The notes under the pieces are model-generated. The model saw nothing but the letters and a program-made list of their open reading frames with translations, made no database searches and was not told where the DNA came from. Below are positions 1 through 64,000 of a stretch of 64,000 bases of DNA, piece after piece. This stretch comes from Leucoraja ocellata. Its lineage: Eukaryota. Positions within the stretch are counted from its first letter, which is position 1; every line of letters begins with the position of its first letter. The translations under genes and the position numbers were made by a program. Where the stretch lies: contig JAWMAR010000020.1 in NCBI GenBank assembly GCA_036785375.1, positions 7,316,001 to 7,380,000 on the forward strand. Reading direction: 5' to 3'.

Positions 1-834
1 CAGTTGCACACACAGAGCAGCAAAAATATGTATTAATAGTATATTTATAAAGTTCTAAGCCAACCCAGCCTGAATTGACTCAAGTCTGAATGCATCCTGC
101 AGAACGTGCCTCCACGACTAGGTTTCCTTTGGAGTCTCTGATTAGCCCCACCTCTCCCCTCATACTTTTCCCATGTAGAATATTTTTGGATTAACCCGTT
201 TATGGTTCCTCCCAGCCTTTCTTTCCTACACTCTCATTTCCTTTTCTTACTTCTCCTTTGAACATTCTGTAACCAGCCCCGCTCTTCTTTGTGTTCTGTT
301 TTGCCGTCTCTCTTCATGGAAACTTCAATTTTGCTTCACTTCTCCCTCTTGGGAATGCACCTAAACTGCGGTTGAAACATCCCCTCCAGAAAGACTGCAG
401 GGGAGGGGAATATCTCTGATCGGTTGAAACCATGATGATAACCCCGGAGATAAACTGTAAAGGGGGTTATCTGATCAGTGGGTGAAAGGGAGCAGCTGGA
501 GAGTGAGAACATCAATGAAAGAATGTCAGAGTATAAAATGCAGAGCAGAACGACACGCCCGCCATGACAGGCTACAGTCATCTTCCAATCCCAGAGACAA
601 TAAAATAAATAAGCTCTGCAAATATTAGAGATGGACGGCTGATACATGTAGAAATCAAGTCAGCAGAAGTTGCATGATTCCATATTGAGTGCATAAAGCT
701 CTAATGTTCCCAGGCAGAAGGTGGGGTGTGCCTCAAGCTTGCATTGGGGCCTTGTAACAATGCAAATCATGGGTCAGAATTGAGTGGGGAATTGAGGTGC
801 AGGCAAGCGGAAACTCAGGCACTGCGTAACTATG

Positions 835-1055
835 GCGAATCTGTGGAATTTGTTTCCACAGACGGCTCTGGAGGCCAAGTCAATGGATATTTTTAAGGCA
901 GAGATATATTCTTGATTAGTGCAGGTGTCATGGGTTATGGGGAGAAGAAGGCAGGTGAATGGGGTTAGGAAGGAGAGATAGGTCAGCCATGATTGAATGG
1001 TGGAGCAGACGATGGGCCGAATGGCCTAATTCTGGTCCTGTCACAAATGAACATG
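835..1055 (+). mobile_element. CR1 LINE 3' tail fragment
   Basis: gaatctgtggaat...cagccatgattgaatgg...gggccgaatggcct. Confidence 0.8.
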
Positions 1056-3269
1056 AAAGTCACCCAATCTGCATTTGATTTCCCAAGTACAGAGGAGGCC
1101 ACATTGTGAACATTGCGGTTCACTAGGTTGAACTAGTGCAAGTGAATGGCTGCATCTTGCCATCATTCAACAGTGAATTATCCATCTGAATTAGCTCAGC
1201 CTGTTTTCCCTTCGCCTCTGGGAGTGGAGAACATGCCCAGCCTGACCAGCTGGCTATTTTTTCACATTTTCTGTTCTTTTTTATTTTAGATTTTCAGAAC
1301 CTGTAGTTTTTCTTTGATTTTGATTCGATTTGGTCCGGATCTCTCCCTATCCCTTGAGATTGGTCCTTCTTCAGTTGACTAATTTTATCTTGGAATAATC
1401 TGTAACCGTGTTATTGCTTCTTTCTGGATGTTCCCCTAATGTTAGTTGCTCCACGTGGACTAATGGAAGTAATAATGGCGCATTTTAAAATGCCCATATT
1501 TTTTTACGGAGATGCTCAATTGAAGTACTGTATGCCTTTGGGTGCCTTGAAGGATTTATTCTCTGCAGCTAGTATTGATTATGATGTGGAGAATGTAGAT
1601 CGTGCCCACACATGACCCATTCGCTACCTTTTCCCCGGTGTTGGGGTAACGGGAGGACCGTGAACCCGGCAGCAGCGCTGTGAGCTATGGCCAAGATCAT
1701 GCGTTGTAGGCTGCACTGTATTGCATGCAGTGTGGGCTTGGGCAAGGGCATATGTCCTGTGTGGGAGTGCAAAATCTATATGCTTTCAACATCTATTCAA
1801 AAACACTGAAAATGTTATATTTTAGTTATATGGGACATTTAATAAATCAATAATTGCAATATGCTTTGAAGCAGCCAATATCAATGGGAAATGAATGGCT
1901 TTTAATAAATGGTCTATTTTAAATGATATTTTGTTCTCCTGTTTTAATCTCTCAGAATGAACACCGACACCTCTGCTAATGATGCAGAAAAGAAAGTCCT
2001 GACACCCATGTTGAATATGTGTGTGTTAGTTAATACACTACAGTGTAATGGGTTGCCTTTGTTTTAACCCTCTCACAGACAGGCTGCATAGATTATTCTG
2101 AATGCATCTTCCACACAGGCTGGGAGTTTTTGGGAGCTCGTCCAGATTGTTTGGTAATGTCATGTTTTTTACGTTTTGCTGTGCAATGGTTCTTTATTGA
2201 CGCGTATGCGCAGCACAGTGACATCGTGTTGCACAACTCACAAATGCACATACGCCATATTTCGGTGCAGTTTACAAAGAAAAAGTCCAATCCAGAAAGT
2301 TAGTACTGGAGCGCCCCCAATGCAGGTAAGCCTCAGGCCTGCGACCCAACGTCCCTCTCCTCGTCCGACCGCCTCCATGTCCCAAGAGGCGCCTCCTGCA
2401 GCCGGCCTTGAAGGCGCTGATCCCAGTTATCCCCCCCCCCCCCCCACCACCGGCCCACTCCTCATGCCCATCGCTGCCAGCGGCTCTCTCCCCAACTCTC
2501 CGGCCTTTGGGGCTTCTGAGCTTTCCCCTGCAGGCTGCAGCCTGCTGGGACCTACTTCACAGCGGTGAACCAGGCCTGTCACCGCTCCTGGCCACGGGCG
2601 ACCCACCAAGTCTTCATTCACATGCCGCCAGGTCTGTCCTTGTTGCAGGGTCAGTGCAAGAGGGTGTTAACACACAGGTCACACTGTGGCAGGGAAGTGT
2701 AGAATCCTCACACTTGGCTTGCTCCAGAGGATCGGTGTGTGGTGGTGCTAGTCTGTGACGTCTAATGTGCCTCTTATCAGCTCATTCAACTATTGGTGCT
2801 CCCTGTAAAAAATAACCCTGGCTAATTATAATTTGCAGCTGACAGGAAATAGTAGACATGGCTGACCTGCAGCACGGTGCTTGGGCAATGGCAATGAGGT
2901 TTCCTCTTTGCTCTCAGCAGCGCTGAAGATGGTCCCCTTAAGAAGGGACCCGACCCAAAATGTCACCCTTCCTTTTCCTTCAGAGATGCTGACTAACCAG
3001 CTGAGTTATTTCTGCATTTTGTGTCTAGCTTCACAGTAAAACTCCCTTCACTTAGCCCACGCTAATTGTTTGAAAACTGGTCTGCAACTCAGGCATGTCC
3101 TAACAACTAACCTTTTCACCTTTCTTTGTATTGTCAATATGATCTGTTTACAAAACACTCAGCCTTTTCATCTTGGTCATTGATTTAGATTCAAGTTGTT
3201 GATAGAGTTGAGTAGTTAGCTTTTGATTACATTTCTTGCCACAGCGCAGAATCACAAACTGAGATGTTG

Positions 3270-3560
3270 AGATGCAGGATGGAAACAGGCCCTCCGGCCC
3301 ACTGGGTCCACACCCACCATTGATTTCTTGTTCACACTAGTTCCATGTTATCCCACGTTCTCATCCATTTCCTAAACACTAGGGGCAATTTAGACAAACC
3401 AATTAACCTACAAACCCGCACGTCTTTGGGATGTGGTGGGGAAACCAGAGCACCCAAAGGAAACACACACGGTGGTCACAGGGAGAACTTGCAAACTCCA
3501 CACAGACAGTACCCGGATCTCTGTTACTGTGAAGTAGCAGCTTTACCAGCTGCGCTGCTG
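3270..3560 (-). mobile_element. V-SINE (HE1-like), diverged
   Basis: Reverse complement of V-domain (ccaattaacctacaaacc...gtctttggga) and ggaaacaggccc tail. Confidence 0.75.
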
Positions 3561-4099
3561 CTGACCAGCAGAACTTCATGGACTTTTTCGCGAATGGCAT
3601 CAAGGGAGGGCAGGATTGAGGGACATCGCCTGGTCAAACAAGTCTACGGCTTGCTTAAGAGTCTAGGTGGCCATTCCCGAGTTATTCTGAACAGTGGGTG
3701 CTGAATCAGGACATTGGCTGTGCCCAGGGAGTGAGTTGCAGCGAGTCCAGCACAATCCTGGTAATCCGAGCAAAAAACACAAACTGCTAGAGGAGCTCAG
3801 ATTCTGAAGTGCCCGACCCTAAATGTCCATTCCCCCCACAGATGCTGCTCAACACACTGAGTTCGCCCAGCGCTTTGTTTTTTGCAAAAAATTCCAGCAT
3901 CTGCAGTCTCTTGTCCCTCCAGTCCTCGTAACCTTACTGGCTGTGTTTGATGGTGCTGACAATTGAACTTCAATGGATGTTCCCAGCTAAATCGTACGTT
4001 TCCTAAAACGGTAAATCCCAATGTTGCGTGAGAAAGGCCCTGGGAAAACGTGACTAATAAAGAAAATAAAATTGAGGCTATATTTCAGAGTTATATATT

Positions 4100-5854
4100 A
4101 TAAACAAACGAGAAGCATTTCCTTGCATTCCATAACCATTGCACATCAGCAGGGAGGAATATAGTAGACAAGCCAAGCTTACGGAGAGTGATCACCCGAG
4201 ATACAGCGTTTCACTTTCGTGCACCAGCCTCTTACCTCCTGAACTGGAATATCAATTGATTCACAGTCACCACTCCCACCTTGGCCATCTTCCCACCCCC
4301 ACCCCCACCTCCTGTACGTCACTGGGGCTGTCCCAGCTGAGGTTGGACCTGGACTTTAAACCTAGACCCGTCGGTCTCTTACGTTACAGTCTTTGGAGGG
4401 TCTGGTCAATATAGATTGACCAATATAGACCATTAGATATAAAACCAAGGCATGCATATTTTTTTCAGAAAGGTGGCCTTAAATAAGAATATAATATGAC
4501 AAAAATGGCTTTATCCGCTGATGGGTCGAGTACAAATTTTGGCTACAGAGAATAAAACTTTCAGGCAGTGCGGTGATTTTGGTGTGTCTCCATCTGACAC
4601 TGGAGCTAAACAGAGCAGCCGAGCCTCTAAACTACACGAACCTCTGGTCCTCTGTGGCAGAAGACTGGTGCATACCCCCTCTAATGGCAGGATCTTGAAC
4701 TCTGTCTGGAAGGGTGCTGGAGGCAGAAACCTGTGCCACTAGTGCCTGAAACCTAAGTAGTAAATGGGTGAGCACTTTTTTAGGGCTCCAAGTAAAATGG
4801 AAAGTGTAATTAGATGGAATAGCTGGGAAATGGGACAGGACAGAGTAAGCTCTCTTTCAGGCAGGAGGGATACATTGAGATATATGACCATTCCTTGTGC
4901 CATCATTGTTTACAGTGTATATTTCCCATAAATTTCAACATTCACTGCTCCACCATTAATCCTGGTGTACAGTGCAGGTGCCTCACTGGTGACGAGGTGT
5001 TCCCGGAATCATTCCCAAGTGTGAAAGACCCAGAGTTTGCCAGTGATTGGGTTCTGAGGGACTTTCCATCAAGTAGCAGTTTGCAAAAATGGAACTAGTT
5101 GACAGTGACCTATTAATCCTTAAACAAATCAAATGAAGATGGCTGGGATATTTGAGGGAGTGCAGAATAACTGCCCCGTATAGGCGGAACAAGTATTGCC
5201 CATGCAGAGAAAATGGAGATATACATGAATGGCTGGAGGACAAGGGTATTACAAGCTGGAGAACTGAGTTATACAAAGGTAAAGTAAAATAAAAACGCAT
5301 GCCCCTTACATGTGTTGGTATCAAAGCATTGTGCTTATTCCCAATCACTTTCTAAATATTTTACAAAAATTAGTAGCTGATACCTGACTGAAAAAGTGAG
5401 TTCAACAGATATAGTTCAACAGTACACGTGACCCAAAGTGTGAGATGTTTGGGCAGTGGAAGGAAAGTTATGGTGAGCCTCTTGCAGTCAGTAGCGACAC
5501 AAATAATGCTGAGAGGGCTGAAGACTCTTCAGTGTGTCCATCTGCTCCTGGAGGCCAGGGCTTGAGGTGAGTCAGCTGGATGTTGAAAGTGCTGGAGCCT
5601 TCAAACAGTGTAGAAACTCAGACAAAAAGAAAACAGAGTCTTAATTATCTGCGGTCAGCAGAACACATGACAGCAAGGTCACTGAGGTGTAAAGACTTGC
5701 CAAGCCTGCATACGGACATGTGCAAGCAACCACTACAATTGTCTTTATCTAAGGTGCTCACAAGCTGAGAGTCCAAGGCCATGTCAGAGGCTGTTCATTG
5801 GTGTGGTTGAATGTAGAACCCAAAGAGCACGACTTTGCGGTGGGCAAATGGCGA
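4100..5854 (-). other. ITGB4: Probable ITGB4 3' UTR (end not defined)
   Basis: Repeat-poor sequence following the stop codon; I saw no canonical minus-strand AATAAA until 2193-2198, so the extent is a guess. Confidence 0.45.
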
Positions 5855-5979
5855 TCAGGCCTCGTAGAACTTCCTTTCAACTTGTTTGGTGACGGTTCCA
5901 CTGGTCATCATGGTCCGAGTGACCTGCTGGGTGACGGACGTCCCTCCTTCCATCCTTTGTGTTGTAACAGTCATCCCGT
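5855..5979 (-). CDS. ITGB4: Integrin beta-4 last coding exon
   Basis: tttcag|AC GGG...; DGMTVTTQRMEGGTSVTQQVTRTMMTSGTVTKQVERKFYEA then TGA at 5857-5855. Confidence 0.92.
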
Positions 5980-6117
5980 CTGAAATGGGAGGCAGGGAGT
6001 TAGTTTCAGAGAAGCACAGCAAAATCAGAGCAATGAAAAGCTAATGCAGGGTTTGGTGTAGACTAAGGGCTGGGCTTCATTCACGAGGGTGAGGACGGCG
6101 ACTGTGTCAGCACCAAC

Positions 6118-6234
6118 CTGAGAAGAAGGGGTCGGTGGTGGACTGCATCAGGCTGGTCTCTGTGCTCATGTTCCCAGGCATTGTGAACCCTTCATTCCTC
6201 ATCACCGTCTGCTTACTGAACTTGGAAATGCTTC
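6118..6234 (-). CDS. ITGB4: Integrin beta-4 C-tail exon
   Basis: cctag|...|gttggt, 117 nt, phase 1/1; GSISKFSKQTVMRNEGFTMPGNMSTETSLMQSTTDPFFS. Confidence 0.88.
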
Positions 6235-6334
6235 CTAGGAAACGAAAGAGTAGATCACGACCGTTACAGCACGGGAGCCAGCAATGACCATGTGCTGCCC
6301 ATTGAGTTGTACAGATATCATAAGTGATGGGTGA

Positions 6335-6522
6335 AGTATTAGGCCAGTTGGCCCATCAAGTCTACACCGCCATTCAATCATGGCTGATCTATCTCTCCCT
6401 CCTTATCCCATTCTCCTGCCTTCTCCCCATAACCTCTGACACCTGCACTAATCAAAAATCTATCTCTGCCTTAAAAATATCCACGGCCTTCTGTGGCAAA
6501 GAATTCCACAGATTCACCACCA
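6335..6522 (-). mobile_element. CR1 LINE 3' tail fragment
   Basis: Reverse complement of the same tail. Confidence 0.78.
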
Positions 6523-6954
6523 GATGTGCAGACTCTCTCACTGGGATCACAACCCCACGACACTTTACCTGGGACCCATCTCACCCTGCATCCTGGGACC
6601 CTTCATCCCCTGATACTCACATCCTGGGACACCCACCATGGGAGCCTCCTCCCCACAATCTGGGCCCTTTCATCCCCCAGACTGGGTTACAGCCCATTCT
6701 AACCCCGAGAGACCTTCCAGCACAGGACAACTTCACCCTGGGACCCTCACAACCTTCCACCTCACTGCACCCCATCCTCCACCACCCCCAAACCCCCACC
6801 CGCCATTCCTTCTAAATGTCCATCAATCCCTTCTCCAGAAACACAATCGCATCTTAACCCAGCAAACTATTTACTGCCCTTTGAATGGAAACACGGTCTC
6901 GGGAACAATCTTTAACACTTTTATTTTGTCAGGAAGTGAAACTCGGAGCTGCTT

Positions 6955-7170
6955 GTCCACCCACTAACTCATCTGGTCTTTCCACTAACTGACCTACCCC
7001 ACTCACTAACCGACCGACTCTATCACTAACTCATCCAGCCCACCCACTAACTGACCTACCCGCTCGTTAACTCACTCATCCCACCCACTAACCAGGCCAT
7101 CCACCCACACCCCAACCATACTCCTTCATCCACCTACCCTGTGCCACCCATCCATCGAATCACCCATCCA
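6955..7170. repeat. Degenerate ~22-bp minisatellite
   Basis: Recurrent ccactaact... Confidence 0.7.
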
Positions 7171-7345
7171 CTCACCTCCCCCCACCCACCCTACTGCACC
7201 CCCACACACCTACCCCACCTGCTCCCCAAGCCCTCACCAGAAGAGGCACAAAGAGTGTTGATCTGTGTGGGGCAGTATTCATGCTAAGCCCTCGATGCAG
7301 GAGACCGTGGAATGGGAATTGCTCCCTCACTGTGTGGACACTTAC

Positions 7346-7510
7346 CTGCATCCTGAGACTCGATGGTGATGATCCCTTCCCGCTCTGGACCAAAGCCCTG
7401 CGTGGTCTTGGCTTGAACCTTGAACTTGTATGGAACGTTCTCGCTGAGATGTGGCACCATTAGAGTCATCTCTGCATCATCTCCTTCCACTTGATACGTC
7501 TTGGTCTCAT
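7346..7510 (-). CDS. ITGB4: Integrin beta-4 FnIII-4, second exon
   Basis: 165 nt, phase 1/1; [55 protein letters not shown]. Confidence 0.96.
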
Positions 7511-8364
7511 CTGGTGGAGCAATTGGGATGTGTTGGGTGAAACTGATGGCCTGGCCTGCCGGTGACGAGGCATCCAGTGGGGTGGCTACCCTGAGCCTGT
7601 GCCGGCGGGAACTTAACACGGAACGGGGGGAGCGGGGCAGCTGGCTGATCGCGGTAGTGGGGCGTGTCCGGAGGCAGACTGGATGTATATGGGAGGGAGA
7701 GGTGGGGCTTGGTCATGGAGTGCAAGGCTAGGGTGAGAGGTGGGAGAGGGAGTGGTCACAGGGAGTGGTGAATATGGGAACAGGATCACAGGGAGACAGT
7801 GGTCACAGGGAGATCGGAACTATGAGTCATTAGGCATTAACTTCCAATGTTCTTGCAGGGAGTTGAACTCATCGGAAACACCAGTGGAGGGTGTTGGTCG
7901 TTCCCATTACCTCAACGGCCTTGGAGTGGGAGCAGAGCCTGTTTCCTTCACAAGGTTGTGAGGATTGCCTCACATCCAACTGTATCTGCCCAGGGCTCGG
8001 CCTATTGGGACGCTTGCCTACTTAGTTATTGCCTTTTGTAAGTGACGACTTATGGGACCACTGGGTCATGAAGTACAACCAGTGACTGAAACTGTAGTAG
8101 CTCTTCAGTAAGCACTTCAGCTCAGCACAGGCAAGTACAGCAAGTTAGTGAACTCTTTTGCACATTCTATTAATGCCCACATCAGCTGAGGAAGGGAAGT
8201 AACCCAAATGTGAACTCCTACTCTCTGCCTTACAACCGTCTCAACTGACCTCCACTACCAGGTCACAGTCACTCCTCCGAAGCTTTAGACTGGGAGAGAC
8301 ATTCGCCAACATGGGAGAATACCCAGTTTTGTTTTGTCTTTACCCCTCAAATCTAGTTTAATTT

Positions 8365-8672
8365 TTTAGATTAGTTGTGAGATACAGCGCGGAAACAGGC
8401 CCTTCAGCTCACCGAGTCCACGCTGACCAGCGATCCCCACAAACTAACACTATCTTACACACACTAGGGACAATTTACAATTTTACCAAGCTCATTAAGC
8501 TACAAACCAGTTCGTCTTTGGAGTGTGGGAGGAAACCGGATCACCCAGAGAAAACCTACGCAGGTCATTGGGAGAATGTACAAACTCCGTACAGACAGCA
8601 CCCGGAGTCAGGATTGAAACCCGGTCTCTGGCGCTGTGAGGCAGGAACTCCACTGCTGCGCCACCGTGCCGC
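8365..8672 (-). mobile_element. V-SINE (HE1-like), full length
   Basis: tRNA-like head ggcggcacggtggcgcagc, V-domain, CR1-type tail ggcctgtttccgcgctgtatct. Confidence 0.88.
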
Positions 8673-8893
8673 CCGTGACGTCTCATCTGAGGATGGAACT
8701 TCCGAGAATGCCGTGTTCGCTCATATCTTTGTAACAGGACCAACATCGACCGGAAGAGCCAACTGCTGCCTGGCACGCCCAGTAACCCCATCAAACTCAC
8801 AGCCTTCTGACGTTCAGGAGGTGCTAAAACTGAGCAAAGCCAGCGCTGTTACCCTGAAGAACATCTGACGATGTGGACCACAACAATGCTTAC

Positions 8894-9049
8894 CTTGCCC
8901 GCCCAAGGGTTCACAGGTCACCAGGTAACCCATGATATCTCCATTTGGTTTTCGGGGTTTCTCCCAACTCAGTTTGAGCAACTCGGAGTTGATTGCAGTG
9001 AACACCAGGGGCCCAGGGGCACTGGGTGTGCTCAGTGTGAACGGCGAAC
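8894..9049 (-). CDS. ITGB4: Integrin beta-4 FnIII-4, first exon
   Basis: 156 nt, phase 1/1; [52 protein letters not shown]. Confidence 0.96.
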
Positions 9050-9464
9050 CTGCGGGGTGAAGGGAGCATGTTACCAACTCCAAGCAACAGCGGAGAACAG
9101 GCCTCACCTCCCAGTAACGCCGTAACCTCCCAATCAGAGCAAACTCAGGGGTCCAACATGTAATGGCATAAGCCCTCATGATCTGTTATGTTGGTCTGTA
9201 GGTGATTGACGTGAAGTTGAAGGCAACACTCGATCAATTGCTAAACCCACTGTGTAGTGATCATTAATTAGAGAGAGCAAGGAATTGCTCAGCAAACTGT
9301 GTGTGTTAAAGGTATGCAGTTATAGGGATTGCTACTACAGGTTGAACACCCTTGGTGCGTTGTCGTTTCATTATCACATGACCTCTGTTGGCCCAGCAAA
9401 CGGATAATCCCCAAAGCCTCTGGAACCGAGGGTGACAGAACATTGGTGTTCAACCTGTAGTAGA

Positions 9465-9785
9465 GATGTATACACACAAAAATCTGGAGTAACTCAGCGG
9501 GTCCGGCAGCTTCTCCGGAGAAAAGGAATGAGTGACGTTTCGGGTCGAGACCCTTCTTCACATTGGGAGTCAGGGGAAAGGGAAATGATATGGAAGGTAA
9601 ATAGAACAAGTGAATGAAAGATATGCAAAAGGTAACGTTGATCAAGGAAAGGAGGAGCCCACAATGGCCCATTGTTGGCTGTGGGGTAGGTGATAATGAG
9701 TAGTTGAGACTCAACAGGTTGACAGTGAAACTAGTATGGTGACTGGTGTGGGGGAGGAACAGAGAAGAGAGGGGATGCATATACT
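9465..9785 (-). mobile_element. Penelope-derived repeat
   Basis: Reverse complement of the 46262-46645 family. Confidence 0.75.
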
Positions 9786-10244
9786 GACCACCAAGAGGGG
9801 ATGTATATACCGACAATCCCAATTCCATTTACATTCTGTTCACAATGCCATCTGCGGCCACTCAGGGCCAAACCAGGGCAGGACTTGCACAGTAAATGGT
9901 AGCATCCTGAGGAGTGTTGCGGAACTGAGAGACCTAGGGGTGCAGGTCCATAATAAGTGGTGTTGCAGATTGAATGGTGGTGAAGAAGGCAAAAAAAAAA
10001 ATGTTCAAACAACTCAGATGGTCAGGCAACATCTGTGGAGGCAATAGACAGACGTTTTGGGTTGGGATCCTTCTCCAGACTGAAGGTGTTTGACACTATG
10101 GTCAAGGAGCTCCCCAGAACATGGAAGCTGCAACTCATGGGATGACTGGCCAAGCTGATATTGGACAAGTGGAAGATCTGAATCCACATCAAAACTAGAT
10201 GCAACAACTCACAAAGAGCTGGTCAGGCAGCATCTGTGGATGAC

Positions 10245-10935
10245 GCTCACATTGGCCCTGAAAGTAAGCATGCAGGTACAGCAGGCAGTGAAACAATCTA
10301 ATGGCATGTTGGCCTTCACAACAAGAAGAGTTGAGTATAGGAGCAAAGAGGTTCTTTTGCAGTTGTGCAGAGCCCTGGTCAGACCACACCTAGAGTATTG
10401 TGTGCAGTTTTGGTCTCCAAATTTAAGGAAGGACATTCTTGCTATTGAGAAATGCAATGTAGGTTCACAAGGTTAATTCCCGGGATGGCTGGACTGTCAT
10501 ATCTTGAAAGAATAGAGCGACAGGGCTTGTATACACTGGAATTTAGAAGGATGAGAGGTGATCTTATTGAAACACATAAGACTATTAAGGGATTGGACAC
10601 ATTAGAGGCAGGATACATGTTCCCGATGTTGGGGGAGTGCAGAACCAGGGGCCACAGTTTAAGAATAAGGGTAGGCATTTAGAACGGAGATGAGGAAAAA
10701 CATTTTCACCCAGAGAGTTGTGAATCTGTGGAAGTCTTTGCCTCAGAAGGCAGTGGAAACCGATTCTCTGGATGCTTTCAAGAGAAAGTCAGAAAGCTCT
10801 TAAAGATAGCGGAGTCAAGGGATATTGGGAGAAGGCAGGAACGGGGTACTGATTGTGGATGATCAGCCATGATCACAGTGAATGGCGGTGCTGGCTCGAT
10901 GGACCAAATGGCCTAATACTACACCTATTGTCTGT
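10245..10935 (+). mobile_element. CR1 LINE, 5'-truncated (RT C-terminus and 3' UTR)
   Basis: ALVRPHLEYCVQFWSP and FRRMRGDLIE motifs followed by CR1 tail. Confidence 0.93.
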
Positions 10936-11124
10936 CTCCCGCGCAGCCAATATAAGACATTCATACACTGATCAATGGAAAACACTTGAATTTTCTTCTG
11001 GAATAAAGTTCAGGCCTTGGAGTAGAGATCGAGAAGCCGCCAGGATCAGTGTGGACTCCCACAACACTGCCACCTTCTGTCCATCACCAACCAAGCCAAT
11101 TTGAATGGGTGGGGGCCGCCATAC

Positions 11125-11313
11125 CTGGGATCGGGCTGAGGGGGCTCATTGGGTCCACTTTGGATTCGATGGTGATGACTCCTTCGCGGTCCGGACCCCA
11201 TCCCTTGTCACTCAAAGCCTTGACCTTGAACATGTAGGAGTAGTTGGGCAGAAGGTCATTGATAATCAGCGAGTTTTCATTGGGGTCTGGGATGTCAACA
11301 GTTTGCATCTCAC
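11125..11313 (-). CDS. ITGB4: Integrin beta-4 FnIII-3, second exon
   Basis: 189 nt, phase 1/1; GEMQTVDIPDPNENSLIINDLLPNYSYMFKVKALSDKGWGPDREGVITIESKVDPMSPLSPIP. Confidence 0.96.
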
Positions 11314-11814
11314 CTGAAACATAAGAGACATCACCTTAGTCACAGACAACTGCTCTCCCTGCCCACCCGTCCCATGAGATGGGCTTAACTGATGGACGCT
11401 CCACTTACAACAGTCTCGCCCCCAAGACACCTGCAACGTTAGCACACACGGTGTCTGCAACAGTGAGTCAGACTGCACGGGAGGGCAGCTTGGACACTGA
11501 GGGATGGGCAAGATCACACAAGAAACAGGAGCAGGAGTTGGTCATCAAGCCTCTGACCTGCTCCTCCTTTCATCGAGATCTTCTCTCAGTGCCATTTCCT
11601 GGCTGAATCCTCCATGTTCCCCCATTTCACCAGGAAATGTTCAGAAATGTATCGATCTCTGTTCCCAATGAACCCAGTGCCGGATGCTCCTCAGCCCTCA
11701 GTGAAGAGATCTCTCCTCGTCTCAGTCCTGAGGGACCTTCCCCTTACTCTGTTGGGGAACCGCCTTTGCCACTTCCTGCCTCTCGTACCTTATAAATCTC
11801 AATGAGATTAGTCT

Positions 11815-12100
11815 TCAGACTTTAGAGGTTCAGCTCGGAAACAGACCCTTCACCCAAGTCCGTGCCAACCAGCGATCACCGCATACACTATCCCACACAC
11901 TAGGGAGAATTTACAATTTTACCGAAGCCAATTAACCTACAAACCTGTACGTCCTTGGAGTGTGGGAGGAAACCGGAGCACCCGGGGAAAATCCACGCAG
12001 TCACGGGGAGAATGTACAAACTCCATACAGACAGCACCCGTAGTCAGGATCGAACCCAGGTCTCTGGCGATGTAAGGCAGCAGCTCCACTGCTGCACTGC
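11815..12100 (-). mobile_element. V-SINE (HE1-like)
   Basis: Same head/V-domain/tail consensus. Confidence 0.85.
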
Positions 12101-12249
12101 TAGGCCACCCCCTCTCGGTCTCCTGAACTCGAGTGCATGCAGGGATAGTCAGACCAGCCTCTCCTTATCCGGCCACCCTGTCTTCCCTGAGCCAGTAGTG
12201 GGTGTTTGCCAGCCGCGGTGGAGACTGGCAGAGTGGGGGAGTTACTCAC

Positions 12250-12396
12250 CTCCTGCCAGGGACTGGTAAGTGACGCGGTAGGCCAGAACCTCTCGTTCGC
12301 ACGGAGGGTTCTGCCAGCTGACCTTCAGCGAGGTTGCGCCCAGCGCAGAGAAGACCAGGCGAGTCGGGGTGTTGGGGACCCCCGGAGAGCGGTTTT
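12250..12396 (-). CDS. ITGB4: Integrin beta-4 FnIII-3, first exon
   Basis: 147 nt, phase 1/1; [49 protein letters not shown]. Confidence 0.96.
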
Positions 12397-12824
12397 CTGT
12401 GGGGTGGGGACAGAGAAACAAAACGGTAAGACTGGAAAAGCCCAGGATTAAACAGAGACTGAAACACCTGCTGGAACGGGTCCAGGAGCAGAGAATGACA
12501 CAAGCAGCAGCTTCCACCATCGGCCCCAGTGAGAGGTTGCTGCTTCATCTCTGCCAGCGCAGGGAAACGGGCCAAATATGACAAGTGTTAATCCCGTAAA
12601 CCGATGAGAGCGAACTGCTGAGAGGAGAGAGAAGTACCAGCCTCTCAAAGTAGAGTTGGTGAGCTTATTCTATTATGCAGCAGTTAATACTCTCATCCAC
12701 AGGTTTATCCTCGCCTTTACCCACTCATTACCTCTTTGAACTAATTTAAAGATCACTGCTCTCTCCAATTCTGACTCAGCGTCTACCCAATTTCCTTTCA
12801 CTTTCGAATTGGCCAAATGTCCTT

Positions 12825-13095
12825 CAGCCTTCAGCTATTTCCCAGCTGTTATCAGGCAACTTACCATCCTATCTCAACCAGCGAGCAGTCCTGAGCTACT
12901 ATCTACCTCATTGGTGACCCTCGTACTAACTTTGATTGGACTTTACTGGCTTTACCTTGCACTAAAATTTAGCTATCTGTACAATGGCACGATTGTAATC
13001 ATGTATTGTCTTTCCACTGGCTGGTTTAGCACGCAACAAAAGCTTTTCACTGTACCTCGGTACACATGATAATAAACTAAACTGAACTGAATTAA
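12825..13095 (+). mobile_element. Rex-type LINE 3' UTR fragment
   Basis: FPAVIRQL end and tail aagcttttcactgtacctcggtacacatgataataaactaaactgaactgaa. Confidence 0.75.
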
Positions 13096-13698
13096 CCGAT
13101 TTGGGTTCTAGGCTCCGGAACGACCTCTCAAAATCACCATCACCTCTCTTACCTCTCAGCACTTCGCTCTGATCAAGTTTTCAGCCCCCCCTTCCCCAAT
13201 CCTCTCAGGCTCACTGTCAAACTCTCTGCCCGCAAGGCTGGGCTAGAGCTGGCCATTCTGTTGCAGATGCAGGTCCAAGCCACGAGGAATTGGGTGGGAT
13301 GGAACTGCAGATGCTGGTTTATACCGAAGATAGCCGCAGAGTGCTGGAGTAACTCAACTGGTCAGGCAGCATCTCTGGAGAAAAAGGATGGGTGACATTT
13401 CGGGTCAGAACGTATATCTGAAGGATTCCGACCCAAAACGTCACCCATGATTTTTCTCCAGAGATGCTGCCTGACCCACTAGGTCGCGAGGAATTGGGTT
13501 GGTCTTGCCCTGAACTTATTCATATCCCTCCCTCAGTCCTCAACAAGCCAGTCAGGATTGGATCTAATCTCTAGGCTGAGTAGTAAAGCATGTGGCCTGA
13601 GCTAATTGCCCAAACCCATCATATGGTGCCATTGGTGTTAGCCAGGATTGTGAATGAATGAGAAGGAGGTTTTAGAGTTACACTGGACGGGGCCTAAC

Positions 13699-13824
13699 CA
13701 TGAAGAGCCATCTCCAGGTTCTCAAGAGCAGCGTTCACATCCTCGGATTCTGTACGTCTCCTCCCGCCAATCATCCGTTGTGTGACCGTGTAGTCAACTC
13801 CCTGCATTCCATGCATTGGTGGTC
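13699..13824 (-). CDS. ITGB4: Integrin beta-4 connecting-segment exon
   Basis: ctgcag|...|gttagg, 126 nt, phase 1/1; GPPMHGMQGVDYTVTQRMIGGRRRTESEDVNAALENLEMALH. Little similarity to human; called from position, phase and open frame. Confidence 0.78.
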
Positions 13825-13904
13825 CTGCAGATACAAATATCTGTCAGACATTCTGCAAAGCAGTGCCGGAGCTGCTGTACCTTGAACCTGGCATCACAGG
13901 TTGG

Positions 13905-14610
13905 TCTAAAAAGCTTTTTTGGCACATTGGCCTTCATCAGTCAGAGCATTGTATAGAAGTTGGGAGTTCATGATGCAGTTATATAAGATGTTGGAGAGTA
14001 ACACAGCCGGATAGGCAGCATCTCTGGAGAGAAGACAGGAGTGACGTTTCGGGTCGAGACCTTCGATTTAAAGCAGCACCTGCAATTCTTTCCTACACGT
14101 TTAGAGTACCGTGTTCAGTTCTAGGAACCATTATAGAAAAGATGTTGTCAAGTTGGAAAGGGTACAGAGAAGATTTACGAGGATTTGTCAGGATTCGAGG
14201 GTCTGAGCTAAAGGGAGAGTTTGAACAGGCTGGAACTCTATTCCTTCGTGCAGGAGGAGGGGTGATCTTATAGAGGTCTATAAAATCATGAGAGAAATAG
14301 ATCGGGTAGACGCACTCTGAGTCTCTTGCCCAGAGTAGGGGAATCGAGAACCAGAGGACATAGATTTGAAGTGAAGGGGAAAGGATTTAATAGGAATCTG
14401 AGGGGTAACTTTTTCACTCAAAGCGTGTATGGAATAAGCTGCTAGAGGCAGGGACTGTAGCAATGTTTAAGAAACAATTAGGTACTTGGATAGGACAGGT
14501 TTAGGGGGATATGAGCCAAATGCAGGCAGGTGGGACTAGTGTAGATGGGACATGTTGGTGAGCATGGGCAGGTTGGGCTGAAGGGCCTGTATCCATGCTG
14601 TATGACTATG
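13905..14610 (+). mobile_element. CR1 (HER1-like) LINE 3' fragment with nested Penelope-derived piece
   Basis: Degenerate RT C-terminus; tail gggctgaagggcctgtatccatgctgtatgactatga. Confidence 0.82.
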
Positions 14611-14932
14611 AGCAGTCTGTGCATTTACTGCAAGTACCCAGGAGCAGACGCTGAAGGTGATTATGAATAGGGCTGTAGGCATGGAGTGGGGGGTTATGAA
14701 GGCAAGAACATGGTAGAAAGAGTGGGAGATGGAGATGGAGGGTGGGCAGGGATTGATGAGGGCAGTAGTTGGAACTGTTCAGTGAACTTTTAGAACTTTG
14801 TTGGCGCCAAAACGTGGTGACGCTTGTGTACAGCCTCGGTGAGGTCTGCTCCATGAGTTGTGTAGTAAACAAAGCATTTCACTGCACCCAGGTACGTGTG
14901 ACAATAAAATATCATTGACTCGTTGAACATAC

Positions 14933-15097
14933 CCTGTGCGGACAACCACTGACCCTGCCCTGGCGCCAGGGTCTCCGAGACACCCCCGATGGTCCGTGTG
15001 AACTGCTGGCTGTGAATGCCAGTGTTCTGAGTGATCGTGCCCTGGGTACCTCCGGAAAACGTCGTGTTCGTCTCCCACCTCCCGTTCATCTGCATGT
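14933..15097 (-). CDS. ITGB4: Integrin beta-4 connecting-segment exon
   Basis: 165 nt, phase 1/1, donor gtatgt; DMQMNGRWETNTTFSGGTQGTITQ...QWLSAQ (NGR matches human HLVNGRMD, recalled). Confidence 0.85.
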
Positions 15098-15230
15098 CTG
15101 CGGGAGAGGGGGAAGGAAGGTGTTCAGTCAGTAGAGGCACCCGGTTCACTGGACTAGTCCGCCCTGCTTTACCCAACCACCAGCTGCCTGTCACATTCTC
15201 CATGGCACTACATCCCAACTTATCCACCCT

Positions 15231-15527
15231 TTAGACTTTAGAGATACAGCGCCGAAACAGGCCCTTCGGCCCACCGAGTCCACGCCGACCAGCGATCAGC
15301 CCGTACATTAACACTATCTTACACATTAGGGACAATTTACAATTTTGTCCAAAGCCAATTAACCTACAAACCTGTACGTCTTTGGAGTGTGGGAGGAAAC
15401 CGGAGCGCCCAGAGAAAACCTGCGTGGTCACAGGGAGCATGGACAAACTCCGTACAGACAGCACCCGTAGACAGTATCGAACCCAGGTCTCTGGCGCTGT
15501 AAGTCAGCAACTCTACCGCTGCGCCAC
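15231..15527 (-). mobile_element. V-SINE (HE1-like)
   Basis: Same consensus. Confidence 0.88.
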
Positions 15528-16279
15528 AGCCCCTCCTCACCCTACAATTCAAACTTGCCCCTTGCCCCTTGCCACCCACCCCATCTCTCTCAGCTACTTC
15601 CTATGACTTTTGGCAGATCAACTTCCCTCCTGTATCGTATCGTAGCCAACAACTCATCCCCACCCACTATACCCCACCCAGCCCATTCCAAACCATCCCT
15701 GATCATCTTCACCAGCCCCTCCCCACCCTACAAGTTAAACCTGCTTCTCCCCACCTATCCTATCCCTCCCAAACTTAACCATCTCTTGGCTGTCTCCTAT
15801 CACCCAACCAACCTAATTATCCTTGTCCTCCCAGTGATAATTACACCTGCTGTAGACTCTCCCCACCCAGTGTGTACCAAGCCTGGTCTTCATCATCCAC
15901 ACCCTATCCATTCATTCACCCAGCTCCATCACATCATTTGGCTACTATCGCCATAGCAACCTGGCTTCACCCTCCCACCAACACTCGGGGGGAATGTTTG
16001 TCACGCGACCCATCAATCCCTTTGACAACAGCTTCACCTCACAACGTGAAGGTTAGGAACAACTTAGTGACTACGTATAAGGCCGCGTCGTTAATGATGG
16101 CTGATGTAAGGAAAGCAGATGCAGCAGGAGCTAAATAGGCATTGGGGACTTTATGGAGAGAATTAACCAACAGAAAAGCAGCCAGGACTCCAGTGTCGGC
16201 TGTGTCAGCTCTCAGCTCTCAGCTGTGGCCGAATGCACAAAGGTGGATGTTAGACAGGCATGCAAAAAGTGTAAAGTTT

Positions 16280-16890
16280 AAAAAAACTCAATGTCAGAAC
16301 AACTCTTAAAAGTATGTGCATAGCAATCTGTGGGGTGAATTTGTGGAATGGTCTGGAACAGGAGATAAAACTTAGCACAAATATAATTCAGTTTAAAAAG
16401 TACAAAAACACTTTTTAAAAAGGATATTGGGATGAGGATAGGTGATTGTGAGTGGGATATTTGTTATACTGATTGTATTGGGAAGGGTGATTATAGGGTG
16501 ATGGGTTGTATATATGACTAAGATACTGTATAGTATATGAGGGTTGTTTCTTTTATTTTTTATTTTTTTCTCTCTTTTTTGTATGGCTTTGTAAATATTT
16601 GATTAGTGTATAAATGATTATAAATGATTTGGTGTACATATAGCTGCTGGTGTACATATGCTGTACATATAGCTGCTAAATTTGTATAAGATAATTATAA
16701 GCAGTTGAATAAGGGGTAGGAATTAATAAGCTTTGGTTTCTTCCTGCTCCTTTTCAGACACATACGATTTCATTTATTTATAGATATTGTCTATGACACT
16801 TTATAAATATTCTTGTTTTATTTTTTGTATGTTGTTTCACACTTGCTTTTTATTCTTTAATTCTGTTCCAAATAAAGAATTAAATGAAAT
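16280..16890 (+). mobile_element. AT-rich LINE 3' end (L2/Crack-like), inserted in an ancient CR1
   Basis: Encodes VRTTLKSMCIAICGVNLWNGLEQEIKLSTNIIQFKK; AT-rich UTR ending tgttccaaataaa. Confidence 0.7.
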
Positions 16891-16897
16891 TTTAAAA

Positions 16898-19335
16898 AGT
16901 CATTGCAACGGGAGATTTTGACTTTGGGAAAGGTTGCCATGAATTCATTCATTTCGAGGCTTGTTCAGGATACTTGTCTGAAACTCTTTGTTCAGCTTGT
17001 ATCCAAGGTGTGCATGCGAGGGGTAATTCAGTGATGGAATCAAGACTGTCCACAATAAACTGGAAAATCTGATAAAAAATGGTTCAACCACAGGAGGGGA
17101 TCTTCAGTTTATAAGGCTGAGGGCAAGTGTTCCAGTTGTCAAAAAGAAATCACAGAGGACTAAAGGCTGAATAATTTACTATAGAACAGAATAACAACCC
17201 GAATCTCTCGAGGAATCAAATATAAGGGCAGGAATGAGACAAAATTAACATTAGCAGACGAGATAAATCGCAGGACTGCAAGGCTTTGAACACTGTGTTT
17301 TAAAATAAAGTGAACAAGGTGTTCTGTCAATAATTTCCCAACATTTATTTGACCCAGCAACTATTGCTTTCCACTGGAAAATCGAGCATATTATAAAAAT
17401 GTTGAGAAGAGCACACTGGCGTATCTTAGACAACTGGTTTGACATCTAAGTTTATCATTATGGATAATATAAGCTGGCAACTTAATCCTCAATGGGTCGT
17501 GAAGAGTGTAGATCAGTGCATTTTACAAAGAGCCAGGGCGGATTTGTAACGAGTATCTCATGCCTCTGAACCAGATTGAATTTCTTGAATAGTTGACTGA
17601 AGGGTTGGGGGGTCTGTGGACTTCCAGAAGTCCTTTGATAAAAGCTTCTGGTAAGATATCTACAGCAGACGTCGACAGGATTAAGTAATGACGTGGAACT
17701 GCAGATGCTGGTTTACCGAAGAAAGACACAAATGTTGGAGTAACTCAGCAGGTCAGGCAGCATCTCTGGAGAACATAGATGGGTGAAGTTTCGGGTTGGG
17801 ACCCTTCTTCAGACTGATTGCACGTGGTTGTGGTGGGGGGGGGGGGGGGGGGGGGGGGGGGAGAAAGCTGGAAGAGAGGAGGGGCAAGACAACATGGCTG
17901 GTAATTGGTGAAATTACCTATTAATAATTATAATGTAATATAATAAAAATACATAATACAATAAAGTAATAATTATGTATTATAAGAAAGGTGGAATAGG
18001 TAACGGATGAAATCTGCCTATCAACCCCCCCTCACCTATGTTCACCTATTACCAGCCACTCTCTGCCCTGCTGCTCCTCTCTCCCAGCTTTCTTACCCGC
18101 AATCAAAGATCCTATAAGATCTTTGCCCGCAATGGCCCTCTGAACCAGTCTGAGAGAGGATCCTGACTAGTATTTGGATTGGATTCAATTTATTGTCATT
18201 GTCTCATAAGAGACAACAAAATGGATTTTTTGTTTTGGATTGGAACGTCAGCTATCTCATGTTCTCCAGAGATGCTGCCTGACCCGCTGAGTTCCTCCAG
18301 CACTTTGCATCTTTCTCTGACGGGTTAAGGGCGTTTTAGTTCCCCCGGTCAGGGAACGGGCTTGAGAGTCAGGGAGGAGAGAGTGAGGTCAACGAGCAGA
18401 GATCGGCTCGACGTGAATACGATCCGTGTTGGAGGAGCATGATTTTATAAGCGAGTTAAGAGGTTAGCCAATGACACAAAGAAAGACCATGCTGTCAAGC
18501 AGTGTGGGTTGCAGCATTAAATTACACATTATATATGAAGTGAATGGACAACACTGTGATAATTGGATTTCAAAAGAAGAAAATATGAGGTCAGGCACGT
18601 GGAGGAAAAATGGAAAGAGCAGGGTATTTTCTAAATGGTGAAAACGCAGAAGCAGTGGTTTTAAAGGCAGGTGCTGCACTCTTACACATCACAGAGGCAG
18701 AAAAAACATCACAAAGGCCAGTGAGTTGTCCAGAAGACTCTGGAGTACAAAGGGTTAAAGATACCATCTGGTGGACAAAGCCCTGGTTAGATCACACCGG
18801 ATACTGCAAGCAGTTTAATTTTGTTTAGAGATGCAGCATGGAAACAGGCCCTTCTGCAGACCGAGCGAGTCCACACCGATCATCGATCGCCCGTCAACAC
18901 TAGTTCTGTTATCCCACTTTCGCGTCCATTTATTACACATTAGGGGCAATTTTCAGAGACCAATTAACCTACAAACCCACACGTCTTTGGGATGTAGGAA
19001 GAAACTGGAGAAAACCCACACAGTCACAGGGAGAACTTGTAAACTCCACACGGACAGCACCCAAGGTCAGGATTGAATCCAGGACTCCAGTGCTAGGAGG
19101 CAACCACTTAACAAACTGTGTTCAGGTCAACACATAAGAAGAATGTAGAGTAGTTTTTCCAAAAGGCCACTGGGATGCAGGAACGGAATTAACAGGAATG
19201 TTGGCAGAAACTAGGATCGCATTCCCTGGACTTTCAGGGCAGGGCAAGGTTTAGTTGACGTTTTCAGTCAGTTAGAGAAACTGACACAATGAACAGAGAA
19301 AAAGTATTTCTAAAGTCTGGGGAGTCCAAGGCTTT
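16898..19335 (+). mobile_element. Ancient fragmented CR1 LINE interrupted by younger repeats
   Basis: Degenerate endonuclease-like (GDFD) and RT-like (LIEFLE, DFQKSFDK) remnants. Confidence 0.55.
18815..19100 (-). mobile_element. V-SINE (HE1-like), diverged
   Basis: Same consensus. Confidence 0.8.
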
Positions 19336-19351
19336 GTTATCTTGTGTATTT

Positions 19352-19658
19352 TAGTTTTTTAGATTTAAAGATACGGCGCAGAACCAGGCCCTTCGGCCCA
19401 CGAAGTCCATGCCAACCAGTGTTCCCCGTACACTAGCATCATCCTACACATTACGGACAATTTACAATTTTTACCAAAGCTAATTAACCTACAAACCTGT
19501 ACATCTCCGGAGTGTGGGAGGAACCTGGAGCACCCGGAGAAAACCCACGCAGTCAAGGGGAGAACAAACAAACTCTGTACAGACTACAGTTGTCAGGATC
19601 GAACCTGGGTCTCTGGTGCTGCAAGGCAGCAACTTTACTGCTCCACCACTGTGCCACC
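19352..19658 (-). mobile_element. V-SINE (HE1-like)
   Basis: Same consensus. Confidence 0.85.
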
Positions 19659-20525
19659 CCATGTATAAAGGGAATTAGTTCACAGATGAGTTAGGGGTTT
19701 ATTGAATGGATGAACGGGTTTGCAGGGTGAGAAGGTCTGCTCCTCTTCCTCTGCCTGTGGTGTCTCCAAACCTCAGCCTCGTCCAGTTTTATCATCTAAC
19801 ATGGGCAGATCCTTGTGTTTTGAGCGTCCACGTACGCTCTGCTCTGATGTTGAAGGATTGCAGAAGCAGATTTCGTAGACGAGTTGTGTACAGGACATCA
19901 AAAATCAATTGCAGAAACAAAGAACTGTAGATTCTGATTTATACCAAAGATAGACACAAAGTGCAGGAGTAGCTCAGCGGGTCAGGCAGCGTCTCTGAAG
20001 AACAAGGACGCGTGACGTTTTGGATCGGGACTCTTCATGAGGGTAGAATTGGGGCAGGTCCACAGATCCCTGCATTCCTGCATCTTGTGCTTGGCAGCCT
20101 GGAATTGACACCGGTCTCTTAGCAAGCGGAATGGGACTGGCTAGTCTCACTTTTGTTCATAGACGCAGGCCCTTTCTGTCCGATACTCCCTACACCACCC
20201 ACACAGTCCGCAGTTGCCACACCAAGCAGCGAGATGAAATGCAGCAAGCTCACATTGGTTGAGATTGACTCCTGACCCCGTCATGCACAGCATGCTGGCT
20301 GACCCCGAGCCCTGTATGTGCGCTGCACGCCAACTGACCCTTGACCCCGTGCACATGCACAGCACGCTGACTGACCCTTCGCTCTTGCTGCATGCAGCTC
20401 CATCCCCTCAGTGCACCAGTTTGTTCACCAGTGCAGTCGACAGAGACGCGGGTTGCTGAGGCGACTGAAGAAGCTACTCCGAAACGCAAGGATGTTAGAG
20501 AAAGAAGCCGCTGCGAGATCGTCAC

Positions 20526-20729
20526 CTTGACCTTGGTCTGGTCGGGGTGCTGCCCTCCGCCTTGTGTTGTCTGAGTACTCAGGGTCTTCGGAGAGGAGGC
20601 TCTCAATGTCTGATGAAGCATGCGTCAGGGAAGAGCTAGTGGAAAGGCGAGGGATCACTTCCACTGGTAGTTTCCAGCTGACCTTCCTCCCATCGAAACC
20701 TTCACCCAGCACGTTCTTCCATCTGGAGC
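20526..20729 (-). CDS. ITGB4: Integrin beta-4 cassette exon homologous to the human beta4C insertion
   Basis: ctgaaag|GC TCC AGA TGG...CAA G|gtgacg, 204 nt, symmetric phase 1/1; GSRWKNVLGEGFDGRKVSWKLPVEVIPRLSTSSS... Donor position uncertain (in-phase alternative at 20532). Confidence 0.75.
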
Positions 20730-21049
20730 CTTTCAGAACAAGTGAATGACTCGTGTTGGTATTCAATGCATCAGCTGTGCTTGTCCACCCTATCTACAAC
20801 TAATGGGGGGCAGCCCAACAACTGTATAGAATGGTGTGTGTGTGCACACACATTCATCGGCACCTGCTTACTGCCACACCGAATGAGGCCATTTGACCCA
20901 TCGGGTCCATACTCCCTCCCAGCAGAGCAATCCCCACTGGTCCTAGTCCACCTCCTCTCGTTGCCCTGGGTCCATGCAGCTTTACCCTCTGTTGATCATT
21001 TATTCCCAGTTTATTCACCCAGCTACACAATAGAGGCAATATACATCGG

Positions 21050-22520
21050 CTAGGGCAAGCAAATCCTTAGAGCCAACAACCTAAGCACCCGAATGGTATC
21101 CATGATAAATGGCATCAATGGTATTGGGAGTGATCTTGAGGATTTATTGCAGCAGTGGAAGGAGCAGGCGGAGATCAGGACCTTCTTGGGCAACCATCTT
21201 GGATTCTTTGAGGAAGTGACATCTCCTTTGCAAAAGACTGTGATATCATTTTGCACCCAAGACGATAATTTTAGCTTAAAAGGTTGAGGAGATTCAAGGG
21301 AGAAAACCCCAGAAACTGGATAAGAGAATGTTGGAAGTTTGAAGGACGTTTTAGAAGTTCTTGAGTAGGGATGAAGTGTCCATCAAAGATGCCCATGCTC
21401 AGGCTACTGATGTTTCAGATTAACATCGATGATTTATCTTCAATAGCTTGGTACACACTACTCAGCTTTGTAGATATTAGTTTAATTTATTATTGTTACG
21501 TGGACCGAGGTACAGCAAAAAGCTTTTTTTGTAGCGTGCTGTCCAATCAGCGGAAAGACTATACATGATTACAATCAAGCCGTCCACAGTGTAGAGATTC
21601 AGGATAAAGGAAATAGTGTTCGGTGCAAGATAAAGTTCAGTAAAGTCTGGTTAAAGATAGTCCGAGGGTCTCCCCTGAGGTAGATGGTAGGTCAGGGCTT
21701 CTCTCTGGTTGGTGATAGGATGGTTCAGTTGCCTGATTATGGCTGGGAAGAAACTGTCCCTGAATCTGGAGGTGCGCATTTTCACACCTTTGTACCTCTT
21801 GCCTGATGGGAAAAGGGTGAAGTGGGGATGTCAGGGGTGAGACTGGTCCTTGATTATGCTGCTGGCCTTGCCAAGGCAGCGTGAAGTGTATGTGGAGTCA
21901 ATGGAAGGGAACTTGGTTTGCGTGAAGGTCTGGGCTACGTTCACAATTCTCTGAAATTTCTTGCGGTGGAGCCATTCCCCAAACCATGATGTATCTCCGA
22001 TTTGCCTGCCAGCTGCAGCAGGCTTTTGAAGACAGATCCCATGGAGGGTGGGGAAACAGCCAAAGGGGGGGGGGGGGGGGGGGGGGATAGCGGGTAGGGG
22101 ACTGAAAAAGTTCCCAATGGATTTGGGACTCTGAGCCCTAACTGAATATCCAATCACCAAAGCATCATGCAAAACCAAAGTATCAACACAGTCAAGCACA
22201 AATTGGGGTTGAATAGCCCACATGCTGTGCTAGTTCTGGTCAGCAAGTTACACTGCAAGGCTTCAGATTCTGGACGTGATGCACAGCAGTGACAGAGGAC
22301 TAAGCTTTGTTTAGGGAGGGGGGGTTACAAAAGTTTGTGTTTCGCCATTGAAAGAAAGCAGCAGAGAGGAACCTTGAAGGCAGCACTAAACTCCACAGGA
22401 GTAGGAAGTACAAACATCAGAATAACACGCTGCAGGATAAAAACCAAGCTCAAACCAGGAAAACATCCATTTAGAATCGACATCAGGTTCCTATTTAACC
22501 AACGAGGAGCAGCTCTCCAA
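21050..22520 (+). mobile_element. Ancient CR1 LINE remnants interrupted by a Rex-type LINE
   Basis: NHLGFFEEVT, FQINIDDL..LSFVD and FRIDIRFLFNQR remnants of CR1 RT. Confidence 0.6.
21478..21980 (-). mobile_element. Rex1/Babar-type LINE 3' end
   Basis: QRIVNVAQT...SRCLGKASSIIKDQSHP then SRFRDSFFP and the tail tgtacctcggtccacgtaacaataa. Confidence 0.8.
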
Positions 22521-23161
22521 AACACGCGGGTTGGAGATAAAGCTGAATAAACAAGTTCAGAATCAGAGGGTATGTGTTCATATTCACTCAGCACGCTGGG
22601 CACTCCCCTGCACCAGGATAACACTGCTGATTCCCAGAGAAGGGAGTGTGAAGGACAGAAGATAACAACGGCTAGTGTAACACTTTCTCGTGCCTTATCC
22701 AAAAACAATGAATTATCACCATCCAGTGAATGACGAGACCTCTGGCAGATAAATCCAGCCACACAGATTGGAACAGTTTGCAACACAAGTTATTGCTGAT
22801 AGTGCTGGCACTGATGCTACAGTTGTTAGTGATAGCCATGGGAACTATGTTGGCAAGGCCACAGGAGTCATCTCTGCTTTCTAAAAGTATCACGGGATCT
22901 TTCCCATCCATTCAAACCTCCAGCCAAGACTTTTGTTGAACTCATCTGAAAACTCACATCTGTAACGTTTGCAAAGCCCAGCCTCGACTGATCGCGATTG
23001 AGACAAAGATTGTGGGTTGAGGAGATGTTGACACCACCACTTGACTTACTTTCTCTCAGAGAAAGATTGGAGTCACTTCCAAAGGAGGAGATCACACAAT
23101 CTTTATCATTATCCGGCAGTGAAACGCTGCCAGGCGGTGCACAGATCGGAGCAACACAGGA

Positions 23162-23311
23162 CAATAGACAATTGGTGCAGGAGTAGGCCATTCGGCCCTT
23201 CGAGCCAGCACCTCCATTCATTGCTATCATAGCTGATCGTACACATTCAGTACCCAGTTCCTGCCTTCTCACCATATCCCCTGACTCCGCTATCTTTAAG
23301 AGCCCTATCTA
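23162..23311 (-). mobile_element. 150-bp CR1 3' tail insertion
   Basis: tagatagggctcttaaagatagcggagtcaggg...ctattgt on the minus strand. Confidence 0.85.
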
Positions 23312-23834
23312 TGGCAAGGTTCTGAAGGTGGAAGAAAGGGAGTGGGAGAAGTTTGGGTGAAGGACTGTTGCAAGAAGTGAGGCAGGAAAAGCAGGGCTAG
23401 AGACTGGATGGATGGTCAGGGTTGGGAGAGGAGGGTTGGGGGGGGGGGGGGGGGGTGTCAAGGCTCCAGCATTAGAATGCAGTGATAGTTCAGTGTTGAC
23501 AGTCCACCTGCTCAAGTACCTGGAACCATTTTTCATGAAAGCTCTTTCCCACTGCCTCACTCCCCTCCCCTGTGACGAGTGGACTATGCTGTGCTTTTCC
23601 AGCCCACGGAAAACCCAACTCGCAGGGAGCGCAATCCGCACGTTTATGGAGACTTTGGAAAAGCATTGGAACGACTTCCTCACGCAAACAGGAATGGCAG
23701 CGGTCACGGAAGCAGACGGTCTGCAGACTGGGAACTGCTCTGGCATACACAACGTCACTTGATGAAACGACGGGGACACAAGAGATGCTGCAATCTGGAG
23801 CAAACAACAAACAGCTGGAGGACCTCAGCAGGTT

Positions 23835-24090
23835 CATAAGTTCTAGGAGCAGAATTCGGCCGTTTGACCCATCGAGTCAAGAATCTGTCAATCTCCGCAT
23901 TAAAAATATCCATTGACATGGCCTCCACAGCTGTCTGTGGCAATGAATTCCACAGATTCACCACCCTCTGACTAAAACAATTCCTCCTCATCTCCCTTCT
24001 AAAGGTACATCCCTTAATTCTGAGGCTATGGCCTCTGGTCCTAGACTGTGCCACTAGTGGAAACATTCTCTCCACATCCACTCTATGATG
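23835..24090 (-). mobile_element. CR1 3' fragment nested in a Penelope-derived repeat
   Basis: RTRGHSLRIKG...FSQRVVNLWNSLP. Confidence 0.85.
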
Positions 24091-24585
24091 GAGCAGCATC
24101 TATGGGAAGGAGGGGGGGGGGGCTCCCTGATAGTGCTTTTGGAATAACATTGGCCTAGGTGTCTGTGGTATCAATTACTGAAGTGACTCAACTGTGCAAA
24201 CCTCTGGATACAGAGACATAGGCTACCTTAAAACAGGGTTTTAAATCAAATATATATATACACGGAAATTAGTTATGGCCATTGGGAACTTTAATGTATA
24301 TCAAACAATAAAATATAAAATATATAAACTAAAGGAGAACCACTGGCAGAAAAAAAAGAGAAAATGGCTTATTGCTACATTGAGCCTAGAAGGCATGGGT
24401 GATAATAACCAGGGTTTGTCTGTGTAAAGGATACTTGGACCTATAACAGCACCTTGTCAGTTACGGTCACCTGTAGACAAGGTATTGCTGCTGGTGCGGC
24501 TGTGAAACTGTTACAGTGTGTGTGACAGCCAGGCTTAAGCACCAGTGTGAGAGAGTGTGTGAGCTGCCACAGTACAAAGTCCTAC

Positions 24586-24705
24586 CTGTATCGTCAGAGA
24601 CGCTGGGCCTGGGTGATCGCATGACATCCGAGCTGTACATCAGGAAATTCTCGTACTCATCGTGTGCCTCGGCGTCAATGATGGGAATATCTGGGATGAT
24701 AGGAA
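24586..24705 (-). CDS. ITGB4: Integrin beta-4 connecting-segment exon
   Basis: 120 nt, phase 1/1; [40 protein letters not shown]. Confidence 0.96.
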
Positions 24706-24769
24706 CTGTGGAGGACAGAAAGGCAATTGTATGGAGCCCCAACAACGGCACACTCACCGACAACGCCGG

Positions 24770-25013
24770 TCCACCGAGAGCACGCCGGCCCGTGATTATC
24801 CTCTACCCTAGCACTCTCCCACACACTAGGGACAATTTACAATTTTACCAAAGCCAATGAACCTACAAACCTGTACGCTTTTGGAGTGTGAGAGGAAACC
24901 GGAGCACCGGGAGAAAACCCTGAAGGTCACAGGGAGAATGTACAAACTCTGTACAGACAGCACCCGTAGACAGGATCAAACCTGGTCTCTGGTGCTGTAA
25001 GGCAGCAACTCTA
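24770..25013 (-). mobile_element. V-SINE (HE1-like), partial
   Basis: Same consensus. Confidence 0.82.
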
Positions 25014-25484
25014 AATTTATAATGCGCCATTATAAATCTATCAGAGCGATGCCATCAATCCCATTCACCTACTCACTTCCCCGTACCCACCCTCTCCTAC
25101 TCCCTGCCAACAATCTCCCCGACACTGACATCCACGGTGCTGTGACCGGAGGCTTGTCATCCCGATCCATGTGGGCAAGGGAGCCCCTCCCTGCACTAAC
25201 TGGGAAAAAGGAGGTCCGTTCTCCTCTCATCACCTATTTGCAAGTCTCTGGGTAAGAATACAGTATCTGGGGCATCCCAAGTGCTGACATTGTCTAAGGA
25301 CCCACATCAAACTCTCAAACACTATCTCAAATTGACCCGGGACCACCTGGTAACAGTGTGACCTGACCCAAGCCGTGTCTCACATTGACCCAGGGTGACC
25401 AGCTAATCGTGTGAGCCCCATTAAACTCCCAGGTGCTTGTGGCTCTGGACTGGGATCTGCCATCCTCACAAGGGTCTCACTCAC

Positions 25485-25667
25485 TGGACATCGGTCGTTT
25501 TGGTTGCGTCGACAGGTTCATTGTGGCTTCTCGAGGGGGACCCCAGCCAGCCCCGTTCCTGGCCCGCACTGCGTAGCGATACGGCTGCTCCTCCTTCAGG
25601 TTCTCGATCATCACCATCCTCTTCTTCGGCTTGTTGATCTTCGCCATCTTTTTTGGTCCAATCGGCT
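25485..25667 (-). CDS. ITGB4: Integrin beta-4 FnIII-2, second exon
   Basis: 183 nt, phase 1/1; [61 protein letters not shown]. Confidence 0.96.
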
Positions 25668-25980
25668 CTGTGAGCGACAGGAGGGGGGGAAAGCAAAACT
25701 ATCGGCGACTGGAAGGCACCGCCCGCGTCTTGGCCCGAGGCCAGGCGCGGGTTCCTCTCCCTCCCCGTAACATCCAACGTCCGACACAAGCCGGTAAAAC
25801 ACAGAGTGACCACTGGACACAAGCACATGGTCGAGGAACTCTGCTGGCCCACTGAACACCAACGCAGGGAGGTTCAATACTGGATCTTGTGCTCACAGCA
25901 ACAGTGCCAGTGTTTCACTGTGGGTTGCTATAGAGACGCTGTCAGGCCCCTGTTGGGTTAGGGCGGTGCTGGAGAACATG

Positions 25981-26283
25981 GTTTAGTTTAGTTTCAACTT
26001 ACAGCACGGGAACAGGCCCTTCGGCCCATCGAGTCCGCGCCGACCTGCAATTCCCATACACTAGCACTATCCTACATACTAGGGACAATTTACTATTTAC
26101 AGAAGACAATTAACCTACAAACTTGTACGTCTTTAGAATGTGGGAGGAAACCGGAGCCAGTGGAGAAAATCCACGCGGTCACGGGGAGAACGTACAAACT
26201 CCGTACAGACAGCACCCGTAGTCAGGATCGAACCCGGGTCTCTGGTGCTGTAAGCAGCAACTCTACCGCTGTGTCACCGTGCA
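25981..26283 (-). mobile_element. V-SINE (HE1-like)
   Basis: Same consensus with (gttta)n tail. Confidence 0.88.
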
Positions 26284-26364
26284 CCATAGTGTCTGGGTAG
26301 AGGACAAGGTTGGGACAGGCTGTGAAGGAGGGAAGGGTTGTCGCCAGGTCTGACAGCCACTCAC

Positions 26365-26502
26365 GGTTTTCGTCGGTCACCACGGTGTAGCTCACTTCAT
26401 ACTCCACAATCTCCCCGTTGGCCTCCGACGGCTCAGCCCAGCTCAGCTGTGTCACCGTGGGTGAAAGGACGTTGAACGCCAATCGACCCGGCTCATTAGG
26501 TA
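26365..26502 (-). CDS. ITGB4: Integrin beta-4 FnIII-2, first exon
   Basis: 138 nt, phase 1/1; [46 protein letters not shown]. Confidence 0.96.
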
Positions 26503-26569
26503 CTGAAAGGAGAGCACAAAGACCCGGCATTAGATCTCCTTGCAGCCTCACAACCCATCATTGTATCTT

Positions 26570-27130
26570 ATATGTATATGTGAACAACTTGGGCATTAAT
26601 TGTAGATGGGTTGGGGTGGCACGTTTAACAGACGACACAAACATCGATGCAGTTGTGGGGAGTAAGGAAGGCTGTCAAAGTATACAGCGGGATATCGATT
26701 AGTTCGAGATATGACAGGTGGTGTTTAATCTGAGCGTTTAAGTGTGAAATGTTACACTTTAGGAAGTCAAATGTAAGGGCAAAGTGTACAGTTAATGGCA
26801 GGACCCTCAACAGCTTTAACATACAGTGAGATCTTGAGCTCCAAGCCCAGAGCTCCCAGAAACTTGCAAAACAACTGAACAGAGTGGTAAAGAAGGCCTA
26901 TGGTATGCTGGCCTTCATCAGTCAGGACATTGAGTACTAGAATCAAATTGCCATGTTGCAGTTTTATAAACTCTGGACAGACATGGAGGCTTTGGAGAGG
27001 GTGTAGAAGTGGGTTATCAGAATACTGCCTGTATTAGGGGGAATTAGCTATGAGATGTTGGACAATCTTGGATTGTTTTCTCTGGAACATTGGAGGTTGA
27101 GGAGAGACTTGATAGAAGTATACAAAATTA
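26570..27130 (+). mobile_element. CR1 RT fragment, degenerate
   Basis: TDDTNI, LGLFSLEHWRLRRDLIEVYK remnants. Confidence 0.75.
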
Positions 27131-27227
27131 GAAGCATGGAAACAGAGATGAAACAAGACCTTTGGCCCATCTCATCCATGCCGCCTCATCTAAACGACTC
27201 CCTTTTGCCCACGTTTAACCATATAAA

Positions 27228-30027
27228 TATAACCATATAACAATTACAGCACAGAAACAGGCCATCTCGGCCCTACAAGTCCGTGCCGAACAATTATTTT
27301 CCCTTAGTCCCACCTGCCTGCACTCATTCCATAACCCTCCATTCCCTTCTCATCCATATGCCTATCCAATTTATTTTTAAATGATACCAACGAACCTGCC
27401 TCCACCACTTCCACTGGAAGCTCATTCCACACCGCTACCACTCTCTGAGTAAAGAAGTTCCCCCTCATGTTACCCTAAACTTTTGTCCCTTAATTCTCAA
27501 GTCATGTCCTCTTGTTTGAATCTTTCCTATTCTCAAAGGGAAAAGCTTGTCCACATCAACTCTGTCTATCCCTCTCATCATTTTAAAGACCTCTATCAAG
27601 TCCCCCCCTTAACCTTCTGTGCTCCAGAGAATAAAGACCTAACTTATTCAACCTTTCTCTGTAACTTAGTTGTTGAGACCCAGGCAACATTCTAGTAAAT
27701 CTCCTCTGTACTCTCTCTATTTTGTTGACATCTTTCCTATAATTGGGGACCAAAATTGTACACCATACTCCAGATTTGGTCTCACCAATGCTTTGTACAA
27801 TTTTAATATTACATCCAAGCTTCTATACTCAATGCTCTGATTTATAAAGTCTAGCATACCAAAAGCTTTATTTACCACCCTATCTATAAGAGATTCCACC
27901 TTCAAGGAACTATGCACGGTTATTCCCAGATCTGTCTGTTCAACTGCATTCTTCAATTCCCTACCATTTACCATGTACGTCCTATTTTGATTTGTCCTGC
28001 CAAGGTGCAGCACCTCACATTTATCAGCATTAAACTCCATCTGCCATCTTTCAGCCCATTCTTCCAAATGGCCTAAATAACTCTGTAGACTTTGGAAATC
28101 CTCTTCATTATCCACAACACCCCCTATCTTGGTATCATCTGCATACTTACTAATCCAATTTACCACACCTTCATCACTAGGGGCGCTGCACTGGCAGCAG
28201 CCTCTACCTACAGCCTGTCTGTAATTTCTATCTTTTTTTAAATTTTCAGTTAGTCTAAAGTCTGTTTTAGGGGGAAACTTTTACTTCTCTATGTGGGGGC
28301 GGGGGGCAGGGTAAGGGGGAAACCGTTTCCCAGTCTCTTCCTGGCGGGGACGCGAATATTTCTCTGAGTCGCGTCCTCGCCCCCCACCTCGCGGCCTACT
28401 AGCTGGATCGGAGCGGCCTTTCCTGCCGGGGACCGGGAACCGGACCAGGGCTGCTACAGCGGCGGCGCAGCGCTGGAGTCACCGCGGAGCGGGCGATGCC
28501 TATCTGGGTCACCGTTTGGAGCTCAGGAGCGTTGGGCCGTTGCTCCAACATCGTGGAGCTCTGGTGCGGAGAGCTTCCAACGCGGACGGCGCTGACCGCC
28601 ATCGTGGAGTTCTGGGGCGCCTTGCAGAGGGCCTACAGCAGCAATCTCCACCCGGCGCGGCCTACGGACATTGGAAGCCGCCGACTCCGGTAGGAGGGGG
28701 CCGACTCTGGTGTCCACGCCGCTGAGGACGTCCCGCAGCCCCGACGTCGGACTTGTATCACCCCGGCGAGCGGTCCTGGACATCGGGCCGCCTGTAGCTG
28801 CAACTGCGGAGGGCTTGGGGAGGCCCTGACCACAGGGAACAGTGGAGGAAGAAGACTGACTTTGGTGCCTTCCCACACAGTGGGAAACTTTGATTCTGCT
28901 GCGTGGGGATGTTTTGTGTTAAATTCCATAGGGTGTTGAGTCCTGTTTATTTTTATTGTATGGCTGTATGGGAATTCATTTCACTGTGCCATCTGGCACA
29001 TGTGACAATTAAATCTATCTTGAATCTTGAATCAGATCATTGATGTTGATGACAAACAATAAAGGACCCAACACAGATCCCTGAGGCACCCCACTAGTCA
29101 CCTGCCTCCAACCCGACAAACAGCCATCCACCATTACCCTCTGGTGTCTCCCATTCAGCCACTGTTGAATCCATCTTGCTACTCCTGCGTTTATACCCAA
29201 CAGTTGAACCTTCTTAACCAACCTTCCATGAGGAACCTTGTCAAAGGCCTTACTAAAGTCCATCTAGACAACATCCACAGCTTTACCCTCATCAATTTCC
29301 CTAGTAACCTCTTCAAAAAATTCAAGAAGATTAGTCAAACATGACCTTCCAGGCACAAATCCATGTTGACTGTTCCTAATCAGACCCTGTTTATCCAGAT
29401 GCGTATATATATTATCTCTAAGTATCTTTTCCATTAATTTGCCCACCACTGAAGTCAAACTAACAGGTCTATAATTGCTAGGTTTACTCTTAGAACCCTT
29501 TTTAAACAATGGAACAACATGCGCAGTACGCCAATCCTCGGGGACTATTCCCGTTTCTAATGACATTTGAAATATTTCTGTCATAGCCCCGGCTATTTCT
29601 ACACTAACTTCCCTCAATGTCCTAGAGAATATCCTGTCAGGACCTGGAGACTTATCCACTTTTATATTTTTCAAAAGTGTCAGTACTTCTTTTACTTTGA
29701 AACTCATAATATCCATAGCTACTCTACTTGTTTCCCTTACCTCACATAATTTAATATCCGTCTCCTTGGTGAATACCGAAGAAAAGAAATTGTTCAATAT
29801 CTCCCCCATCTCTTTTGGCTCTGCAGATAGCTGTCCACTCTGTCTCTCCAATGGACCAATTTTATCCCTCGTTATCCATTTGCTATTAATATAGCTGTAG
29901 AAACCCTTTGGATTTACTTTCAGCTTAATTGCCAAAGCAACCTCATATCTTCTTTTAGCTTTTCTAATTTCTTTCTTAAGATTCTTTTTACATTCCTTAT
30001 ACTCCTCAAGCACCTCATTTACTTCAC
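27228..30027 (-). mobile_element. Young CR1 LINE ORF2 (RT) plus tail, split by an ~855-bp insert at 28176-29033
   Basis: [40 protein letters not shown] and LVRPNLEY motifs in consecutive ORFs. Confidence 0.95.
28176..29033 (+). mobile_element. GC/CpG-rich non-autonomous retroelement with Rex-like tail
   Basis: Interrupts CR1 RT between INDL and DEGV codons; ends tttcactgtgcc...cacatgtgacaattaaa then (tcttgaa)2. Confidence 0.7.
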
Positions 30028-30729
30028 GTTTGGCCCAGTTCCCTCTAAACCTTTCCTATTAATGTACCTGTCCAAGTGTCACTTAAATGTCCTAACCCCC
30101 ACCATTTCTTCTATAAGTTTACCTGCTCCACTCACTGTGTGAAAATGTTGCTCCACTGCTCCCTTTCAAATCTTTCCCTTCTCTCCTTAAACCCCTGAAC
30201 CTCTAGTCATAGAATCAGACAGCACGGAAACAGGCCCTTCCGCCCAACTCGACCATTGCAATCAAGATGCCCCATCTAAACTAGCCCTATTTGCCTGTAT
30301 TTGGCCCATATCCTTCTAAACCTAGTTTTCGATTCTCCATCGCTGGGAAAAAAAGACTCTGGTTATTCATCTCATCTATGCCCTTTGTAATTGTATAAAC
30401 CTATGCAAGGTCACTACTGTGTGGACCATACCGGTCATAGTTCAATTGGGAAAACATTGAAGCCTTCTCTGCTGCAAAGCATTTCTCTATTGCAATAGTT
30501 CAATGAAACGTGAGGTTTTCAGGAACGCTAACTAAAGTGTTGTGGCAGAGATACCTGTAGGCAGAACGATATCAATGAGGGATAGGACTAAGCTGCTTGG
30601 CCCGTACACTTGCCCGACCGTTAACAGTATTTATAAAGGTGCCCCCCAGTAATTCACTGGCCGTGAGGGTGTGAGGCCTCTGGTGGCCGTGCGTGCAAGG
30701 TACTGTGTCAGAGTGCAGCGGCAACTCAC

Positions 30730-30907
30730 GGTCTTCCGGTGTGCGGCAGCTGACGGTCTCGGAGCGGGGGCCGGCGCCCAGGGCGTTGTAGGCAAAGATG
30801 TTCATCTCGTAGTCGCAGTAGGGGTACAGGTCTGGGAGCTCAGCGGACGGTGTGGTGGTGGTCACGACCTGCGAGGAGTTCTCGTCCCCTTCGATCCAGT
30901 AGGTCAC
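30730..30907 (-). CDS. ITGB4: Integrin beta-4 FnIII-1, second exon (B2)
   Basis: 178 nt, phase 0/1; VTYWIEGDENSSQVVTTTTPSAELPDLYPYCDYEMNIFAYNALGAGPRSETVSCRTPED. Confidence 0.95.
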
Positions 30908-31320
30908 CTGTGTGGGAGGGAGTCCGAGTTACCTCACCGTCCACGGGCAACACCCTGCGGTACTGCCGGGAATGTTCACCAGCAAGGCTGTTCTGGCTCT
31001 CGCTCCCCTGCCGTTCTCTCCCGCACAACCCCTGCCTCTCATCTACCACTCTCAGCAATCGTGAGAATGTCACTGCCTAATATCTTGAATTATCTTTCTC
31101 GTTTATCTTTGCAGTATTTTTACTTTTCACCGCCTTGCAGAATTTATGTGTAATTCATGTGTAAATTACATCTCTAATTGGAATTTGAAGCCCTGGTTCA
31201 AATGTGAGCCAATGAAATGCTTTGTCACATTCAAAGCTGTCCTTCATGTCTGAATCGAAACTGAGCATTGCTGGTAACCCCTTTATCCATCAACAGTGTT
31301 TCCATCCGCACCCTAAAACC

Positions 31321-31590
31321 ATTTAGTTTTGTTTTGGTGTAGAAACTGGCCCTTAGGCCCACTAAGCCCGCACTGCCCAGCAATCACCCTTGCACTAGTT
31401 TTATCCTGCACACTAGGGACAATTCACAAACCCACACATCTTTGGAATGTAGGAGAAAACCGGAGAACGCGGAGAAAACCCATGCAGGTCACGGGGAGAA
31501 AGTACAAACACCATACAGTCAGTAGTCAGGATTGAACCCGGGTCTCTGGTGCTGTAAGGCAGCAACTCTACCACAGCGCCACCATGCCTT
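31321..31590 (-). mobile_element. V-SINE (HE1-like)
   Basis: Same consensus. Confidence 0.82.
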
Positions 31591-31877
31591 CCAGAGGACA
31601 AATTGACAACAGCATCATTGAGTTCAAAGGTACACAAAAATGCTGGAGAAACTCAGCGGGTGCAGCAGCATCTATGGAGCGAAGGAAATAGGCGACGTTT
31701 CGGGCCGAAACCCCTTCTTCAGACTGGCGAAGGAAATAGGCAACGTTTCGGGCCTATTTCCTAGGCAACTATTTCCATTGAGTTAAAAACTGGCCATGCA
31801 CAAGAGCATTTCCACCATTGCCTGGTTCAGTTTAGTTTCTACCCAATAGCCTTGCTGCTGGTGAAGTGACCTGTTAC

Positions 31878-32014
31878 CTTGTATCCGGTTGGTCGACCCG
31901 GGGGCGGGATCCAGTTGACGCGGAGCTTCTTGCTGTTGATTGGCTGCACCTTGACGTTGGAGGGTGGGGCGTCGATGGAGGTCAAACCCTGCTTGAGTGG
32001 AATAGTTTCATTGG
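31878..32014 (-). CDS. ITGB4: Integrin beta-4 FnIII-1, first exon (A2)
   Basis: ttgcag|...|gtaaca, 137 nt, phase 1/0; ANETIPLKQGLTSIDAPPSNVKVQPINSKKLRVNWIPPPGRPTGYK. Confidence 0.92.
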
Positions 32015-32464
32015 CTGCAAGATCAGAGAGCAGCTCACGTTAGCAAAACACCGCCAGCTTTATGGTGCATCCAATGACGTTGGGAAGATGGAGGGGAGTC
32101 GGGATCCTAACCCCCCTCCCCACACAGTGCGGCCTGACCTCCCCCCCCCCCCCTACACAACACTGAACCCTCCCCCTCCCCCACATAGAGGGGCCCAAAC
32201 ACCCTCTGCCAAACTGCAGGGATCCTGCATAATGGAGCCCGGACCCTTCCTCAACAACATGGAGAGCCCCCTCTCCCCTCCCATGCACTATCGAGCTCCG
32301 ACTCCCCTCCCATGTATTGTGAAACCCCCACACACTGTAGAGGCCCAACCCCACCCCTCCCCCCCACTGTGTCTCCCCTCCTCCCACACTGTGGATCCTC
32401 CCCCCACCGTGAAGCTTCCCCTCCTCCCCCCCCCCCACGGTGGGGCCCCTCCCCCCGCACTCAC

Positions 32465-32642
32465 CACTGTCGAGCGTGCGGCAGCGCACGGTGTTGGAGC
32501 AGGGCCCAGCGCCCAGCGTGTTGTAGGCCGACACCTCCATCGCGTAGTCACAGCTGGGCTGGAGGTCGGTGAGCTCGACCGAGGTGTTCCTCGTCTCAAC
32601 CGTCTTAGAGGAGAACTCATCGTCTTCAGGCCAGTACTTCAG
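32465..32642 (-). CDS. ITGB4: Integrin beta-4 extra FnIII-1 copy, second exon (B1)
   Basis: ctgcag|...|gtgagt, 178 nt, phase 0/1; LKYWPEDDEFSSKTVETRNTSVELTDLQPSCDYAMEVSAYNTLGAGPCSNTVRCRTLDS. Confidence 0.9.
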
Positions 32643-32784
32643 CTGCAGAAACAATATTGGCCCGTCACTCCCATCGCCCATCGTTACCCCAGAATTATTT
32701 ATCCCCCTCACTGGGCGTATCTTCCCTGTCGTGACCATCCCGTTAGAACAGCGCTGCTTAATGACTAATCAACTCTTTCATCCT

Positions 32785-33155
32785 GGGCCTCCTCCACTCA
32801 GAATGAGGTGAAACACAAATTGGAGGAATGGCACCTCATATTTCACTTGGGCCGCTTACAACCCAGCGGTATGAATATTCATTTCTCTAATTTCCAGTAA
32901 CCCTTGCATTCACTCGCTCTCCATCCTTCCACCACCCTAGTCATCCTGCTAGCCTCCCTTCGTCATCACCTCCACAACCAACAATGGACCATTGTGGGCT
33001 CCTTGGCCATCAGTGCCAGTTTTGATTTGTTCTGTGCCTTTTCATACCTCTGGTTTCCCTCTCCCCTGACTCACAGTCCGAAGATGGGTCTTGACCCGAA
33101 ACATCACCAATTCCTTTTCTCCAGAGAACCCATTGAGTTATTCCAGCATTCCGTG
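32785..33155 (+). mobile_element. Penelope-like element 3' fragment
   Basis: KLEEWHLIFHLGRLQPSGMNIHFSNFQ* (GIY-YIG C-terminus) followed by pseudo-LTR with degenerate hammerhead motif. Confidence 0.78.
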
Positions 33156-33199
33156 CCACTCTTTAGTTTAATTTACGACAGATACAGCGTGGGAGCAGG

Positions 33200-33387
33200 C
33201 CTTTCTCACAGAGAGTGGTGAGTCTGTGGAATTCTCTGCCTCAGAGGGCAGTGGAGGCAGGTTCTCTGGATGCTTTCAAGAGAGAGCTAGATAGCGATCT
33301 TAAAAGTAGCGGAGTCAGGGGATACGGGGAGAAGGCAGGAACGGGGTACTGATTGGGGATGATCAGCCATGATCACATTGAATGGCG
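33200..33387 (+). mobile_element. CR1 3' tail fragment abutting the exon A1 donor
   Basis: cagagagtggtgagtctgtggaattc...gatcagccatgatcacattgaatggcg. Confidence 0.85.
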
Positions 33388-33392
33388 CTCAC

Positions 33393-33529
33393 CTTATAAC
33401 CCGTCACATCCCCCTGGGCTGGGCTCCAGTTCACACGGATCCTCTTGCTGTCAATTGGCTGTGGTTTCACGTTGAGGGGCGGCGAATCAATTGGGAACAG
33501 CGATTGGTTGAGATCCATCCTATGCCTTA
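33393..33529 (-). CDS. ITGB4: Integrin beta-4 extra FnIII-1 copy, first exon (A1)
   Basis: cacag|...|gtgagc, 137 nt, phase 1/0; VRHRMDLNQSLFPIDSPPLNVKPQPIDSKRIRVNWSPAQGDVTGYK. Confidence 0.87.
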
Positions 33530-33837
33530 CTGTGATATTAACCACAAGAACATATTAACAGAAGAACATGGAACATACAACAAAGAACAACACGGCACCA
33601 CAACAAGCCCTTTGGCCCACAATGTCTGTGCCGGACATAATGCCAAGACAATCTTTTATCTGCCTGCACTTATCCATACCCCCCCCCCCCCCCTCCCCCC
33701 ATCCCCGCACATCCAAGTCACTTAAAGTCCACGCTCGTATCTGCCTTAACCACTACCCCTGACAGCACATTCCAGGCACTGACCATCCTCTGTGTAAAAA
33801 CAATACATGCTCCGCACATCTCCTTTAAACTTTACCC

Positions 33838-34074
33838 CTGGCCCTCTCTCTCTACCTCCTCCCTCTCCCGCTCTAGCCACGCCTGCGCAGTTGGGGGCTA
33901 TGCATGAGTGGATAGGGCGAGGGATGGCGTAAATGGAGCGAATTAATAATATTAATATAATTTCAAGAAGTGGGGGGGGGGGTGTGGTGTGTGTGTGTGG
34001 CGGATGGTTAGTGTATGTGACTCCATAGGCTGCGCGTTGAGGGGACGGGACCCAACGGGTCCCACTTGGTCTAG
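33838..34074 (+). mobile_element. Helitron-like non-autonomous fragment (3' end)
   Basis: Subterminal hairpin gggaccc-aac-gggtccc (34047-34063), CTAG terminus (34071-34074) followed by T. Confidence 0.6.
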
Positions 34075-34596
34075 TCTCCTTTAAACTTTACCCATCTCAC
34101 CTTAAAGCTGTGCCCTCTAGTATTAGATTTGTCCACTCTGTGAAACAGGTCCTGACTATCGAATCCATCTACACAAGTTCATAAGTTGCAGGAGCAGAAT
34201 AGGGCCATTCGGCCCATCAAGTCTACACCGCTGTTCAATCATGGCTGATCCATCTTTCCCTCTCAACCACATTCTCCTGCTTTTCCTCATAACCCCCGAC
34301 ACCCTTACTAATCACAAATCTGTCAATCTCCACCTTAAAAATATCCATTGACTTGGCCTCCACAGCCGTCTGTGGTAATGGATTCCACAGATTCACCACA
34401 GATTCATCTGTGCCTCTCATAATTATATACACCTCTAACAGGTCTCCCTGCAACCGCCGGCATTGTCTGTCGAACCTCTTCAGCTAATCCAGGCATCGTT
34501 CTGGTCAACAAGAGTCAGTTGTTCCGTTATAGAAGGATCATCCAGGGTGCCCTGCAGTCTACGATGTGTCCATTCATTTACTGATCTATATTTGTA

Positions 34597-35153
34597 NNNN
34601 NNNNNNNNNNNNNNNNNNNNNNNNNNNNNNNNNNNNNNNNNNNNNNNNNNNNNNNNNNNNNNNNNNNNNNNNNNNNNNNNNNNNNNNNNNNNNNNNNNNN
34701 NNNNNNNNNNNNNNNNNNNNNNNNNNNNNNNNNNNNNNNNNNNNNNNNNNNNNNNNNNNNNNNNNNNNNNNNNNNNNNNNNNNNNNNNNNNNNNNNNNNN
34801 NNNNNNNNNNNNNNNNNNNNNNNNNNNNNNNNNNNNNNNNNNNNNNNNNNNNNNNNNNNNNNNNNNNNNNNNNNNNNNNNNNNNNNNNNNNNNNNNNNNN
34901 NNNNNNNNNNNNNNNNNNNNNNNNNNNNNNNNNNNNNNNNNNNNNNNNNNNNNNNNNNNNNNNNNNNNNNNNNNNNNNNNNNNNNNNNNNNNNNNNNNNN
35001 NNNNNNNNNNNNNNNNNNNNNNNNNNNNNNNNNNNNNNNNNNNNNNNNNNNNNNNNNNNNNNNNNNNNNNNNNNNNNNNNNNNNNNNNNNNNNNNNNNNN
35101 NNNNNNNNNNNNNNNNNNNNNNNNNNNNNNNNNNNNNNNNNNNNNNNNNNNNN
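34597..35153. other. Assembly gap (557 N)
   Basis: N run in the intron between Calx-beta exon 2 and FnIII exon A1. Confidence 0.99.
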
Positions 35154-35304
35154 ATGCAAGTAGAAAACGGAATTCTCCGGAAGCAATGCCTGCAACAGGG
35201 TCCTGTTTTCATGTGACACAGAATGATGAGGTGAAGCAGGAGATGGGTAGAAGGAACTGCAGCTGCTGGTGAAGGTGTTGCCTTCCTTGTGCGGGTGGCG
35301 CTGG

Positions 35305-35448
35305 TGGGAGAGGTGGGGGGAGAGGTGGGGGGGAGAGGTGGGGGTAGAGGTGGGGGGAGAGGTGGGGGGAGAGGTGGGGGGAGAGGTGGGGGGAGAGGTG
35401 GGGGGAGAGGTGGGGGGAGAGGTGGTGGGAGAGGTGGGGGGAGAGGTG
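35305..35448. repeat. 12-bp G-rich tandem repeat (ggggggagaggt)n
   Basis: About 12 copies visible. Confidence 0.95.
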
Positions 35449-35496
35449 ACGGAGGGAATGGGAAAGGGAGGGAAAGATGACGAAAGAGGAACCCAC

Positions 35497-35704
35497 CGTT
35501 GTCATCGCCGATGGTGACGGTGGTGCGGGGGAACTTGCCCAGCTTCGCACCATTACGGGGTTTGTACAACTCCAGCAGGAACTGTTTGATCTGCTCGTTG
35601 CCCAGGAGGGAGTCCACCTCCGTCTGCTCCAGCAGTTTGACGGGAATCTCCTTGCGTGTCTCCCCAGGGAGGAAGGTGACTTCGTTTTCCATTGAAATGT
35701 AATC
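35497..35704 (-). CDS. ITGB4: Integrin beta-4 Calx-beta exon 2
   Basis: 208 nt, phase 0/1; DYISMENEVTFLPGETRKEIPVKLLEQTEVDSLL...GAKLGKFPRTTVTIGDDN. Confidence 0.95.
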
Positions 35705-36227
35705 CTGCAGTGGTCAAAACAAAATGCAATGGATATATCTCCGTGGGAAGAACAAGGACAAGCACAGGAGTCAATGGTTTATATACGAGTAACTGCAGGT
35801 GCTAGTTCACACACAGGGACACAAAGTACTGGAGTAAATCAGCAGGTCAGGCAACATCTCCGGAGAACATGGAGAGTTTAGTTTAGTTTAGTTTTAGTGT
35901 CTCATGTCCGGTTAAAAAAAAGTGTACAGATACACGATAAATGGAATAAGGTCATGACTGGGTTTAAATTCCTGGAACTGCCTCCACAACATTTTTGTGG
36001 GAGCGCCTTCACCAGAGGATCTTCCGGGGTCAACTTGGGATGGGCAATAAATGCTGCCCCACGGCCTGTACAGTAAACGAACAAATGGCCGCTTCTCTGG
36101 TGCTTAACGTACAGTATCGACCATTCAGTGGATAGCCAGCTGGTTTGTGCTCCTGGCTGCCCCTCGCGCTGTCAGTGGTGGGAGCTGTACTCTCTCGGAC
36201 TTCCCTAGCTGGTCTTTAGACTGAAAT

Positions 36228-36520
36228 GATTTTTGATTTTAGAGATATATATCGCGGAAACAGGCCCTTTGACCCACAGAGCCCGCGCAGACCACTAGCA
36301 CTATCCTGCTTATTGGGGACAATTTACAATTTTACCAAGCTAATTAACCAACAAACCTGTACGTCTTTGGAGTGTGGGAGGACACCGGAGCACTCCCGAA
36401 GAAGATGCACGCGGTCACGGGGAGAACATACAAACTCCGTGCAGATAGTGCCCGTAAGTCAGGATCGAACCTGGGTCTATGGTGCTGTAAGGCAGCAACT
36501 CTACCGCTGTGCCACCGTGC
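36228..36520 (-). mobile_element. V-SINE (HE1-like)
   Basis: Same consensus. Confidence 0.86.
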
Positions 36521-36568
36521 CCCCCCCCCCCCCCCCCCCGCCCCATGGTCACCAGGTGTGAGCTATAC

Positions 36569-36717
36569 CGTGCCGTCCTTGGCGGTGAGGTCTCGTGTTT
36601 TGTAGGAGACCTGGGTGCGTCCGTCCTCGGTGATTTCACGAAGCAGAGCGATGTTGGCCACCTTGTCCTGCCGCTGGCACGTGTAGGAAGGCTGCAGGAA
36701 GCTGATGCTGCTCTTGG
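36569..36717 (-). CDS. ITGB4: Integrin beta-4 Calx-beta exon 1
   Basis: 149 nt, phase 1/0, donor gtatag; AKSSISFLQPSYTCQRQDKVANIALLREITEDGRTQVSYKTRDLTAKDGT. Confidence 0.92.
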
Positions 36718-37551
36718 CTGCCGACAGGAGGAGAGAGAGAGAGACTTCAGTGAACGGCGAGATAGTAACGGTCGGACACAAGAGACTGCACACACTGCGA
36801 TCATGAGCAAAACCACAAAGCACTGGAGGAACTCAGCAAGCCGGGCAGCATCTGCGGAGGGAAATGGCCGGGTGCCTTCTTCAGCTTGACTGAGCAGAGG
36901 GGAGAACGCTGAGGGGAAAAGGTGAGGGGAAAAAACTGGCAAGTGATAGGCGGATACAGGTGAGGAGGGGAGACTGGCAGATGGGGGACCTAGATGGTGA
37001 CACGGACCAGAGGTGAAAGAGAGACAAGTGCGTCAGATCAAGGACGAAGAAAAGGAGTGAAACGTAAACCGAGTGGATTGATAGTGGGAATGGAATGGGA
37101 AGGAAAGGGGAGGGGAGGAAAGATGCAAATACCAAAGAAGCTCGGAGCTTGGGAAACATCTGAGTAAGCTTGTGGTGGACGGAAACGCCAAGGCTTGTGA
37201 TGATGTCACCTCGGGAGAGAGATGGGTGGGGGGGGGGTGGGGGGAATGAGAGAGATGGGGGAGGAGCATAGAGGGGACAGAGGCAGTGGGTTGAGAGGGA
37301 AGGGTGGGGTAGGTACTGCTGGCTACATGATGTGACATTGAGACCCTTATCCTGGTGAGTCCGGGTGAGGAGATAGAGCTGCCCTCAGACCCGGTCACTC
37401 CCTGGGGACGTGACCCTCGATGGAGACAAGTGCACCGGTGTGATGTCAGGAGCTGGCGGGCAGAGTGGGGGGGGGGGGGTGATCGACGGGAGCGGAGGGG
37501 CTCCGGCCGGGCCAGGACGCGACGGGCAGTCGCCGGTTCCAAACCCCTTAC

Positions 37552-37731
37552 CGGCCTCTTTGATGATGGTGATGTCGACGAAGCGCTTGGTGATCTCCGC
37601 CGTTCCCAGCGGCACGTCCACCGCCTCCACCAGCAGCCGCTTCTCATCGTCGTCCTCGTCCTTCACAAAGAGCGGCACCCGCACGTCCACCAGCTCCACC
37701 CCATCCTGGAACTCTACCTGGCCCCGGGCAC
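37552..37731 (-). CDS. ITGB4: Integrin beta-4 cytoplasmic exon
   Basis: 180 nt, phase 1/1; [43 protein letters not shown]...ITIIKEA. Confidence 0.96.
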
Positions 37732-38460
37732 CTGCCAACAGCACGGCAAAGGTTGTCAATGGAAGCCCGGCACAGACGCCTCCGCCCCCACTGCTCACGC
37801 CCGGCGGCCCCACAAATCGGCAAAGCCAATCGTCAGAGCTATTGCAGGCCCTGCCCACCCCAACCCCCCCCCCCCTGAAGCGATCCATCCCACCTGTCCA
37901 CACCACCCTCCAGTGATCCACTCCATAACCCCTCGTGATCCACTTCACACAATCCATGGTGATCCATCCCAACACAATCCATGATGATCCACTCTTACAC
38001 AATCCAGGGAGATCCATCCCACACTAACACTAGCCCTGGTGGTCCAATAATACAAGTTGGGCATCTCACGTTGATCAACACCCGCATCATTAAACCCAAT
38101 TTGAAATGGAGCTTCAGTAGTAGAAGGTAAAGAGAAGCTCAAAGCAGGAAAGGCATGAAGACAGTTCTTGTGGGCCAGACGTCATATCCTTGGCTTCTGA
38201 ACCACGGCCACCGGTGGGTGACGGATTAGCCAGAGACAGAAGTGAAGGAGAGCAGATATTTGAGAGGATTTCCGCACCGGAGGAGATTGCGGAGATAGGT
38301 CGAGAACACAAATCCCACCCATTACTCTACTCCAATCCCAAGAGATCCACTTCATACCAGTGACCCCAACCCCAAGTGATGAACCGGATGCAGCCCACCG
38401 CCAACACCCTGCTGCCTGTACAGACAGAGCAGAGAGACCGACTCCCTGATCCCCACTCAC

Positions 38461-38609
38461 CTCGATCAGACGCCACTGTGTAATAGCCCGGGACGACTTT
38501 CAGATCGTTGAAGGTTCCCATAGTGACCTGGTGTTCGGTGAGCTTCATGATCTCTGGTTCTGCTGAACGGGGCGCTGTCAGCTGAGTGTCAATGATGGTC
38601 AGGTCCGAC
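38461..38609 (-). CDS. ITGB4: Integrin beta-4 cytoplasmic exon
   Basis: 149 nt, phase 2/1; SDLTIIDTQLTAPRSAEPEIMKLTEHQV...DLKVVPGYYTVASDR. Confidence 0.95.
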
Positions 38610-39035
38610 CTGGGACGGAGAAACACCTACATTACCAAACCCAGCCTGCCGCTCCGTGCGAGCACTGGTAAAGCCTTCGCCTGTCGGAGGAAGGGTCCCG
38701 ACCCAAAACGTCACCCATCCGTTTCCCCCAGAGATTCTGCCTGGCCCGCTGAGTTACTCCAGCACTTTGTGTCTATCTTTGGTATAAACCAGCATCTGCA
38801 GTTCCTTCCCATGCACAATAAATTGTTGGCAGAGAAGGCGAAAGGGAAAGGTTTCACAGAGTCATACAGTGTGGAACCAAGCCCTTCAGTCCAACTGGCT
38901 CACACTGAATTTCACATCCCAACTACATTAGTGCCACATGCCTGCATTTAGCCCCTATCCTTCTAAACCTGCACTATCCATGCATCTGTCTAAATGTTTC
39001 TTAAACGCTGCAATAGTACTTGCCTTAACTACCTA

Positions 39036-39337
39036 CGGCACCTTGACGCAGCAGTAGAGTTGCTGCCCCACAGCGCAAGATACCCGTGTTTGATCGTGAC
39101 TATGGATGCTGTCTGTGTGGAGTGTGCACGTTCTACCTGTGACTGCGTGGGTTTTCTCCGGGTGCTCCGATTTCCTCCCAAACTCCAAGAAGTACAGGTT
39201 TGTAGGTTAATTGGCTTCAGTAAAATTGTACATTTGTCTTAGTGTGTAAGGTAGTGCTGGTGTACGGGGTGATCGTGGCTGGGGGATTTCGGGTGGGACG
39301 AAGGGCCTGTTTCTGCGCTGTATCTCTAAAGTCTAAA
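39036..39337 (+). mobile_element. V-SINE (HE1-like)
   Basis: Head, V-domain and tail gggcctgtttctgcgctgtatctctaaagtctaaa. Confidence 0.85.
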
Positions 39338-39364
39338 GGCTAGTGCTGCCAACTGAGATAGCAG

Positions 39365-39905
39365 TTCTAAAATTCTCCAACTTTAGGGAACTAACCTACA
39401 AACACTCCTCCCCCTCCCCCCTCTCTTCCCTGTGCCCCCATCTGCATGGACACCCATTTCTCCCTTTCCTCTCCACCCCCCCACCCCCATGTCCTTTTCC
39501 AACTAGATATTCCTTCCTCTGGCTTCACATTTCACACCCTTTCTACTGTTATTTCCTTACCTCACTTTTTACCTTTACATCCTTGGTCTTTGTCCACCTA
39601 TCTGCCAATTCAAAACCCCCCTCACCTGTATCCACCTATAACTTTGTCCTGCTTGTATCTCTCTTCCAGCTTTGTCCCCCAACTCCACTCAGCCCTGACC
39701 CAAAACGTCACCTAACCATGTTCTCCAGACATGCTGCCTGACCCGCTGAGTCACTCCAGCACTTTGTGTCTTTTTTTTTTAAAACCAGCACCCGTCTGAT
39801 GAAGGTCTCGACCCGAAACATCACCTATTCCTTTTCTCCAGAGATGCTGCCTGACCCGCTGAGTTTTTGCAGCATTTTGTGTCTATCTGCTGATCCTTCT
39901 GTCTA
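39365..39905 (+). mobile_element. Penelope-derived repeat with tandem terminal units
   Basis: Two successive cccaaaacgtcacc / cccgaaacatcacc...gatgctgcctgacccgctgag units. Confidence 0.75.
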
Positions 39906-40138
39906 CGAGGTACTAAACGTCCGGATGTGACAATGGGGATAGAAATGCACTTGAGATGAGGAAATTAAGACACAAATATCTGAAGATGGTTTGACATAAA
40001 CCTCCCCGGCAGAGAAGGCGGGAGGGATGGATTGGGAAGAACAGTGCAGGATGGGGTACGGAGACTGGCGATTACAGGCAGATTGAGAGCACGGATATCA
40101 TGGAAGCTGCTGGTGGGCTAGGTCACAAAATCACCTAC

Positions 40139-40162
40139 CTCTTTCCTGCATGTGGCTGGGTC
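40139..40162 (-). CDS. ITGB4: Integrin beta-4 24-nt microexon
   Basis: ttttag|G ACC CAG CCA CAT GCA GGA AAG AG|gtaggt, phase 2/2; (R)TQPHAGK(R) vs human RQQPNAGKK (recalled). Confidence 0.88.
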
Positions 40163-40264
40163 CTAAAACAAAAGGAAAGCGATATTTAGCAAGAGGCAGT
40201 TTAAGTTCTTAATTGTCAACGATACAGCTTTCAACAAATCACCGACATTAGAGGCAGAATGAAG

Positions 40265-40286
40265 TGAGAGAGAGGGAGAGAGAGAG

Positions 40287-40343
<57 letters not shown>

Positions 40344-40631
40344 CCCCGTGAGGTGGGTGTTGGGCAGAGGAAGGTCAAGTGGAGGGGAGAGGGAGAAGGG
40401 GAGAGAGACAGGGAGAGGAGCAGAATGCAGGAGGCAGACAAGGAAAGAGGGAGGAGAAGAGGAGACAGAGAAGAGGAGACAGAGGCGAGAGGAGAGATTG
40501 CTTACGATGGAGGTGCAGAGGGGCAAAGATAATGGGGACGGAGAAAGAGAGAGGGCAAGATGGCACAAGACAGGGGGCACCATTCAGGGGGGGCATCAGC
40601 CAAGGGGGTGTGAGGCAGATTGAGAGTAAGG

Positions 40632-40680
<49 letters not shown>

Positions 40681-40811
40681 TGAGAGAGGCAGTAGAGGGA
40701 GAGAGACAGGGAACAAGAGAAGAGGGATTGAGATTGAGCAAAAGCGTGTGATAAAAAGGGAGCAAAGCAGAGAGAGTGAGATGAGAGAAAGCAGGAGAGA
40801 AACTGATGGAA

Positions 40812-40844
<33 letters not shown>

Positions 40845-40870
40845 CAGGGGAGAGGGTGAAGGAGAGGCTG
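40265..40870. repeat. (GA)n microsatellites and purine-rich tract
   Basis: Near-pure GA runs at about 40265-40340 and 40634-40676. Confidence 0.95.
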
Positions 40871-40910
40871 AGAGGGACGTCACAGATGGGTGACACTGGG
40901 ACATCCTTAC

Positions 40911-40969
40911 CTGAATTTCGTTTTCTGGACAGTCTGAGCCCCTGGAATATGTTTATACACTTCGTTGAG
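40911..40969 (-). CDS. ITGB4: Integrin beta-4 cytoplasmic exon
   Basis: 59 nt, phase 0/2; LNEVYKHIPGAQTVQKTKF(R). Confidence 0.93.
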
Positions 40970-41174
40970 CTGGAAAGATAAAGACACGCCTAGGTCAGTG
41001 GTCATCGATAGCATTGAACAAAGGATTGCCAATACATGTGTACCTATCCCCCACGTTCCTCAGTATGGGTCAGCCTCCCCGAGTCACCACCCACACCACT
41101 ACCCTGCCTCTCCTCTGCACACACCCTGATACATATGAACAACCTCACCAGACACAAACTGCTCTGCGCACTGG

Positions 41175-41645
41175 GGAAAATAATTCACCTTTCTGTCCTG
41201 GGCCTCGTCCACTGTCAGGGTTGAGGCCACACGCAAATTGGAGCAGCAGCACCTCATATTTCGCTTGGGCAACTTACAACCCAGCAGTATGATCGTTGAT
41301 TTCTCTAATTTCAAGTAATTCCTACATTTCGTTTCTACCTCCCCGTCCCCGTCCCCGTCCCTTCCCCCACCCTAGCTGTCCTACCAGTTCCACTGTTAGC
41401 ATCCTTGTAGCCCTGACGTTAGCACACCTTCCCCAGCTAATGATGGGCCATTGTGGACTTCACCCTTCCTGAGGTCATCTGTGGCCGGCCCTGTTCCGGC
41501 CTTCTCTATCTTTCAGTCTGAAGAAGGGCTCGGACCCGAAACATCGCCTATTCCTTTTCTCCAGAGATGCTGCCTGTCCCGCGGAGTTAGTCCAGTATTT
41601 TGTGTCCACCTAGTATGCCAGCACCTGCAGTTCCTTCCTACACAA
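41175..41645 (+). mobile_element. Penelope-like element 3' fragment
   Basis: EATRKLEQQHLIFRLGNLQPSSMIVDFSNFK* followed by ctgaagaagggctcggacccgaaacatc. Confidence 0.82.
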
Positions 41646-42490
41646 TTGAACTATCTGCACACTATTTCAGGAAACCTTCGTGGATACACATGATAAATTC
41701 CACCCTGTCCAAGCGCTTGCACGGAGGATGTTCCAGTCAATATTGGAGAACATTGACTGGGACGCAACAAAACATGCAACCATAACGTTAACATGCAACA
41801 AAAGCTTTTCACTGTACCTCGGTACCCGTGACAATAAAGGGTCACGTACTGCGACAACCCTGTTGCTTTTACATCTTTCCATAATCTGTCGACATATCTA
41901 TTCCTCCATCTTCTGCTGGCTATTGAAGGCCTATTGTACAAGCCCATAGGAATGAAGGTAACTATCTTATTTCTGAGCTCAACTCCTATTGCCTTGTTGG
42001 ATGAATCCTCCAGCATGTCCTCTCTTAGAATCATAGAGTCATAGAGTGTAGAAACAGGCCCTTCGCCTCAACCTGGCCACACCAACCAACATATCCCATC
42101 TACACTAGTCCCACCAGCCTGCGTTTGGCCCATATCTCTCTAAACCTGTCCTATCCCAAGTACCTGGCTGATTATTACTTCAACATTGCAATAGTTCTTT
42201 CCTCAACTACCTCCTCCGGCAGCTCGTTCCATAAACACACCAGCCTTTGTATGAAAAAGTTCCTATTAAATCTTTCCCCCTTCACCTTAGACCTATGTCC
42301 TCTGGTTCTCGATTCACACTCCGGGCAAGACACTTCCTCTTTACCATTCATGAAACATGGAAACCCTGCAACGTTTCTGAGCTGCCATTCCTGAGTCACT
42401 CCTAGCCAAGTCTGTGCAATGGCCACACCATCACGTTCCTGGGCACTGAGCCAGGCACTAACCTCGCCCCCATTACCCATAATATTCCTG
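41645..42490 (-). mobile_element. Old CR1 endonuclease-region remnants with nested CR1 and Rex tails
   Basis: AIAQTWL and AIGVELRNK..MGLYNRP remnants. Confidence 0.65.
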
Positions 42491-42500
42491 GCACGCTTAC

Positions 42501-42604
42501 GTTTTCATCCGCCAGGAGCCGAAGCTGCTCAGACTCCCTGGAGTCCGGGTTGATCAGCTCGTTGTTGAACACTCGGGCTGCCCGCAGCGACAGGTTGTAG
42601 AGAA
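42501..42604 (-). CDS. ITGB4: Integrin beta-4 cytoplasmic exon
   Basis: 104 nt, phase 1/0; VLYNLSLRAARVFNNELINPDSRESEQLRLLADEN. Confidence 0.92.
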
Positions 42605-43552
42605 CTGACGGAGAGAGACAGATCGAGGGTCAGAGGCCACGGGGAAGCTTCAACCCTTCAATCCTCAACATGTAAAACCCCAGCCCCACCCACTCTCCTC
42701 CTGTACTGGGGGACAGGGCAGCTCCTGAATCAATGCAGCACTCAGCGTACAACTCCAATCTCCCTCTCGCTCTCCCCCATTCACTCTCTTCCTCTCTCTC
42801 TCTAGCCCCTCTCCCCCATCTCTCCCCCCTCCCCTCCATCTCTCCCCTCTACTCACCCACTCCTTCTCCATCCCTCTCCAACTCCCCCCTGCCCTGTACC
42901 CTCTCCACCCTCTTCCTTCCCGCCCCCTCCCCCCTTACAGCCCCCTCCGTCTCCCCCCACCCTCTCCATCTCTGCCCCCTTTCCTTTTCCTGTCCTCCCC
43001 ATCTACCCCATCCACTCTCCTTTCCCCCCCTCTCCCTCCTCCTATTCTGCCCTATCCACGTACCTGTCTAAATGTTTCTTAAATGTTATGATAGTACCTG
43101 CTCGACTGCCTCCCCTAGCAGCTTGTTCCATACACCCACCACCCTTTGTGTGAAAAAGTTACCCCTCACGTTCTTATTAACTCTTTCCCCCTCACCTTAA
43201 ACCTATGTCCTCTGGTTCTCGATTCCCCTACTCTGGCCAAGTGCATTGACCCAATCTATTCATCCCGTGATTTTGTTCATCTAGCAGAGGTAACTGTTAA
43301 AAGTCAAGCTCAGTGACTAGCTATTTATATAGTGACCATCTGTAGTTCAGTGTCCCTAGGAGCCACCTCAACTCAAAATGTTTCTTTTCTTTAAAAGATC
43401 AAAACTGCAAGCTCGGGCCCACCGTTGCTGGAAGTGGAAATCACAGAGCTGCATAAACTGAGAAGCTGCCCAGAGGCTGCCTTCAGACCCACAGACACAG
43501 CTTCTCCACCCATCAAAGTGACGGCCCCCTTCCCCTCCCCCGAGATACCCAC

Positions 43553-43741
43553 CAGAGTCCTTGGGGCTGATGAGTTGGGAGTGAGCAGTGGCTCCCTTGT
43601 GCACATTGTCCGTCACCTTCCACCGCACAATGTCCGTCCCGTCCAGTTTGTTGGTCCGCACCATCGGAGTGTCCAGGGAGTTGGAGGTGAGCTTGCTCTG
43701 ACGGAGCATGTAGTGGTCTTCCTTAAACCCCACCAGGGTGC
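43553..43741 (-). CDS. ITGB4: Integrin beta-4 cytoplasmic exon
   Basis: 189 nt, phase 1/1; GTLVGFKEDHYMLRQSKLTSNSLDTPMVR...IVRWKVTDNVHK...SPKDS. Confidence 0.95.
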
Positions 43742-44061
43742 CTAGACATTCAATCAAGGACGAATACTATCAACGTTACGTTCACATGACGGGCTGGATA
43801 AAGTACTTCAAATGATCAAAGGTCTTGACAATACAGTTAAATGGAGCATTGACGGATGGAGTTAAATCATATGGTTCAATGAGCCCACATTCATGCTTCA
43901 GAGAGAGCCTAGGAGTTAATATACAGGGATAGCCAAGGAGTTAATATGCAGGGAGAGTCAAAGAGTTTATTTACAAAGCACCGGTGATGTCTCGATCTGC
44001 TTTGGAGATAATAAAGTACATGTGAAGTGCAGTCACTGCTGAAATGTAGGTAGGGAATCAG

Positions 44062-44310
44062 AGTTGAGTTCAGTTGATTTTGAGTTTAGTTTATTGTCAC
44101 ATGTGCCGAGGTACGGTGAAAAGCTTTTGTTGCGTGCCAACCAGTCAGTGGAAATACAATACATGATTATTAATCGAGCTATCCATAGTGCACAGATACA
44201 TGATAAAGAGAATAACATGAATAACGGTTAGTGCAAGATTAAGTCCAGTAAAGTCCGATTGAAAATAGGATCCGAGGGTCTCCAATCCGAGGGTCTCCAA
44301 TCAGGTCGAT
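44062..44310 (-). mobile_element. Rex-type LINE 3' UTR fragment
   Basis: Reverse complement of the same tail. Confidence 0.75.
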
Positions 44311-44439
44311 AATTTGGATAAATACAAAGTGTTGAATTTTGATAAGATAAACAAGGGGAGAGAAGGAAAAGGATGAAGAAAATGTTGAACTATCGAGGAA
44401 CCAGGCTCTTCCCGAATTATAAGAGTGAATAGACGTTAC

Positions 44440-44491
44440 CTCCAGCACAGCATGGCAGCATGGCACAGCAGGGGAGCTTTGCACAGCAGGC
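44440..44491 (-). CDS. ITGB4: Integrin beta-4 juxtamembrane Cys-rich exon
   Basis: ttgcag|...|gtaacg, 52 nt, phase 0/1 fits both neighbours; ACCAKLPCCAMLPCCAG. Confidence 0.9.
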
Positions 44492-44837
44492 CTGCAACAG
44501 AGATGGGCATCGTTAGACAGGCAAGAGACAGGCACCAGTACCAGCACAACATTGGTACGCAACACCCACCAAAAATCAGAGTACGTCTGAGGCTTTAGAT
44601 TACAGAGCTTCAAAGACAGCCTCTTCACTAAAGGTCATATTCATCGAGAAGATGGGGCTCTACAGGACTGAGACCACAAAACCCAGTGGAGGCCAACCGT
44701 CAAACACGAGACTAGCAGGAGTCAGCCACCCAACTCCTCAGTCCCACGTGGCTGGTCTATGCTGACCTCAACTCCTCTATCCATCCCGGTTCCCCATAGC
44801 CTTCATTCCTTTACTCTTTCAAGAGCGTATCTATACG

Positions 44838-45088
44838 GGTGGCACGGTGCCGCAGCGGTAGAGTTGCTGCCGCCTCATGGCGCCAGAGACCCAGATTCAA
44901 TCCTGACCACGGATGCTGTCTGTGCGGAGTTTGTACGTTCGTACCCACACTCCAAAGACGTACAGGTTTGTAGGTGAAAAAAAACTGTAATGTGTCGGAT
45001 AGTGCTGGTATGCGGGGAACGCTCGTCGGTGCGGCCAAAGGGTCTGTTTCCGCGCTGTATCTCTAAACTAAAATGAACTAAACTAAAC
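44838..45088 (+). mobile_element. V-SINE (HE1-like), internally deleted
   Basis: Head ggcacggtgccgcagcggtagag and (ctaaa)n tail. Confidence 0.84.
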
Positions 45089-45176
45089 AATTCTACCCAA
45101 GATTGGAGACCAAAAGCTACGGATTACGATCAAAGCAATCCCCAAGCCACAAGTCTTGGTCCAGGCCACCAGTAGT

Positions 45177-45450
45177 AGACTTTAGACTGTAGAGATACAG
45201 CGCGGAAACAGGTCCTTCAGCCCACCGAGTGTACGCTGACCAGCGAGCACCCCGTACACTAGCACGACCCTACATACTTGGAACCATTTGCAATTTTACA
45301 GAGGCCAATTAACTTACAAACCAGTGCATCTTTGGTTTACAAATTGACCCTAGTGTGTTGGATAGTGCTAGTGTACAGAGATCACTGGTCAGCGCCGATT
45401 CGATGGGACAAGGGGCCTGTTTCCACGATGTAACTCAAAGCTAAAATAAA
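45177..45450. mobile_element. Two V-SINE 3' halves in inverted arrangement
   Basis: Minus half about 45177-45335, plus half about 45336-45450. Confidence 0.75.
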
Positions 45451-46261
45451 ACCAACTTAAAAAAATTCTTGATGAATAGCACAGAGACCAAGGGGCTGTG
45501 CACCAGGGCTTCAGAACCCAACTAGAAACACTCTACAGTAAGCCCATCCACTACTGCCCACCAGGTAGCTTTAGATCCATTTACCTGGTCACCTTAGACC
45601 CAGGAGCTGCTTCCTGAAGAGGAATGATCCTCGTTCCCCCAGCCCCATGTAACCCAAGGGACAACTCATTCTCCCGAAATAATCGAACCATCAGCCAGAA
45701 AACTGGGCAGGATAGGTCCTACCTATGATAAGGTGCTCGCGGTCTCATTCTGAACACCAGGGGCACTCAATCCATACAGGACAGGGCAATACATTCTCCT
45801 CCTCCCTCCCTCCTCCCCCACCCCTAGGACCAGACATCTCCACACTGACTCCACACTTGAGTTGTACAGCAACAGAAACGGCCCTTGAGCCCACTACACC
45901 ATGCCCACCTTTACCCCCGTCTCCACCAAACCCATCTGCCTGTGTTTGGTCTGTGTGCTTCTATGCTTTGCCTATTTAAGCCCCTATCGAAATTCTTCTT
46001 AAATGCTGTGATTGCATCTGATTCCACCCGCTCCTCTGGCAGCACGATTCAGACACCAACAATTCTCCGTCTAAAAACGCTCACCTTCAGGTCTCCTACA
46101 CAACTCCTTCCGCTCACCTTAAACCCATGCCTCCTGCCAAGGGACTGCCCTGCCTTGCTAATGGAGAGAGTCCTCGGTGTTCAGAGTTAGACCACGGGCA
46201 CCTCAGGATGGGTGGGATTGGTTCTGCCCCATCTTGGATCTGGTTGGTGTTTAATGACCCT

Positions 46262-46645
46262 CTAACCCAGCGGTGCGAATATTAATTTCTCTAACTTCAA
46301 GTGACCGTTGCATCCCCCCTCTCTCCGCCCCTCCCCCACCCTCATCATAGTACTAGTTTCACAGTTGTCCTGTTGAATTTAATTGTCTGTAATAACACTT
46401 TATCACCTAGCCCACAACTAACAATGGACCATAGTGAGCTCCACCTTTCCTCGATCATCGCTACTTGTTTGCTTGCCTTTCACCCATTTGTTCTATGTCT
46501 CTCTAGATCACCGTCTATTTCTCTTGTTTCCCTTTCCCCTGACTCTCATTCTGAAGAAGGGTCTCGACCCAAAACGTCACCTATTCATTTCCTCCAGAGA
46601 TGCTGCCTGCCCCGCTGAGTTACTCCAGCTTTTTGTGTCTTTCCG
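46262..46645 (+). mobile_element. Penelope-like element 3' fragment
   Basis: aacccagcggt...tctctaacttcaag; ctgaagaagggtctcgacccaaaacgtcacc. Confidence 0.78.
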
Positions 46646-46805
46646 CCTCTTATAATCTCGTCTCCCTCCACCAGGTTCTCCTTTCCTTTGGCCAGGGCTG
46701 AAGGAGGTGGGGTGGGAGGTGGGGGGGGGGGGGGGGGGGGGGGGTGGGGGGTGGGGGGAGGGGGGTGTTCGACCCGATTGCTGGCTCCCACCTGGCCCCA
46801 CTCAC

Positions 46806-46912
46806 CCGGCAGCAGGCACAGTATTTCCAGCACAGCAGCAGCAACAGGCCCAGGAGCATCATCAGGAACATGATGAGCGGGATGAGCCAGAGAAAGCCTC
46901 CGGGAGGGCAGT
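46806..46912 (-). CDS. ITGB4: Integrin beta-4 transmembrane exon
   Basis: 107 nt, phase 1/0; [36 protein letters not shown]. Confidence 0.96.
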
Positions 46913-47929
46913 CTGGAAAAGGAGAGAACATTGTCAGGCTGGGCACCAGAACGGCGACAGCTCTTCCTCCCACGGACCCACGGCTGGTGTTTGGACCCGC
47001 AGCAGGATGTCAACATTGGCCGTAAACCCAAACCCACCGGCCAGTGCCATCCAAATAATGACCCCTCCTAAACCCCCAAATACTCCCCCCTCCATTCCCT
47101 TCCAAATATTTACCCTTCCACTCCCATCCAGATGTCTTTCCTCCACCCTCAAAGTTAGTTCCCATCCATTCCTCCATATAACTCTCCCTTCACCCTCTCC
47201 ACATAACTACCCCCCCCCCCCCCAACAACGCCCCTTCCATCCTCTCCCAATAACATCCCCCATCTCGCTCTCCAAATAACTCACCCCTCCACCCTATTCA
47301 AGCAACTCTCCCCCTCCAAATACCCCATCTATTCCCTTCTAAATAACCTTCCCCCACCCTCTCCCATTAACTCCCCCACACCTCCTTCCCATTAACTCTC
47401 CGCCCCACCAAGTCAAGCATCACTGGGTCAGATTCCCGGAACTCCTGCCTTAACGGCATGTGATGCGAACGTAGTCCATTCCTAGCTCCTCGAACATGGA
47501 CCAGGGGCGGCAAAAGCTGGCCAACGTGCTAGCGAAGACCAAGGCTTTGGCACGGCCAATGAACAAAACTCCTTCTGAGAATTACAGCAGTCCCTGGAGC
47601 AGGGGCTGGAGATGAATGGCCACACACTGTACAACACGGCCAGGGTCAATAAAGTCCAGCCCTCAGAGTGACCCAGGGAGCAGTGAGTTAATGGAGGATG
47701 GGTTAATCAGCTGCTGTCCTCAATGCCAGACCTCAGCACCGTGAAGGGTAGAAGATGTCGAGGGTGGTATGAGCTGCAATGCCCAGCAGAGGGCGCTCAG
47801 GGCCCTGACACTGGTGACCATGGAGTTGGTACTCACTGTGGAACTGAAACCCAAGCCAAATGTGCCAGTGACTGTTGGCATGAACCAGCCTCCAAACATC
47901 CCCAAACCTCAAAGTGTTCAAAATCACAA

Positions 47930-48240
47930 GAGCAATAGATCGGGTAAATGCACAGAACTTGCCCAGAGTAGGGGAATCGAGAACCAGAGGACAATAGGTT
48001 TAAGGTTAAAAACGATACAATTTTTACACCGAATGTGGTGGGTGTATGGAACGAGCTGCCAGAGAAGGTACAGTAGTTGAAGCAGGTACTTTCGCAACTT
48101 TGAAACATTTAGACAGGTACATGAATAGGACAGGTTTAGAAGGATATGGGCCAACGCAGGCAGGTGGGACTAGTGTTGATGGGATATGTTGGTTGGTGTG
48201 GGCAAGTTGGGCCGAAGGGCCTGTTTCCACGCTGTTTATG
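47930..48240 (+). mobile_element. CR1 (HER1-like) 3' fragment
   Basis: Tail ttgggccgaagggcctgtttccacgctg shared with the V-SINE. Confidence 0.8.
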
Positions 48241-48994
48241 TTATCTTTCAACCCCTTTGTTTATCAAGAATCTGCCTCCCCTAACCTTAAAACGTTCAAC
48301 AATACTGCTTCCTTTGAGGAAGTGAGCTCCAAAGATCCATAAATCTCTGGGACAAATTTAATCTGATCTCTATTTTCTTAAATTATAGAATTAGGCCATT
48401 TGGCCCATCAAGTCTGCACCGTTATTCAATCACGGCTGGTCAAATTTTCTCTCTCAACCCCATTCTCCTGTTTCACCCCATAACCCCTGACACCCTTACT
48501 TATAAATCACCTTATCAACCAATTTTAAATAGGCGACTCCTCATGTTCTCAAACAGTGACCACTGGTTCTGGAGTCCCCCACAAGATGGAGCGCCCTCTT
48601 CACACCTGTCACAATTTTACATTTTACCACCTTAGCTCCCAAGTGGAAGTTGGATGGGCCACAAAGTGCTGGAGTAACTCAGTGGGTCAGGCAGCATCTC
48701 TGGAGAGCATGGATAGATGCTGTTTCCGGTTGAGGCCCTGATTGTAGGGGGAAGAGTAGAAAAGCGCAGAGGCAGCACAAGGCGTGGCCAGTAATCGGTG
48801 AGGGGGTTTTTGATGGGTAGATGTTTGGAACAAAGGCCAAAGTTAACCAAGGAGTGTGTGATGGGGGGGGGGGGGGGGGGAGGGGGGATTTTTCCATGAG
48901 CCAATCCTGAAATAAGTTTCAGGCTTGTGATGTCAGGGAAATAAATAGCTTGGAGGGAATAGGATTAAAGATACTGTGGCTTTTTGATTGACTG

Positions 48995-49422
48995 ACAGAT
49001 ACAGCATGGAAACAGGCCCTTCGGCCCACTGGGTCCACACTGGCTATCAATCATCCATTCGCACTAGCTCTATGTCACTCCCAGCACTCCAGGGGCAATT
49101 TGCAGAGGCCAATTAACCTACAAACTGGCACATCTTTGGCACGTGGGAGGAAACTACAGCATAGGAATGGCACAGTACAGTAGCACGATCCTGACTATGG
49201 GTGCTGTCTGTACAAGGTTCGTACGTTCTCCCAGTGACCGAGTGTGTTTTCTCCGGGTGCTCCGGTTTCCTGCCGTATTCCAAAGACGTGCAGGTTTGTA
49301 CGTTAATTGATTTCTGCAAATTGTCCTCAGTGTGTAGGATAGAACTAGTCAAAGAGTGTTGGTGGCTGGCATGGACTCAATGGGCCGAAGGGCCCATTTC
49401 CATGTTACATGTCTAAAACTAA
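48995..49422. mobile_element. Inverted pair of V-SINE fragments
   Basis: Minus copy about 48995-49160, plus copy about 49185-49422. Confidence 0.75.
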
Positions 49423-49681
49423 AGGAACAGGGCCATCGGCTCACAACGTTGGTGCTTGAACAAGACTCCAAATTAAACTACCCACAGCCAGTGCCCTCTA
49501 ATCCAGCAGTGTGATGGTTAATCTCTTCTGCACGCTCTTCACAGCTTCCACATAATGGGGTGTCCAGACCCGCACCTAGTGTTCCAAACACAGGCTGGGG
49601 AAAAGATCATATTGAAATGGCTCCTGGGAGCACAAACACTGACACTGAACAGTTTATAAAACTGCACAAGGTCCCACTCAC

Positions 49682-49801
49682 CTTTCTTCTTCCGCACCTG
49701 GAGGTAGGTGGTGTTGATGTTTGGGAGTTTCTCCACTGTGTAGTAGTATGTGCAGTCATCGTCCTCGTCACGGAACTGGCAGCTCTCCGTCACCTCCTTG
49801 T
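49682..49801 (-). CDS. ITGB4: Integrin beta-4 exon (beta-tail domain)
   Basis: 120 nt, phase 1/1; DKEVTESCQFRDEDDDCTYYYTVEKLPNINTTYLQVRKKK. Confidence 0.94.
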
Positions 49802-50018
49802 CTGCCGGCACAAAACAAACCATCAGCTCACGGGCCAGCGCGGTGGCCTGGAGCTCTCCGGCCCTGTCCGCGGCAACAAGCCTGCCTCATCGGAACCTGC
49901 CCGAACAAGGTCAGTGGGACCGGGAGGGAACTGGAGACATCAGGCGTCTATTTTATATTTTAATATGTACAGAAGCTAATGGTGCACGGCACAGGGTCGG
50001 CACAGGGTCGGCACTGAC

Positions 50019-50148
50019 CTTGCTTCAGTTCTTCCACAAACTCGAACACGTCGTCGCACTTATTGCAGTTTTGCCCTTTCTTCTCCCCAGTGTTCCAGGC
50101 CTGGCATTGGACACACGTCCGAGTGTCTTCACACAGCCCGAGCAGTTG
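50019..50148 (-). CDS. ITGB4: Integrin beta-4 exon (beta-tail domain)
   Basis: 130 nt, phase 0/1; QLLGLCEDTRTCVQCQAWNTGEKKGQNCNKCDDVFEFVEELKQ. Confidence 0.94.
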
Positions 50149-50634
50149 CTGCAGTAGAGAGAGGGGAAACAACCCGATCTTGTCAGACAATGACCACTGG
50201 TCACTGAACTACAGGAAGCCCAGAGTCCTGATTTAACCCCTGCTCCAGCGAGAACAGGGCCTTAAATCAAGGACACGCAGTGAAACAAGGCTTTTCTGAG
50301 GGCTTTTCTCATCAACAAATGGGGCGGGCATATTCCTCAGCCCCACGTGGAAACCTGGGGCCTTGCTTCGTCCAGAGCTCCTGCTAGTCCAGTACTGTGG
50401 GGCGCTGCTCTGGAACTGACCTTCCCCAGAACCAGTGGTGAACGATACTGGAAGCCTGATGTCTGCAAGTGACCACGGAAAGTGGACCTGCACACGGAGC
50501 GGTCAGTGTGCAGACATGAGATGATGTCAGTGTGGTCACGGCAAACCTCCCAAACTCACAGCCTGTGGCTAATGGGGCCCATTGCTCCTTGTAAAGTGAC
50601 CCATTATTCCTCTCCAGCGCCACTGAAACTGGGT

Positions 50635-50870
50635 TGCTGCCTCACCCAGCTACAATCCAGACCTCGGGTGCTGTCTGTGTGGAGTTTGTACGTTCTCCCT
50701 GTGACCGCGTGGGTTTTCTCTGGGTGCTGCAGTTTCCTCCCACATTCCAAAGACGTACAGGTTTGTCGGATATATTGTCCCTAGTGTGTAGGGTAGTGAC
50801 AGTGTGCAGGCGATCACTGGTCAGTGGGGCTGAAGGGCCTGTTTCCAGGCTGTATAGCCAAACTAAACTA
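50635..50870 (+). mobile_element. V-SINE (HE1-like)
   Basis: V-domain gtggagtttgtacgttctccctgtgaccgcgtgggtttt. Confidence 0.83.
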
Positions 50871-51065
50871 CCGTTCTCAAGTTGGTCATCTGTCTGAGCG
50901 ACAGTGGGGAACTCTCAGGTGTTCAGGTACAGGAGTGTTGCAGCTAATTCAATGGTTCAATACTAAACTGCCCTCAGTAGGTCTTTGCAGCTGTGAAACT
51001 CTATGGGGGTATGGAGGAAAGGGGAGGGAAGCACAAACATTCACGCCTCAAGCAGTTGTCCTTAC

Positions 51066-51158
51066 CAAGTAGGTGTTGGCACCGCAGGTTGGGTCTACGT
51101 TTTTATCTTCACACTTGCACCGTCCACACTCGCAAATGCCTTTGCCGTTGCACAGCCC
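51066..51158 (-). CDS. ITGB4: Integrin beta-4 exon (EGF-like 4)
   Basis: 93 nt, phase 0/0; GLCNGKGICECGRCKCEDKNVDPTCGANTYL. Confidence 0.93.
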
Positions 51159-51324
51159 CTGCGTCAGGGAAATACAGGTCAGGAGGATAAGAAATGCCTC
51201 CCTCCCCCCCCCCCCCCCCCATCCTCCTCCAGCTGGGGAGGGGAAGGGGGAAGGGAGGAGGGGGTGCTCCCCTCTGAACAACGCGCGCTGGAAACTCCCA
51301 GAAACTGTCCCAGCAGCAATCCCA

Positions 51325-51582
51325 GGGGTGGCGCAGTGGTAGAGTTGCTGCCTTACAGCGTCAGAGACCCGGGTTTGATCCTGACTACGGGTGCTGCCTG
51401 CACGTTCTCCCTGTGATTGCGTGGGTTTTCTCCGGTTTCCTCCCACACTCCAAAGACGTACGGGTTTGTGGGTTAATTGCAGGTAAATTGCCCCGAGTGG
51501 TGCGGGGTGATCGCTGGTGGGTGTGGTCACGGTGGGCCAAAGTGCCTGTTTCCGTGCTGTATCCCTGACGTCTAAACTAAAG
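51325..51582 (+). mobile_element. V-SINE (HE1-like)
   Basis: Head ggtggcgcagtggtagagttgctgcc. Confidence 0.85.
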
Positions 51583-51904
51583 TTTAAGGTGCTGGGAATG
51601 TTACCGGCAATTCACAGGAAGTGCAGCAGGGGGAGCAGTAACTCCAGGCTGGGTCATGTCTGGGGAACCAGGATCTCCTTGGTCACATTCCACACGGCTA
51701 CCCATGGAGACGGCAGCCCAGCATATCTCTCTTTCTATTTCTATAATTTTGCATCAAATCTTCTCCCTGTGTAAGATCTCTGGGCCCACGTAAGGAACAG
51801 ACGCAGCTCAATCCTTCTCTCGAGCCTGCGGGGCGTTTTTGTCCGCAGTATCGCGACTCGTGGAATTGATCTTCGAGAAAATGCACATCAGTCTCAGCAC
51901 TTAA

Positions 51905-52405
51905 AGCCATGCAGCACAGAAACAGGCCCATCCACTCACCAGTGACGACCAAGGTGCCCCATCTAAGCTCATCCCATTTGCCTGCATATGCCCCCTATCC
52001 TTCTAAAACCATTCCTATCCATGTACTTGTCCAAGTGACTTTCCTATCCTAGGCTGTCATCTTACCTGCCTCAACTACCTTCTCTGGCAGCTCATTCCAT
52101 ACACCCACAATCATCTGAGTGAAAAAGTTGCTCCTCACGTTCCTATTAAATCTTGCCCCTCTCACCTTAAATCTATATCTTCTGGTTCTTGGATGCCCTA
52201 AAAGATTCTGTGCATTGACCCTAAACTATTTAACTCAATATTGTAAACACCATTATAAGATCACCCCTCATCCTCCTCGGAATAAAGTCCTAGCCTGCCA
52301 ACCTTTCCCAATTGCTCAGGCCCTCGAGTCCTGGAAACATACTTGTAAATCTTCTCTGCGCTCTTCCCAGCTTAATGACATCCTTCCTATAGCAGGGTGA
52401 CCAAA
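51905..52405 (-). mobile_element. CR1 3' fragment, degenerate
   Basis: Reverse complement of CR1 RT end and tail. Confidence 0.7.
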
Positions 52406-52409
52406 AAGA

Positions 52410-52708
52410 GTGGTAGAGTTGCTGCCTTACAGCTCTTGCAGCGCCAGAGACCCAGGTTCGATCCTGACTACGGGCGCTGTCTGCACGGAGTTTACACGTT
52501 TCTCCCCGTGACCGCGTGGGTTTTCTCGGAGATCTTCAGTTTCCTCCCACACTCCGAAGATGTACAGGTTTGTAGGTTAATTGGCTTGGTATAGGTGTAA
52601 ATTGTCCCGTGTGTGTAGGATTGTGTTAATGTGCGGGGATCGCTGGTCGGTGGGGACCCGGTGAGCCGAAGGGCCTGTTTCCGTGATGTATCTCTAACCT
52701 AAACTAAA
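52410..52708 (+). mobile_element. V-SINE (HE1-like)
   Basis: Same consensus; variant carrying ggagatcttc. Confidence 0.87.
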
Positions 52709-52792
52709 CACAAGTCAAGTCACTATCACCCATGTCCATCTGCCACCCAGAATCGTTTTCACCATCACTAAATCCCGTTATTTCCAGCTTAC

Positions 52793-52896
52793 TCCGTTAG
52801 GATCTATGCAGGTAGCGTTACTGATCGGACATTCACACGAGGGACCCGTCCATCCATCTTCACAAAGGCACTTCTCCTGAAAGCATTTACCCCGAT
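52793..52896 (-). CDS. ITGB4: Integrin beta-4 exon (EGF-like 3)
   Basis: 104 nt, phase 1/0; [35 protein letters not shown]. Confidence 0.94.
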
Positions 52897-53019
52897 CTGT
52901 GGACAAACACAAACAAACCCAAAGAATAAACATTCAAGAAAATCCAATACACCAAATCTCAGCTCTGGGATGAGCAGCAAATCAGCTCAAATCACATTGA
53001 CCTTTACGTTCAATAAACC

Positions 53020-53290
53020 AATCATCTTGGTCAATCCAACTCGCAACACAAGTCCCGTTGGTCAGTTCACCTCACTGCCAACTCCATTGGTCATTCTATC
53101 TACTCAATGCCAACTTCATTGGTCAGTTCATCTACTAACTCCCAATTACATTGGTCCATCTACTTGTTGCCCTCCATTGGTCAGTCCACTCACTAACCGC
53201 CAGCACTATTGGTTATTCCATCTACTCACAGCTGATTTTATTGGTCAGTCCATCTACACTCTTCCAACTCCATTGGTCAGTCCAAATACG
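53020..53290. repeat. ~32-bp minisatellite
   Basis: Unit approximately ccaactccattggtcagtccatctactcactg. Confidence 0.8.
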
Positions 53291-54290
53291 TTGGATAAAA
53301 TGAGCATAGAAATCTCTTGAAACACAAATTATCTGGAATTTTAAAACATGGATTTTTTTTCAGTGTTACATCTTTCCATTTCAGTGCAATTAGCAGTGGC
53401 GATGAAGCCAGCTAATCCGGCCCAGTGACCCCACTGAGTGGACGCAAGCCGAGCTTCCACTAAAGACGAAGAGTGGGAAGTTCACCTCACAATGTCCTCT
53501 TGGGCAGGGGATCTAGCAACCATTGACCACTTTGGATTTATCTCTGAAGAAGGTGATCCCATGAATCCCGCAGTTCTATATTAAGAATTTTGAGATGCAT
53601 TGGTTCAATTTAGATCAGTTATCACTGGCCACCACCCAGGTAATGGTTTTCCATTACCGGCATCTAGTGCCAACTCTGTGGCAGGTACTACCTGCTCCAT
53701 CAGTAGGGACTCCTTCTAACCATCTCCACTGCCGACCGCCAGTTAGCTGTGGATAGAAGAGCTAGTCGAAGGTGGCGGAGACAGCATTGACAGTGGACTT
53801 TTGCAGTTGGTCTTTCAAAGCCCCTCAGATGTTGGCACTCTGTGGTTGGCCTCCACTCCTGCTCAGACCGTCGAAGATCTGCCGTCTGGACCCCAGGAGC
53901 TCACACGCTGATCGAGAGACAATGGGCCAATCTCAGCTGGGGCTCCCAGAACTGCCACAAGGAGGCACTGCACTGGGGGATGCAATGCCTCTCCGTTGGA
54001 AAACCCATGGGAATGCTGGAAGAGCAGTGAAAGCCCATTGCTGCCCTGTCAACCACTATTTCTTGTACCAGAATTGCACCAGAACCACTAGTTTGTACCA
54101 GGTATTTGCTTTTTCTTGGGACCTCTCTGTTGCTGTGTTGTATTGCAGGGGTGTGCCCAGCTTCTGCAGAGCTGAACCACTGTGATATTCTCTGTTTCAC
54201 AGCATTTTGTTCCTTTTTTAACAATATATTTTGTGGGGGTTAAACACATAATTCTGGAGTAATTTAGCAGGTCAGCCAGCATCTCCGGAT

Positions 54291-54608
54291 TAGATTATTT
54301 AGATTAGAGGTACAGCGCAGAAACAGGCCCTTCGACCTACCGAGTCCGCGCCGACCAGCGATCCCCGCACTTTAACACTATCCGATACATACTAGAGACA
54401 ATTTACACTTATACCGAGTCTATAAACCCAAGCCAATTAACCTACAAACTTGTACGTCTTTGGAATGTGGGAGGAAGCCGAAGATCTCGGAGAAAACACA
54501 CGCGGTCACGGGGAGAACGTAATACTCCGTACAGACAGCACCCGTAGTCAGGCTCAAACCCGGGACGCTGGCGCTGTAAGGCAGCAACTCTCCCGCTGCG
54601 ACACCGTG
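54291..54608 (-). mobile_element. V-SINE (HE1-like)
   Basis: Same consensus; variant carrying gaagatctcggag. Confidence 0.87.
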
Positions 54609-54728
54609 GAGAAAAATAATAGGTGATGTTTCTGGTCGAGACCCGAGCATCTACAGTTTCTTCTTACACATGCTCTGTGGGGGCTTCACCTCCGTGCCTC
54701 CCAGACACGGCGGTGCGGGTTGACTCAC

Positions 54729-54949
54729 CGTTGCACGTGAAGCCGGCGTAGCGCGGGCACAGCAGGTTGCTGTATTGACAGTACTTCCCGTCAAAGTGTT
54801 CTAGATGTTTCTCTGAGGGGAGGCAGTGGCAGATCCCGCACTGACACTCCCCATGATTAGAGCAAGGCACACTGCTGTTTCCCTTGGGGTCGATGCAGTC
54901 AGCAATGTTTCCCTCCACGCCCATGAGACAGTCACAGCGAAGACCCTGC
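54729..54949 (-). CDS. ITGB4: Integrin beta-4 exon (EGF-like 2/3)
   Basis: 221 nt, phase 2/1; QGLRCDCL...PCSNHGECQCGICHC...FDGKYCQYSNLLCPRYAGFTCN; donor gtgagt. Confidence 0.94.
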
Positions 54950-55109
54950 CTGAGGGGATAAGGTCAAATTCATCAGCTGGCCTGCCAGCGTTCGAGCTTC
55001 AGGACTTTTGAGAAGATGGCAAAGAGGAGAACATTCATGCATTCAAACACATGGAGCACAAACCTCGCTGGGAGCAAGGCTGAAACACACCATCGCCCCA
55101 CTTAGCTAC

Positions 55110-55423
55110 CTTAGTTTAGTTTAGTTTAGAGAAACAGCGCGGAAACAGGCCCTTCGGCCCACCGGGTCCGAGCCAACCAGCGATCATCGCACATTAACAC
55201 TATCCTACACCCACTGGGGACAATTTTTACATTTGCTAAGCCAATTAACCTGCAAAACTGTACGTCTTTGGAGTGTGGGAGGAAACCGAAGATCTCGGAG
55301 AAAACCCACAGATCACGGGGAGAACGTACAAACTCCGTACGGACAGCACCTGTATTCTAGATCGAACCCGGGTCTCCGGCGCTGCATTCGCTGTAATGCA
55401 GGAACTACTGCTGCACCACCGTG
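55110..55423 (-). mobile_element. V-SINE (HE1-like)
   Basis: Same consensus with (tttag)n tail. Confidence 0.87.
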
Positions 55424-56297
55424 ACTGCCCAATATTTTCCTATCACTATTTTATTATGATACGGAAGAAGGCCATTTGGCCCACTGAGTCCATACCAGCT
55501 CACAGGGCAGTCCCAGTACTCTATGTATTCCCCCACAACATCTTATTTCTCATATTCCCATCAATTCCACCCTCATCCTCCCCCTTGAGTTTAGTGTCGA
55601 TCACCCCCACCTGCCTCAGTATAGCTCTTACACTTTTTCTAAACTGCACTTTCTCAGCCACTGTTTGCTATAACGTTCTCACATTACATTCTGCACTGCG
55701 TGTTCACATCTCTGCACAGTGCCTTGAACTCACAACTTCTTGATCCGTGTTTGAGTTCCACCAAACAAGCCACACTATAGGTTGGTACCAAAGTCGGCCC
55801 AATGCAGGGGGACAGATGGTGGTCCCGATGAAGCCCGTGCCCCAGGGAAGTGGCATCACCTCAGGGGGCTGGGGGGCCGAGAAACCAACCTGCAAAGTCG
55901 GCCTTGGAAGTCGGCTATGGGAACGAGTCTGTCTGCTGGCTCCGGCCAGGTCCGACTTCCAAAGTCCTGCCCGGGGGGACAAATTTGATACCTCGATCGG
56001 CCTCGGAAGTCCCAATGAGGCTGAGATCGACTGCATCATCCGGCCTCGGTGCTACATTTACGGGGGGGGGGGGGGGGGCTACCAAGGGGGATTTCAAGTG
56101 CGCTCTCGTAACATTGTCTGGATTGCAGGACAACCAGTTGCTAAAAATGTAATGGTGGACCAGTACATCGTCTGGCCAGAGGCTGCCTGGGACACGTTAA
56201 TGTGGTGGAAGAAGCAAATCCGCTCCTTCCTCTCAGTCCAACCCGGCTTTCTCCAAATATCACATCAACAAAACATAGAGGGGCTGCTTTATCTTAC

Positions 56298-56374
56298 CAA
56301 TTCTCCTTGCACTGGCACTGTCCGCAGACAAAGTCACCGTTGGAACTGCACAGGGGTGAGTCAACCTCTGGATT
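56298..56374 (-). CDS. ITGB4: Integrin beta-4 exon (EGF-like 1)
   Basis: 77 nt, phase 0/2; NPEVDSPLCSSNGDFVCGQCQCKEN(W). Confidence 0.93.
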
Positions 56375-56477
56375 CTGCAACAAAGCAGAACGGGCCGTCA
56401 GGGACAGATAGACACAAACAGCTGGAGTAAAATTCTTAAGTTTGGAGTTTCTTAAATTCTTAAATTCTGGAGTTTAA

Positions 56478-56845
56478 AATTCTTAAGGGGTTGGACAGGC
56501 TAGATGCAGGAAGATTGTTCCCGATGTTGGGGAAGTCCAGAACAAGGGGTCACAGTTTAAGGATAAGGGGGAAATCTTTTAGGACCGAGATGAGAAAAAC
56601 ATTTTTCACACAGAGAGTGGTGAATCTCTGGAATTCTCTGCCACAGACGGTAGTTGAGGCCTGTTCATTGGCTATATTTAAGAGGGAGTTAGATGTGGCC
56701 CTTGTGGCTAAAGGGATCAGGGGGTATGGAGAGAAGGCAGGTACAGGATACTGAGTTGGATGATCAGCCATGATCATATTGAATGGCGGTGCAGGCTCGA
56801 AGGGCCGAATGGCCTACTCCTGCACCTATTTTCTATGTTTCTATG
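56478..56845 (+). mobile_element. Young 5'-truncated CR1 inserted in a Penelope-derived repeat
   Basis: LDRLDAGRLFPMLGKSRTRGHSLRIRG...; tail ctatgtttctatg; apparent TSD gagtaa. Confidence 0.92.
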
Positions 56846-57115
56846 AGTAATTTAGCGACTCAGGCAGCATCTCTGGAGAAAAGGAGTAGCTGACGTTTTG
56901 GGTCAAGACTTTTCTTTCGACTGAAAGACAAGGGAGAGGGAAACAAGATATATAGGCAATGATGTAGAGAGATATAGAACAAATGAATGAAAGATGTGGA
57001 AAAAAGTAACAATGATCGAGGAGAAGTGGGGCCCACAATGGGCCCAGTTTGCCTGTGGGCTACGTGATAACGAGTTATGTAGACAGTGTAACTAAACAGT
57101 GAAACTAGTACGTGT
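56846..57115 (-). mobile_element. Penelope-derived repeat (host of the 56478 CR1 insertion)
   Basis: Same family as 9465-9785. Confidence 0.7.
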
Positions 57116-57205
57116 ACAGTGTAACTAAACAGTGAAACTAGTACCCCACACAGTCAGGGAAAGGTTGTGGAAGATGGTGTTGCAGGTAGAGAAGCAGGAG
57201 CTTAC

Positions 57206-57373
57206 CTGCTCACAAGGGCACTGGGCACACAGCAGCGAGGCATCGAGTGACAGAGAGTCGGTGGAAGTGCTGGGTTTGAGAATAATTGTTCCCTCCTGGT
57301 CGCCCTGGGGCCTGTTGCACAGGTGAATGTCACCGTCGTTTTCCAAAGCTTTCAAACTGAGGCGGAACTTATT
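57206..57373 (-). CDS. ITGB4: Integrin beta-4 exon (hybrid domain end)
   Basis: cag|...|gtaagc, 168 nt, phase 0/0; NKFRLSLKALEN...GTIILKPSTSTDSLSLDASLLCAQCPCEQ. Confidence 0.92.
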
Positions 57374-57400
57374 CTGGTGACAAGCAGAAAAGGAAATCAG

Positions 57401-57702
57401 CGGCACGGTGGCGCAGCGGTAGAGTTGTTGCCCTACAGCACCAGAGACCCAGGTTCGATCCTGACTTCTGGTGCGGCCGAACGGACTTTATACGTTCTTC
57501 ATTAGACCGCATGGGTTTTCTCCGGGTGCTCCGGTTTCCTCCCACACTCCAAAGACGTGCAGGTTTGAAGTTTAATTGGCTTTGGTAAAAATTGTAAAAT
57601 TGTCCCTAGCATGTAGCATGTGCTACTGCAACAGGAATCGCTAGTCGGCGTGGACTCTGTGGGCCAAAGGGCCTGTTTCCACGCTCTATCTCTAAACTAA
57701 AC
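57401..57702 (+). mobile_element. V-SINE (HE1-like), full length
   Basis: cggcacggtggcgcagcggtagag...ggttcgatcc (A/B boxes) ... (ctaaa)n. Confidence 0.9.
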
Positions 57703-57734
57703 TCAACAAGGTTTCCTGATGTCTCCAAGCCACA

Positions 57735-59175
57735 CATAGAAACATAGAAATTAGGTGCAGGAGTAGGCCATTCGGCCCTTCGAGCCTGCACCGCCATTCA
57801 ATATGATCATGGCTGATCATCCAACTCAGTATCCCGTACCTGTCTTCTCTCCATACCCCCTGATCCCTAGCCACAAGGGCCACATCTAATTCCCTCTTAA
57901 ATATAGCCAATGAACAGGCCTCAACTACCCTCTGTGGCAGAGAGTTCCAGAGATTCACCACTCTCTGTGTGAAAAAAGTTCTTCTCATCTCGGTTTTAAA
58001 GGATTTCCCCCTTATCCTTAAGCTGTGACCCCTTGTCCTGGACTTCCCCAACATCGGGAACAATCTTCCTGCATCTAGCCTGTCCAACCCCTTAAGAATT
58101 TTGTAAGTTTCTATAAGATCCCCTCTCAATCTCCTAAATTCTAGAGAGTATAAACCAAGCCTATCCAGTCTTTCTTCATAAGACAGTCCTGAAGTGAACC
58201 TTCTCTGCATTCCCTCTATGGCAATAACGTCCTTCCTCAGATTTGGAGACCAAAACTGTACGCAATACTCCAGGTGTGGTCTCACCAAGACCCTGTACAA
58301 CTGCAGTAGAACCTCCCTGCTCCTATACTCAAATCCTTTTGCAATGAAAGCTAACATACCATTCGCTTTCTTTACTGCCTGCTGCACCTGCATGCCTACC
58401 TTCAATGACTGGTGTACCATGACACCCAGGTCTCGCTGCATCTCCCCCTTTCCCAATCGGCCACCATTTAAATAATAGTCTGCTTTCCCGTTTTTGCCAC
58501 CAAAATGGATAACCTCACATTTATCCACATTATACTGCATCTGCGAAACATTTTCCCACTCACCCAGCCTATCCAAGTCAACTTGCAGTCTCCTAGCATC
58601 CTCCTCACAGCTAACACTGCCCCCCAGCTTAGTGTCATCTGCAAACTTGGAGATATTGCCTTCAATTCCCTCATCCAGATCATCAATATATATTGTAAAT
58701 AGCTGGGGTCCCAGCACTGAGCCTTGCGGTACCCCACTAGTCACTGCCTGCCATTGTGAAAAGGACCCGTTTACTCCTACTCTTTGCTTCCTGTTTGCCA
58801 ACCAGTTCTCTATCCACATCAATACTGAACCCCCAATGCCGTGTGCTTTAAGTTTGTATACTAATCTCTTATGTGGGACCTTGTCAAAAGCCTTCTGGAA
58901 GTCTAGATACACCACATCCACTGGTTCTCCCCTATCCAGGCTACTAGTTACATCCTCGAAAAATTCTTTAAGATTCGTCAGACATGATTTACCTTTCGTA
59001 AATCCATGCTGACTTTGTCCAATGATTTCACCACTTTCCAAATGTGCTGCTATCCCATCTTTAATAACTGACTAGCAGTTTCCCCACTACCGATGTTAGA
59101 CTAACTGGTCTGTAATTCCCCGTTTTCTCTCTCCCTCCCTTCTTAAAAAGTGGGGTTACGTTTGCTACCCACCAA
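57735..59175 (-). mobile_element. Young CR1 LINE ORF2 (RT domain) plus tail
   Basis: 449-aa ORF with [27 protein letters not shown] and RPHLEYCVQFWSP. Confidence 0.96.
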
Positions 59176-59271
59176 TCCTCACACAATAGCTCAACTCTGC
59201 ACAAAATGTCTGCCTGTTCATTCAGTCTGCAGTCAACTGATAGCAAGGAGTCACCTCTCTCAGACCTTAGG

Positions 59272-60495
59272 ACAAACGCACAGACAGGCACACAGCCAGA
59301 CGCACACACAGACACATGCAGACACACGCACACAGCCACACACGCAGACACACGCACACAGATATGCACAAAGACATACACACATAGACACACGCAGACA
59401 CACACACGCAGAAACACACACAGACACACATGCAAACACACATGCACAGAGGCACACACGCACACAGACACACACAGACACGCACATAGACACACGCAGC
59501 CACACACACGCAGACACATGCACGCAGATATGCACAAAGACACACGCACAGACACACACACACGCGCACACACACACAGACACACACACGCAGACACATG
59601 CACACAGATATGCACAAAGACACACGCACACAGACACGCACACAGACACACACAGACAGACCCGCACAGAAACACACAGACACACATGCAAACACACATG
59701 CACACAGACACACACGCAGGCACACACGCACACAGACACACCCGCACAGACACACCCGCACAGACACACATGCAGACACACACGCACAGACACACACGCA
59801 CAGACACACCCGCACAGACACACGCACACAGACACACCCGCACAGACACACCCGCAGACACACACGCACAGACACACCCGCACAGACACACGCACACAGA
59901 CACGCACGCACAGACACACACGCACGCACAGACACACACGCACGCACAGACACGCACGGACAGACACACATGCACAGACACGCACGCACACGCACACGGA
60001 CACGCACGCAGACATANNNNNNNNNNNNNNNNNNNNNNNNNNNNNNNNNNNNNNNNNNNNNNNNNNNNNNNNNNNNNNNNNNNNNNNNNNNNNNNNNNNN
60101 NNNNNNNNNNNNNNNNNNNNNNNNNNNNNNNNNNNNNNNNNNNNNNNNNNNNNACACACAGACTCACACGAACACAGACACACACGCACAGACACAGACA
60201 CACACAAACAAACACACATGCATACACACATGCACAGACATGCACACACACACACATGCACAGACACACGCACAGGCACACTCACACGACAGACACGCAC
60301 ACAGACACACACACGCACACAGATTGAAGAGTGAACGGTCTCGACCCGAAACGTCGTCCAATCCTTCTCTCCACACACACACATGCAGACCCACACCCAC
60401 ACACACACAGACACACAGACACACACGCAGACACGCACCCACACACACACACAGACACACACGCACGTAGGCAGACACGCACACACCACACACAT
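59272..60495. repeat. Complex CA/CAGA/CGCA satellite containing an assembly gap
   Basis: Visible directly; N run at 60017-60153. Confidence 0.95.
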
Positions 60496-60677
60496 GCTCA
60501 AGTAAATATAAACATTTGACCACATTTTGAGCAAAGCAATGATGAGAGTTTTCCAACCCTTCCCGTCACTCGCCAAGGAACTCCCCAGCTCATGCCGACC
60601 CCCTGGGCGCAGACTCCGGCCCCGCTGGCCACAGCTACTTGTCCCCCAGGGTTGGCCGGTGTCCCGCGATTGCTTAC

Positions 60678-60806
60678 CACCTGTCCCGGGATGACGGTGA
60701 AGGTGGACGACTCGCTCTGCGGCTTGGCCGCCGACAACGACGAGACAGAGGCTCTCATTGTTTTGGGGACCCTGTTAGCCCGGATCTCCATCTTTGACCG
60801 GATGTT
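60678..60806 (-). CDS. ITGB4: Integrin beta-4 exon (hybrid domain)
   Basis: cag|...|gtaagc, 129 nt, phase 0/0; NIRSKMEIRANRVPKTMRASVSSLSAAKPQSESSTFTVIPGQV. Confidence 0.9.
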
Positions 60807-61077
60807 CTGTGGGAGGGAGATTGCAGGGAAAGGTTATCCGTGAGGGAAGCAAACATCTCTGTACAACATGCCAAGGTGGCAGTAGTGCAGCAAGATGCAC
60901 ATGACACAGTGGTAGTAGAAGTAGATTCACCTGGCATATCATGTTCCCACATGAGAGGTGCTCCAGGCTACTCTCTGCAATGAGAATGTGGAGCAGGGGG
61001 GTAATATTACACTATAGTTTGCACATCAAAGATATAGCTTTACAAAGTGTGTGAACATGAGGGGGACAACATTGCAG

Positions 61078-61912
61078 AGAGTCATACAGCACAGAACGAG
61101 GCCCTTGGGCCCAACATCCATGCTGACTAAGATGCCTATCTAAGCTAGTCCCATTCGCCTCCATATAGCCCATATCCCTCTAAACCTCTCCTATCCATGC
61201 ATCTGTCCAAATGTCTTTTAAATGTTGTTGTAACTGCACAAACTATCTCCTCTGGCAGCTCGTTCTATGTACCCAACTCTCTCTGAGTAAAAAATATTGC
61301 ACTCAGTTTCCTATTAAATCTTGGCCCTCTCTCCTTAAGCCATATAATCATCGAGTCATACACCGTGGAAACAGGCCCTTCGGCCCAACTTGCCCATGCT
61401 GACCAACATGCCAAATCCACTCTTGTTCCATCTGCCTGCATTCAGTACATATCGCTCTAAACCTATCGTATCCATGTACCTGTCTAACTGTCTGTTAAAC
61501 TTTGCAATAGTCTCAGCTTCAACTACCTACTCCGGCAGCTTGTTCCATTCACCCATCAGCCTTTGTGTAAAAACGTTGCCTCTCAGGTTCCCATAAAATC
61601 TTTCACCCCTCACCTTAAACCTATGTCCTCTGGTTCTCAATTCCCCACCTCTTGGTACAAGACTGTGCATTTACCTGATCTATTCCTCTCATGATTGTCT
61701 ACACATCTGTAAGATCACCTCTCATCCTCTTGCACACCAAGGAATAGAGTCCTAGCCTGCTCAACCTCTCCCTATAGATCAGTCCTTGCAACATGCTCAT
61801 AAATCTTCTATGCACCCTTTCCAGCTTAACAACATCTTTCCTACAATAGTGTGACCAAAACGGTACATAATATTCGAAGTATGACCTCACCAATGTCTTG
61901 TACAACTGCAGT
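61078..61912 (-). mobile_element. Stacked CR1 3' fragments
   Basis: YKTLVRSYFEY...LGLYSL..RMRGDL plus two tails. Confidence 0.82.
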
Positions 61913-61939
61913 TGGAATATAGTGTAGCAAACAGTGGAG

Positions 61940-62730
61940 ACGTGGATTTTTGCAGTAGGAATAAAGGCCTAGACTATGTTCTAAATGGGGTGAGAATCCA
62001 GAAATCGGAGGTGCAAAGGGACTTGGGAATGCTGATGCAGGATTCCCAAAAAGCTAATCTGCAAGTCGAATCGGTAGTAAAGAAAGCAAACCCAATGCTA
62101 TCATTTATTTCAAGAGGGCTTGTATACAAAAACAGAGATGTGATTTGAGGCTCTATAAGGCACTGGTGAGGCCGCATTTGGAATATTGTGAGCAATTTTG
62201 GGCCGCATATCTGAGGAAGGATGTGCTGGCTCTGGAGAGGGTCCAGAGAAGGTTTACAAGAATGATCCCATGAATGAGTAGGTTAACCTATGATGAGCGT
62301 TTGTCGGCACTGGGCCTGTATTCGCTGGAGTTTAGTAGAATGAGGGGGGGGGGGGGGGGGGGCTCATTGAAACAGGCAGAATAGTGAAAGACTTGGATAG
62401 AGTGGATGTGGAGAGGATGTTTCCACTAGTGGGAGAGTCTCAGATTAGAGGTCAGAGCCTCAGAATTAAAGGACGTTCTTTTAGGAAGATGAGGAGAAAT
62501 TTATTTAGTCAGAGGGTGGTGAATCTATGGAATTATTTTACCACAGAAGGCTGTGGAGGCCAAGTCAGTGGATATTTTTTAAAGCAGAAATAGATTCTTG
62601 ATTAGTACTGAGGTTATGTGGAAAAGGCAGGAGAATGGGGTTAGGAGGGAGTGATAGATCAGCCATGATTAAATGGTGGAGTAGACTTGATGGGCCGACT
62701 CCTATTCCTTATGACCTTATGAACATGACC
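61940..62730 (+). mobile_element. CR1 RT C-terminus and tail
   Basis: QRDLG, ALVRPHLEYC, FSQRVVNLWN. Confidence 0.88.
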
Positions 62731-62895
62731 TCCAAACTGTGTTACTCAATACTCTGACTGATGAAATCCTTCCTGACCAAGCCAATGGTGTCCAGATCTT
62801 GATTCCTCTACCCTGGGTTAAAGAGTCTGTGCATTCACTGGATCCATCCCCCTCTGTAGTACATTTAGTCCAGAGATAGTTGTGGTAGGGCTTAC

Positions 62896-62985
62896 CTCAA
62901 ATGCATGGCGCAGCAGGTCGAGTATATTGGACGAGTCCTCTTGCAGCTGCCCGATATCAGACACTGGAAAATACTTGCTCAATTT
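62896..62985 (-). CDS. ITGB4: Integrin beta-4 exon (end of betaI domain); gene continues upstream of the window
   Basis: cag|...|gtaag, 90 nt, phase 0/0. [30 protein letters not shown] resembles human [30 protein letters not shown] (recalled). Confidence 0.93.
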
Positions 62986-63657
62986 CTGGATTTAAAAAAC
63001 ACAAGACCCATTATAAAGTAAAATCCCCACTGGTCTGCTATCCAAAGCAGCACCCACAGAGAGACCTCGATCCTTTGGATGAATGGCTTGGTTGGTTTCC
63101 AAAGAAAAATTAATTACCAAGTGAATTATCACAAGTGTCTATTACTGATAGATTACTCTCCAATAGAACTATCTATCTCCAATAGAATCTCCTTATATAT
63201 TCTGTGCATCATGAATGCAGGATACAAATATTAACCATTTCACTCTCCAATGCTCATTGCTTTGCTTGTAACTGCACATTCTGCAACCTGTATCAGCAAC
63301 AACACAAACAGTGTTGCAATATCTAGCAACATGTAAAGTCTCTTCTTCTGAAAAGGAGGTTTCACACTATGGACTGTGAAAACGCCAAGAAATAAATGGA
63401 CCTTTGCAATACGAACCACAGTTTACCTCTTGAAATACCTAATAGTCTAAATCTAGAATACTGCTTAAAATACAGTTAACTCACGTTATAACAGACCATA
63501 GGTGTCCATTGTTGCCGATTGTCCACTATAACAGAGTAAGGGATTCACTCCAACCACATAGTGGTCACTGCATGAAACAATGTTGTTTTCAAATACAAAG
63601 TTCTTTTTACCACTAAAAGTCTATTGTTGTTACTGCAAGCTAAAAATACTAAAGGCA

Positions 63658-63878
63658 GTTTCAATGCCTTTAATTTCAATGCCTTGTCAATTTCTACGCC
63701 TTGTCAATGTCAACGCCTTGCCAATGTCAATGCCTTGTCAATGTCAATGCCTTGTCAATTTCAATGCCCTGCCAATTTCAATGCCTTGTCAATTTCAATG
63801 CCTTGTCAATTTCAATGCCTTGTCAATTTCAACGCCTTGTCAATTTCAATGCCTTGTCAATTTCAATGCCTTGTCAAT
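63658..63878. repeat. 17-bp tandem repeat (tttcaatgccttgtcaa)n
   Basis: About 13 copies. Confidence 0.92.
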
Positions 63879-64000
63879 CTGGTATAAATCTGTTATAAGG
63901 AGGTCTGTACTAACCAGGGTTAGAGATTAGCTACATGATCTATGCCGAATAGCTACTCTGAGTGCTATGTTGCAGGACATTGCATCAGGTGAACTACATG

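What the first reader, a model, noticed from the sequence alone, without database searches (positions are those of the whole stretch)
30730..33529. Tandem duplication of the FnIII-1 exon pair: a beta4 integrin with five FnIII domains
Seen: four exons of 137, 178, 137 and 178 nt with phases 1/0, 0/1, 1/0, 0/1. All are open, have canonical splice sites and align without indels; hand alignment gives 25/46 and 33/59 identical residues (about 55%). Known: mammalian beta4 has Calx-beta plus four FnIII domains, and FnIII-1/2 with the connecting segment bind the plectin actin-binding domain. Inference: this is an old duplication retained under selection (too diverged for an assembly artefact), adding a 105-aa domain between Calx-beta and the plectin-binding pair. 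The copy next to FnIII-2 keeps the human-like LYPYCDYEM and NWxPPxG motifs, whereas the upstream copy has LQPSCDYAM and NWSPAQG, suggesting a spacer or new binding role.
Basis: partly seen in the sequence, partly recalled or inferred. Interest (0 to 1): 0.85.

Follow-up and report, generated by a model that had tools for sequence, protein, structure and literature searches.

The report
Sharks' extra beta4 integrin domain
The skin-anchoring receptor integrin beta4 of this skate, like that of most sharks, rays and a chimaera, carries a spliced, conserved extra copy of its first fibronectin domain, sitting where bony fishes and hagfish carry a second Calx-beta domain, so it likely serves as a swappable spacer and the textbook human layout is likely a shortened form.

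Summary
Observation confirmed. Four intact exons on the minus strand of a skate ITGB4 gene encode two tandem copies of FnIII-1, here called 1a and 1b. RNA contigs and reads splice both copies into one transcript. The duplicate is not skate-specific: 17 of 22 named cartilaginous fish species have it, including the chimaera Callorhinchus. Five lamniform and carcharhiniform sharks keep only 1b. Copy 1b with FnIII-2 is predicted to rebuild the human plectin-binding pair (RMSD about 1 Å), and the plectin salt-bridge residues are kept. Copy 1a is predicted to fold, sits between flexible linkers, and has lost motifs that 1b shares with bony vertebrates. Unexpectedly, the same slot holds a second Calx-beta domain in ray-finned fishes and lungfish, and a fragmentary hagfish model has that domain too. 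Tetrapods and one lamprey model have an empty slot. Best reading: an ancient ~105-110-residue spacer slot, probably Calx-beta at first, refilled by an FnIII duplicate in cartilaginous fishes and emptied several times. Function is untested. The sequences are already in RefSeq models; ten literature searches found no description of either architecture.

The parts
35497..35704 (-). ITGB4 exon ending the single Calx-beta domain; phase-1 donor at 35497
   Evidence: tblastn, profile hit, splice edges
33393..33529 (-). Exon A1: linker plus first strands of the extra domain FnIII-1a
   Evidence: its 3' end is the loose end joined to B1 in RNA contigs X2 and X13
32465..32642 (-). Exon B1: rest of FnIII-1a
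   Evidence: covered by contigs and reads with zero depth in the flanking intron
31878..32014 (-). Exon A2: linker plus first strands of FnIII-1b, the human-like copy
   Evidence: joint 32465/32014 in contigs X1, X2 and in 3 raw RNA reads of X24
30730..30907 (-). Exon B2: rest of FnIII-1b with the LYPYCDYEM motif
   Evidence: its start is the loose end joined to A2 in 4 of 4 runs
26363..26502 (-). First FnIII-2 exon (R1225- and E1242-equivalent residues); lower bound approximate
25486..25668 (-). Second FnIII-2 exon and start of connecting segment (R1281- and E1286-equivalent residues); bounds from tblastn
5858..62988 (-). ITGB4 gene, residues ~326 to the C-terminus, spread over the window
   Evidence: tblastn of four skate ITGB4 proteins

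Best explanation
This is a spliced tandem duplicate of the FnIII-1 exon pair of integrin beta4, shared by most cartilaginous fishes, and the extra domain likely works as a folded spacer between Calx-beta and the plectin-binding FnIII-1b/FnIII-2 pair. Shown: both copies are spliced in one mRNA; both are conserved; 1b and FnIII-2 keep the human plectin salt-bridge residues; bony fishes carry a second Calx-beta of similar length at the same position. Predicted: 1a folds as a seven-stranded FnIII with flexible linkers on both sides, while 1b and FnIII-2 form the rigid human-type pair. Inferred: the duplication of the phase-1/1 module happened before the shark-ray split, probably before the chimaera split. 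No longer packed on FnIII-2, 1a lost the residues FnIII-1 normally keeps. It holds the plectin site about one domain length (roughly 3.5-4 nm, recalled figure) further along the tail. It fills a slot that held Calx-beta-2 in the vertebrate ancestor. The slot was emptied independently in tetrapods and in lamniform plus carcharhiniform sharks.
For: Splicing: joint 32465/32014 in contigs X1 and X2 (X13 within 3 nt, two mismatches at the edge) and 3 raw RNA reads of X24; loose ends are the A1 end and the B2 start; single contigs of X2 and X13 carry A1-B1-A2-B2. Four Logan ORFs of 1033-1792 aa on contigs of at most 6.7 kb hold both copies. Spread: of 67 chondrichthyan records scored, 48 have two copies, 15 one, 4 are fragments, none has Calx2. 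Tree: 16 elasmobranch 1a rows form one clade (100/99, starred); 16 1b rows plus the five single-domain sharks group at 93/93. AU tests reject the single-domain sharks lying outside the duplication (p 0.024) or with 1a (p 0.014), and their linker resembles exon A2. Selection: dN 0.37, dS 1.09 between copies; dN 0.027, dS 0.087 for B1 against run X13, on only 7 substitutions. Structure: AlphaFold2 gives 1a ten-residue block pLDDT of 82-89 over its core with the same strand pattern as 1b, and pLDDT <50 in both flanking linkers; a domain pair of the model matches human FnIII-1,2 (1QG3) at RMSD 1.0-1.1 Å over 192-193 columns and 59% identity (read as 1b+FnIII-2). R1225, E1242, R1281 and E1286 equivalents are kept (residues named in PMC4353693). 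Nine columns kept in at least 85% of 28 1b and bony-vertebrate rows are changed in 1a, including I1163, G1165, P1179, Y1187, Y1189, E1193 equivalents. Slot: 117 of 120 proteins have Calx1+Calx2+one FnIII-1; the insert folds as Calx-beta (pLDDT 89, TM 0.84 to the beta4 Calx-beta). Distance from Calx1 to the FnIII-2-adjacent domain: median 123 aa in 17 two-copy rows, 134 in bony fishes, 19-25 in single-domain sharks and tetrapods. A hagfish domain groups with Calx2 at 100/100.
Against: No binding, folding or cell experiment exists for either copy. 1a has its own fixed residues (32 invariant columns against 42 in 1b; P and A in 16 of 16 rows, a WPEDD loop in 14 of 16), more than a plain spacer might need. 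The slot is empty in 99 tetrapod proteins, five sharks, a lamprey model and one of four lungfish isoforms, so any spacing benefit is not essential. The losses in sharks and lamprey rest on gene models; their genomes were not searched. The two Callorhinchus copies are unresolved: one shared duplication has support 52/1 and a separate chimaera duplication is not rejected, p-AU 0.489. The hagfish model is fragmentary, lacks Calx1 and FnIII-1, and sits on a long branch. Low pLDDT linkers show uncertainty, not proven flexibility. That the lost residues form the FnIII-2 or plectin face is my inference; the papers listing the contacts were not held.
Confidence: 0.55

Rival explanations
1. FnIII-1a gained its own binding surface, for example for a plakin, a kinase or an adaptor, or for the beta4 tail itself.
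For: Fixed 1a-specific surface changes kept across sharks and rays; a long stem branch for the 1a clade followed by conservation. Beta4 FnIII domains share a core but differ at the surface (PMC4388270, passages).
Against: 1a is the least conserved folded cytoplasmic domain: 71% mean identity against 78% (1b), 81% (Calx), 85-94% (FnIII-2 to 4) in 15 elasmobranch rows. It is missing from five shark species' models. No partner is known.
Confidence: 0.25
2. The duplicate is close to neutral: an in-frame module that is kept because it is always spliced in and must fold, not because it does anything.
For: Phase-1/1 symmetry allows gain and loss without frameshift; repeated losses; 71% conservation equals that of the EGF/tail region, 69%.
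Against: Retained in 17 species from all major chondrichthyan lineages except two orders, with none of the 48 covering models skipping it; a different domain of similar length fills the same slot in bony fishes.
Confidence: 0.15
3. FnIII-1a forms a second plectin actin-binding-domain site and raises avidity.
For: It derives from a domain that is needed for plectin binding (PMC2174221, passages).
Against: Human FnIII-1 alone does not bind the plectin ABD (PMC2174221); the three salt bridges are all in FnIII-2 (PMC4353693), which was not duplicated; 1a lost the conserved FnIII-1 residues.
Confidence: 0.04
4. Assembly artefact or pseudo-exons.
For: None found.
Against: Copies are only 61-65% identical in DNA with no intron similarity; spliced in four runs of four studies; present in 17 species.
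Confidence: 0.01

Closest known systems
Human integrin beta4 (ITGB4) cytodomain; PDB 1QG3, 3F7P, 4Q58, 3FQ4
   Same: Calx-beta, FnIII-1/2 pair, connecting segment, FnIII-3/4; plectin salt-bridge residues; predicted 1b/FnIII-2 geometry within about 1 Å.
   Different: One extra FnIII-1-derived domain of 105 aa between Calx-beta and the pair. Reviews describe only one Calx-beta and four FnIII (PMC4452579, PMC4388270, passages).
Bony-fish ITGB4 (ray-finned fishes, lungfish) and hagfish ITGB4 model
   Same: An extra ~110-aa beta-sandwich right after Calx-beta-1; position in hagfish cannot be fixed because the model lacks Calx1 and FnIII-1.
   Different: The extra domain is a divergent Calx-beta, not an FnIII; lungfish has an isoform that skips it.
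RefSeq models of chondrichthyan ITGB4 (e.g. XP_032900295.1 Amblyraja, XP_067860554.1 Heptranchias, V9K785 Callorhinchus)
   Same: Both copies are already in these automatic models.
   Different: No paper found that points out the architecture.
Lineage-specific Ig super-repeat expansion in elephant shark titin (PMC12241362, abstract and outline only)
   Same: Lengthening of a mechanical linker protein by domain duplication in cartilaginous fishes.
   Different: Different protein; many repeats rather than one slot with two alternative fillers.

Membership tests
Integrin beta4 (ITGB4) | Integrin beta ectodomain (vWA, EGF, tail) plus long cytodomain | tested here: met
   Pfam on the 96-100% identical skate proteins; exons in the window from residue ~326 on; the first 325 residues lie outside the window
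Integrin beta4 (ITGB4) | Calx-beta domain before the FnIII domains | tested here: met
Integrin beta4 (ITGB4) | Exactly four FnIII domains in two pairs (textbook architecture) | tested here: not met
   five fn3 stretches in 6 of 6 proteins; this is the variant feature, orthology is not in doubt
Integrin beta4 (ITGB4) | Plectin-contact residues R1225, E1242, R1281 in FnIII-2 | tested here: met
   alignment to 3F7P; residues from PMC4353693
Integrin beta4 (ITGB4) | Binds plectin and builds hemidesmosomes with alpha6 | not testable with these tools
   needs biochemistry or cells
FnIII domain (PF00041), copy 1a | Profile match and seven-stranded sandwich | tested here: met
   (predicted fold)
beta4 FnIII-1 functional equivalent, copy 1a | Conserved WI.GD and LYPYCDYE motifs and direct junction to FnIII-2 | tested here: not met
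   nine conserved columns changed; followed by a linker and 1b
Calx-beta domain (PF03160), bony-fish insert | Profile and fold match | tested here: met
   Pfam E 4.9e-6 at the cut-off for lungfish but only E 0.059, below cut-off, for Amia; 8 of 8 PDB sequence hits are Calx-beta proteins; Foldseek TM 0.84

The most novel reading that the evidence does not exclude
The ancestral vertebrate beta4 had six cytoplasmic domains with a tandem Calx-beta pair; cartilaginous fishes swapped the second Calx-beta for a duplicated FnIII of the same length, and this slot acts as a ruler that sets how far plectin and keratin filaments sit from the membrane in fish hemidesmosomes, while the human five-domain tail is a secondary reduction.
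Probability: 0.3. Interest if true: 0.7.

Novelty: new variant of a known kind. Interest (0 to 1): 0.5.

Why it matters
Beta4 is the core of the hemidesmosome and a blistering-disease gene, and its tail is described as one Calx-beta plus four FnIII domains. That layout holds for tetrapods but not for most fishes. Two unrelated folds of similar length fill one slot, and the slot was emptied several times. This gives natural variants to test whether tail length or a specific surface matters, and what the beta4 Calx-beta does. It also means human residue numbering and domain maps do not transfer directly to fish models. It is an architecture variant of a known protein, not a new system.

Tried and rejected
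First read-laying over 12.5 kb was swamped by repeat reads and showed no exon joints among the listed rows; the narrower stretch worked. The run search listed no holder on record as RNA; X1, X2 and X13 are guessed RNA, X24 is recorded RNA. A skipping isoform was not seen, but contigs drop rare forms. No remnant of Calx2 in the visible window; 557 N lie in that intron, and the rest of the genome was not searched for Calx2. A whole-protein PDB search showed only ectodomain alignments. The primary structure papers were not held. Ten paper searches found no description of five-FnIII or two-Calx beta4; PMC4030831 (passages) lists zebrafish beta4 at 1893 aa and has no occurrence of 'shark'; subscription papers are mostly outside the library, and supplements were not read (the multi-species alignments S12/S13 of PMC4388270 may bear on prior notice). 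Two look-ups of earlier findings gave nothing. No complex prediction was run: no plectin sequence was at hand and a pass would echo the solved structure. Per-copy dN/dS across species could not be computed, since relatives came as proteins only. The Leucoraja model was left out of the tree because of a two-residue gap in B1; isoform duplicates and most tetrapods were also left out (51 rows kept).

Full report
Observation. The Calx exon ends in phase 1 at 35497 and FnIII-2 begins at 26502, so each A+B pair is an in-frame 315-nt module. The copies share 25/45 and 33/59 residues and 83/137 and 116/178 bases, with no intron similarity. The window holds ITGB4 from about residue 326 to the end. B1 is identical to the Amblyraja radiata model and the region is nearly identical to Leucoraja-like transcripts, so the animal is a skate. 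The genome holds only these two B exons at E<=0.001.

Expression. On 31850-32730, four runs from four studies cover only the two exons and give zero depth in the intron. The joint 32465/32014 appears in contigs of X1 and X2, within 3 nt in X13, and in 3 raw reads of the recorded RNA run X24. Loose ends are the start of B2 (4 of 4 runs) and the end of A1 (X2, X13), so single contigs carry A1-B1-A2-B2. Four Logan ORFs on contigs of at most 6.7 kb run from Calx through both copies. The Calx-A1 joint was seen only there.

Distribution. Of 67 chondrichthyan records scored, 48 have two FnIII-1-like domains, 15 have one and 4 are fragments. Two copies: three skates, five other batoid species, Heptranchias, Pristiophorus, Heterodontus, five carpet sharks and the chimaera Callorhinchus (17 named species). 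One copy: Cetorhinus, Carcharodon, two Scyliorhinus and Mustelus. Among the best 120 hits (of 1092), 99 tetrapod proteins have one; human beta4 is represented by PDB fragments and by the papers.

History. In a 51-row tree of 93 columns, 16 elasmobranch 1a rows are one starred clade; the 1b rows and the five single-domain sharks group at 93/93. AU tests reject the alternatives at p 0.014 and 0.024, and the linker of these sharks resembles exon A2; the groups were named after the tree was seen. So they most likely lost A1+B1, judged from gene models only. The chimaera copies are unresolved: the duplication predates the shark-ray split, and probably but not certainly the chimaera split. Copy-to-copy dN/dS is 0.37/1.09; against run X13, B1 gives 0.027/0.087 and A2 0.030/0.095 on 7 and 6 substitutions. 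1a is 71% conserved across 15 elasmobranch rows, the lowest of the folded cytoplasmic domains.

The slot. Ray-finned fishes and lungfish carry about 110 extra residues at the same place. They are a second Calx-beta: Pfam reaches its cut-off for lungfish but not for Amia, all 8 PDB sequence hits are Calx-beta proteins with beta4's own on top, and the model (pLDDT 89) matches it at TM 0.84. 117 of the 120 listed hits (235 found) have Calx1, Calx2 and one FnIII-1. One of four lungfish isoforms skips it. No chondrichthyan record has it and no remnant is visible in the window, though 557 N lie in that intron. Outgroups came from the representative search: a Lampetra model has one Calx and one FnIII-1; a fragmentary Eptatretus model has a domain scoring 63.7 bits on the Calx2 profile and nothing reportable on Calx1, and it groups with Calx2 at 100/100 on a long branch. 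The simplest reading is an ancestral Calx pair, with Calx2 lost in tetrapods, chondrichthyans and perhaps lamprey. The order of loss and duplication in chondrichthyans is unknown.

Mechanism. Human FnIII-1 does not bind the plectin ABD alone but is needed for binding (PMC2174221, passages); the three salt bridges are in FnIII-2 (PMC4353693, passages and section 13). The skate keeps those residues (human numbering counted by me along the alignment and consistent with four residues named in the paper). AlphaFold2 on a 1033-aa skate fragment (mean pLDDT 62, pTM 0.29, so domain placement overall is not reliable) folds 1a like 1b, with low-confidence linkers on both sides of 1a and none between 1b and FnIII-2. 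A domain pair matches 1QG3 at 1.0-1.1 Å. Nine columns conserved in 1b and bony vertebrates are changed in 1a; the chimaera 1a also lost the two tyrosines of LYPY. I infer that 1b remains the partner of FnIII-2 and that 1a is a tethered spacer (0.55). A new binding surface (0.25) is favoured by 1a's own fixed residues; near-neutral retention (0.15) by the repeated losses; a second plectin site (0.04) is unlikely.

Known and new. Two reviews or structure papers (PMC4452579, PMC4388270; passages) and PMC5909619 (passages) give one Calx-beta and four FnIII. PMC4030831 (passages) compares vertebrate beta integrins without sharks. Ten searches found no report of either fish architecture, within a library that lacks most subscription papers. 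The sequences themselves are in RefSeq and UniRef. Verdict: a real, new variant of a known protein; interest 0.5, mainly for the swappable slot.

Noticed in passing
Proteins P0036, P0043, P0115, P0126, P0133, P0192-P0307, P0312 (not in the window): Bony-fish and hagfish integrin beta4 carry a second, divergent Calx-beta domain; automatic Pfam counts usually show only one.
   Followed up: yes
window 20527-20730, minus strand: An intact cassette exon of about 68-70 codons in the connecting segment, 84% identical to the insert of Pristis isoform X1 and skipped in the Logan ORFs; it may correspond to the 70-aa difference between human 1822- and 1752-aa beta4 (inferred, not aligned).
   Followed up: partly
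P0013 (Leucoraja erinacea RefSeq model), exon B1: The model lacks two residues and misreads a few in B1, while transcript ORFs are intact; probably a genome or model error.
   Followed up: no
window 35300-35460 and 34597-35153: A C-rich tandem low-complexity tract follows the Calx exon, and 557 N lie in the same intron, where Calx2 exons would be expected.
   Followed up: partly
window 57695-59071 and 29267-30055, minus strand: Intronic ORFs of 459 and 263 codons that look like CR1-type LINE reverse transcriptase pieces (the label is recalled, not tested).
   Followed up: no
P0012, P0019, P0025, P0026: A 42-aa stretch of the connecting segment is skipped in isoforms of four species, suggesting conserved alternative splicing near window 13600-13850.
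   Followed up: no
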